A stretch of 64,000 nucleotides of DNA from contig JBBSAV010000001.1 in the NCBI GenBank assembly GCA_038251965.1, positions 28,627-92,626 on the forward strand, read 5' to 3'. Position numbers and translations under genes: made by a program. The stretch's first letter is position 1; every line of letters begins with the position of its first letter. Source of the DNA: Candidatus Limnocylindrales bacterium. GTDB lineage: Bacteria > Chloroflexota > Limnocylindria > Limnocylindrales > CSP1-4. The notes beneath the pieces are model-generated. The model was not told the origin of the DNA and did not search any database. It was given only the letters and a program-made list of their open reading frames with translations. Below are positions 1 to 64,000 of this stretch, piece after piece.

Positions 1-1269
1 CGGACGCACCCGGGCTGGGTGGCAGTGGGGCTCTTCGTGCTTGCGGCCCTCGTGTACTTCAGCTCCAACCCGGGCCGGACGGACTTCTACGATCACTTCG
101 TCTGGCAGGCCGATGCCTTCCTGCACGGCCGGACCGAGATCGCCTACCCCGTCAGCGACGGCCCCTACCGCAACGACTACTTCCAGGACGTGCTGCCGAC
201 AGCTTCCGACCGGGCGCAGGTGCCGTTCCCGCCGCTACCGGCCATCATCCTGCTGCCGTTCGTGGCCGTCTGGGGCCTCGGCACCAACGCGGCGGCTGTC
301 GCTGCAGCCTTGGGAGCGCTCAACGTGGCCCTGTGCTGGTGGATGCTGCTGGCGGTCACGCCGCGCCGCGCCGCGGTGCTGCTGGGCACGCTGTTCTACG
401 GCTTCGGCACCGTGGCCTGGTACGCGGCCATGTTGGGCACGACCTGGTTCCTGGCGCACGTGGTGGCGTCGACCTTCCTCTTCATCGCCATCGGGCTTGC
501 GGTTCGCGCCGAAGGACACCGCGCCGTCGGCCGCAGGTTCGTGGCCGGGCTCGCGTTCGGGACCGCCGGCGTCGCCCGCCTCACGACCATCTTCGGGGCA
601 CCATTCTTCGTGTTCGTCGGCGCTGGAGGGTCGTGGCCACGGCGTGCCCTGAGCGCCGGGGCCGGGGCGCTCCTCCCGGTGCTCCTCCTGCTCGGCTACA
701 ACCTCGTCACCGCGGGGTCGGTGTTCCATCCTGCCTATGACTATCTCTACGAGGTCGAATATCGGCCTCGCCCTGAGCTGGTGAACCCTGGCTGGTCGAT
801 CGAGGATCCGCGCTACATCCCCCAGAACGCCGGCATCATGCTGGCCCAGTTGCCCAGGATGCCGCTGCTCGACGACCCCGCCTGCGCCTCCGATGGTGTC
901 GCTGCCGGATCACTCTTCGACCCTGAGTGCGCGCTGCTCCAGCCGGACCCCATCGGCATGAGCATCCTGCTCACCAGTCCCGCCTACCTGTTGATGATCC
1001 CCGTCCTGCTGTGGGACTGGCGCCGCCGCCTCGTGGCAGGAGCAGCGTTGGCGGCGCTTTCGATCGCCCTGGTCGACCTGATGCACTTCAGCCAGGGTTG
1101 GGTCCAGTTCGGCTACCGCTTCAGCAATGACTTCGCCCCCTTCGCGGTCGTCCTCGTGGCGCTCGGTATCGCCCGTCTGGGCGTGGGCGTCAGGTCGGTG
1201 GGCTTGGTGGCTGCCTCGATCGCGGTCAACGCCTGGGGTGTCTTCTGGGGCGTGACATTGGGGTGGTGA
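1..1269 (+). CDS. GT-C-fold polytopic membrane glycosyltransferase (PMT_2/ArnT-like); 5' end probably outside window
   Basis: ORF 19..1269 has no in-frame stop back to the window start. It has a multi-TM hydrophobic profile and a first-loop acidic/aromatic motif YDHFVWQADAF. It overlaps the next GT gene by 7 nt (GTGGTGA). Confidence 0.55.
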   Translation, partial: RTHPGWVAVGLFVLAALVYFSSNPGRTDFYDHFVWQADAFLHGRTEIAYPVSDGPYRNDYFQDVLPTASDRAQVPFPPLPAIILLPFVAVWGLGTNAAAVAAALGALNVALCWWMLLAVTPRRAAVLLGTLFYGFGTVAWYAAMLGTTWFLAHVVASTFLFIAIGLAVRAEGHRAVGRRFVAGLAFGTAGVARLTTIFGAPFFVFVGAGGSWPRRALSAGAGALLPVLLLLGYNLVTAGSVFHPAYDYLYEVEYRPRPELVNPGWSIEDPRYIPQNAGIMLAQLPRMPLLDDPACASDGVAAGSLFDPECALLQPDPIGMSILLTSPAYLLMIPVLLWDWRRRLVAGAALAALSIALVDLMHFSQGWVQFGYRFSNDFAPFAVVLVALGIARLGVGVRSVGLVAASIAVNAWGVFWGVTLGW

Positions 1270-2780
1270 GGTCCACAGAAGGCGGAGTGACCCGCTATGC
1301 CCTCGCCGCGCTGCCCGTCTTCGGCGTGGCCCTGGTGCTCTACGCCCGCACCCTGCTGCCGGACGTGGGCCTATGGGACACCGCCGAGTTCCAGGCCATC
1401 GGCACCACGCTGGGGGTCGCCCACCCCACCGGCTACCCGACCTACACGCTGCTGGCCTGGCTGGGCTCGGTGGTGCTGGCGCCGCTGGGCACCGCAGCCT
1501 ACCGGGCCGACCTGCTCTCAGCCCTGCTGATGGCCGGGGCCGCCGCCCTACTGGCAGTCACCACGGTGCAGGTCACGCGGCGCTGGCCCATCGGCCTGCT
1601 GGCGGGCCTGACCTTCGCGCTGACACCCGTGGCCTGGCAGTGGGGGCAGCGCGCCGACCCCCACGCACTGCATGTCTTCATGGCGGCTTTGCTGCTGGTG
1701 CTGCTCGGCGCCTGGGCTGGTGGCCGGGAGCACGACCCGCGCCGCGCCTCGCGCTGGTTGGTCGCTGCCGCCTTCGTGTTCGGCCTCGCGTTGGGCAATC
1801 ACGCCCTGACGTTGTTGCTGGTGCCCGGAATCGCTGCCTACGTCCTGCTGGTCGCGCCTCGCATCCTGTGGCGGCAATGGTGGCTGGTGCTGCTGTGCGT
1901 CGCGGTGATCGCCCTCAGCGCCACCTTGGTCTACCTCTATCTGCCGCTGCGCTCCGCCATGGACCCGCCGCTCGACTATGCGGACCCCGACACCTGGGAC
2001 GCCTTCTGGTATGTCGTCCTGGGCGAACAGTTCCAGGGCTCCTTCGGCCCACTGCCGACGCTCGCAGACATCGTCGCCGGCATGGGCAGCGAGCTGGGCC
2101 GCAACCTCGGGCTCCTCTCGATCCTGGCCGTGTCGGGCGCGCTGGTGGGGCTGGTGCGACACCCCCGCCGCACCGTGCTTTCGCTGCTGTGGTTCGGCTG
2201 TACATGGATCTTTGCCATCGGCTACCCCAACGCCGCCATCGAGCGCTACTACCTGGTGCCGCTGCTGATGGCGGCGCTGTGGGTCGGGCTGGCCGCCGAC
2301 GCTGCCGCAGATACCCTCCGTGGGCTGCTGCAGCGGTCTGCCGGGACCATCCTGGCGAAGGTGCTCGGTGGGACGCTGCTGGCCATCTTGCTGATACTGG
2401 CAGTGATTCCTGCCGCGAACCGCTACGACGACCTCGATGCCTCTGCTGACACCTGGGGCCGGCAGATCATCGAGACCACGTTCAAAGCCCTCGCGCCCGA
2501 TGCAGTCGTCCTCTCGTGGTGGTCATTCTCCACGCCCCTCTGGTATGGCCGCTGGGTGGAGGGCCGGCGCGAGGATGTCACCATCATCGATGACCGTGAC
2601 GTCCTCGACGATGGACTGGGTAGCGTGGAGGCCGCCATCGAGCGCTACCTCGACGAGCGACCCGTCTACCTGATCCGCCTTGACCAGGATCTGGACGCCC
2701 TCCGCGAGCGCTATGAGCTGGAGCTCGTGCCGGCGGTGGCGACCGAGCTCTACCGCGTGGTGGCGCGCAAGACCGAGTGA
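1263..2780 (+). CDS. DUF2723 / TMEM260-like GT-C membrane glycosyltransferase
   Basis: N-terminal signature GLWDTAEFQAIGTTLGVAHPTGYPTY typical of DUF2723; ~10 predicted TM helices followed by a soluble C-terminal domain. Confidence 0.65.
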   Translation: MVRSTEGGVTRYALAALPVFGVALVLYARTLLPDVGLWDTAEFQAIGTTLGVAHPTGYPTYTLLAWLGSVVLAPLGTAAYRADLLSALLMAGAAALLAVTTVQVTRRWPIGLLAGLTFALTPVAWQWGQRADPHALHVFMAALLLVLLGAWAGGREHDPRRASRWLVAAAFVFGLALGNHALTLLLVPGIAAYVLLVAPRILWRQWWLVLLCVAVIALSATLVYLYLPLRSAMDPPLDYADPDTWDAFWYVVLGEQFQGSFGPLPTLADIVAGMGSELGRNLGLLSILAVSGALVGLVRHPRRTVLSLLWFGCTWIFAIGYPNAAIERYYLVPLLMAALWVGLAADAAADTLRGLLQRSAGTILAKVLGGTLLAILLILAVIPAANRYDDLDASADTWGRQIIETTFKALAPDAVVLSWWSFSTPLWYGRWVEGRREDVTIIDDRDVLDDGLGSVEAAIERYLDERPVYLIRLDQDLDALRERYELELVPAVATELYRVVARKTE

Positions 2781-2804
2781 AGCGTGTGGCCCTAGGATTG
2801 GTGC

Positions 2805-3644
2805 GTGCCTGAGAACCGCGACCTCCCTCGCCCCGTCGAACCCGCACGCGTCGAGGCGTTGAGCTACTTCTTTCCTGCCCACGATGAGGCGGCCAATATC
2901 GAGGCCCTCGTGGAGGAGGCGCGAGCAGAGCTGCCGCGCCTGGCGGCGCGCTTCGAGATCATCGCCGTCGACGACGGCAGTACCGATGGCACAGCTGAGA
3001 TCGCCGACCGTTTGGCGGCGATCTACCCGGATGTCGTCCGTGTGGTGCATCACCACGTCAACCAGGGGTATGGCGCGGCCGTGCGTTCCGGGCTCGCCGC
3101 CGCGCGCTATCCGCTGATCTGCTTCACCGACGGCGACCGGCAGTTCCGCATCGCTGACCTGGCGCGCCTGACGGCTCGTCTGGAGGGGGCGGCGGATACC
3201 GCAGCACCCGCGGATGATGCAGCACTCCCGGACGTCGTGGTCGGCTACCGCATCGAGCGCGCCGACCCGGCCATCCGCCTGGCCTATGCGCGAGCCTACC
3301 GCTTCGCCCTGCGGCTCTTCTTCGGGCTCGCGGTACGTGATCCCGACTGCGCCTGCAAGCTCTTTCGACGAGAGGCACTCCAGGACGTTCGCGTCGAATC
3401 CGGTGGCGCCTTCCTGTCGGCTGAGCTACTCATCAAGATCGGCGCCGGTGGCGCGGTCATCGCCGAAGTGGGTGTGCCGCACTACCCGCGCACGGCCGGC
3501 ACGGCCTCGGGCGCGGATCCGCGGGTAGTCTTGCGTGCCGTCAGGGACTTCTGGGACCTGCGCCTGCGCCTGTGGGCGAACCGTGCCTCCGCCCTGCGGC
3601 GCGGCATCCCCATCCTGGCAGATGAAGGCTCCGGGCCGCCCTAA
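2805..3644 (+). CDS. GT2 polyprenol-phosphate sugar synthase (DPM1/PpmA-like)
   Basis: GT2 motifs: AHDEAANIE, IAVDDGSTDGT, QGYGAAVRSG, FTDGDRQ. Lies immediately downstream of the two GT-C genes. Confidence 0.8.
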   Translation: MPENRDLPRPVEPARVEALSYFFPAHDEAANIEALVEEARAELPRLAARFEIIAVDDGSTDGTAEIADRLAAIYPDVVRVVHHHVNQGYGAAVRSGLAAARYPLICFTDGDRQFRIADLARLTARLEGAADTAAPADDAALPDVVVGYRIERADPAIRLAYARAYRFALRLFFGLAVRDPDCACKLFRREALQDVRVESGGAFLSAELLIKIGAGGAVIAEVGVPHYPRTAGTASGADPRVVLRAVRDFWDLRLRLWANRASALRRGIPILADEGSGPP

Positions 3645-4252
3645 TGGTCCTCACCATCGTCGCCCAGTCGGTCGTCGAGAGGGCGCTCGTCCGGATCCGG
3701 CGCGCCGGGGACGGACCCTCCCCCCGATGGTCCCGCAGGGGGCGTAGGGGGCGTAGGGGGCGTCCCGCTCCCCTCACCTGATCCCGGCTCGAGCGAATTG
3801 ACGAACTCACGAAAGACGCTGAGCTTCTCGTCCTCATCCGCCTCGGGGATGACGCCGGCCCGATCAAGCACCGCCTCGGTGGCGAAGATGGGTGCGGCCA
3901 CCCGCACGGCCAGCGCGATGGCGTCACTGGGCCGCGCATCGATCTCGAAGTCGCTGCCGCCCTGGACAAGCACGATGCGGGCCCGAAAGGTCTCGTCGGC
4001 CAGGTCGGAGATGAGGACGCGGCGGACGCTGACGCCCAGGTCCGAGAGGATGGTCGTCAGCAGGTCGTGGGTGAGCGGTCGCTCAGCCTCTACGCCCTGC
4101 AGCTTCATGGCGATCGACTGCGCCTCCCAGCTACCGATCCAGATGGGCAGGTAACGTTCGTCGTCGGCTTCGCGCAGGATGACCACGTGCTGCGACGAGA
4201 GCATGTGCACGCGCACACTCTCCACGACCATCTCCCGTGCGGCACCCGTCAT
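3641..4252 (-). CDS. bifunctional nuclease family protein (DUF151/BFN) with Pro/Thr-rich acidic C-terminal tail
   Basis: Core matches the BFN family (LPIWIGSWEAQSIA...ARPSDAIALAVR). The tail PPTPPTPP is encoded by a 3x tandem 9-bp repeat. Confidence 0.7.
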   Translation of the reverse strand: MTGAAREMVVESVRVHMLSSQHVVILREADDERYLPIWIGSWEAQSIAMKLQGVEAERPLTHDLLTTILSDLGVSVRRVLISDLADETFRARIVLVQGGSDFEIDARPSDAIALAVRVAAPIFATEAVLDRAGVIPEADEDEKLSVFREFVNSLEPGSGEGSGTPPTPPTPPAGPSGGGSVPGAPDPDERPLDDRLGDDGEDH

Positions 4253-4338
4253 GCGCTGATTCTAGCGGTGTGCCCGCAGGCCGCTGGGGCGCCCCCGATA
4301 CCGACGAGCCGACCCCTACCCGCGAGTCGGCGACGCTG

Positions 4339-6459
4339 TCAGCCGACCTCGAGCTTGGTCCGGTAGATCGCCTCAGGAGTGACCCACATGAGCGTGTCGT
4401 CCTTGCGCTTGCCCTTCTTCGTCGTGCCACCCTCGATGATGTACATGCCGCGTACGTCTTCCATCTCGCCGCCATCGCCGGCCGGCAACCACTGGCCGAC
4501 ATAGCCGCCATCGACCTTGTCGAAGCCGACGATCCGCCCATGGAGCGCGTCGTAGAGATATACGCGGCCGTCGGTGTTGGCCCGTCCTGATCCATCTACC
4601 AGGCGGTAGTCGTGGCCGGGCCGCAGGTCGGCATCGTCGGGTGGCGTGGCGATGGCGAATGTGCCGTCGTAGCGCTCGTACCTGTAGCGCCGCAGCTTGT
4701 TCTGGAACAGGGCATAGACGTCGAAATCGATATAGAGCGCCTCGAAGTCCGCCACCTCCGACGCCTGCGAAGCGAGGTATGGGGAGGGCTCCTGGAAGGA
4801 GCTGCCGTCGAAGGTCTGCTGGTAGCGCATGATCTGGTTCAGCGAGGGCTCGGCCACATACATGCGGTACTGGCCCACCGCAGGATCGTAGGCCTCCACG
4901 TCGCCGTGGTCGGCCTCGAAGCCGGAGCGACCCTGCAGCGACAGCTGCACCAGCGTCCCGGCGCCCGCGGAGTTGGACGGCCGCCAACGCCAGGGCCGGG
5001 CCTTGTCGTCGACGATCACCACGTCCGGACCGGCGGCAGCAAGCTGGACAGGCTCACCTATGGCGCGGTTGCTGTTCCCTTGCTTGTCGCCTTCGTGGAC
5101 GATGGCTGCGATCTTGCCGTTCTTGGTATTGGCGCGAAAGACCGTCCCGCTGGAGCGGTCGATGTAGATGGCGCCGTCGTTCAGCCCTTCGACGAGATAG
5201 GCCGGGTCGGAACCCTCCGGCAGACGGGCGATGCGTTCGATGGTCGGGTGGTGCGCTCCGTACAAGGTGTCAAGGCCGGCCCGGACGCGCGTCTCCAGCT
5301 CGTCGAGCGCCGGAGCGGCCAAGCCGGTGTCCCGTGCCTGCTTGACCTCGGTCCAGGCATCACGGTAGTACGCAAGGGCGGTGTCGGGCTCCGTCGTCAG
5401 CAGGTTGTCCGCCCGGTTGACGTAGTCGAGCGCTGACCCCAGCGCGTTGTCGGCTTCGGCGTAGATGGGTACCTCGTTGACGTCGCTACCGCGCGGCACC
5501 AGCACCAGCACCAGGCCGACCACGAAGACGACCACGAGGAGAGCCAGCAGGCCCATCGCGGCGCGGCGCTGGTTCTCGGCACGCGAAGTCGTGGCGGTGA
5601 CCTCTTGCGCGCGCGCGTCTCGCCTGGGCATAGCGTCCCAGAAGCGGTCGCGGACGGAGTCGATGACGTCACCGATACCGACCCGGGAGGCGGTCGCGGT
5701 CCCGTTCATCGAGGCGGCCGCGGCACCGGGCAGATCACCGTAGGCATCTCCACCCGTGGGTGCGATCCCACCCTGGACCCGGGAAGATCGCTCACGGGTC
5801 TCGACCGCGATGAGGCCATCGGAACCGGAGCCCCCAGCGGCCACGAAGAGGTGGTGGAGGTGGTCGACGGCGGCCTGTGGATGCAGGGTGAGGATGGCGC
5901 TCTTGAGCTCCTCGGTCCCGACCGTCTCGGTCATGTTGCGCGACACCAGCAACAGGCCGTCGCCCGGGCTGAGCTCTCCGCGCCAGACAGCGACCGAATT
6001 GATCTCGTCGCTGGGCAGTCCCGCGGGCGCGCTGCGATCGGGCATGAGCAGACGGGCCGCTCGCACCAGGTACGCCTCGGCCGATCCGAGCGTGGCGAGG
6101 TAGAGCTCATCGTTGCGGATGACAGCCGCGGCGACGCCGAGCGATCCTGGAGAAAGGCTTGCTCCTTCGCGACCGCCGCGCAGGCGTCGGTCGGCACTCT
6201 TGACAGCCTTCTCCAGGCAGACCGGCACGCCGGCCGACTCGTCGTAGTAGTACTCGTGCCGAATGGTGTCGGCAACGAGCCTGGTGGCCTCCCGGGCGTA
6301 CGGTCCCGGGATGGTCGAGCCGACAAGGATGAAGAGCACGCCCTTGGAGCGGGTCTTCGATCCGGTGGTCGGCCGGGTCACGCTGAGTGTGTCGGCTGAA
6401 GACGGAAGCCGGTCCCGCTCGCCGATCGATCCATGCGTGATCTCGAGTCGGGTAGCCAT
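4339..6459 (-). CDS. PstP-like membrane protein: degenerate PP2C (probable pseudophosphatase) domain + 1 TM + ~390-aa extracytoplasmic repeat domain
   Basis: N-terminal ~230 aa align by eye to bacterial PP2C blocks (LYLATLGSAEAYLVR ~ GDSRxYLLR; GDGLLLVSRNM ~ DRYLLCSDGL; GGSGSDGLIAVE ~ GGPDNVTVVV). Three of the four metal-ligand Asp residues are replaced: ADGMGG becomes LVGSTIPG, GDS becomes GSA, SDG becomes SRN. Single TM helix AMGLLALLVVVFVVGLVLVLV. C-terminal domain with recurring Y-x-D/G-rich beta-strand-like repeats. Confidence 0.6.
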   Translation of the reverse strand: MATRLEITHGSIGERDRLPSSADTLSVTRPTTGSKTRSKGVLFILVGSTIPGPYAREATRLVADTIRHEYYYDESAGVPVCLEKAVKSADRRLRGGREGASLSPGSLGVAAAVIRNDELYLATLGSAEAYLVRAARLLMPDRSAPAGLPSDEINSVAVWRGELSPGDGLLLVSRNMTETVGTEELKSAILTLHPQAAVDHLHHLFVAAGGSGSDGLIAVETRERSSRVQGGIAPTGGDAYGDLPGAAAASMNGTATASRVGIGDVIDSVRDRFWDAMPRRDARAQEVTATTSRAENQRRAAMGLLALLVVVFVVGLVLVLVPRGSDVNEVPIYAEADNALGSALDYVNRADNLLTTEPDTALAYYRDAWTEVKQARDTGLAAPALDELETRVRAGLDTLYGAHHPTIERIARLPEGSDPAYLVEGLNDGAIYIDRSSGTVFRANTKNGKIAAIVHEGDKQGNSNRAIGEPVQLAAAGPDVVIVDDKARPWRWRPSNSAGAGTLVQLSLQGRSGFEADHGDVEAYDPAVGQYRMYVAEPSLNQIMRYQQTFDGSSFQEPSPYLASQASEVADFEALYIDFDVYALFQNKLRRYRYERYDGTFAIATPPDDADLRPGHDYRLVDGSGRANTDGRVYLYDALHGRIVGFDKVDGGYVGQWLPAGDGGEMEDVRGMYIIEGGTTKKGKRKDDTLMWVTPEAIYRTKLEVG

Positions 6460-6471
6460 GAGTGCCCTAGT

Positions 6472-6816
6472 CTAGCGTGGCCGCCCCGAATCCCCGCGGC
6501 GCGACCCCCTTACGATCACCTGCAACTCCAGCAGTCGTCGTCCACCGGGCGCCGAGGCGAAGGCTTCCAGCAGGTCGGCCGAATAGAGGCGCAATTCCTG
6601 GCCGGTGGCAGCATCATCAGCAGAGACCAGCAGGGTCGGCGGACGTACCTCCAACAGCTGCGACGCACCTGCCGCGGGCGGCACCAGCTCTTCGACGATA
6701 CGGATCCAGGAGGACATCGCCCGAGCCGCGCGCAGCTCCTCGTCAAGGCCAAGCTGGGAGGCGATACCGGGCAGCAGATCAGCGAGTCTGTGGACCGGGC
6801 GCCTGCGCGAAGTCAT
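6472..6816 (-). CDS. dciA: DciA (DUF721) helicase-operator-like protein
   Basis: DUF721-like sequence directly after recF. Start trimmed to the ATG that forms an ATGA overlap with the recF stop. The longest ORF would reach 6867. Confidence 0.7.
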   Translation of the reverse strand: MTSRRRPVHRLADLLPGIASQLGLDEELRAARAMSSWIRIVEELVPPAAGASQLLEVRPPTLLVSADDAATGQELRLYSADLLEAFASAPGGRRLLELQVIVRGSRRGDSGRPR

Positions 6817-7979
6817 CGGTTGCCCGGTGTTCCGACGAGGCTGACGCTGCCGTGCTCGACCTGCCACAGCGTCGAAGCGGCCACCAGGGCCGGGTCGAGG
6901 TCAGCAGGCGTGGTGGTGGTGACGATGGCCTGCGGCAAGCTGCCGATGCGGCGCACGAGGTGAGAGCGCCGCATCGGGTCCAGCTCGCTGAAGACGTCAT
7001 CGAGCAACAGCAGCGGGGGGTGGCCGTCGAGCGATGTCAACAGGTCCAGCTCGGCCAGCTTCAGGGCAAGGATGGCGGTGCGCTGCTGTCCACGCGAAGC
7101 GAACTCGGTCAGCTCGCGGCCGTCAGCGATGAAGACGAAGTCGTCACGGTGCGGTCCCACCAGCGTGGCACCGTTCCACACCTCCTTGTCAGCCGTCTCG
7201 CGCAGGCGTCGACGCAAGGCGTCCCGGACCCGTTCACCCACGATAGCCTCCACGTTCGAGCGGTAGTGCAGGGCGAGCCCTGGTTCCTCGGGCGCGATCT
7301 CGCGGTGGGCCTCAGACAGTGGCTCGGCGAGTGCCGCCATCGTCTCGTGGCGCCAATCGAGGATCTGGCCGCCGTTCTCCACGATGAGCGAATCCCAGTA
7401 GGAGAGCTCGGCGCGATCGGCCTGTTCCTCGCGGATGCGTCGCAACAGCGAGTTTCGTTGCGTGAGGGTTCGCTGGTAGGTGGACATCACGGCCGTTGCC
7501 GTCGGCTCACGCTGGCCGACCAGTGAATCGAGCAAGCTTCGCCGTAGCGAGGGCGTGCCCACGATGAGCAGCATGTCCTCGGGCGCGAAGAGCACCGTTC
7601 GCAGCATCGAGCGCAGCGCCGCAGGGCGACGATTGACGCCGTTCACGCGGATCCGTTTGCGGGCGGCACCTGCATCCGAACTCCTGGCGTGAACCACGAC
7701 TTCCAGCTCCTCTGTGCGATCGCCGACATCGACCTGACCTGAGACGCGCGCGAAATCAGCGCCCCAGCGGACCATCTCGGGATCCACGGAGCTGCGGTGC
7801 GAGCGGCCCGACGAGAGCAATACCAGCGACTCGACCAGGTTGGTCTTGCCGGCGGCGTTGCGCCCCACCACCACGTGGGGGCCAGCGCCGAACTCGACCT
7901 CAAGATGCCGGTAGCTGCGGAAGCCGTCGAGCGTCAGTGTTCGGACCGGCATCAGACGGCGACCAAGGCCTGGCCGCAC
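6813..7979 (-). CDS. recF: DNA replication and repair protein RecF
   Basis: Walker A GRNAAGKTNLVESL; SMC-like architecture; follows dnaN. Confidence 0.95.
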   Translation of the reverse strand: MRPGLGRRLMPVRTLTLDGFRSYRHLEVEFGAGPHVVVGRNAAGKTNLVESLVLLSSGRSHRSSVDPEMVRWGADFARVSGQVDVGDRTEELEVVVHARSSDAGAARKRIRVNGVNRRPAALRSMLRTVLFAPEDMLLIVGTPSLRRSLLDSLVGQREPTATAVMSTYQRTLTQRNSLLRRIREEQADRAELSYWDSLIVENGGQILDWRHETMAALAEPLSEAHREIAPEEPGLALHYRSNVEAIVGERVRDALRRRLRETADKEVWNGATLVGPHRDDFVFIADGRELTEFASRGQQRTAILALKLAELDLLTSLDGHPPLLLLDDVFSELDPMRRSHLVRRIGSLPQAIVTTTTPADLDPALVAASTLWQVEHGSVSLVGTPGNR

Positions 7980-8010
7980 GCGGCCGTGCTCGTGTCTCGC
8001 GCCGTGTCGG

Positions 8011-9132
8011 TCAGGAGGGTGTGCGTACCGGCATGATCACATGCACATAAGCCGGGTCGTCCACTGGCTTCAGCACACCCGGCGCAAGCGGGCCACTCAA
8101 CTCCACCGCCAGTTGCTCGCCATCCATGTTCTGCAGCGCTTCCACCATGTAGCGGGCGTTGAACGCGATGGTGACCGGGTCACCTTCCAGCTGCGCATCG
8201 ACGCGTCCCTCGGCATCACCCACGTCCGCCTTGGCGTTGACGGCGATCGACTCGGGCGCCTCCTCCTCTCCGAAACCGAGCCGCACGACATTGGCTGATG
8301 AGGAGGCGATGAGCGCGGTCAGTCGAACAGCCTTCAACAGCTCATCACGATCGACCAGGGCACGGGTGCTGTGTGATGTCGGCAGCACCGACTGATAGTT
8401 GGGGAACTGGCCGTCGATCAGCCGACTGACGATCTCGGTCGTGTCGACCCTGAAGATGACCTGATTCTTGGCCTGGGCGAGGATGATATCGACCGGCTCC
8501 TCGCTGTCGCCGAGCACACGCATCAGCTCGACATAGGAGCGTGCCGGGACCACCACGCTGGTCTCTTCCACCGACTGCATCAGCTCAAGCGTCTTGACCG
8601 CGATGCGGTAGTTGTCAGCTGCGGCAAGCGTCAGGACCTCACCGGAGAGCTTCGTCAGCACACCGGTGAGGATCGGACGGGTCTCGTCAGCAGCAGCGGC
8701 GAACGTGACCTCGGCCAAGGCACGCCGCATGGCCTTCTGGCTCACCTGGGTGGTGGGACGGTCGCCGGCGGCAGGGATGACCGGGAACTCCTCAGCATCG
8801 ATGCCACGCAGACGTGACTTGTAGTTGCCGGAACGGATCAGGAGCGTGTTCTCCTTCTCCATCTCCAGGTCCACTCGCTCACCGGCCGGCAGTCCTCCGA
8901 CCACGTCGGTGAGGAGGCGAGCCGGCACGGTCATCGTGCCATCGGTGTCGATCTTCCCCGGCACCCACACCGAGATGCCGATCTCAAGGTTGGTGGCGGT
9001 GAGGCGGAGGCCACCGTCCTGGGTCTTCAGCAGGACGTTGGCAAGGACTGGCAGGGTCGCCCGACTGCTGACGGCGCGGGCCACGTGGGACAAGCCCCGG
9101 GCCAGGTTCTCTTGCATCAAGGACAGCTTCAC
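8011..9132 (-). CDS. dnaN: DNA polymerase III beta sliding clamp
   Basis: 373 aa with N-terminus MKLSLMQENLARGLSHVARAVSSR typical of DnaN; downstream of dnaA. Confidence 0.95.
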   Translation of the reverse strand: MKLSLMQENLARGLSHVARAVSSRATLPVLANVLLKTQDGGLRLTATNLEIGISVWVPGKIDTDGTMTVPARLLTDVVGGLPAGERVDLEMEKENTLLIRSGNYKSRLRGIDAEEFPVIPAAGDRPTTQVSQKAMRRALAEVTFAAAADETRPILTGVLTKLSGEVLTLAAADNYRIAVKTLELMQSVEETSVVVPARSYVELMRVLGDSEEPVDIILAQAKNQVIFRVDTTEIVSRLIDGQFPNYQSVLPTSHSTRALVDRDELLKAVRLTALIASSSANVVRLGFGEEEAPESIAVNAKADVGDAEGRVDAQLEGDPVTIAFNARYMVEALQNMDGEQLAVELSGPLAPGVLKPVDDPAYVHVIMPVRTPS

Positions 9133-9589
9133 GAGCGGTCGAGCTCCCTATGAGATGTACATGGTTCTTTCTAATCTTCTCATCTCATCATCATCTTCAT
9201 GCTGTGGATTGTGATGATGACCCTGCATCGCTGTGCTGCACCCACGCTTATCACTGCGTGACCAGGGTGGCGGATAGCCGGTGAACGATGCGTGCACGGT
9301 TGCCTGTCCAGCGTGGATGACCCATGACAAGACCCACATATGGCCCCCGCCCGCCCACGGTCCTGTTCACCAGCGGGCGATCCGCCCCACGCTGGGGAGA
9401 TCGAGTTCTCCACACTCGCTCCACAGGTCCCCGGTGACCAAGGAACCCCCAAGCAGATCAGCGGGCCTGCCCTCCGGGAACGACCAGCGGCCTTCCTCGC
9501 AGGCTGGCACCATGTCCGGATGGTCGTGACCCGGGGTCGGATGTGAGTGCCGTCCTGACCCTGCTGCTGGTGCTGATGCTGTAGCTGTC
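9133..9589. other. candidate replication-origin module (DUE-like AT-rich tract + DnaA-box-like 9-mers) in dnaA-dnaN spacer
   Basis: 9150-9220 is locally AT-rich (ttctttctaatcttctcatctcatcatcatcttcat) in a ~70% GC genome. DnaA-box-like sites: TTCTCCACA (9407-9415), TGTGGATTG (9204-9212), CGTGGATGA (9312-9320). Confidence 0.4.
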
Positions 9590-9928
9590 GTGACGGAGCT
9601 CCCCATCAGCGCCGGGGACTGGATGGCCGATCGCAGCCTGCGCCAGCTGGCGCTCCGTGACGAGGGGGTCATCGTCTTAGGCATCGAGCGGCCCGACGGC
9701 ACGTACTTCGGGGTGCCTGTCGCCGAGACGGTCATCCAACCCCGGGACGTGCTGATCATCTACAGCCGCCGGGGCGCGCTGTTCCAACTGCACCAGCGAC
9801 GTCGTGACCGCGGGGGCGAAGAAGCTCACCGGGCGGCCGTGAAGGAGCAGACGCGCCTCATCGCTGCGGAGGGATCGGGGGACGCGGACCAGAGGAGGGT
9901 GGACGACGACGCCGGCATGGCGAGCTGA
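9590..9928 (+). CDS. orphan TrkA-C (RCK_C) domain small protein
   Basis: SAGDWMADRSLRQLALRDEGVIVLGIERPDGTYFGVPVAETVIQPRDVLIIYSRRGALFQL fits the TrkA-C fold signature. GC3 is very high (coding-like). No clear SD; the start codon (GTG 9590 or ATG 9623) is uncertain. Charged C-terminal tail. Confidence 0.5.
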   Translation: MTELPISAGDWMADRSLRQLALRDEGVIVLGIERPDGTYFGVPVAETVIQPRDVLIIYSRRGALFQLHQRRRDRGGEEAHRAAVKEQTRLIAAEGSGDADQRRVDDDAGMAS

Positions 9929-9935
9929 CCGGACC

Positions 9936-11324
9936 CTACTTGTCGGAGTAGATCGACTCCCGGACCGCGGCAAGCTCGCGTCGCAACTCCTCGTTGCGAG
10001 ATGCCTCTTGGTCGATCTTCTTGCAGCCGTGCAGGACCGTGGAGTGGTCCCGTCCGCCCAGCTCGGCGCCGATGCGCAGCAGTGATACATCGGTCTCTTC
10101 CCGCATCAGGTACATGGCGATCTGGCGCGGCACGACGATGGCGCGGTCACGCTTCTGGCCTCGCAGCGCGTCCAGCTCCACGTCGTAGTAGTCCGCTACC
10201 GCGATGGCGATCCGCTCTGGTGTGATGGCGCGTTTGCGCGGGCTGTAGAGCACGTTCGAAAGGACGGCTTGTGCCAGGTCGACGCTGATGGGCATGCCCT
10301 GCATGGAGGCATAGGCGACGATGCGATTGAGCGCGCCCTCAAGCTCCCGGATGTTGGACGCGACCTTGCGGGCGATGAACTCCAGTGCGTCAGAGTCGAC
10401 GCGCACACCCTGCTCCTCCGACTTGGTGCGCAGGATGGCGATGCGGGTCTCCAGGTCGGGCGCGGTGAGGTCGGCGATGAGTCCCCACTCGAAGCGGCTG
10501 CGCAGTCGCTCTTCGAGCGTGACGATCTGCTTGGGGGGCCGGTCGCTGGAGAGCACGATCTGCTTGCCGTCCTCGTGGATGGCATTGAAGGTGTGGAAGA
10601 ACTCCTCCTGCGTGCGTTCCTTGTCGGCGATGAACTGGATGTCGTCGATCAGCAGCAGGTCGATCTTGCGGTAGCGCGCACGGAAGCCATCGATGCGCCC
10701 CTGCTGGATGGAGGTGATGAAGTCGTTGGTGAACTTCTCGCTGGTGGCATACACGACTCGCTTTCGCGGAAAACGCTGCGCGACCGCATTGCCGATCGCA
10801 TGCATGAGGTGTGTCTTGCCCAGTCCGACCCCGCCATAGAGGAAGAGCGGGTTGTAGGCCTCGCCCGGACGCTCCGCGACCGACAGGCTGGCCGCATGCG
10901 CCAAACGGTTGGCCGAGCCCACGATGAACGTGCGGAACGTATAGCGTGCATTGAGGTTGACGCTCCCACCCTCCGCGCCGCCCACACGGCCTGGCTCCAC
11001 ACGAACCTTGGGGCTGCGTGCCGGAGGTGCTGCCTTTTGCGGCGCGCGCGGTGCAGGCGCCTCTGCCTCCTCGGGCTCGGGATCGAGGATGTCGAACTCG
11101 ACATTGACGCTGTAGCCCACGATGCGTGCGAGGGTCTGTGCGATCAGCGAGCGATAACGGTTCTCCAGCCAGTCCTTGGCGAAGCCGTTGGGTGCTCCGA
11201 CGCGAAAGAGGTCTCCGTCGACATCGACGAGGGTCGTGTCCTTCAGCCAGGTTTCGTAGTTGGCCGGGGACAGCGACACCTGAAGCTCACCGAGAGTGGC
11301 TCTCCAGACCTGTTTTGCGTCCAT
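9936..11324 (-). CDS. dnaA: chromosomal replication initiator DnaA
   Basis: AAA+ Walker [11 protein letters not shown], DnaA signature and C-terminal DNA-binding domain. Start set at [11 protein letters not shown] (conserved DnaA N-terminus). The longest ORF to 11672 would add a non-conserved 116-aa extension. Confidence 0.93.
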
Positions 11325-11717
11325 CGATGGCAACGTGACCCGTATTACGACACGACTTTGCGCTTGGCGGTGCGAATGCCCTCCGAGACACTCCACGCTG
11401 AGGCGCGATCGATACTCCTGGAGGGAACCGGCCCGAACCCTCTCCGGACGTTGTGGCGGTGACTCCAGACTACATCTCCGAGCCCTTCGAAGGGCGCCGG
11501 GGCGGCATACGTTAGCACCGCGTTTCCCGACTGTGCAACGTCCATTGGGCATACCCCCAGGGAGTATCGTTCCCGGCCTTGCCCGAGACTGCCGACAGCG
11601 CCCCGACGTAGCGGTCGACCCCGTACGGGGGTGCCGCCGGAGGCCATCGGGTGGTGGCAGGACGCACCACATATCACTGACCGGCAGCCTCTCCGCACGC
11701 GGCTGCGGCGCATCGGA

Positions 11718-12098
11718 CTACGTCACCCGCTGGCCAGGCTCCGCACCCTCATCGACGCCCAGCAAGGGGATCCCACCAGCCGGCGCAAGGGCCCCCAGGA
11801 CCAGCACCTCGCTGCGAAAGCCGGCCACCCGGCGCGGTGGGAAGTTCACCACCGCCACGACCAACCGACCGACAAGGAGGGCCGGGTCCGGGTACGTCTG
11901 CGTGAGTTGCGCCGATGATCGCCGCTCGCCTGCGGCACCGAAGTCGAGGCGAAGCTTGTACGCGGGTTTGTGTGCGCCGTCGAGCGGACTTGCCTCCAGG
12001 ATGCGGCCGACGCGCAGGTCAAGACGCTCGAAGTCCTCCATGGTGGCGCTGCCGGGCTCAAGGAACGGCACCTCGCTGGGCGGTTGATCGACGGACAT
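11718..12098 (-). CDS. CsaA-like tRNA-binding (OB-fold, EMAP/Myf) domain protein
   Basis: [19 protein letters not shown]...KLRLDFG...VVAVVNFPP matches the tRNA_bind domain pattern. GGAGG lies 8 nt upstream of the ATG at 12098. Confidence 0.65.
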
Positions 12099-12279
12099 GC
12101 AAGCTTCCTCCGGTCTGCGGCGACTGTCGCGTATAATCCGCTCCATCCGAGGTGGGCGTGCGCCCGGGACGACCACAAGTGGTCTACCGTGCCCGTTGTC
12201 CGCATCGTCCACATCCGCACCGGCAGGCCGGTCTCCCCAAGTCGAACCCGACCGCCTGCTCGAAGGAGCCCAGTTCCCA

Positions 12280-12417
12280 GTGACCAAGCAGACCTATCAG
12301 CCCAAGAAGCGCCATCGCGCTAGGGAGCATGGCTTCCGCAAGCGGATGAAGAGCCAGGGTGGCCGCAACGTCCTCGCCGCTCGGCGGGCACGTGGCCGCA
12401 AGAAGCTCACCGTCTGA
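12280..12417 (+). CDS. rpmH: 50S ribosomal protein L34
   Basis: [45 protein letters not shown]; GTG start; divergent from dnaA. Confidence 0.9.
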
Positions 12418-12442
12418 CGGCCGGCAGACCTGACCCGGGGCC

Positions 12443-12781
12443 GTGCCGACGCTCCGATCACGGGCGGACTTCGCTCGCGTCAGCAGCAAGGGACGTTCCC
12501 GATCGGACCGACTCATGGTCGTCCGTTTCGTACCCAATGACCGCGATCACGACCGCTATGGCATCTCGACCGGCCGACGCCTTGGAGGCGCCGTCCGTCG
12601 TAACCGTGTGCGTCGGCGCCTGCGCGAGATCCTGCGCGGGGCACCCAACGACAGCGGCCACGGCTGGGACGTCCTCATCGTTGCTCGGCCCGCTGCCGTG
12701 GACGCTTCGTTCGACGAGGTGCGCAGCGCCCTGGAGCGCCTGCTCGGAAGCATCCGCGGCTCGGTGACGAGGTCTTCATGA
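12443..12781 (+). CDS. rnpA: RNase P protein component
   Basis: RNR motif region VRRNRVRRRLRE; follows rpmH. Confidence 0.9.
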   Translation: MPTLRSRADFARVSSKGRSRSDRLMVVRFVPNDRDHDRYGISTGRRLGGAVRRNRVRRRLREILRGAPNDSGHGWDVLIVARPAAVDASFDEVRSALERLLGSIRGSVTRSS

Positions 12782-13008
12782 TGGCGACCGGTGGCCTTCC
12801 GCGACGCTTCGGGATCGGCCTGATCCACGTCTATCGTAAGACGCTTTCTCCGCTTTTTGCCGGTTCGTGCCGGTATGAACCATCCTGCTCGGAGTACACG
12901 GAGCAGGCCATCCAGAAGTACGGGCTCGCGAAGGGCAGCTGGATGGGTGCCAAGCGCATCGCCAGTTGCGGTCCATGGCGTCCCGGCGGCTATGACCCGG
13001 TGAAGTGA
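12778..13008 (+). CDS. yidD: membrane protein insertion efficiency factor YidD
   Basis: IHVYRKTLSPLFAGSCRYEPSCSEYTEQAI; 4-nt overlaps with both neighbours. Confidence 0.9.
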   Translation: MMATGGLPRRFGIGLIHVYRKTLSPLFAGSCRYEPSCSEYTEQAIQKYGLAKGSWMGAKRIASCGPWRPGGYDPVK

Positions 13009-14435
13009 TGCGTATCCGATCCGCCCTCGCGGCACCCTTCCGACTGGCTCCCCTGGACCTGCTGGCGGCCATCGCCATCGCGATGATCGCCTTGAGCATG
13101 GTTGCCGGACCGGTCTTTTCGCAGGATAAGAGTCCCTCAGCCCGGCCCACGCTCGGGGCGGCGGCCAGCCCGTCGCCTGTGTCCACCGCCGTGGCCGATG
13201 GCTCGCCCCGGCCCGATGGCTCCCGGGCACCAGTGGCCACGACCGCGCCAGCCAGATCGGTGGCCCCCGACGTTACGCCGGCGCCCACGCTCATGCCCGG
13301 TGCCTCGACGACCGAGGACCCATGCGCACCCAGGCCGACGCCTGATCCGAACTCGACGCCACACCCCGACGCTACCGCCGCGCCCAATCCCAACCTGTGT
13401 CCGGCGCAGCCGGACGGCGCCAACCCGCTGGGCCTGCTGGCCTGGGCATTCACACCGATCTTCCAGGTCATCTTCATCGGCCTGGCCTTCCTGTACAGCA
13501 TCACTGGCGATATCGGCATCGCCATCATCCTGCTCACGATCATCATCCGGACGCTGATGATCCCGATCTTCCGCATGCAGATCGTGTCCCAACGGCGCAT
13601 GCAGATGCTGCAACCGGAGCTGAAGGCCATCCAGACCAAGTACAAGGGTGACCGGACCAAGATCTCCGAGCAGCAGATGCTGTTGTACAAGGACCGCGGG
13701 GTCAATCCCGCCTCGGGCTGCCTGCCGGCGGTGCTGCAGATGGTCCTGCTGCTCCCGATGTACCAGGTCTTCACCGCGGGCCTGAAGGCACCGGATATCA
13801 GCTCCATGCTGCACCCCTTCGGTGTCCAGTTGGTGAACGTGCAGTGCCAGCACCCGGGCGACCCGTACGCGCCATGCATCGACCCCGACATCCCCTGGTT
13901 GGCCTGGATCCCCAAGATCGACAACGGATTCCAGTTGCCGGGCTATCCGGGCGGCCTGCCCTCCAACCATCCCGAGATCTTCGTCATCCTCATCGCTGGC
14001 TTCGGTCTCTCGCTGCTGGCATTGGTCTCGGCTGGTCTGCAGTTGATCCAGACCCGCATGATGATGACCCGCAGCACGGATCCGTCCCAGGCCACCCAGC
14101 AGAAGATGTTCCTGCTGCTGCCGGCCTTCTCGCTGATCTACGGCGCCATCCTGCCTGCCGGCCTCTTCGTCTACTGGATCACCACCACCATCTTCAGCAT
14201 CGTCCAGCAGTTCCTGATCAACGGCTACGGCGGACTCTTCCCGTTGTTCGGCTGGACGCCAGGCTTTGCCCGGGATCATCAACCACGCTTCCCGGTCAGC
14301 ATGCCGGAACCCAAACCTGCCGCCGTGAACGCGGACGGCACCACCCAGACCACCAAGCGCTCCACCAAGGAGAGCGCCGCGGGCACCATCAAGCCGGCCA
14401 GGCGACGCAGCCGCCGGCGAGGGAGACGTCGATGA
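13005..14435 (+). CDS. yidC: membrane protein insertase YidC (with ~150-aa Pro/Ala/Thr-rich N-terminal low-complexity region)
   Basis: Conserved YidC/Oxa1 core: IAIILLTIIIRTLMIPIF, KYKGDRTKISEQQMLLYKDRGVNPASGCLP. Confidence 0.9.
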   Translation: MMRIRSALAAPFRLAPLDLLAAIAIAMIALSMVAGPVFSQDKSPSARPTLGAAASPSPVSTAVADGSPRPDGSRAPVATTAPARSVAPDVTPAPTLMPGASTTEDPCAPRPTPDPNSTPHPDATAAPNPNLCPAQPDGANPLGLLAWAFTPIFQVIFIGLAFLYSITGDIGIAIILLTIIIRTLMIPIFRMQIVSQRRMQMLQPELKAIQTKYKGDRTKISEQQMLLYKDRGVNPASGCLPAVLQMVLLLPMYQVFTAGLKAPDISSMLHPFGVQLVNVQCQHPGDPYAPCIDPDIPWLAWIPKIDNGFQLPGYPGGLPSNHPEIFVILIAGFGLSLLALVSAGLQLIQTRMMMTRSTDPSQATQQKMFLLLPAFSLIYGAILPAGLFVYWITTTIFSIVQQFLINGYGGLFPLFGWTPGFARDHQPRFPVSMPEPKPAAVNADGTTQTTKRSTKESAAGTIKPARRRSRRRGRRR

Positions 14436-15388
14436 GCGAATACCAGGAGTTCACGGGCAAGACCGTCGAGGAGGCCCTCAAGAACGCGCGCGAGCAGTTC
14501 GGCGTGGGGGGCTTGCAGGACCTCGACTTCGAGATCCTGACACAAGGCAGCCGGGGCGTGTTGGGCATGGGCGCTGAGGTCGCCCGCATCATCGCGGCGC
14601 CACGGTCGGCGCTGGGGGGCTCGACTCCCAAGAAGCAGGCCGCACGGACGGCTCCGCCACCGCCACCAGCACCACCGCGCGAGGACCGTCCGCGCGAGCC
14701 CCGGCCTGCCACCGAGGACACGCTTGGTGAGCAGCCGCGCGAGCCCCAGCCCCGCCGTCGGAGCGATGAGCGCAGCAGTGCTGCCGATGGCGGCCGCCGC
14801 ACTCGCGGAGGCAGCCGTTCACAGGAGGCCTCGACGGTGAGCGCCGCCGCCGTGACGGAGCTTGAGGCGGCAGTGGCCGCCGGTTCCACGGCCAAGGCAG
14901 ATGCGTCCGGCGACAGCGAGACATCGCCCGAGGCGCTCGAGGCCGGCAAGCAGATCCTCGAGCGACTCGTGGAGATGATGGGCTACGACGCCAACGTCGA
15001 GGTCACCACCGGTGCCACCGCAAAGATCACCGTCTACGGCGCCGACGAAGATGAGACGGAGGCGCTGGGCGCGCTCATCGGCCGCAAGGGCGAGCGACTC
15101 TCCGCGCTTCAGCATCTCGTCAACCTCATGCTCTCGCGCAAGATGGGCACCTGGACCCGCGTGCTCGTCGATGTCGAGGACTACCGCGGTCGTCGTGAGC
15201 GCCAGTTGATCGAGGTCGCGACACGTGCCGCCGAACGCGTCAACGAGACCGGGCAGATGCTGCAACTGGAGCCGATGTCAGCGCTGGAGCGCCGCTGGGT
15301 GCACCTGGCGCTGCGCGACGTCGATGGCATCGCCACGCAGTCGATCGGCGAAGAGCCCACACGCCGCGTCGTCGTCATCAAGGCCTAG
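14432..15388 (+). CDS. khpB: Jag/KhpB (R3H RNA-binding protein) with internal low-complexity linker
   Basis: Jag_N MSEYQEFTGKTVEEALKNAREQFG; KH/R3H C-terminus RRVVVIKA; ATGA overlap with yidC. Confidence 0.8.
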   Translation: MSEYQEFTGKTVEEALKNAREQFGVGGLQDLDFEILTQGSRGVLGMGAEVARIIAAPRSALGGSTPKKQAARTAPPPPPAPPREDRPREPRPATEDTLGEQPREPQPRRRSDERSSAADGGRRTRGGSRSQEASTVSAAAVTELEAAVAAGSTAKADASGDSETSPEALEAGKQILERLVEMMGYDANVEVTTGATAKITVYGADEDETEALGALIGRKGERLSALQHLVNLMLSRKMGTWTRVLVDVEDYRGRRERQLIEVATRAAERVNETGQMLQLEPMSALERRWVHLALRDVDGIATQSIGEEPTRRVVVIKA

Positions 15389-15493
15389 CTCGCCGGCCCG
15401 CGACGCGGCCACACACAGCGGGCACGCACCGATAGCGACGCACACCATGGCACGACCCCGTCGAGCTGACGGGGTCGTGCCATATCTGCGAGT

Positions 15494-15869
15494 TGGTGGA
15501 GATGGGGGAGAGTCGAACTCCCCGTCCAGAACCTTCTGCCGAAGACCACTACGAGCGTATCCGATGGTTTGTCGTCGATCCTGCGAACCAGCATCGGCAC
15601 CGTGCCGCAGGATCCAGTCACGTCCCCTTGCGGGCTTGACTCCGAGCTACGTGACGCTGACCCGGAGCGCATCCTCGCTAAGTGACGCTTCCGCGGCCCG
15701 CGAGGACGAGGCCGTTTCCACGCTCACCTTACAGCCTTAGGCTGCGAGGGCGAGAGCAGGCTGGCGGTTGTTGCCAGTTACTTCTTGGTGCCACCTGATT
15801 AACGAGGCCCGATGGCAACCTCGACTCGCGTTCTTCGGGGTTGGGGCCCTGTCGAGACCACGCATCCCC
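15494..15869 (-). ncRNA. ssrA: tmRNA (transfer-messenger RNA)
   Basis: Reverse complement gives a 5' end GGGGAUGCGUGGUCUCGACAGGG and a 3' end GGACGGGGAGUUCGACUCUCCCCCAUCUCCACCA (T-arm + acceptor + CCA). Tag ORF ...AAC AAC CGC CAG CCU GCU CUC GCC CUC GCA GCC UAA gives xNNRQPALALAA. Immediately downstream of smpB. Confidence 0.85.
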
Positions 15870-15938
15870 ATGGAAGAAGCAGTATAGCGGTCGAACGCCT
15901 GTTCTGTCCCCGCTTGGGCCGGCCATCAGCGTCCGCCG

Positions 15939-16400
15939 TCAGCGCCCGCGCATGGCATCGGCCACCTCGCGGTCCATGTCACGCTTGGCGTCACGATCGG
16001 CGATGTCACGGCGGTGGTCGTAGCTCTTCTTGCCGCGGGCCAGGCCGATCTCGACCTTGGCCCTGCCGCGATCGTTGAAGTACACGCTGAGCGGCACCAG
16101 CGTGAGCCCCTTGGCCTTGGTGCGACCGAGCAGCTCATCGATCTGGCGGCGGTGCAGCAGCAGCTTGCGCGTGCGCAGCGGCTCGTGGTTGTTGCGGTTG
16201 CCGCCCGCCCACGGCGCGATGTGCACACCGACCAGCCACGCCTCACCACGCTCGATTCTGGCGTAGGCGTCCTTGAGGTTGAGGTTGCTGGCCCGTACCG
16301 ACTTGATCTCGGTGCCGGTCAGCTCGATGCCAGCCTCCAGGGTGTCCTCGATGGTGTACAGGTGGCGGGCTTTTCGGTTCTTGGCGACGGTCTTGCCCAT
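15939..16400 (-). CDS. smpB: SsrA-binding protein SmpB
   Basis: [28 protein letters not shown]... Confidence 0.95.
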
Positions 16401-16692
16401 CGATGGGCTCCTTGGGCGATCGCGGGTGTGAAGGCGACCCGGTCATGGGGGTCGCAGGGACGAACGAACGCCGGCCCAGAGGGGCCGGCGTCCTCGTGGC
16501 GATACACCACCCGGTCGGCTCGACTAGCGCCGAACCTCCGAGGCGGTGCAGCTACTTAAACGACTATCCATTGCACACCACCTCCTTTCGTTCGCGGAAA
16601 CGGTACCGCAACTGTCGACTCTCGGCAAGGGGGTGTGTGACGATCGTGTTGCAGGAGCTCGCCGCGGTCGCGGCATGGTGGACAGCTGGCGC

Positions 16693-18087
16693 TTACGGCA
16701 TCTCCGACGGCAGCGGCCGGATCGAGGTTCCCGGCGAGGCCGCTGCCGGTGACACGGCGGACGCGGCCGACGGGGACGGCGACACTCCGGGCATCGGCTG
16801 CTCCAGCAGCAGCGCGATGGCGGTCTGCAGTTGGCCGTCGAGCGACGGATCGCCTCCGGCTACGCCCGGCCGGAAGCGCTGGCCGGTCGCGGGGACGAAG
16901 GCATCCGGCGACAACCCGGTGCCATCGATGGGGTTCTTGTCCCGGGTCAGCCAGGTCGCGACCGAGAGACGGAAGCCGCCGTTCTCGCCGGGCAGCTCCG
17001 TCCATTCCTGCACCGTGCCCTTGCCGAACGATGGCTCCCCCAGCAGGCGAGCACGGCCGGAGTCCTGGAGCGACCCCGCGAGGATCTCGCTGGCCGATGC
17101 CGAGCCACCATTCATCAAGACGACCACTGGCAACCCTGGGTCGGTGGCCAAGCCACCCTCGATGACGTTCACGGCCGTCTGCCGGCCCGCCGCATCCTCT
17201 TCCCAGAAGACCACGCCATCGTCGAGGAACTGGCTGCTGATCGCCACCGTCGCATCCACGAAGCCGCCCGGATCATCGCGCACGTCCACGATGAAGGCCT
17301 CGACCCCAGCGTCCAGTTGCCCTTCGAGGGCCGCCCTGAAGTGGTCGGCGGCGTTGACGCCGAAGCTGTCGATGGCCAGGTAGCCGACCCGCCCGTCGGC
17401 CAGGAGGGCCGAGTGGACATCCTCGCTGACGACCGTGTCGCGTGTGATGGCCAGATCCAGCGTCTCGCCATCACGCTGCACTGTCAGCACCACCTCACTG
17501 CCGCGCGGACCGAGGATGTGACGCACCGCATCGTCGATGGGGCTGCCCGCGAGCGTCTCACCGTCGACAGCGGTGACGAGGTCATCGACCTGCAGCCCGG
17601 CCGCCTGCGCCGGGGCGCCGGCCAGGACATCGAGCACGCGCAGCGTACAGCCTGTGCCGATGGGCTCACATGGCTCGCCGGAAGCATCCTCGGTGGCCAT
17701 GACCGCACCCACACCCTCGAACTCGCCGCGGGCATCGTCGAGCGCCGCCCCGAACTGGCCAGGAGGCATATAGCCGGAGTGGGGATCGCCGAGGACATCG
17801 AACATGCCCGCGATGGCGCCCTCGACCAACTCCTTGGGCGCGGGTGTTCCGATGTATCGCTCGGTGATGCTGCGATAGGTCTCGCTGAAGGCCTCGACAG
17901 CAGCGCGCTCATCGGCGGTGCGCCCGCTGGTCTGGCTCCCGAGGCTAAGACCAGCCCAGAAGACCACCGCGGCCGAGACCGCCAGCAGCACCATGGCCGT
18001 GAGGCCGACCGTCGGCCCACCGCCAGGGCGGGGCGTGTGGGGTGGTGGCGGCTTTCCCGGCTGGGTCGGTTCGTGGGGGGTGGTCAT
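16693..18087 (-). CDS. ctpA: S41 family C-terminal processing peptidase
   Basis: PDZ + S41 catalytic region GGSASASEILAGSLQD...GEPSFGKGTVQ. N-terminal TM. Start trimmed to the ATG just downstream of the ftsX stop; the longest ORF would reach 18171. Confidence 0.85.
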   Translation of the reverse strand: MTTPHEPTQPGKPPPPHTPRPGGGPTVGLTAMVLLAVSAAVVFWAGLSLGSQTSGRTADERAAVEAFSETYRSITERYIGTPAPKELVEGAIAGMFDVLGDPHSGYMPPGQFGAALDDARGEFEGVGAVMATEDASGEPCEPIGTGCTLRVLDVLAGAPAQAAGLQVDDLVTAVDGETLAGSPIDDAVRHILGPRGSEVVLTVQRDGETLDLAITRDTVVSEDVHSALLADGRVGYLAIDSFGVNAADHFRAALEGQLDAGVEAFIVDVRDDPGGFVDATVAISSQFLDDGVVFWEEDAAGRQTAVNVIEGGLATDPGLPVVVLMNGGSASASEILAGSLQDSGRARLLGEPSFGKGTVQEWTELPGENGGFRLSVATWLTRDKNPIDGTGLSPDAFVPATGQRFRPGVAGGDPSLDGQLQTAIALLLEQPMPGVSPSPSAASAVSPAAASPGTSIRPLPSEMP

Positions 18088-18106
18088 GGAGCGATGAGGG
18101 GTCGTG

Positions 18107-18991
18107 CTAGCGCAGGTACGTGCGCACGCTGATCCAGGCACCCAGGCCGCCGAGGCCAAGACCGGCGCCAAGCACGATACCCATGATCTGTAGCGTCAAC
18201 GAACTGTCGAAACCGAGCGGCACCGATCCGGCGATGTCGCTGGCGAGATCACTGATCGGCGGCGAAGCGACGAGCAGCAACAGCAACGTGATGACCGCAC
18301 CCGTGATGCCGATAAAGACGCCCTCGAGGATGAACGGCCAGCGCACATAGCGATCCGATGCGCCGACGAGGCGCATGATCTCGATCTCCTGCGCGCGCGC
18401 CATCAAGGCCATGCGGATGCTGTTGATGACGATGAGCAGCACGGTGAGACCAGCGAAACCGAGCACGACCACGCCCAGGTTGCGCAGCTGCGAGGTCAGG
18501 CTGACAAGCTTGTCGATTCCCGTCTGCTGATCAGGCACGAAACGCACCAGGCCGGTCTCCGCTCGCAGTATCTCCGTCACCGCCCCCGACTCGCGGGGGT
18601 TCCGCAGCTCCACGGTGAGATACGCCGGCAGTGGGTTGTTGAGGCCGGTATAGACGCTCGTATCCTGGCCCTCGGCTTTGCGTGCGGCAAGGAATGCAGC
18701 CAGCGCTTCCTCCTTGCTGGTGTACGTAACGGAGGCGACCTCAGCGAGTGCCTCCACGCGCGTCTGCAACTCGGCGATGCGCTCCTCCAGCACACCATCG
18801 TGCAGCTCGGCGGTCACCTCCACCTTGGATTCGACGTACTCAAGGCCCGATTCGACGCCGGAGATCAGGATCACCAGCGCCGCCAGCATCAACAACATCA
18901 GGATCATGGTGACCGTGGCGGCGATGTTCATCACGCGGTTGCGCCACAAGCCCTGAAGGGATTGGCGCACGGAGAAGCGCAGGAAGTGCAT
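18107..18991 (-). CDS. ftsX: cell division permease FtsX
   Basis: FtsX_ECD + 4 TM; follows ftsE. Confidence 0.9.
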   Translation of the reverse strand: MHFLRFSVRQSLQGLWRNRVMNIAATVTMILMLLMLAALVILISGVESGLEYVESKVEVTAELHDGVLEERIAELQTRVEALAEVASVTYTSKEEALAAFLAARKAEGQDTSVYTGLNNPLPAYLTVELRNPRESGAVTEILRAETGLVRFVPDQQTGIDKLVSLTSQLRNLGVVVLGFAGLTVLLIVINSIRMALMARAQEIEIMRLVGASDRYVRWPFILEGVFIGITGAVITLLLLLVASPPISDLASDIAGSVPLGFDSSLTLQIMGIVLGAGLGLGGLGAWISVRTYLR

Positions 18992-19003
18992 CAGCGCGCC
19001 GCT

Positions 19004-19834
19004 CTAGTACTCACGGTGGTAGCCGCCGACCTCGTCGCGCACGACGCGACCATCCTCCAGCGCCACCACTCGGCGCCGCAGTGCCGTCACCACCTCAGCG
19101 TCGTGGGTGGCCATCATCACGGTCGTGCCCATCTCGTTGATACGCAGCAGCAACTGGATGATCTCCCAGGAGATGAGTGGGTCAAGGTTCCCGGTGGGCT
19201 CGTCGGCGATGATGAGGCGCGGGTCGTGGACCATGGCGCGGGCGATGGCCGTGCGTTGCTGCTCACCGCCCGACAGCTCGTTGGGGCGCTGGCGTGCCTG
19301 CTCGGTCAAGCCGACCAGCGCCAGCGCGCGCACGACGGCGGGATCCATCAGCTTGCGCGGCGTACCGGTGACTTCCAAAGCGAAGGCGACGTTCTCATAG
19401 ACCGTCTTTCGAGGCAGCAAGCGGAAGTCCTGGAAGACGATGCCGATGCGGCGCCGCAGCCTGGGAACGTCGCGCTTCTTCATGCGACCAAGGTCGTGGC
19501 CGGCGACCTCGACGCGGCCCTCACTGGCCTTCTCATCTCGAACCAGTAGCTTGATGAGCGTGGACTTGCCCGCGCCCGACGGGCCGACGAGGAAGATGAA
19601 GTCACCCTCGGGGATGACCAGATCGACCTCGATCAGGGCCTGTTTGCCGTTGGGGTAGGTCTTGGTGACGCCCTCGAGGCGCACCGAATCGTGCCTCTCG
19701 GGTGGAGGCAGCTGCTGGCCGGTGACAGGTGCTCCGGGCAGTACGGGTCCAGGCGCCGCTGGGGCTGGCGACTGGTCGGGCCGGGGTGAACCCCAAGGTG
19801 GCCCGGCGACGGCCCGGGAAACGGCGTCGCTCAT
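19004..19834 (-). CDS. ftsE: cell division ATP-binding protein FtsE (longest ORF carries ~50-aa Pro-rich N-terminal extension; true start may be internal)
   Basis: VRLEGVTKTYPNGKQAL, Walker A GPSGAGKST, ABC signature LSGGEQQR. Confidence 0.9.
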   Translation of the reverse strand: MSDAVSRAVAGPPWGSPRPDQSPAPAAPGPVLPGAPVTGQQLPPPERHDSVRLEGVTKTYPNGKQALIEVDLVIPEGDFIFLVGPSGAGKSTLIKLLVRDEKASEGRVEVAGHDLGRMKKRDVPRLRRRIGIVFQDFRLLPRKTVYENVAFALEVTGTPRKLMDPAVVRALALVGLTEQARQRPNELSGGEQQRTAIARAMVHDPRLIIADEPTGNLDPLISWEIIQLLLRINEMGTTVMMATHDAEVVTALRRRVVALEDGRVVRDEVGGYHREY

Positions 19835-19873
19835 CGGCTGCGGAGCGTAGCACGAAGTCGGAGCGCTACCCCT

Positions 19874-20707
19874 TCAGCGGCCCCCGAGCTCGGCCAGCAT
19901 GATGTCGTGCAAGCGCCCGTTGGTGGCAAGCACGCCGCGCGCCGGCATGTCGGTCCCGCCAGCAAGGTCGGTGACGCGCGCGCCGGCGTGTTGCAGCACC
20001 GCGAGCGGCCCGGCCAAGTCCCACAGCTTGAGCTCCGATTCGACCATCACCTCCGCCGCGCCCTCGGCCACGAGCATGTAGCCGTAGAAGTCGCCCAGGC
20101 CCCGATCGCGCCAGACCCTGCTCAGCAGCGGTCCGAAACCCGGTGCCAGACCCGATGTCACGATGCTGGGGTAGGACGAGTAGACGACCGACGCGGCATC
20201 GAGAGAGTCCACCGCCGACACTGAAAGCGACTTGGCCGAGCCGGGATCCCAGCCCCCCGGCGTCGTGTCGACTGCCCATGCTCCCCCACCCTGCCAGCTG
20301 AACCAGCGTCGGTGCAGGGCCGGTGCGCTGACCACGCCCAGCGCCATCTGGCCCTCGATCTCGAGCGCCAGCAGCGTGGCGAAGATGGGCACACCGCGCA
20401 TGTAGTTGTGCGTGCCGTCGATGGGATCGATGATCCAGCGGCGCCCGCCGTCCGAGAGTGCCTCGCCGTACTCTTCGCCGACCAGCCCGTGGTCGGGAAA
20501 GCGACTCGTGATGCGCTCGCGGACCGCACGCTCCACCGCCGTGTCGGCTTCGGTCACGAAGGAGGCGTCAGGCTTGGCCTCGACCTTGATGGCGCGGCGG
20601 AACGAGGCCAGTGAGATGGCATCAGCCACGTCACAGGCAGCGAGGGCCACCTCCACGGCGGCACCGATCTCGGTCCCAGGTTCGGGCAGGGTCAGGGTGG
20701 CGGTCAT
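19874..20707 (-). CDS. inositol monophosphatase family protein (HisN/ImpA-like)
   Basis: IMPase motifs WIIDPIDGT, EAD..VE. Confidence 0.75.
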   Translation of the reverse strand: MTATLTLPEPGTEIGAAVEVALAACDVADAISLASFRRAIKVEAKPDASFVTEADTAVERAVRERITSRFPDHGLVGEEYGEALSDGGRRWIIDPIDGTHNYMRGVPIFATLLALEIEGQMALGVVSAPALHRRWFSWQGGGAWAVDTTPGGWDPGSAKSLSVSAVDSLDAASVVYSSYPSIVTSGLAPGFGPLLSRVWRDRGLGDFYGYMLVAEGAAEVMVESELKLWDLAGPLAVLQHAGARVTDLAGGTDMPARGVLATNGRLHDIMLAELGGR

Positions 20708-20743
20708 CTTCTCTCCGGTGCGTGGTCGTGCGTCACAGCGTGG

Positions 20744-21688
20744 CTACAGCAGGGCATAGCTCATCGGAAGGTATCGCTCCAGATGTGGCCCCGGCCCCGA
20801 TGAGCAGTAGATGGCGGGTGCGCTGTCGATGCGCAGGCCGGCCGACAGCAATGGTCGGAGCACGCTGATGGCGTGTCCTGGCACCACCAGCTGGCGTCCC
20901 TCCAGCACCGGCGTGATATGCACCAGATAGCCCAGGAAGGTAGGCAGATAGCCCGGCTCCAGTGCGGCCACGGGTCCGATGCGGCCGCTGGGCTGCGCGT
21001 AGCCGTAGCCCAACACGCCGCCGGCATCGTCGAGGAACATCACGCCCTGGCGCTCCCGAGCCCAGAAGGCATGGTCCGCTGGACGTTCGTAGCCCATCAG
21101 GGCGCGGTCGAAGTCCGCGAGCGATGCAGGGGCGACGGGTCGGCGCGCGATCCCGGCCGGTAGCCCAGGCAGGGACGTGTCGGGCAGCAGGCCGCGAAGC
21201 AGGTACAGCGGCGTCCGTGGTGCCATGCCCATCGAGGCGTAGAGGCCAGTAGAGACCGGCTGGTCGGCCTCGGCACAGGTGGACATCCGATCGATCCCAC
21301 GGCACGCCCGCAGGCAGGCATCCACGACCGCGCGGCCGACCCTGCGGCCCTGCCAGCCCGGTTCCACGAAGAGGAACGAGAGGAAAGCGCTGCCCCCGCG
21401 CTGCATGACGATACCGAAGGCAACGATGCGGCCATGGTCGTCGGCCACATAGGCGCTGCCTGGGTCGGTCGAGAGGAGGTGCCCGAAATGCATCTCCAGA
21501 GGCGCGGCGTTGCGGGGCTGGAGGGGCCGACCACGGCGCCCATCGAGGTCCTCCATGGCGCTGAAGAAGACCTGCAGCAGGGCCGGGATGTCCGCGACGG
21601 TCGCGACCCGGAGCTCAGGCAGTGCCACCCTCCCGTTGGGTGGCGACGCGCTCCAGCTCCGCCACCATGAAGGCGTCGAGGTCGCCAT
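20744..21688 (-). CDS. GNAT family N-acetyltransferase (two-domain); start uncertain because longest ORF overlaps prfB 3' end by 74 nt
   Basis: Acetyl-CoA fold motif FVEPGWQGRRVGRAVVDACL. Confidence 0.7.
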   Translation of the reverse strand: MATSTPSWWRSWSASPPNGRVALPELRVATVADIPALLQVFFSAMEDLDGRRGRPLQPRNAAPLEMHFGHLLSTDPGSAYVADDHGRIVAFGIVMQRGGSAFLSFLFVEPGWQGRRVGRAVVDACLRACRGIDRMSTCAEADQPVSTGLYASMGMAPRTPLYLLRGLLPDTSLPGLPAGIARRPVAPASLADFDRALMGYERPADHAFWARERQGVMFLDDAGGVLGYGYAQPSGRIGPVAALEPGYLPTFLGYLVHITPVLEGRQLVVPGHAISVLRPLLSAGLRIDSAPAIYCSSGPGPHLERYLPMSYALL

Positions 21689-22728
21689 CGAGGACGGCGC
21701 TGGTGTTGCCCGTCTCGTGGTCGGTGCGGTGGTCCTTGACCATCTGATAGGGATGCAGCACGTAGGAGCGGATCTGGTTGCCCCAACCGGCGTCCTTGTG
21801 CTCCCCTTTCAGCTCGCGGATCTCCGCTTCGCGCTCCTCGATGCGTCGTTCCAGGAGGCGCGCCAGCAGGATCTTCATGGCCGCCTCGCGGTTCTGGTGC
21901 TGCGAGCGCTCGTTTTGGCTCTGGGCCACGATGCCGGTGGGCAGGTGCGTCAGGCGCACGGCCGAATCGGTCTTGTTGACGTGCTGGCCGCCGGCCCCCT
22001 GGGCGCGGTAGGTATCGACCTTGAGGTCGTCAGCCGGGATCTCCTCGATCTCCGATGCCTCCGCCACCTCCGGCAGCACCTCTACCTGTACGAAGGTGGT
22101 ATGGCGCCGGCTCTGCGAATCGTAGGGGCTGATGCGGACCAGGCGGTGTACGCCGACCTCCGCACGCAGCCAGCCATAGGCGCGCCTGCCCTGGACTGAC
22201 ACAGTGGCGCTCTTGATGCCCGTCTCCTCGCCTTCGAGCCGGTCCACGATCTCGGTCTTGAAGCCGCGGCGTTCGCACCAGCGTAAGTACATGCGCAGCA
22301 GCATCTCAGCCCAGTCGGTGGCTTCGGTGCCGCCGGCGCCGGCGCTGATGCTGATGAAGGCGTCTGAGTCGTCGTAGTCGCCGCTGAAGAGCAGGCTCGT
22401 ACGCATGCGCTCGTAGTCGGCCACCAGGGAGGTGTATTCCACCTCGACACCCGCATCCAGCTCGGGGTCCGCGGCGTCGGCGGCCATCTCGGAGAGCTCG
22501 GCCAGGTCGTCAGCGCGCGCCAGCAGCTCGTTCCAGGCAGTCACTTCCTCGCGCAAGCCATCGGCCGCGCGCAGCACACGCTTGGCCTCGCGGGAGTCGT
22601 TCCAGAAGTCAGGCGCAGAGGCAAGCTGGTCGAACTCGCTCAGCTCCTCAGCCTTGCCGACGAGGTCAAAGACGCCCCGACGTCGCGTGGACGCGGGACA
22701 CGAGATCACGAATCAGCGTGTGGTCCAT
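21615..22728 (-). CDS. prfB: peptide chain release factor 2 with programmed +1 frameshift
   Basis: Frame-0 N-terminus MDHTLIRDLVSRVHATSGRL ends at CGU CUU UGA C (TGA at 22666-22668), preceded by GGGG. The +1 frame continues DLVGKAEELSEF..., SPYDSQSRRHTT, GGQ motif. Confidence 0.85.
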
Positions 22729-22755
22729 CGTTGGTCAGGGTCTTCGCGGCGGTTT

Positions 22756-23004
22756 CTAGCGTCGAGAGCGCAGGTCCTGCAGGAGCAGGGGGCGCAGCTC
22801 GATGATCTTGAGTGCGGTCTTGCTACGAGCGACCACGGGGTTCACGCACGGGCAATAGCCATTGTGTACGCACTCACCGCAGTTGCCATCGCAGTCTAGC
22901 CAAGCGGCATAGCTGCAGTTCCTGCAGTCACGCTCGCAGGCGATCAGGTCGGTGAACGACTGATCTCCGATCTCGGCCTCGGGCTCAACCGAAAACGGCT
23001 TCAC
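22756..23004 (-). CDS. hypothetical Cys-rich small protein (82 aa; 8 Cys in two CxxxCxxC units)
   Basis: GTG start preceded by GGGAGAGGGA SD-like element 6-9 nt upstream. GC3 about 78% by hand count. Cys pattern CERDCRNC...CDGNCGEC...CPC. No family recognised. Confidence 0.4.
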   Translation of the reverse strand: MKPFSVEPEAEIGDQSFTDLIACERDCRNCSYAAWLDCDGNCGECVHNGYCPCVNPVVARSKTALKIIELRPLLLQDLRSRR

Positions 23005-23179
23005 TGGTATCCCTCTCCCTCATCGGTCCGTTAGCCAGGGCACGTTCCTTGCAACGGCCGCATATGGACGACGCCGGCGGGTGGCCGCCGGCGTTTCGAC
23101 CCAGTGTACAAAAGGACCCCCCCAAAGCACAAGGGGTCGGTGAAGATTCGTGAACATCACCTTCATGGGTTGCGCCCTC

Positions 23180-23213
23180 GGGGCCTACCGGATGCGACCG
23201 CGGGGCCTACCGG
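23180..23213 (+). repeat. 12-bp direct repeat GGGGCCTACCGG x2 (22-bp spacing) immediately upstream of secA start
   Basis: Copies at 23180-23191 and 23202-23213, framed by the inverted CTCGGG...CCCGAG. A GC hairpin CGCCGGCGGgtggCCGCCGGCG lies at 23078-23099. Confidence 0.35.
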
Positions 23214-23239
23214 TCCCGAGCCCTATACTTCGTGAACTC

Positions 23240-26200
23240 ATGCGTAGATTCATCTCCCACCTCACCGGCACGTCCGAAATATCCAACCTCAGGCCGCTGC
23301 AGCCGCTGGTTGACCGGATCAACGAGTTGGAGTCGCACTACGCGGCGCTCAGTGACGACCAGATCCGGGCGGAGATGTCTGAGGTGCGCGACGAGGTGCG
23401 CGAGGCAGCACCCGCCACCGAGCCTTCTGACGAGGAGTCGCACACCACTGACAGCGAGCGCCGTGGCGAGCTGCGCCGGACACGTGAGAGGGCCGACTCG
23501 AAGCGGATGCAGGCCGCGCTCGACGAAGTGTTGCCTGATGTCTTCGCCGCTGCCCGCGAGGTCAGCCGGCGCGAGCTCGCGATGCGCCCCTTCGACGTCC
23601 AGTTGCTGGGTGCCATCGCGCTCCACCAGGGCAAGATCGCGGAGATGAAGACGGGCGAGGGCAAGACCCTCGCGGCGCCGCTGGCAGCCGCGCTCAACGC
23701 CATGTCCGGCTGGGGCGTGCACATCGTCACGGTCAACGACTACCTCGCCAAGCGCGACCCGCAGTGGATGGGCCCCATCTTCCGTGGCCTGGGTCTCTCG
23801 GTCGGCATCGTGCAGCACGAGTCGTCCTTCATCTACGACCCGGACTTCCCCACCAAGGACGAGAAGCTGCTGCACCTGCGTCCGGTCGAGCGCCGCGACG
23901 CCTACGCGGCAGATGTCACCTATGCCACCAACAACGAGCTCGGCTTCGACTACCTGCGCGACAACATGGTCCAGGAGCTCGCGGAGCGGGTCCAGCGCAA
24001 GCGCTACTTCGGCATCATCGACGAGGTCGACAACATCCTTATCGATGAAGCCCGTACCCCGCTGATCATCAGTGGCAATGCCGGCGAATCGGGTGACATG
24101 TACAAGGTCTTCGCTCGGCTGGTCCCCCGTCTGGAGGCCCGTCCCGACGGCGCCGAGGAGGGTGGCGACTATTTCGTGGACCTCAAGGAGCACGCCGTCT
24201 CGGCCACCGAGGATGGTGTCGCCAAGATCGAGAGCCTGCTGGGCATCCGCGACCTCTACGGCGTCGAGACCGACCCGCGACTGCCGCGCCACTTCGAGCA
24301 GTCGCTGCGCGCACATGCGCTCTACAAGCGCGACCGCGACTACATCGTCAAGGATGACGAGATCGTCATCGTCGACGAGTTCACCGGCCGCCAGATGCCC
24401 GGCCGCCGCTGGTCGGAGGGCCTGCACCAGGCTATCGAGGCCAAGGAGGGCGTGCGCGTCCAGCGCGAGTCCATGACCATGGCCACGGTCACCTTCCAGA
24501 ACTACTTCCGACTCTACGACAAGCTCGCCGGCATGACCGGTACCGCCATGACCGAGCGGGAGGAGTTCTACAAGATCTACGGGCTTGATGTGATGGCCAT
24601 CCCCACGCATCTGCCCATGATCCGCGATGACTTCGCCGACCTCGTCTTCCGCGATGAAGAGGCCAAGTTCAATGCTGTCATCGAGGAGATCGTGGAAAAG
24701 CAGGTGGAGGGCCGGCCCGTCCTCGTCGGCACCACCTCGGTGGAGAAGAGCGAGCAGCTGTCGACCACGCTGAATCGCCGTGGCGTCAAGCATGAGACCC
24801 TCAACGCCAAGTTCCACGAGAAGGAAGCGCCCATCGTGGCGCAGGCTGGCCGCAGTGGTGCGGTGACCATCGCCACCAACATGGCCGGCCGCGGCACGGA
24901 CATCAAGCTCGGTGGTGATCCCGCCGGCCTGGCCAGCCAGAAGCTGCACCACCGTGGGCTCAACCCCGCTGAGGTCGAGCCGGAGGTCTATCAGGCCACC
25001 TACGACGAGTCCAAGACCGAATGCGACGAGGACCACGTGCGCGTGGTGGCCGCGGGCGGCCTGCACATCATCGGCACCGAGCGCCACGACGCCCGCCGCA
25101 TCGACAATCAGCTGCGCGGTCGCTCGGGCCGGCAGGGTGATCCCGGTTCGTCACGCTACTTCCTCTCCCTCGAAGACCCGCTGCTGAAGCGTTTCGCCAA
25201 CGATCGCGTCACCGCGTTGATGGAGAAGATGGGCCTTGAGGGTGACGTCGCCATCGAGTCGCGCATGGTCTCCAAGACCGTCGAGAACGCCCAGTCCCGC
25301 GTCGAGGGCTACAACTTTGACATGCGCAAGCGCATCGTCGAGTACGACGATGTCATCAACAAGCAGCGCGAGCGCATCTACGAGGAGCGTGACAAGGTTC
25401 TCAACAACGAGGACCTCAGCGAAACGGTGCTGGCCTTCGTCGATGCTGAGCTCGACGGCATCATCGCCGCCCACCTTGGCGAGGTGGAGGCCGACTGGGA
25501 CCTCGAGGGCCTCTCGGAATCGCTCGGTGCGCTCGGCCTCGACGGTGACGAATTCTCTGCCGACGCACTCGATGAGTTCGATCACCGCGAGGAGATCATC
25601 GAGTACCTCTCCGACCAGGTGGCCGTGCGCCTCGATCAACGCGAAGGGGAGTACGGCGCGGAGACCTGGGCGCTCGTCGAGCGCGCCGTGTTGCTACGCG
25701 CCATCGACACGCTGTGGGTGGAGCACCTGACGGAGCTGGAGGACTTCCGCAAGGGCGTGGGTCTGCGCGGCTACGGTGGCCGCGATCCGCTCGTGGAGTT
25801 CAAGCGCGAGGCTTTCAGCCTGTACGACGAGCTGCGCGGCTTCATCCGCCACCAGGTGGCGTCAACCATCTTCCGGGTCAGCGTGCAGCAGCGTGAGGCG
25901 GTCCCGGCACAAGAGCCGACGACCATGCCCACGCTCTCGCCGGAGCAGCTAGCCAAGCTCAAGGCCGGCAACGGCGCAGGCGCCCAGCCTGCCTCACCCG
26001 CCGCCGGTCGCTCTCCCGGCACCATCACCCCGCCCGTCTCATCGGGCGGTAGTGCCACCGCCACCAGCGGGGCATCGGTCACCACCCAGCTGCTGCCGGG
26101 CCTCACCTCGCAGGCAGCGCAGAACATGCAGCTGCGCAAGGGTGAGGAGGCAATCGACTCGGGCAGCGCCCGCTCCGCCAGCCAGTCACCAGACGGCGAG

Positions 26201-26272
26201 AAGATCGGTCGTAATGATCCCTGTTGGTGCGGTTCGGGCAACAAGTTCAAGCGCTGCCACGGCGCCGCCTAG
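23240..26272 (+). CDS. secA: preprotein translocase ATPase SecA (with low-complexity linker before C-terminal zinc finger)
   Basis: DEAD-like motor motifs. C-terminal zinc finger DPCWCGSGNKFKRCHG. Start trimmed to MRRFISHL; the longest ORF starts at 23150. Confidence 0.95.
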   Translation: MRRFISHLTGTSEISNLRPLQPLVDRINELESHYAALSDDQIRAEMSEVRDEVREAAPATEPSDEESHTTDSERRGELRRTRERADSKRMQAALDEVLPDVFAAAREVSRRELAMRPFDVQLLGAIALHQGKIAEMKTGEGKTLAAPLAAALNAMSGWGVHIVTVNDYLAKRDPQWMGPIFRGLGLSVGIVQHESSFIYDPDFPTKDEKLLHLRPVERRDAYAADVTYATNNELGFDYLRDNMVQELAERVQRKRYFGIIDEVDNILIDEARTPLIISGNAGESGDMYKVFARLVPRLEARPDGAEEGGDYFVDLKEHAVSATEDGVAKIESLLGIRDLYGVETDPRLPRHFEQSLRAHALYKRDRDYIVKDDEIVIVDEFTGRQMPGRRWSEGLHQAIEAKEGVRVQRESMTMATVTFQNYFRLYDKLAGMTGTAMTEREEFYKIYGLDVMAIPTHLPMIRDDFADLVFRDEEAKFNAVIEEIVEKQVEGRPVLVGTTSVEKSEQLSTTLNRRGVKHETLNAKFHEKEAPIVAQAGRSGAVTIATNMAGRGTDIKLGGDPAGLASQKLHHRGLNPAEVEPEVYQATYDESKTECDEDHVRVVAAGGLHIIGTERHDARRIDNQLRGRSGRQGDPGSSRYFLSLEDPLLKRFANDRVTALMEKMGLEGDVAIESRMVSKTVENAQSRVEGYNFDMRKRIVEYDDVINKQRERIYEERDKVLNNEDLSETVLAFVDAELDGIIAAHLGEVEADWDLEGLSESLGALGLDGDEFSADALDEFDHREEIIEYLSDQVAVRLDQREGEYGAETWALVERAVLLRAIDTLWVEHLTELEDFRKGVGLRGYGGRDPLVEFKREAFSLYDELRGFIRHQVASTIFRVSVQQREAVPAQEPTTMPTLSPEQLAKLKAGNGAGAQPASPAAGRSPGTITPPVSSGGSATATSGASVTTQLLPGLTSQAAQNMQLRKGEEAIDSGSARSASQSPDGEKIGRNDPCWCGSGNKFKRCHGAA

Positions 26273-26303
26273 CCGCGACCCCGCTACGGCATCATGGCGC
26301 TCC

Positions 26304-26570
26304 CTACCCGGGCAGGCTCCAGAGGCCGCTGCCGTAGCCGGCGACGAGGACGATCAGCGTGATGGCGGCGAGTGCCACGATCGCCAGAACCGCGATGCGG
26401 GGGTCGGTCTTCTCGACCTCCGGGTTCTCAAGCGGGGCGGCGTTCCAGCGGCGTGACCGCAGGCCATCGCGGTAGTCGCCGTCCGTCTCGGTGACGGCCG
26501 GAAGGCTGCCCTCTGACGACGGCTGGACCATCGCCTCGCTCTCCATCTCGCTACCGGCCTGCTTGCTCAT
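26304..26570 (-). CDS. hypothetical small membrane protein (C-terminal TM helix)
   Basis: ATGA overlap with the prs stop; TM helix IAVLAIVALAAITLIVLVAGY. Confidence 0.45.
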   Translation of the reverse strand: MSKQAGSEMESEAMVQPSSEGSLPAVTETDGDYRDGLRSRRWNAAPLENPEVEKTDPRIAVLAIVALAAITLIVLVAGYGSGLWSLPG

Positions 26571-27617
26571 CCTTCGTCCTCATCCTCGCCCCACAGCAGC
26601 ATCGCCTGAGTGCGATGGATCTCCGACGAGAATAGCGCCCCCACCGACTCACCCCGATGGATGCGCGTGATGGCTTCACCGATGAGCGGTGCCACCGAGA
26701 GTACCTTGAGCTTGTCGAGTCGCTGTTTGGCCGGCTGCGGGATGGTGTCGGTGATGACCACCTCTTGCAGGGCTGACTCGCGGATTCGATCGATGGCTGG
26801 GTCGGACAGCACGCCGTGCGTGGCGCAGCCGTAGATCTCCAGGGCGCCCTCGCGCTCCAGCGCCTTGCTCGTCTCGATGATGGTGCCGCCGGTGTCGATC
26901 TCGTCATCCACGATGATGGCGCGTTTGCCGCGCACGTCGCCGATGACGTTCACCACCTGCGCACGGTCGTCGTTGCCCTCGCGCCGCTTCTCGATGATGG
27001 CCATCGGCGCCCCCACCAGCTCGGCGAACGTGCGGGCGCGCTTGGCGAAACCGAGGTCCGTGACCACCACGATGTTCTGGAGTTCCTTCTGCTTCCAGTA
27101 GTTCGACAGCAGGTGCGTGGCAGTGAGCTCATCGACGGGGATGTTGAAGAAGCCCTGGATCTGGCCCTGGTGGAGGTCCATGGTCAGTAGTCGGTCGGCC
27201 CCGGCCACGCTGATCATGTCGGCGATGAGGCGCGCCGTGATAGGCACCCTGGGCTGATCCTTCTTGTCCGAGCGGCCGTAGGAGTAGTACGGCACCACCG
27301 CGGTGATGCGCCCGGCGCTGGCACGCTTGAAGGCGTCGATCATGATGAGCAGCTCCATGATCGACTTCTGCACCGGCTTGCAGGTGGGCTGGATCAGGAA
27401 GATGTCCTTCTCGCGGACGTTGTCGACGATGCGCACGAAGATGTTCTCGTTGGCGAACTCGAACACCTCTGAGCGTCCCAGGTCCACGTCCAGATAGCGT
27501 CCGATCTTACGCGCCAGCTTGGGGTTGGCGTTGCCGCAATAGAGGCCCAAGGCCTCGTTGGGCCGCTTCTCCTCCGTGTCGCCGAAGGCCGTCACACCCC
27601 GGCTCCCGCCTGATCCG

Positions 27618-27640
<23 letters not shown>
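26567..27640 (-). CDS. prs: ribose-phosphate pyrophosphokinase
   Basis: [12 protein letters not shown]..., PRPP-binding loop [10 protein letters not shown]. Start uncertain: candidates are ATG 27640/27637 or GTG 27595. The longest ORF to 27757 overlaps gyrA. Confidence 0.9.
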
Positions 27641-34012
<6,372 letters not shown>

Positions 34013-34014
34013 GT

Positions 34015-34857
34015 TCAGCCTCCCTCCCCTTGCTGGTCCACGCGCGGACCGTGGTACCGACCTTGTGCTCCTCTTAATGACTCCCCAGCCTCCTGTCCGC
34101 TCCGTTGCAGCAGTTCCTCCGCAACGGCCTGATACGCGAGGGCACCGCGTGAGCCGGGGCTGTACGCTGCGATCGACTGGCCATAGCTTGGCGCCTCGGC
34201 GAGGCGCACACTCCTTGGCACCACCGTATCGAAGACCTGTTGGCCTAGGTGCCGGCGCACTTCGGCCGTGACATCAGCCGCCAGGCTGGTCCGTCCATCA
34301 TGCATGGTGAGCACCACGCCCTTCAACGTCAGGCGTGGGTTCAGGTGGTCGCGGATGAGTTCCACCGTGGCCATGAGCTGCCCCAGTCCCTCGAGTGCGT
34401 AGTACTCACACTGCAGGGGGATCAACACGCCGTCAGCCGCGGTGAGCGCATTCACGGTGAGCAGCCCAAGTGACGGCGGACAGTCCAGGAGCACGAAGTC
34501 GTAGGCATCCCCGGGTCCGTTCAACGCCTGCTTCAAGCGTCGCTCGCGACCGGCGCTGGGCACCAGCTCCACCTCAGCACCTGCCAGGCCGCGGTGCGAC
34601 GGCAGGACGTCAAGGTGATCGATGTCGGTGGGTGTGACCGCCTCTCCGAGGCTGGTTTCTCCAAGGAGAACGTCGTAGACGGAGACTTGCAACGCTTCCT
34701 TGTCGATGCCGAGGCCACTCGTCGCATTGCCTTGCGGGTCCATGTCGACCAGCAGGACGCGCTTCCCGTCCAACGCCAAGTACGCAGCCAAGCTGACCAC
34801 GGTCGTGGTCTTCCCGACTCCGCCCTTCTGGTTGGCACAGGCGATGATCTCGCCCAC
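34015..34857 (-). CDS. parA: chromosome partitioning ATPase ParA/Soj (with ~30-aa C-terminal tail)
   Basis: Deviant Walker A KGGVGKTTT. Confidence 0.9.
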   Translation of the reverse strand: MGEIIACANQKGGVGKTTTVVSLAAYLALDGKRVLLVDMDPQGNATSGLGIDKEALQVSVYDVLLGETSLGEAVTPTDIDHLDVLPSHRGLAGAEVELVPSAGRERRLKQALNGPGDAYDFVLLDCPPSLGLLTVNALTAADGVLIPLQCEYYALEGLGQLMATVELIRDHLNPRLTLKGVVLTMHDGRTSLAADVTAEVRRHLGQQVFDTVVPRSVRLAEAPSYGQSIAAYSPGSRGALAYQAVAEELLQRSGQEAGESLRGAQGRYHGPRVDQQGEGG

Positions 34858-34927
34858 TTAGGCTCCGCGCCGATGGCTACACACTAGGGCGATTCTACCT
34901 TGGGGCGGCGGACGGTGCTTCGATGCA

Positions 34928-35086
34928 CCACGTTATCCACGCATCGGCGGAGGTCGGTCACTCCGCTCCCACGGGCGAGAGGCGCTGCCGCCACGTTCAG
35001 CACACCCTCCTTGGGGTCGTCCTGGATCATGCGCGGTCCGCTTTCACGCGGCCGGTATTCGCACTTATCAGCACGTTGTCCACACG
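34928..35086. promoter_or_regulatory. two DnaA-box-like sites sharing an extended motif CACGTTRTCCACRC
   Basis: TTATCCACG at 34933-34941 and TTGTCCACA (actinobacterial consensus) at 35076-35084; the two copies share the same flanks. Confidence 0.45.
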
Positions 35087-35142
35087 CTTATGTCTTCGAC
35101 CGTGCTTTCACGGGCAGACGGCTCGCGCCAACCAGCATACGG

Positions 35143-35158
35143 TGTTTCACGTGGAACA
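35143..35158. promoter_or_regulatory. parS: parS centromere site
   Basis: TGTTTCACGTGGAACA is a perfect 16-bp palindrome; its reverse complement is the canonical TGTTCCACGTGAAACA. Confidence 0.8.
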
Positions 35159-35270
35159 TCGACCCGTTGCAGACGATCACGGCCAAGTCTCGTCGGTGCC
35201 CTCGGTGGCGGTGTCCCGCTGCGGGGCAGGGGAGAGGGTCGGCGGTCGCAACACGACATGACCGCGGTAA

Positions 35271-35286
35271 TGTTTCACGTGGAACA
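35271..35286. promoter_or_regulatory. parS: parS centromere site
   Basis: Second identical TGTTTCACGTGGAACA, 128 bp from the first, upstream of parA. Confidence 0.8.
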
Positions 35287-35552
35287 AGGAGGCATCTCCG
35301 AAACCGTCGACCCTAAGATGAGACGCTCAATGTGGCGGGCAGAGATACGCACGACTAAGAGGTCTGGCATGCGCCAAGCAGTGCGCCCGTCGGATGACAT
35401 CGGGCCGGAGATGGCATCGGGCAGGGGAGGGGCATACCGCAGGGACCGCTTTGGAGCTCGGCTATACTCCACGCTAGTGGCGTTACAGCGCGAGGGGCGA
35501 CTCGCGGGCGACACTCAAGCCGTGGAAATCACACCGTTATCGACCTACTTCG

Positions 35553-36065
35553 ATGAGCGTTCTGGCTCCTGCCGTGGGAGCCGTCCTCGCTGCCATCCTG
35601 GAGTCGAGCGTGCTGACCCATCTCCAGGTGGGCGGCGTCAAGCCCGACCTCGTGTTTGCTGTGGGTATCGCGATAACGATGTCGCTCGGCTTCGCGAGCG
35701 GGATGACCTGGGTCTTCGTCGGGGGCGTCACCCTTGATCTGCTCATACCCGGCCGGGCCTTGGGGTCCACTGCCTTGACGCTGCTGCTGGTCACTGGGGC
35801 AGCTCTGGCCGTGGCGCGCGCACTGTGGCCGCCACGGCTGGCGGTCGTCGGCCTGGCGACCTTCTTGCTCACCTTCGCGTATCAGGTCGTGCTGGTCGCC
35901 CTGTTGGCGTTGGTCGATGCCACCAGCGGCTCCGCCTTCAGTGGCCTGTCTCTGCCTGACTTGATCCTGGGCGGGCTGATCAACGCCGTCATCGCCGTCA
36001 TCGCGGTCGTGGTCATCCGTGCCCTAGACCTGCGCTTCGGGGAACCGGAGCGATTGGCATGGTGA
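35553..36065 (+). CDS. mreD: rod shape-determining protein MreD
   Basis: 170-aa polytopic protein immediately upstream of mrdA-rodA; LTHLQVGGVKPDLVFAVGIAI pattern. Confidence 0.65.
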   Translation: MSVLAPAVGAVLAAILESSVLTHLQVGGVKPDLVFAVGIAITMSLGFASGMTWVFVGGVTLDLLIPGRALGSTALTLLLVTGAALAVARALWPPRLAVVGLATFLLTFAYQVVLVALLALVDATSGSAFSGLSLPDLILGGLINAVIAVIAVVVIRALDLRFGEPERLAW

Positions 36066-36069
36066 GTGC

Positions 36070-38004
36070 ATGACGAGCGAACCCATGAGGTTGGCTGACA
36101 CGAGCCCATCTCGACGCGATCTGGCGCCCCGGTTCATCGCCTTTGGCGTGGTCATCATCCTGGCCGTGGCCGGCCTTGGCCTTCGCCTCTTCCAATTGCA
36201 AGTGGCGCAAGGCTCCAGCTACGGGGTCTACGCCGAGCAGCAACTGACGACCGAACGTCCGATCCCCGTCTCGCGCGGCCTGGTGTATGACCGTCGGGGG
36301 CGTCTGCTGGTGGAGAACGTGCCTACGTTCGTGCTGCGCATCCTCCCTGCCGACATGCCGTTCGAGGTTCGCCCCGACGTGGCCGAGCGCATCTCACGGC
36401 TGACCGATATCCCTGCCCGCACCATCATCGAGCGTCTCGATTCGCATACGGGCTCTCAGTACGAGCTTGTGCGCATCGCCGACATCGCCACCGAGACTGC
36501 CCGTGTCATCGCCGAGGATCCGGGCCAGTTCCCCGGTGTCCAGGTCGACCTCGAAGCGCGGCGCCTGTACTCACAGGGCAAGCTCATGTCTCACGTTCTC
36601 GGCTGGACCGGTCGCATCTCGGGCCCGGAGTACCAGCGTCTCAAGGACGCCGGTTACTACCCCGAAGACTTGCTGGGCAAGGCCGGCCTGGAGGCCAGCT
36701 ATGAAGATGTCCTACGCGGCACCTACGGTCTCGAGGCGGTCGACCTGGACAGCCAGGGTAACGAGATCCACGCCCCGGAGGTCCTGCGTGAGCCGGTGCC
36801 GGGCAGCTCGCTCGAGCTGACCATCGACACCGGTGTCCAGAAGGAGGCTGAGAAGGCCATCAAGTGGGCTATGGACCGAGTCGGCATCAAGCGCGGCACC
36901 CTCATCGCCATGAACCCACAGAACGGCGAGATCCTGGCCATGGTGTCCCTGCCGAGCTATGACAACAATGAGTTCGCCCAGGGTATCTCCAGCGCCCGAT
37001 ACCGGCGACTGCTCAAGGACCCGGCCAAGCCCATGCTCAACGTGGCCATCAACGAGCAGTATCCGCCCGGCTCGACCTACAAGCTCGTCACCGGCACGGG
37101 CGCCTTGGCAGATGGCAAGATCAGCGCCGCCTCGCGCGTCAAGACCGAGCCCTTCATCGAGATCGGCGAGTGGAAGTACTGGGACTGGAACAGGGAGGGC
37201 TGGGGACCGCTCAACATCTACGACGGTTTCGGGCACTCCAGCGACACCTTCTTCTACAAGCTCTCGGGCATGCTCGGGATCGATCGGCTGGCTTACTGGG
37301 CGCACCAGTTCGGCTTCGGCAAGCCGAGTGGTATCGACCTGCCAGGCGAGGCCTCCGGGATCGTACCTACCAACGAGTGGAAGGAGCGCACCCTCAACGA
37401 GCAGTACTTCACCGGCGAGCTCTACCAGGCCGGTATCGGCCAGGGCTACGACAGCGCTACGCCCCTGCAGATGCTCAATGCCTATGCGGCATTGGCCAAC
37501 GGCGGCACGATCTACAAGCCGCAGCTCGTGCGTAAGATCCTCGATGCGGAGGGCAAGGTCATCGAGCGTGTGCCGCCGGAGGTGGTTCGCGAGATGGACG
37601 TGGACAAGTCGGTGCTGCGCACGATGCGTGTGGCAGCCCGCCGCGTCGTCACCATCCGGCACACCTACAACCTCGTCGACCTGCCCATCGTGGTGGCCGG
37701 CAAGTCAGGCACCGCCGAGTTCGGCCTCCGCGACAAGCAGGGCCGGCTGCCCTTCAGCAACTGGTTCGTGGCGTTCGTGCCCAAGGAGGCGCACAAGACA
37801 GAGTCCGACCCCAACGGCATCGCCGCCATCAAGCGTGAGGACTCTGACCTGGTGGTGCTTGCCTACCTCGACGACACGCGCACCAAAGGCAACGTCGCGA
37901 CCGAGGTCGTGAAGTACTTCCTGCAGCTCCACTTCGGGATCAAGAACGACCTCCGTCAGAACTGGGTCCTCCAGCGTGACAACTTCTACGACTCGAACAG
38001 CTGA
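36070..38004 (+). CDS. mrdA: penicillin-binding protein 2 (elongasome transpeptidase)
   Basis: PBP dimerisation and transpeptidase motifs (STYK, SSD, KSGT). Confidence 0.9.
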   Translation: MTSEPMRLADTSPSRRDLAPRFIAFGVVIILAVAGLGLRLFQLQVAQGSSYGVYAEQQLTTERPIPVSRGLVYDRRGRLLVENVPTFVLRILPADMPFEVRPDVAERISRLTDIPARTIIERLDSHTGSQYELVRIADIATETARVIAEDPGQFPGVQVDLEARRLYSQGKLMSHVLGWTGRISGPEYQRLKDAGYYPEDLLGKAGLEASYEDVLRGTYGLEAVDLDSQGNEIHAPEVLREPVPGSSLELTIDTGVQKEAEKAIKWAMDRVGIKRGTLIAMNPQNGEILAMVSLPSYDNNEFAQGISSARYRRLLKDPAKPMLNVAINEQYPPGSTYKLVTGTGALADGKISAASRVKTEPFIEIGEWKYWDWNREGWGPLNIYDGFGHSSDTFFYKLSGMLGIDRLAYWAHQFGFGKPSGIDLPGEASGIVPTNEWKERTLNEQYFTGELYQAGIGQGYDSATPLQMLNAYAALANGGTIYKPQLVRKILDAEGKVIERVPPEVVREMDVDKSVLRTMRVAARRVVTIRHTYNLVDLPIVVAGKSGTAEFGLRDKQGRLPFSNWFVAFVPKEAHKTESDPNGIAAIKREDSDLVVLAYLDDTRTKGNVATEVVKYFLQLHFGIKNDLRQNWVLQRDNFYDSNS

Positions 38005-39146
38005 TGAGCACGTTGCGACTCGAACCAGCACGCGTCGGTACCTTGACCGCCCGCGAGGGCGAGGGTCGTTGGTACGGGTTCGACCTGCAGTTGGCGATCT
38101 TCGCGCTCTCGCTCACCGTGGTGGGCCTGCTGATGGCATTCACCAACTCAGCCGACGACCCCTTGCGCCCGGGGTCCCTCTTCACGCGCGGCCTGATCTG
38201 GCTCGCGCTGGCAGCGGTCATCTTCGTGGCCACCGCCGCTGCCGACCACCACTGGCTGCGCACGTTCGCGTGGCCCATCTATGGCTTCAGCATCGCCCTG
38301 CTGTTGTTCACCCTGGTGGTTGGCAGCGGCACCGGTGGCGTCTCGCGCTGGGTCTCCATCTTCGGCCTGCAGTTCCAGTTCTCCGAGGTCAGCAAGATCC
38401 TGCTGGCGGTGGTGTTGGCCCACTATCTGGCCACGCGTGAGTCGAGCATCTCAAGTGCCCGAACGCTCATCGGTGCCGGTCTGGTGGTCATGCCCATGCT
38501 GGCGCTGGTCCTAGTCCAGCCCGACCTTGGGACCTCGCTCGTGTTCGGCGCCATCATGCTGGGCGCGTTGTTCATGTCCGGCGCCAGCCTGCGCTGGCTC
38601 AGCGTGACCGTGTTGGGAGTGATGGCCCTGGTGCCGCTGGCATGGCAAGTCGTCCTGCTCGACTATCAGAAGCAGCGGCTGAGCTCATTCATCGATCCTG
38701 CGGCGGACCCGCTCGGCTCGGGCTACCAGCTGCAGCAATCCCAGATCACGGTGAGCTCAGGTGGCCTCTTCGGCCGTGGTCTGACAAACGGCCAGGCCGG
38801 CCAGAGTCTGCCCGTCGGCTCGACCGACTTCGTCTTCGCTCGAGTCGGCGAAGAGCTGGGCTTCCTCGGCGGAGCGGTCGTGCTGGTGCTGTTCGCGCTG
38901 CTGGTGTGGCGGGTGCTCCACGTGGGCTGGCGCTCTGGCGACACGTTCACCCTGGCCTTCTCGGGTGGTGTCGCGAGCATGCTGCTCTTCCAGATGGTCG
39001 TCAACATCGGGATGGTCCTTGGTGTGATGCCCATCACCGGCCTCCCGCTGCCGTTCGTGACCCATGGCGGAGCGTCGCTCATCAGTGCCGCACTCGGCCT
39101 CGGGATCCTCGAATCGCTGGCGATGCGACGCTCACGATCGACCTGA
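38004..39146 (+). CDS. rodA: SEDS glycosyltransferase RodA
   Basis: FtsW/RodA family, 10 TM; TGATG 1-nt overlap with mrdA. Confidence 0.9.
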   Translation: MSTLRLEPARVGTLTAREGEGRWYGFDLQLAIFALSLTVVGLLMAFTNSADDPLRPGSLFTRGLIWLALAAVIFVATAAADHHWLRTFAWPIYGFSIALLLFTLVVGSGTGGVSRWVSIFGLQFQFSEVSKILLAVVLAHYLATRESSISSARTLIGAGLVVMPMLALVLVQPDLGTSLVFGAIMLGALFMSGASLRWLSVTVLGVMALVPLAWQVVLLDYQKQRLSSFIDPAADPLGSGYQLQQSQITVSSGGLFGRGLTNGQAGQSLPVGSTDFVFARVGEELGFLGGAVVLVLFALLVWRVLHVGWRSGDTFTLAFSGGVASMLLFQMVVNIGMVLGVMPITGLPLPFVTHGGASLISAALGLGILESLAMRRSRST

Positions 39147-39231
39147 GCCGAACGTCCCCGGCCGCGTGGCCGCGATGTCGAGCAGGAGCGCATGAGTCGT
39201 TTCTCGGCAAGGCCCGTTAGGCTGTTGCCTC

Positions 39232-40488
39232 ATGCTCCCCCTTCCCGACGTCCCGTTTCATGATGCCCTGACATTCGCGTCCAGCGGCGGCGAGGGTGCG
39301 GCCTTTGCCAGCGCCATGTTCAGCCTCTTCGTCCTGCTGGTCGCGGCCAAGGCCGGCGAGGAGGCCTTCCGACGCATCAACCAGCCTGGCGTCATCGGCG
39401 AGATGCTTGGCGGCTTCATCGTTGGGCCGTTCGCACTGGGCTTGGCCGACGTCACCGTGACGGCGGAGGTCTTCTCCGAGCTTGGCGTCATCATCCTGTT
39501 GTTCACGGTGGGCCTTGAAGTCCGTATCGATGACTTGCTCAAGGTCGGCCCGACGGCCCTCGCGGTCGGCACGGTCGGCTTCATCCTGCCCCTCATCGCG
39601 GGCGCCGCCATCGGTCTGGCCACCGGCGAGGACATGCTTGCCGCGGTGCTGATGGGCCTTGCACTGGCGGCCACCTCCATCGGCATCACCAGCCGCGTCC
39701 TGGCTGACATGGGGATGCTCGACAGGGCCTTCGCGCGCGTCATCCTGGGCGCCGCCATCGTCGACGACATCCTGGCGCTCCTCGCTATCGGCCTGCTATC
39801 CGGCATCGCCGAGGGCGACCTCGGTCCGGAGACGATCGTGACGATGGTCGCCGGCATCGCGTTCGTCGGCATCGGTCTGGCCCTCGCGCCGTTGGGCCGC
39901 CGCCTCCCGCGCAAGGCCTTCACCTGGTTCAGGTTCGCCGACTCGCCGACCGTGCCCGTCTTCATCATCATGTTCGCTGGCGCATTGCTCGCGCAGTTCG
40001 TCGGTCTCGCGGCCATCATCGGCGCGTTCGTCGTCGGCCTGATGATCGCCGAGACCCCGGTGCGCGAGGAGGTCGAACATGGCTTCCGGCCACTGCTGGG
40101 CATCTTCGTGCCGTTCTTCTTCGCGGTCACCGGCGCCAACATCGACATGAGCGCGCTGCTCAGCCCGGACCTGCTCATCATCGTGCTGGTGCTCGCGGTC
40201 ATGGGCGTGTTGACCAAGCTCGCGGGCGGCATCATGGGCTCGTGGAAGCTGGGCAAGTGGAACTCGATCGTGGTCGGCATGGGCATGAGTCCGCGCGGGG
40301 AGGTCGGCATCGTCGTCTCGGCGCTCGGCCTGACGCTGGGCCTGATCGGCCAGCAGATGTACGCCGTGCTGCTGGCAGCGGTCATCCTGACCACCCTGGT
40401 GGCTCCGTTGATGCTGCAGTGGGCTATTCCCAGGGCACCTCGCGACGAGCGGCACCACGGTGGTGAAGCAGGAGCCCGGGCTGCATAG
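39232..40488 (+). CDS. cation:proton antiporter (CPA family Na+/H+ exchanger domain)
   Basis: 12-13 TM; Na_H_exchanger-like GEMLGGFIVGP...LLFTVGLE. Confidence 0.85.
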   Translation: MLPLPDVPFHDALTFASSGGEGAAFASAMFSLFVLLVAAKAGEEAFRRINQPGVIGEMLGGFIVGPFALGLADVTVTAEVFSELGVIILLFTVGLEVRIDDLLKVGPTALAVGTVGFILPLIAGAAIGLATGEDMLAAVLMGLALAATSIGITSRVLADMGMLDRAFARVILGAAIVDDILALLAIGLLSGIAEGDLGPETIVTMVAGIAFVGIGLALAPLGRRLPRKAFTWFRFADSPTVPVFIIMFAGALLAQFVGLAAIIGAFVVGLMIAETPVREEVEHGFRPLLGIFVPFFFAVTGANIDMSALLSPDLLIIVLVLAVMGVLTKLAGGIMGSWKLGKWNSIVVGMGMSPRGEVGIVVSALGLTLGLIGQQMYAVLLAAVILTTLVAPLMLQWAIPRAPRDERHHGGEAGARAA

Positions 40489-40518
40489 CGCTCCTGACCG
40501 GGTCGCCGACGTCGCTGT

Positions 40519-41013
40519 CTAGGGCACCCGTCGCAGCAGCTCGTCCAGCTCGCGCTTGTAGCTTCGCCCCATGGTGGTGCGCGCCAGCCACTCGAGGTAG
40601 TCGTGGTCGGAGCGGCCCACCTGGTTGAGCGTCCAGCCGCGGTAGCGCCCGAACGTCAGCGGGCGACCCGAGGGTGGCGGATTGACTGGCGGCGGTCCCG
40701 CTTCACCATGGCTGTCGGCATCTGCCTCGGTAGCCATGTTGGCGGCGCCGCTTTGCGTGGCCCGGCCGTCTCCTGGCAAGGGGGTCGGGGTATCGGCCGA
40801 CGCCAGGCCCATCGACTGGTCGTAACGCGCGCGCTTGGCGGGGTCACTCAGCACGGCGTAGGCCTCGTTCAGCCGGGCCATGCGTCCGGCCGCAGAGGGC
40901 GAGGGGTCCAGATCAGGATGGAAGCGTTTCGCAAGGTGCCGGTAGACGACGCCGATGAGTTCACGATCGGCCTTGGGGCTGATCATCAGCGTCTCGTAGA
41001 ACGTGCGCGCCAT
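40519..41013 (-). CDS. J-domain protein with uncharacterised C-terminal domain
   Basis: J domain FYETLMISPKADRELIGVVYRHLAKRFHPDL with HPD motif; C-terminus RYRGWTLNQVGRSDHDYLEWL unassigned. Confidence 0.8.
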   Translation of the reverse strand: MARTFYETLMISPKADRELIGVVYRHLAKRFHPDLDPSPSAAGRMARLNEAYAVLSDPAKRARYDQSMGLASADTPTPLPGDGRATQSGAANMATEADADSHGEAGPPPVNPPPSGRPLTFGRYRGWTLNQVGRSDHDYLEWLARTTMGRSYKRELDELLRRVP

Positions 41014-41443
41014 ATGCCCCTAACCATACCCGACCACTGCCTCCCCAAGGAAGCGATCGGTCCCCGGTCCTGACCCCTCGGCCCGTGCGGACGTGCTCAT
41101 CACGTCCGGCCGCGCCAAGCCCACAGCGGCCCCACTCACACCCCCGAGCTCCCGCCCAAACTCGCGATCCGGTCGCCTGGCTGAGCGCCAACCCAGCGAG
41201 GCGTCCGGATTCCCAGATAGAGCGAACGCATCCAGGTCTTCAGGCAGCGCTGATGGCCATCCCAGCCGCGCTTCGCCGCCAACCATGTCGGAACCGGCCG
41301 CTTTGGACCGACGCAAGGGCAGCCCTCGCTCATCTTCTGGCCTGATCCCCCATGCGGGTACGATCCTGTTCGCCCTATGTGGGAATCCGGCACCTTGGGC
41401 GCTGTCTCATGGGGACGTCGTGCGCTGGACTCGCCGGAGCAAC

Positions 41444-41489
41444 CGTGTCCGGACATCGGTTGTCCCCCGACACGTGTCCGGACATCGGT
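41444..41489. repeat. two copies of 17-bp direct repeat GTGTCCGGACATCGGTT (period 29 bp) with internal palindromes
   Basis: Copies at 41444-41460 and 41473-41489; copy 2 abuts or overlaps a -35-like TTGACG. Confidence 0.5.
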
Positions 41490-41518
41490 TTGACGGCCTG
41501 CGGCGATTCGGGCTACCA
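41489..41518 (+). promoter_or_regulatory. candidate sigma-A-type promoter for rplU-rpmA
   Basis: TTGACG, an 18-nt spacer, then TACCAT, about 105 nt upstream of the rplU ATG. Confidence 0.35.
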
Positions 41519-41622
41519 TCCCCTTTCGCGTTCGAGTGTCCGTCGCGCCGTGTTCGCCTGCGACTCGCGCTCCGCGCCGACCCAGCTAAACCATCACGCA
41601 TCGACCACGCAACGGGAACCCC

Positions 41623-42300
41623 ATGTACGCAGTCATCGAATCAGGCGGCAAGCAGCACCGCGTCGAGCTCGGCTCGGAGATCCAGGTCGATCGCCTGGAC
41701 GTCCAGCCGGGCGACTCCATCACCCTCGACCGCGTCCTGCTGGTCGCGGACGGCGACGAATCGTCGATCGGCCAGCCGCTAGTGGACGGCGCCAGCGTCT
41801 CTGCCCAGGTCCTGCGCCAGAACCGGGGTGACAAGATCGTCGTCTTCAAGTACAAGCCCAAGGCACGCACGCGTGTCAAGCAGGGTTTCCGCGCCGAGCT
41901 GACCACGCTACGGATCACGGATATCGCCGTTGGTGGCAAGAGCGCCGCCAAGGATGCTGAGAGCGCCGAGAAAGCCGAGCAGGCCGAAGCCAGGAAGGCC
42001 GAGCAGGCTGAGCAAGCCGCCGCTGAGAAGGCTGCTGCGGAGAAGGCGGCTGCTGACAAGGAGTTGGCAGCGAAGCTGGCGGCTGCTGCCGAGCCAGCTA
42101 AGGATGCGGCCGTCGCGGCCACGTCCAAGGCCCAGAGCAGGAAGTCGACCACCAAGACCAGCGCCAAGGATGAGGCTGCTGCCGAGCCAGGGGGTGATCC
42201 CCCCGCCGAGGCTGATCCCCCCGCCGAGGCGGACGGCGCCCCTGAGACTGAGGCTGAGGTTGAGGCCCCCGACGCTGACGACACCAAGAAGGACGTGTGA
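41623..42300 (+). CDS. rplU: 50S ribosomal protein L21 with ~120-aa Ala/Glu/Lys-rich C-terminal extension
   Basis: MYAVIESGGKQHRVELGS...VFKYKPKARTRVKQGFRAELT, then AEKAEQAEARKAEQAEQAAAEKAAAEKAAADK... Confidence 0.9.
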   Translation: MYAVIESGGKQHRVELGSEIQVDRLDVQPGDSITLDRVLLVADGDESSIGQPLVDGASVSAQVLRQNRGDKIVVFKYKPKARTRVKQGFRAELTTLRITDIAVGGKSAAKDAESAEKAEQAEARKAEQAEQAAAEKAAAEKAAADKELAAKLAAAAEPAKDAAVAATSKAQSRKSTTKTSAKDEAAAEPGGDPPAEADPPAEADGAPETEAEVEAPDADDTKKDV

Positions 42301-42303
42301 CCC

Positions 42304-42570
42304 GTGGCCCACAAGAAAGCAGGCTCCAGCTCCAAGAACGGCCGCGACAGCGTTGGCCAGCGCCTCGGCGTCAAGGCTGGTGATGGCCAGCTCGTCAGCG
42401 CTGGCTCCATCATCGTGCGGCAGCGCGGCATGACCTTCCTCTCAGGGCCTGGGACAGGGCTGGGCAGGGACTACACCGTCTTTGCGACCGTAGAGGGCCG
42501 GGTGCGCTTCGAGCACGCGCGCAAGGACAAGAAGCGCATTCGCGTGGATGCCGAGTCACTGGCCAGCTAG
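42304..42570 (+). CDS. rpmA: 50S ribosomal protein L27
   Basis: [24 protein letters not shown]... Confidence 0.9.
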
Positions 42571-42591
42571 GCCGAAGGATCACTCACCGAC

Positions 42592-42804
42592 ATGAAGCCC
42601 GACACGCACCCCAAGTACTACCAGGCAAACGTCCACTGTGCCTCCTGCGGCACCGAGTTCACCATCGGTTCCACGATGCCGGAGCTGCGCCTGGACATCT
42701 GCTCCAGTTGCCACCCCTTCTACACGGGCAAGCAGACCATCGTCGACACGGCCGGCCAGGTCGAGCGGTTCCAGAAGCGCCTCGAGCGCTCCGCCAAGCT
42801 CTGA
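42592..42804 (+). CDS. rpmE: 50S ribosomal protein L31
   Basis: MKPDTHPKYYQANVHCASCGTEF...CSSCHPFYTGKQ (Zn-ribbon type). Confidence 0.9.
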   Translation: MKPDTHPKYYQANVHCASCGTEFTIGSTMPELRLDICSSCHPFYTGKQTIVDTAGQVERFQKRLERSAKL

Positions 42805-42818
42805 GCCGAAGCTAGCTC

Positions 42819-43997
42819 GTGACGCAGTCGCCGGCAGGGCAGGGGACAGCCGCCCCGCTGAGTGGCGACCCACGCACGCTCGACTCGCCCCGCTTCGCGT
42901 ATGGCGGGCAGGCCCTCATGGAGGGCATCTACATGCGCGGCAAGGACGCCATCGGCGTGGCCGTGCGCGGTCCCGACGGCCAGATCTTCGCGGGCCAGGA
43001 GAAGCTCGACAGCGTCCTCCATCGCAATCGCTTCGCTCGCGCGCCGTTCTTCCGTGGGGTCGTGGTGCTCTACGAGACGCTCGTCATCGGCACCAAGTGG
43101 CTGATGAAGTCAGGCTCGCTGGCCGCGGCTGGCGAAGGCGTCGCGTTCGGCGGCAAGGCCATCGCCCTGACCATGCTGTTCACCATCGGTCTGGCGGTCG
43201 GTCTCTTCGTGCTGCTGCCGCTGCTGCTGGCTCAGGGTGGCGTATCCCTCCTCTTCGGTGAGGTCGACGGCGGCTGGCAATCGGTCCTCGTCCACATCCT
43301 CGAGGGGCTCGTCCGCATCGGGATCTTCGTCGGCTATCTCGCCTTGGTGGCCCGCTCTGCAGAGATCGGGCGAGTGTTCCGCTATCACGGTGCCGAGCAC
43401 ATGACCATCCACACCCTAGAGGCCGACCAAGCGCTGACCGTCGAGAACGTGCGCAAATGGCCCACCGCGCATCCGCGTTGTGGCACCGAGTTCCTGGTCA
43501 TCTTCATCATCGTCAGCATCCTGCTGTTCAGTCTGCTTGCAGGTATGGACCTGTGGATCGCCATCCTTGGTCGCATCCTGCTGGTACCGGTCATCGCGGC
43601 GGTCTCGTACGAAGTCCTCAAGTTCGGCGCCGCGCGACGCGAGAAGGGCTTTTGGCGCATCCTGTTCCTGCCCGGCATCTGGGTCCAGAAGATCACCACC
43701 AAGCAGCCCGATGACTCCATGATCGAAGTCGCCATCTGTGCCATGCAGGAAGGTCTTGCCGCCAACGGTGACACCGCCCCGGCGGGCAGCTGGGACCCGG
43801 TACGCGAGCCGCTGCCCGATGTGGGCGAGTTGGCCAGGGAGATGGAGGCGCGCATGGAGGCCGAGGAGGCCGCCGCCCAATCCGACCCGGGCCTCGTCAC
43901 TGGGTCAGACCCAGGCCACACCACGACGGATGCGACCACAGGCGATGCGGTCGTCGAGCCCGCTCCGCGCCGTGGAGGCGCCTCGGAGGGCGCATGA
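42819..43997 (+). CDS. DUF1385 (YqhQ-like) membrane protein
   Basis: YGGQALMEGIYMRG...AVR...; polytopic; sits between rpmE and prfA. Confidence 0.75.
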   Translation: MTQSPAGQGTAAPLSGDPRTLDSPRFAYGGQALMEGIYMRGKDAIGVAVRGPDGQIFAGQEKLDSVLHRNRFARAPFFRGVVVLYETLVIGTKWLMKSGSLAAAGEGVAFGGKAIALTMLFTIGLAVGLFVLLPLLLAQGGVSLLFGEVDGGWQSVLVHILEGLVRIGIFVGYLALVARSAEIGRVFRYHGAEHMTIHTLEADQALTVENVRKWPTAHPRCGTEFLVIFIIVSILLFSLLAGMDLWIAILGRILLVPVIAAVSYEVLKFGAARREKGFWRILFLPGIWVQKITTKQPDDSMIEVAICAMQEGLAANGDTAPAGSWDPVREPLPDVGELAREMEARMEAEEAAAQSDPGLVTGSDPGHTTTDATTGDAVVEPAPRRGGASEGA

Positions 43998-45091
43998 GTC
44001 TTGAAGCCCGGCTCGACGAGCTGGAGCAACGACTCGTCGATATCCAAGCGGAATGGTCCCGACCGGAGGTCGCGACCGACCCTGACCTGAGCCGGAAGCT
44101 CGGTCGCGAGCAGGCCCGCATCGGACCTGTGGTGGAGAACCATCGTCGCCTGCGCGCGATCCAGGCAGAGCTGGCTGCCGCCCACCGTGACCTGCAGGGC
44201 GAGTCAGATCCCGAGCTCAAGGAGATGGCGCGCGAGATCATCGCCGAGAACGAGATCGAGGAGGCGCGCCTGCATGCGGATCTGCGCTTGCAGCTCTTGC
44301 CGACCGACCCCAATGACGACCGCGACGTCATCATCGAGGTTCGCGGTGGCACTGGTGGCGAGGAGGCAGCCATCTTCGCCGCTGACCTCTTCCGCATGTA
44401 CGTTCGCTACGCGGAACGACGCCGCTGGAAGACGGAGACCCTCTCCACGTCCGAGTCGGGCGTCAAGGGCTTGCGGGAAGTCATCTTCGAGATCAGCGGC
44501 CAGGGCGCCTGGAGCCGGCTGAAGTACGAGGGTGGTGTGCACCGCGTGCAGCGTGTCCCCGAGACAGAATCCAGCGGCCGCATCCATACCTCCACCGCCA
44601 CCGTGGCGGTCTTGCCAAAGGCCGACGAGGTCGATGTCCAGATCGACGAGGTCCGCGACCTGCGCATCGACGTCAAGCGTGCCTCTGGCCCCGGTGGACA
44701 GTCGGTCAACACCACCGACTCCGCGGTGCGCATCACGCACCTGCCCACCGGCCTGGTGGTGGAGATCCAGGACGAGAAGAGCCAGCACAAGAACAAGGCC
44801 AAGGCCATGGCTGTGCTGCGGGCGCGCCTGCTGGAGCTCGAGCAGCGCAAGGCCCGCGAGGAGGAGGACGAGGTCCGCCGGTCCATGGTCGGATCGGGCG
44901 AGCGGGCCGAGAAGATCCGTACCTACAACTTCCCCCAGGACCGCATCACTGACCATCGCATCGGCCTCGATGTGCACGATATGCCCAGCGTGCTTGACGG
45001 TGACCTGGACCGGCTGATCGAAGCCCTCATCACCGCCGACCAGGCCGAACGGCTGGCCTCGCTTGAGGTGCAGTCGGAGCCGGCCCGCTAG
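43994..45091 (+). CDS. prfA: peptide chain release factor 1
   Basis: PxT and GGQ motifs (RASGPGGQSVNTTDSAVRITH). Confidence 0.95.
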   Translation: MSLEARLDELEQRLVDIQAEWSRPEVATDPDLSRKLGREQARIGPVVENHRRLRAIQAELAAAHRDLQGESDPELKEMAREIIAENEIEEARLHADLRLQLLPTDPNDDRDVIIEVRGGTGGEEAAIFAADLFRMYVRYAERRRWKTETLSTSESGVKGLREVIFEISGQGAWSRLKYEGGVHRVQRVPETESSGRIHTSTATVAVLPKADEVDVQIDEVRDLRIDVKRASGPGGQSVNTTDSAVRITHLPTGLVVEIQDEKSQHKNKAKAMAVLRARLLELEQRKAREEEDEVRRSMVGSGERAEKIRTYNFPQDRITDHRIGLDVHDMPSVLDGDLDRLIEALITADQAERLASLEVQSEPAR

Positions 45092-45108
45092 GCCTCGCGG
45101 GCCGGCCT

Positions 45109-46029
45109 GTGGAAACGCGCGCGCAACGTGTCGATGAATCGCTCCGTGAGGCGACGTCTCGCCTTGACGCATCCGGTTCGGAGACGGCGCGCCTGGACGC
45201 CGAGGTCCTGCTGGGGCACGTGCTGGGAGTCGACCGCAGCGCTCTCGTGGCACACCCAGAGGTCGCGCTGAGCACGGGACAGCTGGATCGCTTCCAGGCT
45301 CACCTGACTCGTCGGGCGGCGGGCGAGCCGGTGGCCTACATCCGTGGTGTCAAGGAGTTCTACGGCACCGCCATCGCGGTCGATCGGCGCGTCCTGATAC
45401 CGCGGCCGGAGACCGAAACGCTCGTCGACCTGGCACTGGCACGCATCACCGCCCGCTTGACCGGGGCGCCGCGTGAGCGGGCGGCCGATCCCTACCTGGC
45501 TTGGGACGTTGGCACCGGCTCTGGCGCCATCGCCTTGGCCATCGGCGTCGAACTGCGCCGGCGGCACTATGGCGATGTCGTGCGCTTCTTCGCCAGCGAC
45601 ATCTCCGGCGACGCACGGGACGTGGCCACCATCAACGTGGTCTCCCAAGGCTTGGCGCATCTCTTCACCTTTGCTGAAGGGGATCTTCTCGACGTCGCTC
45701 TGTCGCCGCCGCGCCCCGTCGACCTGCTGCTGGCCAACCTCCCCTACATCCCCAGCGATGCCATCGCGGCGCTGCCGGTGGCAGCCAGCTTCGAGCCGCT
45801 GGCAGCTCTCGACGGCGGTCGCGACGGGCTCGATATCATCCGTCGCCTGCTGCTGGGACTGCCCGATGTCCTCGCTCCTGATGGTGCCGCCCTGTTGGAG
45901 ATCGGCGGCGACCAGGGCGATCTCGCGACGGCCGCCGTGACGGAGATGCTGCCCGGCTGGGCCTGCACCATCCATCCCGACCTCTCTGGCAGCCCACGTG
46001 TCGCGAGCGTCGAGCGTGTCGATGCCTAG
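45109..46029 (+). CDS. prmC: release factor glutamine N5-methyltransferase PrmC/HemK
   Basis: SAM motif DVGTGSGAIALA; catalytic NLPY(IP). Confidence 0.9.
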   Translation: METRAQRVDESLREATSRLDASGSETARLDAEVLLGHVLGVDRSALVAHPEVALSTGQLDRFQAHLTRRAAGEPVAYIRGVKEFYGTAIAVDRRVLIPRPETETLVDLALARITARLTGAPRERAADPYLAWDVGTGSGAIALAIGVELRRRHYGDVVRFFASDISGDARDVATINVVSQGLAHLFTFAEGDLLDVALSPPRPVDLLLANLPYIPSDAIAALPVAASFEPLAALDGGRDGLDIIRRLLLGLPDVLAPDGAALLEIGGDQGDLATAAVTEMLPGWACTIHPDLSGSPRVASVERVDA

Positions 46030-46660
46030 GCTCGGCCCGGCCGTGCTGCCGGCATCCGACCCGGGCGCGCTGTCCGATGCTATCGATGCCATGCGCGCCG
46101 GCGGGATCATCGGCATCCCCACCGAGACTGTCTACGGCATCGGCGTACTGCCTCGAGCTGACGCGCTGGCCGCACTCATCCGCGCCAAGCAGCGCCCCGA
46201 GGAGAAGGGCATCGCCTTGCTCATCGACGGCCTCGACCAGGTCGAGATGCTTGTCGAGCTGCCCCCCGCAGCGGTGCGCCTGGCGCGAGACCATTGGCCC
46301 GGTGCCCTGACCCTGGTGTTGCCAGTCCGGCGAGCGGCGTCATTGCCCGACACGCTTACCGGCGGTCGTGACACACTCGGCCTGCGCATCCCCGACCATC
46401 CCGTGCCGCGCGCGCTGGCGCGAGCGCTTGGGCCGCTGGCGGTGACGTCGGCCAACCTGAGCGGCGGGGCGCCGGCCACGACAGCGGCCCAGCTGATGGC
46501 GTCGGTCGGACATGCATTGGCGCTCGTGCTCGACGATGGGCCCGTTCGCGGCGGTGTCGCCTCGACCGTCGTGGCCGTGGATGCCGACGACGCCTGGCGC
46601 ATCCTGCGGGCCGGTGCGCTGGACCGCGCCACCATCAGCGCCACCATCGACGGGGGCTGA
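46022..46660 (+). CDS. tsaC: L-threonylcarbamoyladenylate synthase (YrdC/TsaC)
   Basis: [15 protein letters not shown]; start overlaps the prmC stop. Confidence 0.8.
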
Positions 46661-46713
46661 GCGCTGACGCGTACACTCCACATACGCGCAGAGAACGACC
46701 CACGGAGCACCTC

Positions 46714-47994
46714 ATGACCCTTGCCTTTGGCCGCCAGTCGACCGACGAGTCCATCGCCCACGTCGACCCCGAGCTGTGGGAAGCGATGGTCGCCGAGCGC
46801 GAGCGCCAGACCTGGAAGATCGAACTCATCGCCAGCGAGAACTATGTTTCGGCGGCCGTCCTGGAGGCTGCCGGGAGCTGGCTGACCAACAAGTACGCCG
46901 AGGGTCAGCCAGGCCGTCGCTACTACGGGGGCTGTGAGTATGTCGACGTGGTCGAGCGGCTGGCCGAGGAACGTGCGCTGGCACTGTTCCCCGGGGCCGA
47001 GTTCGTCAACGTCCAGCCACACTCGGGTGCGCAAGCCAACATCGCGGCCTATCTGTCCGTGTTGGACCACGGCGACACCATCCTGGGCATGAGCCTGGCA
47101 CACGGTGGTCACCTCACCCATGGGCACCCCATCAACTTCAGCGGCCGCTTCTTTGACGTCCACGCCTACGGCGTGTCAGAGCTCGACGGCCGCATCGACT
47201 ACGGAGCCCTTGAGCGTCAGGCCGCTGAGGTCCGGCCCAAGCTGCTAGTGGCCGGCGCGAGCGCCTACTCGCGCATCATCGACTTCGAGCGCATGGCCGC
47301 CATCGCGCACGGCGTGGATGCGTTGCTGTTCGTGGACATGGCCCACATCGCCGGCCTCATCGCTGCCGGCCTGCATCCCAGCCCATTCGGCCACGCTGAC
47401 ATCGTCACCACCACCACCCACAAGACGCTGCGCGGGCCTCGTGGGGGCATGATCTTCGGCACCGCCGAGCTGGGCAGACGGATCGACCGCGCCGTCTTCC
47501 CCGGCACCCAGGGTGGCCCGCTGATGCACATCATCGCGGCCAAGGCCGTGGCGCTGCTGGAAGCTCGCAGCGAGGCCTTCCGCGAGGACCAGCGGCGCAC
47601 TGTGGCGAACGCCACGGCCCTCGCCGAAACGCTGCGTGCCCATGGGGCCGAGCTCGTGTCCGGCGGCACCGATAACCACCTCATCCTCGTCGACGTAACC
47701 CCCCTCGGTGTGACCGGCGCGCAGGCCGAACACCTCCTCGACGAGGTCGGCATCACCGTCAACAAGAACGCCATCCCGTTCGATCCACTGCCGCCGAACA
47801 CCGCATCCGGCATCCGCGTCGGCACTCCGGCGACCACGACGAGGGGTTTCGGTCACGATGAGATGAGTCGGGTGGGCGAGCTTATGGTGCGCACCCTGCG
47901 AGAGCGGGAGGATGCGGCAACGCTCGGATCGGTCCGCCGCGAAGTGCGTGAGATCTGTGCGCGCTTCCCAGTGCCGGGATCGCCTCGCGCGTGA
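46714..47994 (+). CDS. glyA: serine hydroxymethyltransferase
   Basis: PLP site [14 protein letters not shown]. Confidence 0.95.
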
Positions 47995-49133
47995 TCTACG
48001 AGGAGCTGCCCTTCATCCTCGCTACCGGGGGCGCCGCGGCAGTCGTCGCCTTCCTGTTGACGCCACTGGCCATGCGCCTCGCAACCGCGGCTGGTGCTAT
48101 CGACGAGCCTGACTCTGGTCGTCGCATCCACCTCCGCCCCATCCCACGGGCCGGTGGCCTGGCGGTGGCGGGTGCCTTCATGGGGGCCGGTCTGGTCGCC
48201 CTGCTGCTGCAGGATCGCTTCGAGTTCCTGAGGCCCTTCTCCTGGCGCATGCTCGATCGCTACGAGCTGTGGGCGGTCTTTGGTGGCGCCCTTCTGGCCG
48301 CGGTCTTCGGGTTCATCGACGATCGCTGGCAGATCCGTGCCCGCTGGCAGTTCCTCTTCCAGTTGTTGCTGGCACTGGTCGCGATCGGCCTGGGCCTGTC
48401 GATCGTCGTCGTCAACAACCCGCTCGACTTCCTTGGTTTCGCCGGTGAGGGCACCCTCGTCTTCGCCGGTGTGGGCGCCGGTATCGTCACCGCGCTGTGG
48501 GTCGTGGGCATGATCAACAGCATCAACTTCATCGACGGCCTCGACGGGCTTTCCACCGGCGTCGCGCTCATCGCGGCGGTGACGCTGGGCTTCGTGTCAC
48601 TGGGCTACGAATCTGCCTATCAGCCCATGGTGGCGCTGCTGTGCGCGCTGCTGGCCGGCGCGCTGCTGGGCTATCTCCCCTGGAACTTCCACCCTGCCAG
48701 GATCTTCATCGGGACGACCGGCGTGATGGTGGTGGGCTATCTGCTGGCGGTGCTGGCCATCCTGGGGTCGGCCAAGATCCCGGTGGCCCTGCTCATCCTG
48801 GGCGTTCCCATCATCGACACCTTCTGGATCATCACGCGCCGCCTGCTCAGCGGGCATTCACCGTTCACACCCGACCGTGGCCACTTCCACCATCGGCTGC
48901 TCGACCTTGGCCTCAGCCACCGCGGCGCGGTGCTGCTCATCTATGCCATCACCGTGGTACTGGCCGTGCTGAGCCTGATGCTGGCGGGCGGATCGGGTCC
49001 GCTCTACGCGTTCATGGCCATCGTCATCGCCTCAGGCATCCTGCTCCTGCTGGTCACGTTCAGGGTCGGTCCCGACCAAGCCCTTGAGGCCAGCTCCTAT
49101 CCCGACGACGAGGGCTCGCGTGACGCTGGTTGA
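47991..49133 (+). CDS. wecA: MraY/WecA-family polyprenyl-phosphate GlcNAc-1-phosphate transferase
   Basis: GT4 (MraY-like) polytopic protein with NxxNxxDGxDG region [16 protein letters not shown]; upstream of the atp operon as in actinobacteria. GTGA overlap with glyA. Confidence 0.8.
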
Positions 49134-49142
49134 GGTGGAAAG

Positions 49143-49418
49143 GTGCAGCGGGAGTGTGCTGCTATACTCGGCCCCGCCCGCGTCGGGCGCCCAATGAACG
49201 GCCACGGGAAGTCATTCGGATACTTCGCCCTCTTCACGGAGATCGGGCTCGTCCTCTTCGTGATCACGCTCGGCGCCGCAACCGCGGGACGTTGGCTTGA
49301 TGGGCGACTCGATACGACGCCCTTGTTCCTGACGGTGGGTTTCCTTGGGGGCGCGTTGCTGGGGGCAGCGCTGGACTGGCGGCTCATCAGCCGGTTCCTC
49401 AGGAGATTGGATGACTGA
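49143..49418 (+). CDS. AtpZ/AtpI-like small membrane protein preceding F0F1 operon
   Basis: Two TM helices; position immediately before atpB. Confidence 0.5.
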   Translation: MQRECAAILGPARVGRPMNGHGKSFGYFALFTEIGLVLFVITLGAATAGRWLDGRLDTTPLFLTVGFLGGALLGAALDWRLISRFLRRLDD

Positions 49419-50508
49419 CGGGCGCCCACCCACCCGTCACGACGGAGTCAGTGTGTCAAGCGACCAGAACTCACTGGACCGCGAGGTCCAGTTCACCTCG
49501 GACAAAGGCAGCGGCATCACGCTGCGTGTCCTGGTGCTCGCGATCGTCGGTCTCCTGGTGCTGAATGTCGCGGCGCTGGTCTTCCTCGATGTCGAGCAGG
49601 AGGTCCGCTCCGGCCAGGTCTGTGACAAGGTCGCGCTGGAGGCGGAGGGGTATCCAGCCTGCTTCATCAAGGCCAACCTCCACCTGCCCCGGCCACATGA
49701 GGTCTGGGTCATGGGAAAGCCAGTCGAGGAGGCCAACCACGGCCTGGTTACCTTCGAGGTCAGCCTGACCGACTCGCTGGTCACGATGATCGGCATCACC
49801 GCCCTCGTGCTGGTGTTAGGCACCATCGCCGCTCGCGGCAAGCGCGACGTGCCCGGCCGGTTGCAGAACTTCGTCGAATGGGCCTATGAGTCACTGCACG
49901 CTTTCGGCAGCAGCATGGGCGGCGCCAGAGCGGCACGCTACATCCCGCTCTTCGCGGCCTTCTTCGTGCTCATCCTCGCCTTCAATTGGAGCGGCCTGTT
50001 GCCCGGCATCAGTCAGACGTCGGTCACGCGCGCTCCCACCAGTGATCTCAACGTCACCCTTGGCCTCGCGCTCGTCGCATTCGTCGTGTTCGAGGTGGAG
50101 GGTTTCCGCCGGCTGGGCGTGAGGGGCTATCTGAGCAAGTTCTTTCCTGTTGGCGAGTTCCGGAAGAGCATCGGCGCCGGCCTGGTCGCCGTCTTCGTCG
50201 GCATCCTCGAGCTCATCCTCGAGCTCATCAAGCCGGTCACGTTGTCGATGCGACTCTTCGGCAACATCTTCGGCGGCGAGGTCGCCCTGGCTGTGGTCAC
50301 GGGTCTGGCCCTGGCATTCTTCATCCCCGTCGCGCTCTACGGCTTGGAGATCATCCTCACCTTCGTACAGGCTCTTATCTTCAGTACGCTGACGCTCATG
50401 TTCATCCTCGCCGCCATCGAGAGCCACGATCACGAGGAAGAGCACATGGGCGAGGAATCGATGGATGCATTGGAGGACGCGCGGCAGCAATCACCAGCCA
50501 CCAGCTAG
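49411..50508 (+). CDS. atpB: ATP synthase F0 subunit a (longest form; alternative SD-preceded ATG at 49711 would give canonical ~265 aa)
   Basis: LAFNWSGLLPGI and LSMRLFGNIFGGEV (essential Arg). ATGACTGA overlap with the upstream ORF, with AGGAG SD. Confidence 0.85.
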   Translation: MTDGRPPTRHDGVSVSSDQNSLDREVQFTSDKGSGITLRVLVLAIVGLLVLNVAALVFLDVEQEVRSGQVCDKVALEAEGYPACFIKANLHLPRPHEVWVMGKPVEEANHGLVTFEVSLTDSLVTMIGITALVLVLGTIAARGKRDVPGRLQNFVEWAYESLHAFGSSMGGARAARYIPLFAAFFVLILAFNWSGLLPGISQTSVTRAPTSDLNVTLGLALVAFVVFEVEGFRRLGVRGYLSKFFPVGEFRKSIGAGLVAVFVGILELILELIKPVTLSMRLFGNIFGGEVALAVVTGLALAFFIPVALYGLEIILTFVQALIFSTLTLMFILAAIESHDHEEEHMGEESMDALEDARQQSPATS

Positions 50509-50603
50509 TCGACCGACCGGGGCGCTCCCGGCAACACCATCAAGCGCAGGCAACAGCCATCAAGCGCAGGCAACAGGATCTCAGCAGGAGGACTCACACA
50601 ACC

Positions 50604-50828
50604 ATGGATCTGGCACCCATCGGCGCAGGTATCGCACTGCTCGGCATCATCGGCCCTGGCATCGGCATCGGCATCCTCGGCGGCATGTCCGCGAGTGCCA
50701 TCGGTCGCAACCCGGACGCCTCCAGCGAGATCCGCGGCCTGGCCATCATCCTCGCCGCATTCGCCGAAGGACTCGGCGTGTTGGGCATCGTCGTCGCCTT
50801 CCTGCTCGCGCTGGGCATCGGCGCCTAG
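50604..50828 (+). CDS. atpE: ATP synthase F0 subunit c
   Basis: 74-aa hairpin; GIGIGILGG...AFAEGLG (carboxylate E). Confidence 0.9.
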   Translation: MDLAPIGAGIALLGIIGPGIGIGILGGMSASAIGRNPDASSEIRGLAIILAAFAEGLGVLGIVVAFLLALGIGA

Positions 50829-50852
50829 AGTCGCGAGGAGGAGTAGCACCTG

Positions 50853-51434
50853 ATGATCCCCGCCGTCGCCAGCGAAGCAAGCGAGCAACTGCTCGTCTTC
50901 GCCGTAGAATCGGGCGGTGGCTCCGGGCTGACCGTCAACGTCTTCTGGGTCATCATCGCCGCGCTCAACTTCATCGTCTTCTTCCTGCTCGCCTATCGGC
51001 TCATCCTGGTGCCGGTCGGTGGTCGCCTGGCCGACCGCCGAGATCGCATCGAGCAGGGTCTGCGGGACGCGGATGCGGCGCGGCGTGATCGCGAGTCAGC
51101 GGCCGACCAACGGCAGGGCGTCATCAATGAGGCTCGTCGCGAGGCGAGCGAGATCGTGCAGCGCGCCCAGAAGGTGGCCGACGACGAGCGCGACAAGGGC
51201 GTCGCGCAGACACAGGCGGAGATCGAACGGATGCGCGAGCGCGCCGTCGCGGAGATCGATGCCGAGCGCAAGCGGGCGATCCTGGATGTTCGCAGCCAGG
51301 TCGCTGACCTTGCTCTGCTGGCTGCCGGCAGGGTCGTGGGCGAGACCATGAGCACGGAACGTGAACGTCGCCTCGTCGACGAGTTCCTGACCCAGATCTC
51401 GGCGCAGGCACCAGCCGGAGACGACCGCAACTGA
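50853..51434 (+). CDS. atpF: ATP synthase F0 subunit b
   Basis: N-terminal TM plus long charged coiled coil. Confidence 0.85.
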   Translation: MIPAVASEASEQLLVFAVESGGGSGLTVNVFWVIIAALNFIVFFLLAYRLILVPVGGRLADRRDRIEQGLRDADAARRDRESAADQRQGVINEARREASEIVQRAQKVADDERDKGVAQTQAEIERMRERAVAEIDAERKRAILDVRSQVADLALLAAGRVVGETMSTERERRLVDEFLTQISAQAPAGDDRN

Positions 51435-51459
51435 TGAACGATGCGAACACGGGCGATGC

Positions 51460-52005
51460 ATGCCGCTAGCTCGCAGCACGGCCCGACGCTACGCTGAAGC
51501 GGCTTTCGAGATCGCTGAGCGCGATGATTCGATGGCGGCCTGGATGACGGCACTGTCCGTCGCCGAGGAGCGTCTGGCCGAAGACCAGGTCATGCGCTTG
51601 ATGTCCAACCCGTCTATCGCCAGCAGTGATCGCATCGCCGCGCTGGAGCGCATCGTTGGCGACGATGTCGTGGGGCCGCAGCGCAACCTCCTCACGCTGC
51701 TGGTGCGGCGTGGTCGCTTCGAGCTGCTGCCCGCGGTCATCCGCGAGTTCCGGCGCCTGTTTCGCCGTCGGGAAGGCATCATCGAGGCGACCGTGACCTC
51801 GACCACAGCGCTCGGCGAGGCTGAGATCGCGGCGCTGCAGGAGCGCCTGGCCGCCATCACCGGCTCGCGCATCGAATTAGGCCACGAGACCGATCCCAGC
51901 CTCCTCGGTGGCCTCCAGGTCCGCTTGGGGGATCGGCTCATCGATGGCTCTGTGCGCGGTCGGCTCGAACGCCTCCGCTCCGACTTCTCCAACATCGCTA
52001 GCTGA
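51460..52005 (+). CDS. atpH: ATP synthase F1 subunit delta
   Basis: OSCP family; position between atpF and atpA. Confidence 0.85.
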   Translation: MPLARSTARRYAEAAFEIAERDDSMAAWMTALSVAEERLAEDQVMRLMSNPSIASSDRIAALERIVGDDVVGPQRNLLTLLVRRGRFELLPAVIREFRRLFRRREGIIEATVTSTTALGEAEIAALQERLAAITGSRIELGHETDPSLLGGLQVRLGDRLIDGSVRGRLERLRSDFSNIAS

Positions 52006-52029
52006 CGCCACCGCCCAGAAGGAACACGC

Positions 52030-53562
<1,533 letters not shown>

Positions 53563-53614
53563 CCGACCAGCGGTCGCCCGACGGCCGCCAACGACAGGAG
53601 GAAGCCACCCGCTC

Positions 53615-55922
<2,308 letters not shown>

Positions 55923-55963
55923 GTTCCATGAGCCAGCCGCTCCCGACCGGAGGGTCCTAGGCC

Positions 55964-56392
55964 GTGCCCCTGTTCTTGGAGATCGTCACGCCCGAGCGCC
56001 AGGCGTACTCGGACGAGGTCGACGCGGTCTTCTGTCCCGGGATCGAGGGTGAGATCGGCGTCCTGCCGCACCATGCACCGCTGCTGTCGACCCTTGGTGT
56101 GGGCGAGCTGCGCATCCGCAAGGGCAGCGACGAGGAGTATTTCGCCATCGCCGGTGGCTTCGTGCAAGTGCGCCCGGACAAGGTCGTGGTCATGGCAGAG
56201 CTGGCCGACCTCTCCTCGGAGATCGACCTCGAAGCCGCTGAGGAGGCCCGCAGTGAGGCTGAGCGAGCCATCAGGGCCGGCTTCGACGAGCCGGCCGACC
56301 TGGCGCGCGCTCGGGCCTCGATGGAACGAGCGCTCCTGCGGATCCGCGTGGCCGAGCGCCGGCACCGCGAGGGCCCCCGCCAGCGCCGATAG
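55964..56392 (+). CDS. atpC: ATP synthase F1 subunit epsilon
   Basis: Beta-sandwich plus helical hairpin; final gene of the atp operon. Confidence 0.9.
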   Translation: MPLFLEIVTPERQAYSDEVDAVFCPGIEGEIGVLPHHAPLLSTLGVGELRIRKGSDEEYFAIAGGFVQVRPDKVVVMAELADLSSEIDLEAAEEARSEAERAIRAGFDEPADLARARASMERALLRIRVAERRHREGPRQRR

Positions 56393-56416
56393 CCGCGATG
56401 GCTGAGACTTAGCGCC

Positions 56417-57739
56417 ATGGCAGCGACTCGGCCCTTCCACTGGGAGTACCAGGCCCCGCCGGTGCGGCAGGAGACCATCCGCATCGAGGGTGGAGTGCCG
56501 TTGCGTGGCGAGGTACCCATCAGTGGCTCCAAGAACGCAGCCCTCAAGCTGCTGGCAGCCGCCACGCTGACCGGCGAGCGCTGCCGCTTTACCAACGTGC
56601 CCCAGATCGATGACGTCACGCTCATGACGGAGGTCCTGAGCGATCTCGGTGTCGTGGTGGATCATCCCGAGCCCAACACCTACGAAGTCTCGGCCGGCGA
56701 CGTGGACTGGCTCTTCGTGCCACTGGAAGCGGCCGCCAGGATGCGTGCCAGCTTCATCCTGCTCGGCCCACTGCTGGCCCGTTTCGGTCGCGTCATCATC
56801 AGCAACCCCGGCGGCGACCGCATCGGCCGTCGCCCGGTCGATCTGCACGTCGAAGCCATGCAGGCGCTGGGCGCCACCATCGACTACCGCAACGGCTACT
56901 ACTTCGCCCAGGCACCGGGCCGTCTGCGCGGCGGCGACATCGTCTTCCCGCACGTCACCGTGATGGGCACGGAGAACGCCATCCTCGCCGCGACACTCGC
57001 TGACGGCCACACCACCATCCGGCCGGCGGCACGAGAGCCGGAGATCGACGACCTCATCGGATTCCTGCAGGTGATGGGCGCTGAGGTCGAGCGTACCGCG
57101 CCTGACGTCATCGAGATCGAAGGTCGTCGCCGACTCCGCGGCGCCACGCACCACGTCGTGGCCGATCGTATCGAGGCTGGCACATTCGCCGTCGCCGCTG
57201 CGGTCACCGGAGGTGAGATCACGCTGCGTGGTGCGCCGTCGGCACATCTGGGCGCGTTCCTGGATGTCCTCACCGAGATCGGCGTCGGCGTCAGCGGAGC
57301 GGATGACCGCATCACCGTGAGCGCTGCCGAGCCCGGAACCTACCACGCCACCGACATCACCACGGCCGCCTATCCGGGCCTTGCGACCGACCTGCAGCCG
57401 CCCACCGGGGTCCTGCTGACGCAGGCGCGCGGCCGCAGCACCGTCCACGAGACCATCTATGAGGACCGCCTGGAGTGGCTGACAGACCTGGCGCTCATGG
57501 GTGCACAGGCGGAGATCCAGGATGCCCATCACGCGGTCATCAGCGGGCCAGTCCGCCTGCAGGGTGCGACCGTGGAAGTCGGTGACCTTCGTGCTGGCGC
57601 CTCGCTCATCCTGGGTGCCCTGGCGGCGGATGGCCAGTCCACCATCCGTGGTGTGCACCATGTCCGTCGCGGCTACGAGGGCATCGAGAGCAAGCTGCTC
57701 GACCTGGGTGCGAGTATCGAACCGGATCCCGAGCGCTAG
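56417..57739 (+). CDS. murA: UDP-N-acetylglucosamine 1-carboxyvinyltransferase
   Basis: EPSP synthase fold, [14 protein letters not shown]. Confidence 0.95.
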
Positions 57740-57749
57740 GGCTGCGGGG

Positions 57750-58739
57750 ATGAAGATCGGGATCGATCTGGGCACGGCCAACGTGCTCGTCTATGTCAAA
57801 GGCAAGGGCATCGTCATCCGCGAGCCCTCGGTGGTGGCCGTCAGCGAGAGCCACCACATCCTCGCCGTCGGCGAGGAGGCGCGCGAGATGATCGGCCGGA
57901 CACCTGACAACATCTCCGCCATCCGACCCATGAAGGATGGCGTCATCGCCGACTACGTCATCACCGAGGCGATGCTGCGCTACTTCATCCGCAAGGCCGG
58001 CCGCAGCTTCACCAAGCCGGAGGTCATGGTTTGCGTGCCATCCGGTGTCACCAGCGTCGAGAAGCGTGCCGTACGCGACGCGGCACTCAAGGCCGGCGCT
58101 CGCGAGGCCTACCTCATCGAGGAGCCCCTGGCGGCTGCCATCGGCGCCAACGTGCCCATCTCGGGTGCCTCGGGAAACATGATCATCGATATCGGCGGCG
58201 GTACCAGCGAGATCGCCGTGGTGGCACTCGGTGGCATCGTCGTGAGCCGCTCGCTGCGCGTCGGAGGGAGTCGCTTCGACGAGGCCATCACCAGCTACAT
58301 CCGACGCAAGTACAACCTGATGATCGGCGAGCGTACCGCGGAGGAGGTCAAGATCGCCATCGGCACGGCCCTGCCGCTCGAGCGTGAGCTGACGCTCGAC
58401 GTCCGAGGCCGAGACCTCGTGGCGGGACTGCCGCGGACCATCCCGCTGACCAGCTCAGAGGTCATGGAAGCCATGGAGAAGCCCCTGCAGCAGGTCGTGA
58501 CCGCGGTGCGTGCGGTGCTCGAAGAGACCCCGCCGGAGCTCGCCAGTGACATCATCGACAAGGGCATGGTCATGACGGGAGGTGGTTCGCTGTTGCGCAA
58601 CATGGACCGCCTCCTGACGCAAGTCACCGGTGTGCCCTGTCACGTCGCCGAGAATGCGCTCAACTGCGTCGCCTTGGGCACCGGCCTCGCCATGGAGCAT
58701 TTCGAGTTCTTCAAGGCATCACTCGTACAGAAGCTGTAA
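57750..58739 (+). CDS. mreB: rod shape-determining actin homologue MreB
   Basis: [22 protein letters not shown]... Start trimmed from the longest ORF, which begins at 57501. Confidence 0.95.
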
Positions 58740-58741
58740 GC

Positions 58742-59512
58742 GTGGCCTCGCAGCGCGACTTCGCAGCGGACGCGCCGCAAGTCGGCCGTTCCTTCGTCGA
58801 CCTTCACTCGCACAGTTCGGCCTCATTCGATTCGCTCTCGGACCCACGCAAGATGATCGAGAAGGCGATGCGGATCGGCCTGACGCACCTCGCGGTCACC
58901 GACCATGAGCGTATCGACGGGGCCCAGCGCGCTCGCGAGCTGGCACCGGCAGGACTGCAGGTCATCGTGGGCGAAGAGGTCCGAACGGCTGACGGTGACA
59001 TGCTGGGGCTCTTCCTGGAGCGTGTCGTGCCGCCCGGGCTCTCGGCCATCGAAACCGCGGCCGCCATACGCGAACAGGGTGGCCTGGTGGGCTTGCCGCA
59101 CCCCTTTGACGGTTTCCGCAGCTCAGGCGGCAGCAAGGCCGACGGCGGGTCCGGCAGCGCCGAACAGAAGCTGGAGGCGCTGGCCGCTATCGTCGACTAT
59201 GTGGAAACGCACAACGCCCGCGCCTATCGTGATGCCAACCCCTTGGCGGCAGCCTTCGCACATCGCCATGGACTGCCTGGGGTGGCCTCGTCAGATGCGC
59301 ACAGTATCACCGAGCTGGGGATCGCCTCGACCGTGTTGCCGGGCACGTTCACCTCGGCCGCAGAGCTGCGGATGCTCCTGCCGAGCGCAGAACTCATGAC
59401 TGGCCGCGCATCCTACTTCGTGCGGCTGTGGACGCCCATGGCCAAGCTGGTCAACCGCTTCGGTGGCAACGGTCGCATCCGCCCGGTTCCGGGAGAGGAG
59501 GGCACATCGTGA
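58742..59512 (+). CDS. PHP-domain metal-dependent phosphoesterase
   Basis: PHP motifs VDLHSHSSASFD, HLAVTDHE, ASSDAHS. Confidence 0.8.
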   Translation: MASQRDFAADAPQVGRSFVDLHSHSSASFDSLSDPRKMIEKAMRIGLTHLAVTDHERIDGAQRARELAPAGLQVIVGEEVRTADGDMLGLFLERVVPPGLSAIETAAAIREQGGLVGLPHPFDGFRSSGGSKADGGSGSAEQKLEALAAIVDYVETHNARAYRDANPLAAAFAHRHGLPGVASSDAHSITELGIASTVLPGTFTSAAELRMLLPSAELMTGRASYFVRLWTPMAKLVNRFGGNGRIRPVPGEEGTS

Positions 59513-60687
59513 GCGAGCTGCCCTCAAGCCCTGTGGAGGGCAAGGACGAAGAGGTCCGCGATCGGACCGAGCCATTCCGGTCGGCATTCGAAGCCACACC
59601 GGACGTCGGCGCTGCGGTCAAGCAGGACCCACTCCTCGAGGACGACCTCTCCCAAGGTGCCGTCCCGCTCACGCAGCGCCTGCGCGATCGTCGCACGCAG
59701 GCCTCGATCATCGTCCCCGTCCTTGTGCTGCTTCTGTTCGTGGTGGCCCTGCCGGGCTTCGAGTTCGGCACCCTGGTGGACTACGTGCTGGCAGCCGACC
59801 CTGCCTGGCTCCTGGCCGCCTTCGTCATCTACTATCTCGGCTTCCCGCTGCGCGGGTATCGCTGGTCCATCCTGCTGCGGGGCATCGGTGCCAAGGTCAG
59901 CATCCGCGACTCGACGGAGATCATCTTCGTCAGCTGGCTCGTCAACAGCGTCGTTCCGGCCAAGCTGGGCGAGGTCTATCGTGCCTGGCTGCTGAAGGTC
60001 AACTTCCCGGTGTCGCTCTCGGCGACCTTCGGGACCATCTTCATCGAACGTATCTTCGACATCTTCGCCATCGTCATCCTGGGGTTGGGGGCAGCCTTCT
60101 GGTCCTTCCGCTCGGGGATGGATGAGACCGTCCGGACGATCATGTTCATCGGCATCGTGGTGATGATCGTGCTCGCCGCTGCGCTGCTCACGCTTCGCAA
60201 CTTCGGACGCCGACTGGTCGAGCGCTTGCCGCTTCCGGTGAAGATCAAGGAGCTCTACGAGCGGTTCGAAGAGGGCGTCTTCTCCGCGGATCGCCGCACC
60301 CTGCCTCTGGTAGCCGTGCTCACGGGGCTCATCTGGACCACTGAAGCGATCCGCCTGCTCTTCGTGGTGGACTCACTCGGCTTCGACATCTCGCTCGGTA
60401 TCAGTGGCGCCTTCTTCGTGGCCCTGGTGGCCTCCCTGCTCACCGCCGTGCCCTTTACGCCCGCCGGCCTCGGCATCGTCGAGGCCGGGATCGTCGGTAT
60501 CCTGACCGTCGTCTACCACGCCGATCCCACTGAGGCCGCTGCCATCGCGCTTGTCGACCGCGCCATCAGCGTGCTGTCAGTCATCGTGCTCGGCTTCATC
60601 GCCTACCTGCTCTCGCCCAAGACCAAGGGCGGGCGTTCCGGTGCAGATGGCAACCCAGCCTCGGAACAGGGAACGACCACGGCCTAG
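59509..60687 (+). CDS. flippase-like (lysylphosphatidylglycerol-synthase TM region / UPF0104) membrane protein
   Basis: LPG_synthase_TM-like PLRGYRWSILLRG...; GTGA overlap with the PHP gene. The longest ORF starts at 59428. Confidence 0.75.
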   Translation: MSELPSSPVEGKDEEVRDRTEPFRSAFEATPDVGAAVKQDPLLEDDLSQGAVPLTQRLRDRRTQASIIVPVLVLLLFVVALPGFEFGTLVDYVLAADPAWLLAAFVIYYLGFPLRGYRWSILLRGIGAKVSIRDSTEIIFVSWLVNSVVPAKLGEVYRAWLLKVNFPVSLSATFGTIFIERIFDIFAIVILGLGAAFWSFRSGMDETVRTIMFIGIVVMIVLAAALLTLRNFGRRLVERLPLPVKIKELYERFEEGVFSADRRTLPLVAVLTGLIWTTEAIRLLFVVDSLGFDISLGISGAFFVALVASLLTAVPFTPAGLGIVEAGIVGILTVVYHADPTEAAAIALVDRAISVLSVIVLGFIAYLLSPKTKGGRSGADGNPASEQGTTTA

Positions 60688-60763
60688 TCGGGGCACAGCG
60701 CCGGGCAAGCGCAGACAGGCCGTGGTCGGGATGAGTCGCTGCGGCGGGCGGGAGCGCCGCCGA

Positions 60764-61207
60764 TCAGTGCTGCTTGTTGGGTTCGGCGCGGGTAGGGATC
60801 GAGCGCACCGCGGCGACCGGACGTACCGGCGCATAACGGCCGGTCTGGCGAACCGACAGGCGGCGCATGCGCAATGCCAGGTAGTACTCCATGACCTGGC
60901 GGACCTGTGGCTCACTCATCAGATCGTCGGAGCGGAGCGCGTACTCGACGCGTGCGGTCGGATGTGTGCTCGATGACGAGGTCAGACCGAAGTACTGCGG
61001 TGAATCGACGTCGTCGCGCAGCTCGCGCAGGCCCTTGGCCAGCTTGGTGGCTGTGCCTAGGGAAGGCGTGCGGTCACCCCGCAGTAGCCGTGAGATCGTG
61101 GAATGATCCACGCCCGACTGCTGTGCCAATTGGCGTTGGGACATCTTCTTGGCCTTGAGCTGTGCTCGCAGCCACTCGTTGAAGGCCCGTGGGTTCTGGA
61201 CGCTCAT
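60764..61207 (-). CDS. XRE-family helix-turn-helix transcriptional regulator with uncharacterised C-terminal domain
   Basis: HTH MSQRQLAQQSGVDHSTISRLLRG. Start trimmed to MSVQNP; the longest ORF begins at 61489. Confidence 0.7.
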   Translation of the reverse strand: MSVQNPRAFNEWLRAQLKAKKMSQRQLAQQSGVDHSTISRLLRGDRTPSLGTATKLAKGLRELRDDVDSPQYFGLTSSSSTHPTARVEYALRSDDLMSEPQVRQVMEYYLALRMRRLSVRQTGRYAPVRPVAAVRSIPTRAEPNKQH

Positions 61208-61384
61208 AGCACCCCGACAGCGTCGTCGTCGACACCTGGGCTTTGGTGCCCCGGTGAGCCACCGTTCGGCGGCAGGGACCATCATCGGTGCGGGGACGCC
61301 CCGGGGAATATGGTCCATTGGTACGGGGCACCGGGTGGGGGAGTGGTCCCCCACGACCACCAGGATGGAGGCTTGGGAGGCACC

Positions 61385-61560
61385 CGCATGCCGCACAGGG
61401 GTGCCCGCAGGTGCAGCGGTGTCCTCAGGCGCGCAGGCAGCACGCACGGTGCACACGGAGAGTCCCCAGGGTGCCACAGGGTCCCGCAAGTGCCACAGGG
61501 GAGCCCTCAGGTGTCACGGGCCAGCGGGCAGGTACCGTGAAGGCGCCCGCTCAGGCCGCA
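61385..61560. repeat. quasi-periodic (~10-11 bp) degenerate repeat array CnCAGGGTG-like, ~14 units
   Basis: CGCACAGGGG, CCCGCAGGTG, CCTCAGGCG, CGCAGGCAG, CACGCACGGTG, CACACGGAGAG, CCCCAGGGTG, CCACAGGGTC, CCGCAAGTG, CCACAGGGGAG, CCCTCAGGTG, TCACGGGCC. Confidence 0.45.
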
Positions 61561-61599
61561 CGAGCGCACACGTGCCCTGTCGTACGCTTGGAGTCGACG

Positions 61600-62190
61600 C
61601 TATCTCTCAGCGCTGTAGGCTCCTCCGATAGCCGGTTCGATGAGCCCGTAACGACCGTCTCGTCGGCGGTACAGCACGGCCACTCGCTCGTTCTCGGCAT
61701 TGACGAAGATGAAGAACGCGTGCCCCAGCTCCTCCATGCGAGCGATGGCGTCCTCCTCGAATATGGGCTCGATGGCGAAGCGCTTGACCTTCACCACCAG
61801 CGACTCTGGCTCGGCAACCTCATCCTCACCGTCCGCGATCGGTAGCGGCTCTCCGCTGGAGCTGGCATAGCGCAGCTGCGCGTGACGCCGTCGATCTCGC
61901 GGTCGTTGGCGGGCCTCGACGGTGCGGCGCTCGATCTTGTCGATGACCTCATCAGCGGCGACCTTGAAGGATGCCCCTGTCGCCACGCTGCGCAGTGACT
62001 GACCGGCCGTCGAGAGCGTCACGTCGACGATGTGGCTGCCGTCGATCTTGTGGTTGCCCTCCAGACGCAACTCCACGTCCGCCTCACTGCGGTCGTCGAG
62101 CATCCGCTCCAGGCGCTGCATCTTGCGCTCGATGTAGGCTCGGTCCTTGTCCGATACGGTCAGGTTCTTGCCTCTGATCGTGATTCGCAC
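61600..62190 (-). CDS. hpf: ribosome hibernation promoting factor (long HPF)
   Basis: VRITIRGKNLTVSDKDRAYIERKMQRL... GTG start preceded by GGAGG; the longest ORF begins at 62274. Confidence 0.88.
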   Translation of the reverse strand: MRITIRGKNLTVSDKDRAYIERKMQRLERMLDDRSEADVELRLEGNHKIDGSHIVDVTLSTAGQSLRSVATGASFKVAADEVIDKIERRTVEARQRPRDRRRHAQLRYASSSGEPLPIADGEDEVAEPESLVVKVKRFAIEPIFEEDAIARMEELGHAFFIFVNAENERVAVLYRRRDGRYGLIEPAIGGAYSAER

Positions 62191-62285
62191 CGGCTGCACC
62201 TCCGCTTTTGGTCTGATAGTAGGCCCCCGCCGCGCAGCCTGCCACGCCCGAACGGCGTGTTCGCCTCCGTCCACAGCGCGTCATG

Positions 62286-62948
62286 TCAGCGGTCTCGCGC
62301 GACTGCAATGGCCGAAACCGCCCCGGCGCCTCCCGCCTGCAGCGCAGCGGTGCAGCCCGCGAGGGTCGCGCCGGTGGTCACGATGTCATCGACCAGCAGG
62401 ATCCAGCGTCCACCGATGAGCTCTCTGCCCTCGGATGGCACCGCGAACGCCCCAGACGTGTTGCCGGCACGCTCGCGCTGGTCGAGTGAGTGCTGCGCGA
62501 CCGTTCGCTGACGACGCTCCAGGCAGCGCTCCACCGGCAGTCCCAGCTCCGACGCCATCACCCGCGCCAGTTCCTCCGCCTGGTCGAAGCCACGCTCGCG
62601 TCGTCGCATCCGATGCACCGGTACCCAGGTGACCAGCTCGCCGCCGCGTCCTGCTCGGCGCCAACGTTCGGCCATGGCCGCTCCCAGCGGTTGGCTGAGG
62701 CGGCGCTCCCCGCGGTACTTCAACGCGTGCAGGGCGGCACGGACGGGCCCGCTGTACATGGCGCACCACTCCAGTTGCAGCAGACCGGGCGGCATCGTCA
62801 CCGGCATACCCACGGGTGCGCCGGCCGGTTCTTCCAGGCGCCGCCGCAGCGGCCGACGGCAATGCTCGCAGAGCGGCTCACCTTCACGCCCGCAGCCGGG
62901 GCAGCGCGGCGGCAGCAACAGGTCCAGTAGGAAGCGCACCCTGCCCAT
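62286..62948 (-). CDS. comF: ComF-family phosphoribosyltransferase (ComFC-like)
   Basis: N-terminal Cys4 (CPGC...CEHC) plus PRTase motif ILLVDDIVTTGATL. Confidence 0.8.
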   Translation of the reverse strand: MGRVRFLLDLLLPPRCPGCGREGEPLCEHCRRPLRRRLEEPAGAPVGMPVTMPPGLLQLEWCAMYSGPVRAALHALKYRGERRLSQPLGAAMAERWRRAGRGGELVTWVPVHRMRRRERGFDQAEELARVMASELGLPVERCLERRQRTVAQHSLDQRERAGNTSGAFAVPSEGRELIGGRWILLVDDIVTTGATLAGCTAALQAGGAGAVSAIAVARDR

Positions 62949-63023
62949 CGTGGCGGGCGCCGCTTGGCCGGAGCTTATCTGCGGCTTGGCCGTGGATCGA
63001 CCGCTCAGCCAGCGGGCCTAGGC

Positions 63024-63404
63024 CTAGGTGGCCGGCTCGATGACGAACTCCTCGCCCTCGGTCACACCGCAGCGAGCGAGGGTGCCAGCCGGCAGCTCGA
63101 CGACGCCATGCGCACCGCGCACCGGCAAGACGAGTCCTCGCCACGGCGGCAGGTCCGGGCGCAGCCTGACGACCGTGCGTCGGCCGTCCGGGCCCGCCTT
63201 CCCCACGAAGAGCGCATCGATAGGGAACCGCATGAACATCATGTGGATGCTCGACGTCTGCAGCCACAGGCCCTCGCCGGGGTCCATCGAGGCGCGCCCC
63301 ATCAGGCCCCTGAAGCGCTGCAGGAACGATTCGCCCATCACCAGTCGCTCACACACGATGACGTCGTCAGCGGTGCGTCGGAGACGCTGCCGTCCTTCAT
63401 TCAT
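63024..63404 (-). CDS. DUF192 domain protein
   Basis: GLMGR...GEGLWLQTSSIHMMFMRFPIDALFV... DUF192 pattern. Confidence 0.75.
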   Translation of the reverse strand: MNEGRQRLRRTADDVIVCERLVMGESFLQRFRGLMGRASMDPGEGLWLQTSSIHMMFMRFPIDALFVGKAGPDGRRTVVRLRPDLPPWRGLVLPVRGAHGVVELPAGTLARCGVTEGEEFVIEPAT

Positions 63405-63431
63405 GCGACTTGATGGCGTGATCTCGGCAGC

Positions 63432-64000
63432 CTAGACCTTGGTCAGGTTCAACATGATGAGGATCATGGCCGGCCCCAGGATGACGATGAACAGCGAGGG
63501 GAAGATGCATCCCACCAGCGGGAACAGCATCTTGATGGGCGCCTTGGCCGCCATCTCCTCAGCACGCTGCCGGCGCTCGATACGGAGCTGCTCGGACTGC
63601 ACCTCCAGGACGTTGGCGATGGCCACACCGAGCTGCTCGGCCTGGATGATGGCTCCGATGAAGTTGGTCAGCGCGGGCACGTTAGTGCGAGCCACCAGCT
63701 CCTTGAGTGCATCACGACGGGGCTTGCCGATGCGGACTTCCGCCATTGCACGGCGGAACTCATCCGATAGGGGCCCCTGTGTCTTCTCGACCACCTTTCC
63801 CAGCGCGGCGTCGAAGCCCAGTCCGGCCTTGACCGAGATGGTCAACAGGTCGAGCGTGTCGGGGATGCCCAGCAGGATGGCCTTCTGGCGTCCCTTGATA
63901 CGATGGATGAGCCAGTAGTCGGGCACGAAGAAGCCGACCACCAAGCCGATGATGGCGATGACCAGGCCTGAGGTCGCGCCGGATCCCAGGGCCACGCCAA
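63432..64000 (-). CDS. type II secretion system F family (TadB/TadC-like) protein, 5' end outside window
   Basis: C-terminal T2SSF domain; ORF open to the window edge. Confidence 0.65.
   Translation of the reverse strand, partial: GVALGSGATSGLVIAIIGLVVGFFVPDYWLIHRIKGRQKAILLGIPDTLDLLTISVKAGLGFDAALGKVVEKTQGPLSDEFRRAMAEVRIGKPRRDALKELVARTNVPALTNFIGAIIQAEQLGVAIANVLEVQSEQLRIERRQRAEEMAAKAPIKMLFPLVGCIFPSLFIVILGPAMILIMLNLTKV

Follow-up and report, generated by a model that had tools for sequence, protein, structure and literature searches.

A probable operon for lipid-linked-sugar glycosylation in a Limnocylindria bacterium, pairing a GT2 of the polyprenyl-phosphate type with two unrelated GT-C-type membrane proteins

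Three adjacent genes, here called g1, g2 and g3, probably form an operon that supplies a lipid-linked sugar and uses it for glycosylation at the outer face of the cytoplasmic membrane, a reading to which we give a probability of roughly 60%. The locus is best read as an actinobacteria-like, polyprenyl-phosphate-mannose-dependent system for envelope glycosylation. What was computed here are the folds and families of the proteins, the conservation of their motifs and the linkage of the genes; from these we infer the sugar, the acceptors and a common pathway for the three genes. The logic of lipid-linked sugars is well known; to our knowledge, two of the three enzymes come from families that have never been studied in bacteria.

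The genes lie at the start of the window, the 64,000-nt stretch of DNA that was analysed. As the initial annotation had described, positions 1-3644 are occupied by three co-directional ORFs, all on the + strand (19(1)..1269, 1263..2780 and 2805..3644). The host is an uncultured Chloroflexota bacterium of the class Limnocylindria, from soil and freshwater. The features discussed below are as follows.

1..1269, + strand: g1, predicted polytopic GT-C-fold membrane protein of an orphan family, about 451 aa at full length, 5' end cut by the window
82..189, + strand: first extracytoplasmic loop of g1, DFYDHFVWQADAFLHGR...YFQD, with candidate catalytic acidic residues inside
1084..1131, + strand: C-terminal signature of g1, HFSQGWVQFGYRFSND, with the family-invariant G395, G400 and R402, plus D406
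1263..2780, + strand: g2, DUF2723/TMEM260-like GT-C, 505 aa from GTG 1263 or 497 aa from GTG 1287
1374..1391, + strand: WDTAEF, catalytic-loop motif of g2, in which D39 aligns with D52 of human TMEM260
2805..3644, + strand: g3, GT2 of the polyprenyl-phosphate glycosyltransferase type (DPM1/Ppm1/ArnC/GtrB-like), 279 aa
3129..3143, + strand: DGDRQ of g3 (DxDxQ; D109-G-D111-R-Q113), nucleotide-sugar/metal-binding motif, aligning with DADLQ of ArnC
3339..3359, + strand: DPDCACK of g3, putative acceptor-side motif, aligning with the DYGCMLR segment of ArnC

The g1 frame runs open to base 1, so that its 5' end is truncated by the window edge; given that open frame and the 451-463 aa of full-length homologues, about 29 N-terminal codons should lie outside the window. 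The 7-nt overlap of g1 and g2 that was originally reported holds if g2 starts at GTG 1263, but it becomes a classic 4-nt GTGA overlap with the alternative start at GTG 1266, and a 17-nt gap with the start at GTG 1287 (497 aa) chosen by the NCBI and Logan/ENA gene calls. The spacing is operon-like under each of the three start options, and the distance of 24 nt between g2 and g3 was confirmed. Each of the three proteins has hundreds to thousands of homologues, and this, together with a gene order conserved in 77 of 77 loci, marks the ORFs as real genes rather than chance reading frames.

The 77 loci are the related Limnocylindria loci that extend far enough to show gene order. In every one of them g3 directly follows the g1 block, at g1 identities as low as 46%, while g2 is absent from 19. 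The conserved core is the pair of g1 and g3, with g2 an accessory enzyme that about 25% of relatives do without. Since the oriC-proximal gene order is conserved as a whole in the class, recF and dnaN included, synteny alone is weak functional evidence. In distant metagenomic lineages, five loci (one identical pair among them) also place a full-length g3-like GT2 gene (38-46% identity) close to a g1-family gene or to the GT-C that partners it; in L114 and L161, loci of unrelated lineages, g3-like and GT-C genes share an operon. Most distant g1-family loci lack such a gene: a g3-like GT2 is within reach in 8 of the 80.

The genes do not make up a minimal, self-contained module: g2 is dispensable, and relatives carry a larger conserved locus upstream. 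Nor does the locus have a flippase gene: none of the GtrA/ArnE/F/GtcA type was found among the called genes of a 94%-identical relative's 21-kb locus or of window positions 1-9000. The three genes are the right-hand end of that larger locus, the other half of which lies outside the window, so that its genes resembling those for phosphatidylinositol mannosides (PIM) are known from relatives. Just upstream of the equivalent of the window, the 94%-identical relative encodes a myo-inositol-phosphate synthase (Ino1, PF01658), two PatA-like acyltransferases, a PimA orthologue and a PMT protein, an arrangement conserved across the class Limnocylindria. The PimA orthologue, a GT4, matches PimA (2gej/4n9w) over its full length at E 4e-56, with the next match at 4e-24. 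PatA is the best match of both acyltransferases, at scores under the cutoff (106 and 98 bits vs 209). The PMT-domain protein, of 1723 aa, is a double GT-C/PMT fusion with an insertion of about 440 aa.

g3 groups with the polyprenyl-phosphate glycosyltransferases by profile and fold, and not with other GT2 enzymes. It matches PF00535 at 1.3e-25, and in a profile search of the PDB, ArnC (2.7e-12) and PfDPMS (8.6e-10) aligned with long coverage, across aa 14-229, whereas other GT2 enzymes aligned with aa 6-116 only. When an AF2 model of g3 (pLDDT 80) was compared with the PDB by Foldseek, the top 16 matches were ArnC, GtrB and PfDPMS (TMq 0.61-0.69). The DxDxQ motif is invariant in 78 of 78 related loci, and 74 of 74 have the pattern D[PVI]D[CG]A[CFY]K. 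Profile, fold and DxDxQ thus agree with the polyprenyl-phosphate assignment made initially, for which a g3 grouping with UDP-sugar enzymes had been the named counter-case. The sugar is another matter: all 18 NCBIfam matches of g3 were far under cutoff, the best at 50 bits vs 422, and there was no equivalog among them to fix it. g3 has no TM segment by hydropathy, and the C-terminal TM hairpin of ArnC and GtrB is absent. There is a TM-less subtype of polyprenyl-phosphate glycosyltransferase, including human DPM1 and the catalytic domain of actinobacterial Ppm1, which requires a membrane partner, and g3 matches this subtype. Two predicted helices of g3, 156-173 and 239-258, are candidates for the amphipathic juxtamembrane helices that hold the polyprenyl phosphate in such enzymes. 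They are conserved and rich in Arg and aromatic residues; their simple hydrophobic moments (0.76 and 1.24) are not distinctive relative to core helices.

By its sequence, g1 belongs to no curated GT-C family in Pfam or NCBIfam. Neither a Pfam match for g1 nor a GT87 match for g1 or P0001, a homologue 94% identical to it, was obtained, and g1 had no PDB match by sequence or by profile. None of the g1 homologues carries a Pfam domain, and all the named ones are called 'hypothetical'. Among 30 diverse family members searched against Pfam, two touched PMT_2 and one, weakly, GT87; hhalign of the g1 and g2 (DUF2723) families gave a probability of 1.5%. Of the curated models, just NF047440, the LA_3751/LA_3752 family of putative glycosyltransferases from Leptospira, gives a match to g1. 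The alignment takes in aa 28-236, where the conserved GT-C core at the N-terminus lies, but its score of 31 bits falls far short of the cutoff of 200. g1 is thus outside this family, which is itself uncharacterised.

Structure prediction nevertheless places g1 among GT-C-fold proteins, and not among the non-GT membrane proteins for which the initial annotation had left room. The AF2 model of P0001 (pLDDT 88.8, pTM 0.89) has about 12-13 TM helices, and all of the top 25 Foldseek matches in the PDB have the GT-C fold, 22 being entries for GT-C enzymes and three for PIG-U, a non-catalytic subunit of the GPI transamidase. The matches comprise STT3, PimE, AftA, Pmt4, PglB, Emb, GPI-MT-I, DPY19 and PIG-U, at probabilities of 0.94-1.0 and moderate TMq (0.37-0.52); PimE is the second-best (TMq 0.37). 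In P0001 numbering, D92 (nt 187-189) is invariant in 56 of 56 close homologues, and 29 of 30 distant ones have D or E there. D60 occupies the canonical GT-C Asp position, where the loop-1 helix begins (cf. PimE D58); 53 of the 56 close homologues have Asp here, but conservation does not extend to the wider family. A pattern search with the C-terminal signature found at least 560 genomic and at least 576 metagenomic relatives. Over 28-55% identity the family keeps an acidic D92, the invariant R222 and R402, and H182 and D406.

The assignment of g2 is more direct. Its profile match to PF11028 (2.2e-27; 96.4 bits, cutoff 24.2) and its alignment with human TMEM260 (PDB 9rql; E 2e-20, aa 16-444 vs 29-465) identify g2, for which a 100%-identical protein of 497 aa (P0390) is on record, as a clear DUF2723/TMEM260 homologue, aligned across the whole TM GT-C module, as was originally proposed. 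The GLWDTAEF signature is real, with WDTAEF at nt 1374-1391; WD[TW][AG]E is present, and the putative catalytic Asp, D39, conserved, in 61 of 61 related loci. The corresponding D52A mutant of human TMEM260 is inactive (PMC10214176). Like TMEM260, a protein O-mannosyltransferase for IPT domains, g2 keeps this Asp, a Glu three residues on and an AHP(T/P)GYP motif. Unlike TMEM260 it has 505 rather than 707 aa and lacks the C-terminal luminal TPR domain to which the selection of IPT-domain substrates is ascribed: no TPR match was found in Pfam, and the protein stops about 60 aa past the aligned region. We therefore assign g2 to PF11028 as a member without the metazoan TMEM260 architecture. As g2 is bacterial, its donor would be a polyprenyl-phosphate sugar and not dolichyl-P-Man.

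These features suggest the following scheme. At the cytoplasmic face, g3, a peripheral protein, would by its family membership take a hexose from a nucleotide sugar and load it onto polyprenyl phosphate; the hexose would most probably be mannose, donated by GDP-mannose. A flippase would then move the lipid-linked sugar across the membrane, where g1 and g2, as two unrelated GT-C enzymes, would each use an acidic residue in the first extracytoplasmic loop for transfer of the sugar to acceptors. For g1, which is small and without a soluble domain, these are likely to be inositol-phospholipid glycolipids or glycans; for g2 the likely acceptor is Ser/Thr of proteins. The operon would be one arm of a larger conserved Limnocylindria locus for envelope glycoconjugates. 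On this accounting the observation in the initial annotation is confirmed and its interpretation supported, with mannose and a protein acceptor as its inferences.

A close known counterpart is the actinobacterial system of polyprenyl-phosphate mannose (PPM), in which Ppm1 serves PimE, MptA/B and Pmt, with ino1, patA and pimA as the early PIM genes. With Ino1, PatA-like proteins, a PimA orthologue and a double GT-C/PMT alongside, the locus resembles that system in its two branches, PIM/lipomannan synthesis and protein O-mannosylation: a TM-less GT2 of the polyprenyl-phosphate-sugar-synthase type is beside GT-C transferases, and the PIM-pathway genes are clustered with a PMT (GT39) domain in relatives. 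The differences are several. The host belongs to the Chloroflexota and not the Actinomycetota; the sequence of g1 is not that of a GT87/PimE protein, its link to PimE being at the level of fold; g3 matches no equivalog of the Ppm1 type; there is a DUF2723 enzyme, of which the actinobacterial pathway has no characterised example; the upstream PMT forms one protein with a second GT-C module and carries the insertion of about 440 aa; and PI synthase was not seen within reach of the locus.

The same architecture could also serve a sugar other than mannose and a cell-wall polymer, as in GtrA/GtrB/GtrV, ArnC/ArnEF/ArnT and CsbB/GtcA/YfhO, where a polyprenyl-phosphate GT2 is encoded together with a GT-C transferase, a pairing that is a hallmark of such systems. 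g3 would then make polyprenyl-P-glucose, -GlcNAc, -GalNAc or an aminoarabinose-like product, with which g1 and g2 would decorate a wall polysaccharide or S-layer glycan. We think this unlikely, though it is the strongest of the alternatives. ArnC (Ara4FN) and GtrB (Glc) are the best structural matches of g3, slightly ahead of DPMS, its partial NCBIfam matches include PpgS, AglJ and a halobacterial dolichyl-P hexose transferase (44 bits vs 375), and JGI labels g2 homologues 'ArnT-like'. Set against this, g3 is without the TM hairpin and the locus without a GtrA- or ArnE/F-type flippase gene. The adjoining PimA, PatA and Ino1 indicate mannolipids. A further difference from the three-component systems is that one synthase would serve two GT-C modules, or four with the upstream gene. 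The characterised members of the two neighbouring GT-C families, PMT (GT39) upstream and TMEM260, transfer mannose only, all using Dol-P-Man or polyprenyl-P-Man (PMC10214176, PMC12041525).

Two further alternatives would change the role of a single gene. That g1 is non-catalytic, like PIG-U, and is a membrane anchor or activator of g3, as Ppm2/D1 is for mycobacterial Ppm1 or DPM3 for DPM1, with g2 and the upstream PMT fusion as the transferases, seems to us improbable. The idea gains from the TM-less nature of g3 and its invariable place beside g1, from the PIG-U structures among the fold matches, from the variability of the canonical apex position D60, and from the Ppm1/Ppm2 precedent of a membrane-protein gene beside a soluble-type PPM synthase; it loses by the residues kept across the g1 family, D92, R222, R402, H182 and D406, a pattern typical of an active site, by the paralogues that take the place of g2 in some genomes, as enzymes that differ in their acceptors might, and by the lack of a nearby g3-like gene in most distant g1-family loci. 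Slightly more improbable still is that g3, as a soluble GT-A enzyme, glycosylates a small molecule, like glucosyl- or mannosyl-3-phosphoglycerate synthase, and lies beside GT-C genes through inherited order and not shared function. The missing TM helix, the synteny of the entire oriC-proximal region and the similarity to GpgS and MpgS (Foldseek E about 4e-10; NCBIfam NF010496 GpgS, 4.3e-10) fit such an enzyme. However, the GpgS profile match is limited to the N-terminal nucleotide-binding half (aa 17-111), and the GpgS fold matches score lower (TMq 0.53-0.57) with higher rmsd than ArnC, GtrB and DPMS. The long ArnC/DPMS alignment, the conserved Arg/aromatic-rich helices and the shared operons in L114 and L161 also speak against it.

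In sum, we prefer the lipid-linked-sugar operon with a mannose donor. Extended to the biology of the class, and here we are tentative, since the full picture is possible rather than probable, the Limnocylindria envelope may contain inositol-phospholipid mannosides or lipomannan together with O-mannosylated proteins, made through g3 and four GT-C modules; g1 would then represent a new family of glycolipid-elongating glycosyltransferases, and g2 would be the first bacterial protein O-mannosyltransferase of the TMEM260 type.

The operon lies at the start of the window and comprises three ORFs:

19-1269, plus strand: g1, predicted GT-C-fold protein, frame open back to base 1
1263-2780, plus strand: g2, DUF2723/TMEM260-like GT-C, read from the most upstream GTG
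2805-3644, plus strand: g3, GT2

Because the g1 frame is open to base 1 and g1 homologues are 451-463 aa long, about 29 N-terminal codons of g1 lie outside the window; the closest homologue, P0001 (94% identity), was used for g1 residue numbering. The gap between g2 and g3 was measured as 24 nt, as in the initial annotation. The 7-nt overlap reported there for g1 and g2 is obtained if g2 starts at GTG 1263 but not with the other possible starts. An alternative start at GTG 1266 gives a GTGA-type 4-nt overlap with g1; in the gene calls of NCBI, ENA and Logan, g2 begins at GTG 1287, 17 nt after g1, and encodes a 497-aa protein (P0390, 100% identical). The g1/g2 spacing is operon-like under every start option.

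g3 was identified as a GT2 enzyme (PF00535, 1.3e-25). Over most of its length it matches ArnC (7.7e-8 with the single sequence, 2.7e-12 with a profile), Pyrococcus DPMS (8.6e-10 with the profile), and the NCBIfam dolichyl-P hexose transferase, ArnC and AglJ models. Other GT2 enzymes match g3 only in the N-terminal nucleotide-binding half. For the AF2 model of g3 (pLDDT 80, pTM 0.80), the top 16 Foldseek matches are ArnC, GtrB and DPMS (E 1e-13 to 1e-10, TMq 0.61-0.69). The D109-G-D111-R-Q113 segment (DxDxQ) is invariant in 78/78 relatives, and 74/74 retain the DPDCACK segment, the counterpart of DYGCMLR in the ArnC alignment. The proposed polyprenyl-phosphate type of this GT2 is thus supported, its best long matches being ArnC, DPMS and GtrB rather than other GT2 enzymes.

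g2 scores 96 bits against PF11028 (TMEM260-like/DUF2723; gathering score 24) and aligns over aa 16-444 with the human TMEM260 structure 9rql (E 2e-20), in agreement with the first reading of the gene. The GLWDTAEF motif is present, with WDTAEF encoded by nt 1374-1391, and 61/61 related loci retain the WD[TW][AG]E core and, after it, an AHP(T/S)G(Y/F)P motif. The g2 residue aligned to D52 of the human enzyme in 9rql is D39; the human D52A mutant is inactive (PMC10214176). g2 differs from human TMEM260 in being 200 aa shorter and in lacking the TPR domain. The searched literature mentions DUF2723 solely in connection with human TMEM260, consistent with the statement that the bacterial proteins are uncharacterised. 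A 793-aa protein on a 153-kb ENA contig (P0476), considered as a natural DUF2723-GT2 fusion and hence as Rosetta-stone evidence, was discounted: at its junction an Arg/Pro-rich, out-of-frame-looking stretch replaces the conserved g2 C-terminus, so that a frameshift or an artefact of assembly most likely explains the fusion.

g1 has no Pfam match, and neither phmmer nor a 56-sequence profile found anything significant among PDB sequences. Its sole curated match is a sub-threshold one (31 bits vs 200) to the NCBIfam Leptospira LA_3751/LA_3752 putative glycosyltransferase family, itself uncharacterised, and a profile-profile comparison with the g2 family (hhalign) was negative (probability 1.5%). 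Given this lack of a significant sequence link to a known GT-C family, the assignment of g1 rests on fold. The AF2 model of full-length P0001 (pLDDT 88.8, pTM 0.89) has about 12-13 TM helices; its first external loop is structured, and its second is long and carries two invariant cysteines. The 25 best Foldseek matches of the model in the PDB are all of GT-C fold (probability 0.94-1.0, TMq 0.37-0.52), and include STT3/OST, PimE, AftA, Pmt4, PglB, EmbA/B/C, GPI-MT-I, DPY19 and the GT-C-like PIG-U; unrelated transporters rank below these, at probabilities of 0.13 or less. Judged from the model, g1 very probably has a GT-C fold, as initially proposed. A search of 1.84 billion cluster representatives at 50% identity found 2,154 family representatives at E<=1e-3; among 30 diverse members, the Pfam links were weak PMT_2 matches in two and a GT87 match in one. 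G165, R222, G395, G400 and R402 are invariant across the family; H182, Q398 and D406 are kept in 27-29 of 30 members. The loop-1 residue D92, a candidate catalytic acid, is acidic in 29/30 distant members. D60, where the loop-1 helix begins, is conserved within the close family only; its position is equivalent to that of the catalytic D58 of PimE (PMC12041525).

Homologue names and a genome scan assign the window to Candidatus Limnocylindria, a class of Chloroflexota. Linkage was surveyed in 80 loci from species-representative genomes, all of them uncultured MAGs, with g1 identities of 100% down to 46%. Wherever the locus reaches far enough, g3 directly follows the g1 block (77/77). Of these 77, 58 contain g2 (57 on the same strand, one inverted) and 19 lack it. 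In 15 of the 19, g3 directly follows g1; in the other four, a minus-strand g1 paralogue of about 412 aa sits between g1 and g3, with the shared motifs ADAFLHGR, PYPPMPA and QFGYRFSxDxAP:

L028:9423-10955, minus strand: g1 paralogue in the g2 slot
L032:9357-10595, minus strand: g1 paralogue in the g2 slot
L029 and L040, minus strand: g1 paralogue in the g2 slot

We take g1 and g3 to be the core pair, and g2 to be accessory, given that g3 follows the g1 block in all 77 loci and g2 is missing from 19. The conserved order is in part phylogenetic inertia, since synteny in the class extends over the entire region as far as recF and dnaN.

The flank downstream of the operon contains:

3641-4252, minus strand: bifunctional-nuclease-domain protein (PF02577), in 4-nt convergent overlap with the end of g3
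4339-6459, minus strand: 706-aa protein
6472-6867, minus strand: dciA, replication-origin cluster
6813-7979, minus strand: recF, replication-origin cluster
8011-9132, minus strand: dnaN, replication-origin cluster
9936-11672, minus strand: dnaA, replication-origin cluster

From dciA, recF, dnaN and dnaA it follows that the operon and the cluster of replication-origin genes are some 6 kb apart. The origin block (6472-11672) is syntenic as a whole across the class, and the glycosylation operon is oriC-proximal. The nuclease-domain protein has a C-terminal tail rich in Gly/Pro/Thr (GTPPTPPTPPAGPSGGG). The 706-aa protein has a hydrophobic stretch in its centre, and its Pfam and NCBIfam matches (PP2C-like and PQQ_2) are all sub-threshold; it adjoins the operon in every related locus reaching that far (33-96% identity). 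Past 9 kb the large ORFs are of housekeeping type (dnaA, jag, secA, gyrA/B, PBP2, atpA), and those scanned include no other glycosylation gene. Two long ORFs, putative genes, at 55883-57781 (minus strand, 632 aa) and 16403-17383 (plus strand, 326 aa), had no Pfam match at E<=1e-5.

L001 (9.2 kb), the sole retrieved contig with an identical g3, begins inside g1, and the upstream context was taken from L082, the locus of a 94%-identical relative:

L082:1-4799, corresponding to sequence upstream of window position 1: gene set resembling early PIM (phosphatidylinositol mannoside) steps, conserved across Limnocylindria loci
L082:4796-9967, minus strand: 1723-aa fusion protein, encoded divergently from g1 at a distance of about 33 nt

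The gene set includes a myo-inositol-1-phosphate synthase gene, a PHP-domain hydrolase that may be the PIP phosphatase, and two HtrB-family acyltransferases that best match PatA, an acyltransferase of the PIM pathway (NCBIfam PRK07920, below cutoff at 2e-30 and 5e-28; E ~1e-8 against PDB 5f2t/7ojt). It also includes a GT4 that matches mycobacterial PimA over its whole length (E 4e-56; next-best structure 4e-24) and by sequence appears to be a clear PimA orthologue. In the fusion protein, aa 1-470 form a polytopic module matching PF06728 PIG-U (GT-C clan, 9e-7), and the remainder is a PMT/GT39 enzyme (PF02366, PF16192) in which the YFDEVYH loop-1 DE motif (~aa 562) and the TM core (aa 1021-1484) are parted by a soluble insertion (about 440 aa) that has no recognised domain. 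Nearly every locus whose flank is long enough keeps this arrangement. The three genes are not a minimal pathway unit, as was first supposed, but one end of a larger locus, the part that falls inside the window.

An independent linkage test used 80 metagenomic loci carrying distant members of the g1 family (L083-L162; 29-43% identity, short contigs). A homologue of the N-terminal GT-C module of the fusion protein occurs in 33/80, as the immediately divergent neighbour in 17, which suggests a conserved GT-C/GT-C pair reaching well beyond Limnocylindria. A full-length g3-like GT2 occurs in only 8/80; five of the eight are 38-46% identical to g3, two of them in identical loci (L114 and L115). L114 and L161 have the GT2 gene immediately upstream of the gene for the partner GT-C. 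By these counts, g1 is most persistently partnered by a GT-C encoded beyond the window. Linkage to a g3-type synthase is also recurrent, though most of the distant contigs, which are short, do not show it.

The analysis shows fold matches, family assignments, motifs and linkage; from these we infer donor, acceptors and a single pathway as follows. g3 would charge polyprenyl phosphate with a hexose at the cytoplasmic face, the lipid-linked sugar would be flipped across the membrane, and g1 and g2, as unrelated GT-C enzymes, would move the sugar to extracytoplasmic acceptors via loop-1 acidic residues. No flippase gene was found among the called genes of the L082 locus. Mannose is the favoured sugar, given the PMT and TMEM260 neighbours and the PimA, PatA and Ino1 genes. 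To our knowledge, characterised PMT and TMEM260 family members transfer mannose only, and PimA, PatA and Ino1 perform early steps of phosphatidylinositol-mannoside synthesis. In Actinobacteria, GT-C enzymes dependent on polyprenyl-phosphate mannose (PPM), supplied by Ppm1, complete the PIM pathway (PMC12041525). g2 and the PMT fusion are candidates for protein O-mannosylation; g1, being small and without a soluble domain, like PimE and PIG-M, is more likely glycolipid- or glycan-directed. The initial interpretation is supported, and neither of the refuting outcomes that it named was observed when checked; protein is one of several possible acceptors.

This general scheme, a polyprenyl-phosphate-sugar synthase with GT-C transferases acting outside the membrane, is the best-supported explanation, with a probability of roughly 0.6. 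The same architecture might serve a different sugar and a wall-polymer target. g3 approaches no NCBIfam equivalog cutoff, so the sugar is not readable from its sequence; on the other side are the mannose-type neighbours, and we find this alternative rather doubtful. No transmembrane helix was found in g3, which is nearer the TM-less subtype (human DPM1, the actinobacterial Ppm1 catalytic domain) than GtrB or ArnC, and g1 might be its non-catalytic, PIG-U-like anchor. PIG-U is indeed among the folds matched by the P0001 model; so are catalytic GT-C enzymes, and the family keeps its acidic loop-1 residue. We regard such an anchor as unlikely. Slightly less likely still is that g3 is a soluble GpgS-like enzyme whose adjacency is coincidental: PcManGT and GpgS come next in its Foldseek list (~4e-10, TMq 0.51-0.57), behind the 16 ArnC, GtrB and DPMS matches.

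The logic of the preferred scheme is already textbook, the same pairing being found in the actinobacterial Ppm1 system, in Gtr/Arn-type three-component systems, and in eukaryotic DPM1 with POMT/TMEM260. The present locus differs from these in its orphan GT-C family, its TPR-less bacterial TMEM260 homologue, its TM-less synthase with no nearby flippase gene, its four GT-C modules around one synthase, and, as read from relatives, a PIM-like gene set in Chloroflexota. Literature searches on PIM/PimA in Chloroflexi and on Limnocylindria envelope glycosylation returned nothing relevant. The g1 family, with about 2,150 representatives at 50% identity, belongs to no Pfam or NCBIfam family, and none of its members has been studied; activity, if shown, would add a glycosyltransferase family. 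Loss of TMEM260 causes a human congenital disorder, and a compact, TPR-less bacterial homologue could help dissect the TMEM260 catalytic core. Finally, if the locus is PIM-like and PPM-dependent, an envelope chemistry regarded as actinobacterial would extend to an abundant, uncultured class of Chloroflexota, which bears on the composition of the Chloroflexota envelope.

Follow-up and report, generated by a model that had tools for sequence, protein, structure and literature searches.

The PP2C fold consists of a central beta-sandwich flanked by two helix pairs. Pseudoenzymes are well documented in eukaryotic signalling and, to our knowledge, rarely described in bacteria, the adaptor RssB of Escherichia coli being the bacterial PPM-fold example that we know of. 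PstP (Rv0018c) of Mycobacterium tuberculosis and its actinobacterial orthologues are membrane-anchored PP2C Ser/Thr phosphatases, in which the first 230 residues or so form a cytoplasmic PP2C-fold domain that is followed by a juxtamembrane linker, one transmembrane helix and an extracellular C-terminal domain (PMC3052367). RssB acts by binding, as a sigmaS adaptor (PMC6546054); TAB1 does so as a regulator of TAK1/p38, and PHLPP2, a PPM pseudophosphatase, gives a further precedent for adaptor function (PMC12002173). PknD-type receptor kinases carry a kinase domain in the cytoplasm, joined by one transmembrane helix to an external six-bladed NHL propeller, and the PknD propeller sensor is cited in PMC1847690.

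The window analysed here is a stretch of DNA of 64,000 nucleotides. Next to its dnaA-dnaN-recF-dciA genes it contains an open reading frame whose product joins a PP2C-fold domain, predicted to be catalytically dead, to a receptor-type NHL propeller. The genes to which the text refers are the following:

4339..6459, minus strand: whole open reading frame, encoding a 706-residue single-pass membrane protein, with an ATG start (list of open reading frames and translation)
6472..11672, minus strand: upstream co-oriented gene set dnaA/dnaN/recF/dciA (Pfam, sequence)
9936-11672, minus strand: dnaA, upstream and co-oriented (Pfam)
8011-9132, minus strand: dnaN, upstream and co-oriented (Pfam)
6813-7979, minus strand: recF, upstream and co-oriented (Pfam)
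6472-6867, minus strand: dciA, upstream and co-oriented (Pfam)
3641..4252, minus strand: gene for a BFN protein (bifunctional nuclease domain, PF02577), downstream and co-oriented (Pfam E 2e-41)
31173-33146: gyrB, elsewhere in the window
27618-30200: gyrA, elsewhere in the window

The protein belongs to an unannotated family that is nearly confined to the Chloroflexota class Limnocylindria, an abundant uncultured lineage of soil and freshwater, where it occurs in at least 449 species genomes. All but one of the 972 homologues found are annotated as hypothetical, the exception being a JGI entry named PrpC, and neither Pfam nor NCBIfam holds a model for the family, which annotation pipelines either overlook or mislabel as a PrpC phosphatase. 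Conservation per residue was counted over 77 species and synteny over 80 related loci; the family profile was built without P0190, P0251 and P0254, which look frameshifted, and without P0245, which has no N-terminal half of the domain.

The position of the gene directly after recF-dciA, as stated in the original prediction, is confirmed by Pfam and by the sequence itself. Only 12 nt separate the dciA stop codon from the ATG of the open reading frame, and 86 nt separate its stop codon from the BFN gene. In all 80 related loci dciA lies immediately upstream, dnaA, dnaN and recF are kept further upstream wherever the contig reaches that far, and a BFN gene follows in 75, the remaining five having no downstream match. 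Distant members keep the same dnaA-dnaN-recF-dciA-X-BFN order. Judging from the short gap after dciA and the conserved gene order, an operon-like layout, the family gene is probably co-transcribed with dnaA-dnaN-recF-dciA and with the downstream BFN gene. A promoter and terminator scan of positions 3400-12400, which ran at background level, gave no terminator-like site between dciA, the open reading frame and the BFN gene, and the DnaA-box TTATCCACA with at most one mismatch matched 3 times against 3.1 expected. The third-position GC content (GC3) of the open reading frame, 0.84, is similar to that of its neighbours, and a PADLOC scan for defence systems returned no match for it or for the BFN neighbour. 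The remark that the gene sits where gyrBA would be holds for position only, as intact gyrB and gyrA lie some 16-21 kb upstream of dnaA. Adjoining the locus, in distant lineages as well, is a divergent cluster of GT2, TMEM260/PMT-like and membrane-protein genes. The nine-gene block as a whole is syntenic across the related loci, and adjacency to replication genes is thus weak evidence for an origin-related function.

Within the protein, the following features are distinguished:

5785..6459, minus strand: cytoplasmic PP2C/PPM-fold domain, residues 1-225, predicted to be catalytically dead (AlphaFold2, Foldseek, hhalign)
6391..6411, minus strand: retained motif I remnant R17-x3-S21-x-D23 (hhalign register)
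6340..6378, minus strand: 13-residue family insertion TRPTTGSKTRSKG, residues 28-40 (gaps against PP2C in hhalign)
6316..6318, minus strand: Ser48, in place of the metal-bridging DGxGG Asp (PstP D38, PP2Calpha D60; motif II; hhalign)
6229..6255, minus strand: EYYYDESAG hallmark motif, residues 69-77, in the alpha1-alpha2 turn and absent from real PP2Cs
6082..6084, minus strand: Ser126, in place of the third-metal GDSR Asp (PstP D118; hhalign)
5938..5940, minus strand: Arg174, in place of the metal-binding xSDG Asp (PstP D191, PP2Calpha D239; motif VIII; hhalign)
5818..5862, minus strand: HLHH (residues 200-203) in the last helix, followed by GG-x-G-S-D214 (conservation, AlphaFold2)
5566..5784, minus strand: disordered, low-complexity juxtamembrane linker, residues 226-298
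5494..5565, minus strand: single transmembrane helix, residues 299-322 approximately, N-terminus inside (sole Kyte-Doolittle peak above 1.6)
5263..5475, minus strand: extracytoplasmic three-helix bundle, residues 329-399 (AlphaFold2 ectodomain model)
4351..5238, minus strand: six-bladed NHL-type beta-propeller, residues 408-703 (AlphaFold2, Foldseek)

Sequence and single-profile searches do not recover the relationship of the N-terminal domain to PP2C: with the full protein and the family profiles the best Pfam PP2C match has an E-value of 0.21 and the NCBIfam Stp1 match one of 0.057, neither significant, phmmer and hmmsearch against the PDB returned no PP2C match, and none of ten distant family members scanned with Pfam matched PP2C. 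A weak profile match to the acyl-CoA thioesterase TesB2 (E 0.3-0.6) was put down to chance, since the stretch that it covers folds as PP2C. Alignment with hhalign to six bona fide PP2Cs gives probabilities of 97.5-98.3% and E-values of 2.7e-11 to 1.1e-14. The AlphaFold2 model of the cytoplasmic domain (pLDDT 84.6, pTM 0.85) finds tPphA, PstP, PppA, MspP, SpoIIE and RsbU in Foldseek, with E-values of 3e-14 to 1e-9 and TM-scores of about 0.7. By profile-profile alignment and structure prediction, this domain has the PP2C fold, and the PP2C homology originally proposed stands on an hhalign probability of 98.3% and on Foldseek E-values of 3e-14 to 4e-13 for tPphA and PstP.

The register of the hhalign alignment is that of the hand alignment in the original prediction, and the replacements read from it are the same: DGMGG has become S48-T-I-P-G, GDSR has become G125-S-A-E and xSDG has become S173-R174-N. 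The claim that three of four metal-binding aspartates are lost is right as to the three substitutions; its count, however, takes in the third-metal Asp and omits the retained D23 of motif I. Counted accurately, two of the four core carboxylates are lost, the metal-bridging one among them, plus the third-metal Asp. Position 48 is acidic in none of the 77 species (S 53, A 13, G 6, V 3, T 2), and neither is position 174 (R 56, G 6, S 5, P 5, H 3, K 1); both are non-acidic also in members at 22-30% identity. Because 21 of the 77 species have G, S, P, H or K at position 174, its Arg is not essential to any universal mechanism. Position 126 varies within the family (D 26, P 23, S 10, G 9 among the 77 species), position 128 is acidic in 74/77, and the flap is about 23 residues shorter than that of PstP.

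The statement that only the last GxD is retained is probably correct for the invariant D214 and incomplete for motif I, where D23 was missed and R17 is invariant as well. In the hhalign alignment D23 lies opposite PstP D25, the Asp of NED in motif I (xED), and R17, S21 and D23 are found in 77, 77 and 76 of the 77 species, respectively. R17 may correspond in sequence to the phosphate-binding R20 of PstP (PP2Calpha R33): hhalign sets G13 opposite R20 and then opens a five-residue insertion that contains R17, and the spacing R17-x5-D23 against R20-x4-D25 suggests the equivalence. H200, H202 and D214 are each present in 77/77 species. Anchored on secondary structure, D214 is probably the motif XI GxxDN Asp (PstP D229, PP2Calpha D282); hhalign places G212 opposite D229, the sequence register being ambiguous by two residues, and D214 lies two residues before the last strand, like D229, in a loop that is two residues longer. 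Given the loss of key metal ligands, with the bridging Asp replaced by Ser48 and the xSDG Asp by Arg174, a pseudophosphatase, as first proposed, is the likely reading.

The domain order of the original prediction, a cytoplasmic domain followed by a single transmembrane helix and a large extracytoplasmic domain, is supported by the hydrophobicity peak at residues 300-322 and by the charge of its flanks, which over 77 homologues averages +4.0 before the helix and -0.9 after it and thus indicates an N-in, C-out topology; no N-terminal signal peptide was found. Of all regions the linker is conserved least (distant homologues share 23% identity there), and it ends in a conserved basic stretch, MPRR...SRAE-QRR, with invariant P278, R280, E295, R298 and R299. 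In the AlphaFold2 model of the ectodomain (pLDDT 82.6), helices H8-32, H37-56 and H62-78 (ectodomain numbering) form the bundle and 24 strands form six four-stranded blades, which start at about residues 419, 470, 521, 574, 618 and 671, strand 408-412 closing blade 6. A beta-propeller had been guessed from the recurring units of this region, and the model agrees, with NHL-type blades. Foldseek relates the ectodomain to the NHL domains of TRIM71/Lin41/Brat/Thin, to Drp35 and to Pizza6, one of the designer propellers that derive from the PknD sensor (E 1e-8 to 1e-7). At the profile level the relationship is faint: the family profile weakly matches the NHL-like repeats of a Ser/Thr kinase chain (8pkr, E 0.12) and the NHL region of Thin (6d69, E 2.5), and Pfam finds no NHL in the window protein, only PQQ_2 at E 0.014. 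The distant member P0183 does pass Pfam NHL (PF01436; 21.7 bits, cut-off 20).

The dead domain is under purifying selection. Mean column identity over the 77 species is 0.73 in the cytoplasmic domain and 0.50-0.54 in the other regions, homologues less than 50% identical overall share 58% identity in this domain against 36% in the propeller, and few parts of the locus are better conserved than this domain. It carries invariant motifs of its own, namely EYYYDESAG, HLHH and PxTGSKxRxKG. In the first of these, Y71, Y72, D73, E74 and G77 occur in 77/77 species and the other four positions keep their residue in at least 71/77; members at 25-30% identity still carry it as [ED]Y[YF]YD.S[AG]G. The insertion at residues 28-40, with P30, T32, G33, S34, R37, K39 and G40 invariant, is predicted to be a flexible loop, the AlphaFold2 pLDDT falling below 50 at residues 33-36. 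No other part of the protein is as well conserved as the dead domain, which suggests that a function other than catalysis has been kept; the putative signalling-scaffold role suggested in the original prediction gains strength for the same reason.

From the analysis as a whole, we consider it reasonably probable that the gene product is a receptor-like transmembrane pseudophosphatase that acts by partner binding rather than by dephosphorylation. Without the bridging Asp (Ser48) and the second ligand (Arg174) the binuclear Mn/Mg centre would be unable to assemble, and proteins would thus not be dephosphorylated. The constrained cytoplasmic domain would bind one or more conserved cytoplasmic partners through EYYYDESAG, HLHH, the basic PxTGSKxRxKG loop and/or the vestigial phosphate pocket (R17, D23, R174, D214), and the topology suggests that the conserved motifs cluster in space. 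This domain is tethered by the flexible linker and the one transmembrane helix to the three-helix bundle and the NHL propeller, which would bind an envelope or extracellular ligand and thereby control the cytoplasmic partner interaction in a PknD-like manner.

Residual or altered catalysis of the cytoplasmic domain could also be read from its sequence, as a single metal/phosphate site could survive around D23, D214, R17 and the acidic residue 128, in the way that TAB1 and PHLPP2 still bind one metal (PMC12002173). The protein would then be an atypical PPM acting on phospho-substrates or another small phosphoester with one metal or with alternative ligands (D23, D214, E/D128, and D126 in the 26 species that have it), Arg174 taking over part of the charge role, and the very strong conservation of the domain would be expected of an enzyme too. 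We regard this as quite unlikely, however, since an acid is missing at the bridging position throughout the 77 species and the distant members, and the D38G substitution by itself costs PstP more than 90% of its activity (PMC3052367); here the second ligand (D191) is lost as well, the flap with its third-metal and substrate contacts is shortened, and every PPM characterised so far requires two or three metals (PMC12002173). A different use of the same pocket would be to read phospho-proteins or trap substrates as part of a Ser/Thr kinase pathway: the vestigial site (R17, R160, R174, D23, D214) would bind pThr/pSer partners without hydrolysis, either protecting them or sequestering them at the membrane, and the TGS loop would be a possible kinase target. 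The retained motif I Arg, the Arg that replaces a metal ligand in 56/77 species, the invariant Thr32 and Ser34 within a flexible basic loop, and the phosphorylation of PstP by its own kinases (PMC3052367) are in line with this idea. Yet a motif scan of the 64-kb window found no convincing Hanks kinase or FHA motifs, so that the partner kinase or FHA protein sought after the original prediction did not turn up near the gene, and catalytic PP2C motifs were absent from the flanking regions of the 80 related loci, with none convincing in the window. In addition, R174 is not universal, and the strongest family conservation, EYYYDESAG, lies at the alpha1-alpha2 turn, where PP2C topology would place it far from the old active site. 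We therefore hold such a reader to be unlikely.

Alternatively, the business end of the protein may be extracellular, the NHL propeller serving as an enzyme (lactonase, lyase or phytase-like) or as an envelope-binding or structural module, possibly tied to the neighbouring glycosyltransferase and O-mannosyltransferase genes, and the PP2C-like domain being a relic cytoplasmic anchor. The Foldseek matches of the ectodomain indeed include the propeller enzymes Drp35 lactonase, an SMP-30-like lactonase, virginiamycin B lyase and phytase, the GT2, TMEM260/PMT-like and membrane-protein genes are conserved beside the locus in distant lineages too, and some loops of the propeller, WRWRPS and PPDDxDLRPGHDY among them, are invariant. 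The top structural matches, however, are binding-type NHL domains (TRIM71, Brat, Pizza6), and a relic anchor is incompatible with a cytoplasmic domain that is the most conserved part of the protein, which leaves this explanation a small probability.

Within the preferred reading of a receptor-like pseudophosphatase, the fixed place of the gene in the dnaA operon raises a possible link between envelope sensing and replication. As a transmembrane checkpoint, the protein might make chromosome replication depend on conditions at the cell envelope or in the environment, with the propeller sensing and the dead PP2C domain sequestering or releasing at the membrane a replication or cell-cycle factor, e.g. 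DnaA, DnaN, RecF, DciA or the BFN protein. In deep-branching relatives a rhomboid protease gene adjoins the family gene, and the protease may free the domain there by intramembrane cleavage. We consider this extension very unlikely. More generally, an unannotated, class-wide family in which a dead PP2C domain is joined to a receptor-type NHL propeller would constitute a receptor pseudophosphatase, a candidate transmembrane signalling component for Limnocylindria and a natural experiment on the repurposing of the PP2C fold.

Compared with known systems, the window protein was rightly called PstP-like as regards overall architecture, since it shares the domain plan of PstP, which is among its best structural matches (Foldseek E 4e-13, TM about 0.73). 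The PstP gene lies close to the replication origin, like the family gene. The likeness does not extend to the ectodomain or to the gene neighbourhood. PstP, in which D38, D191 and D229 are intact, is an active Mn2+ enzyme, whereas the equivalents of D38 and D191 are Ser and Arg here; its ectodomain has 191 residues, is Pro-rich and forms no propeller, in contrast to the helical bundle and NHL propeller of the window protein; and pknA/pknB, fhaA/fhaB, rodA and pbpA, the neighbours of PstP, are absent, the family gene lying beside dnaA, dnaN, recF, dciA and BFN. Sequence identity is about 16-20%. Orthology to PstP was rejected: the ectodomains are unrelated (compared with the C-terminal domain of the PstP orthologue from Nocardia farcinica, BLASTP gives E = 1), and the surroundings of the gene contain neither kinase nor FHA genes.

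With the PknD-type receptor kinases the protein shares the logic of a cytoplasmic signalling-fold domain, one transmembrane helix and an external six-bladed NHL propeller. It differs from them in having a dead PP2C domain in place of the kinase, an extra three-helix bundle between membrane and propeller, and divergent blades that lack a Pfam NHL match. As in the C-terminal domain of RssB, in TAB1 and in PHLPP1/2, a PP2C fold that has lost catalytic Asp ligands is kept under selection, and the family thus combines the PPM fold, the incomplete set of metal ligands and the selection seen in PPM pseudophosphatases. Sequence and profile searches of the PDB gave no match to RssB, TAB1 or PHLPP, and the best structural matches of the cytoplasmic domain are active bacterial PP2Cs; the loss of ligands looks independent. 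RssB, TAB1 and PHLPP occur as soluble proteins inside the cell, with a receiver domain, LRR-PH domains or nothing as fusion partner, whereas the window protein crosses the membrane once and has an extracytoplasmic propeller and motifs of its own, EYYYDESAG and HLHH. We read the family as a new receptor-like variant of the PPM pseudophosphatases, whose function would resemble that of RssB, TAB1 and PHLPP in relying on binding.

The homology of the N-terminal part of the pseudophosphatase ORF product (hereafter X; N-domain, residues 1-225) to PP2C phosphatases is beyond the reach of ordinary sequence searches and is established by two independent, more sensitive tests. Pfam gave no match on full-length X, the isolated N-domain matched only PF00481 in Pfam without significance (E 0.21), NCBIfam Stp1_PP2C was likewise not significant against X (E 0.057), and phmmer and profile hmmsearch of PDB sequences returned no PP2C match for the family. 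When the family N-domain profile was compared by hhalign with six bona fide PP2Cs drawn from annotated records, among them a Nocardia farcinica PstP orthologue and an Stp1/IreP phosphatase, the probability was 97.5% (E 2.7e-11) in global mode and 98.3% (E 1.1e-14; query 41-221 against PP2C 29-235) in local mode with a richer profile. In addition, the AlphaFold2 model of residues 1-229 (mean pLDDT 84.6, pTM 0.85) shows its strands and helices in the PP2C order, and its top Foldseek matches in the PDB are exclusively PP2C-fold phosphatases, the best being tPphA (E 3e-14), with PstP (2CM1 and 1TXO; E 4e-13, TM ~0.73), PppA, MspP, PPM1K, SpoIIE and RsbU also matched. Both tests bear out the N-terminal PP2C domain of the original prediction, and hhalign arrived at the same register for the catalytic positions as the earlier hand alignment.

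Catalytic PP2C positions and their counterparts in X (counts over 77 species-level homologues; register from hhalign)
NED (PstP D25): D23; Asp in 76/77
DGMGG (PstP D38, bridging ligand): S48; never acidic in the 77 species (S 53, A 13, G 6, V 3, T 2)
GDSR (PstP D118, third metal): S126; varies, Asp in 26/77
xSDG (PstP D191): R174; never acidic in the 77 species (R 56, G 6, S 5, P 5, H 3, K 1)
GxxDN (PstP D229): D214 (probable); Asp in 77/77

The claim that three of four metal-binding aspartates are lost stands for the DGMGG, GDSR and xSDG positions, but it had missed the retained motif I Asp, D23. X itself lacks two of the four core carboxylates, including the bridging one, while the third-metal Asp is not conserved; DGxGG and xSDG are also missing from members of only 22-30% identity. 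In this regard, replacement of PstP D38 by Gly abolishes >90% of activity (PMC3052367), and the natural S48 of X is a change of the same kind. Although hhalign puts G212, not D214, opposite PstP D229, we infer D214 to be the probable equivalent, since the loop of X is two residues longer and D214 stands two residues ahead of the final strand, as does D229 in PstP. The invariant R17, six residues upstream of D23, may be the counterpart of the phosphate-binding R20 of PstP, 74/77 species have an acidic residue at position 128, and the flap region is ~23 residues shorter than that of PstP.

Within the alignments, the domain predicted to be catalytically dead is the most constrained part of X. Across the 77 species, column identity averages 0.73 in residues 1-225, against 0.50-0.54 in the remaining regions (linker, TM helix, helical bundle and propeller). 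The 56 homologues with less than 50% overall identity show 58% identity in the N-domain, compared with 36% in the propeller and 23% in the linker. This conservation is centred on motifs without counterpart in real PP2Cs: EYYYDESAG (residues 69-77), no position of which is kept in fewer than 71/77 species and five of which are invariant (77/77); H200-L-H202-H203 and R160; and a 13-residue insertion, a low-confidence loop in the model, in which P30, T32, G33, S34, R37, K39 and G40 are invariant. The PP2C topology places the alpha1-alpha2 turn and the beta2-beta3 loop at the pole facing away from the catalytic site, and for this reason the family-specific motifs may form a new interaction surface.

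The PP2C-like domain is cytoplasmic and residues 323-706 lie outside, as judged from the fact that X has a single hydrophobic peak (residues 300-322), flanks with a mean net charge over 77 sequences of +4.0 on the N side and -0.9 on the C side, and no signal peptide. AlphaFold2 models the ectodomain (pLDDT 82.6) as six blades built of 24 strands, preceded by a three-helix bundle, and Foldseek matches it at E ~1e-8 both to NHL propellers (TRIM71, Lin41, Brat, Thin and Pizza6 designs) and to propeller enzymes (Drp35, an SMP-30-like lactonase and phytase). By sequence, the family profile is a weak match (E 0.12) to NHL-like repeats in 8pkr, a Ser/Thr kinase chain, and one distant member passes Pfam NHL. 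The recurring 'Y-x-D' units first noticed by eye are the NHL blade motif, and the suspected beta-propeller is seen in the model.

The X family is a previously undescribed, class-wide one. None of its 972 relatives in the protein database has a Pfam domain on record, and all are called 'hypothetical' save one, labelled PrpC by JGI. An exhaustive profile search yielded 1674 cluster representatives (E <1e-3), and X is encoded in at least 449 GTDB species genomes, nearly all carriers being Chloroflexota MAGs labelled Limnocylindria or Limnocylindrales. A copy 95% identical to X is present on the 0.97-Mb contig CAWFCG010000001.1. The same syntenic Limnocylindria block also occurs, at ~38-42% identity, on MAG contigs assigned to Solirubrobacteraceae, Alphaproteobacteria and Sulfotelmatobacter (loci L046, L052 and L062), which probably reflects binning or labelling errors, not horizontal transfer.

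Genes and ORFs around X and gyrBA (window positions)
3641-4252, minus strand: BFN (bifunctional nuclease domain) gene, 86 nt downstream of X
4339-6459, minus strand: X, ATG start, 706 residues (ORF list and translation)
6472-6867, minus strand: dciA, upstream of X; DciA domain (Pfam PF05258, E 5e-8)
6813-7979, minus strand: recF, upstream of X, co-oriented
8011-9132, minus strand: dnaN, upstream of X, co-oriented
9590-9928, plus strand: high-GC3 ORF of 112 aa within the dnaA-dnaN intergenic region
9936-11672, minus strand: dnaA, upstream of X, co-oriented
27618-30200, minus strand: gyrA
30197-31180, minus strand: ORF of 327 aa between gyrB and gyrA
31173-33146, minus strand: gyrB

The codon-position GC pattern of X (GC3 0.84) agrees with that of the neighbouring genes, its ATG lies 12 nt from the dciA stop codon, and a scan found no terminator-like sites between dciA, X and BFN; X is likely co-transcribed with the adjoining genes. 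The statement that it sits where gyrBA would be holds only positionally, since intact gyrB and gyrA lie on the strand of dnaA, ~16-21 kb upstream of it (27618-33146); gyrBA is therefore displaced from its usual recF-adjacent place, not lost. The order dnaA-dnaN-recF-dciA-X-BFN is kept in 80/80 fetched loci, down to 36% identity, wherever the contig reaches, and beyond BFN these loci carry a divergent cluster of GT2, TMEM260/PMT-like and membrane-protein genes, again wherever the contig reaches. Two members at 25-27% identity retain recF-dciA-X-(rhomboid)-BFN-GT2, one of them also with a PMT gene; PMT/GT2 genes adjoin distant members as well. Given the synteny of the entire nine-gene block, adjacency to replication genes is weak evidence of function.

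Several features of these loci deserve mention. A rhomboid protease gene lies between X and BFN in 6/80 loci, the most divergent ones (L067, L074, L077-L080; in L077 at about 12270-12970), and on the contig of family member P0183; it has GASG and HIGG motifs, and neither the window nor any of the other 74 loci contains it. A possible substrate of the adjacent rhomboid is the single-pass pseudophosphatase. P0265 (22% identity, 775 aa; L087 8001-11094), the farthest of the homologues examined, is not beside dnaA-recF-dciA; a RodZ-like gene (HTH_25 and RodZ_C) follows immediately downstream of it, a pairing that gives a hint of a link to cell shape or the envelope in another lineage.

In the window, the divergent cluster (19-3644, plus strand) comprises a 416-aa polytopic membrane protein without Pfam match, a TMEM260/PMT-like O-mannosyltransferase and a GT2 glycosyltransferase; it keeps its synteny with the X locus in most relatives and looks like a protein-glycosylation module. 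The BFN protein ends in a ~50-residue Pro/Gly/Asp-rich tail (PPTPPTPPAGPSGGG...DDRLGDDGEDH); in Actinobacteria, garA (FHA) and MerR genes adjoin BFN/DUF151 genes. As listed, recF and dciA share 55 nt (6813-6867, minus strand), and the real dciA start is probably further downstream, because the Pfam match starts only at residue 28. DnaA (578 aa) has an N-terminal extension of ~120 residues, DnaA_N beginning at residue 121. The dnaA-dnaN intergenic region (9133-9935) is unusually long (~800 bp), with a local GC minimum of 0.535 at 9100-9299 and a perfect 9-nt inverted repeat (TCATCATCA/TGATGATGA) at 9185-9220, and is a candidate oriC or unwinding element; its single near-consensus DnaA box (9406) is at chance level. 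Farther away (16693-19834, minus strand), an ftsE-like ABC ATPase, ftsX and a CtpB-like S41 peptidase with a PDZ domain form a cluster that may control cell division or a cell-wall hydrolase; next come genes for an inositol monophosphatase and for release factors of the prfB/prfA type.

Taken together, our findings favour, with moderate confidence, a receptor-like transmembrane pseudophosphatase acting through binding, a function that we infer entirely: the propeller would sense something outside the cell, and the constrained, non-catalytic PP2C-fold domain would bind cytoplasmic partners. In this regard, the PPM pseudophosphatases RssB (PMC6546054), TAB1 and PHLPP2 (PMC12002173) act by binding. 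One metal or anion site could survive in the N-domain, as in TAB1 and PHLPP2 (PMC12002173); it is a strong prediction that the binuclear PPM centre cannot form, and residual or atypical catalysis is very improbable. A function centred on the ectodomain, with the PP2C-like domain as a relic anchor, appears unlikely, as the conservation pattern, highest in the N-domain, opposes it. Similarly doubtful is a more specific form of binding, in which X would serve as a phospho-reader or trap its substrates, given that kinase partners were not found in the 64-kb window. The original prediction is thereby confirmed in its observation and largely right in its reading of X as a signalling pseudophosphatase, with corrections concerning gyrBA, the motif I Asp and PstP.

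With respect to the last, 'PstP-like' is apt for the architecture but not as orthology, which we reject: the ectodomain is unrelated, the neighbourhood differs and the set of catalytic residues is incomplete. PADLOC did not place X among recognised defence genes. No kinship with RssB, TAB1 or PHLPP was detectable by PDB sequence and profile searches, so that catalysis looks to have been lost independently in this family. X resembles a hybrid of known systems, with the architecture of PstP, the sensor type of PknD and a dead PPM fold as in RssB and TAB1.
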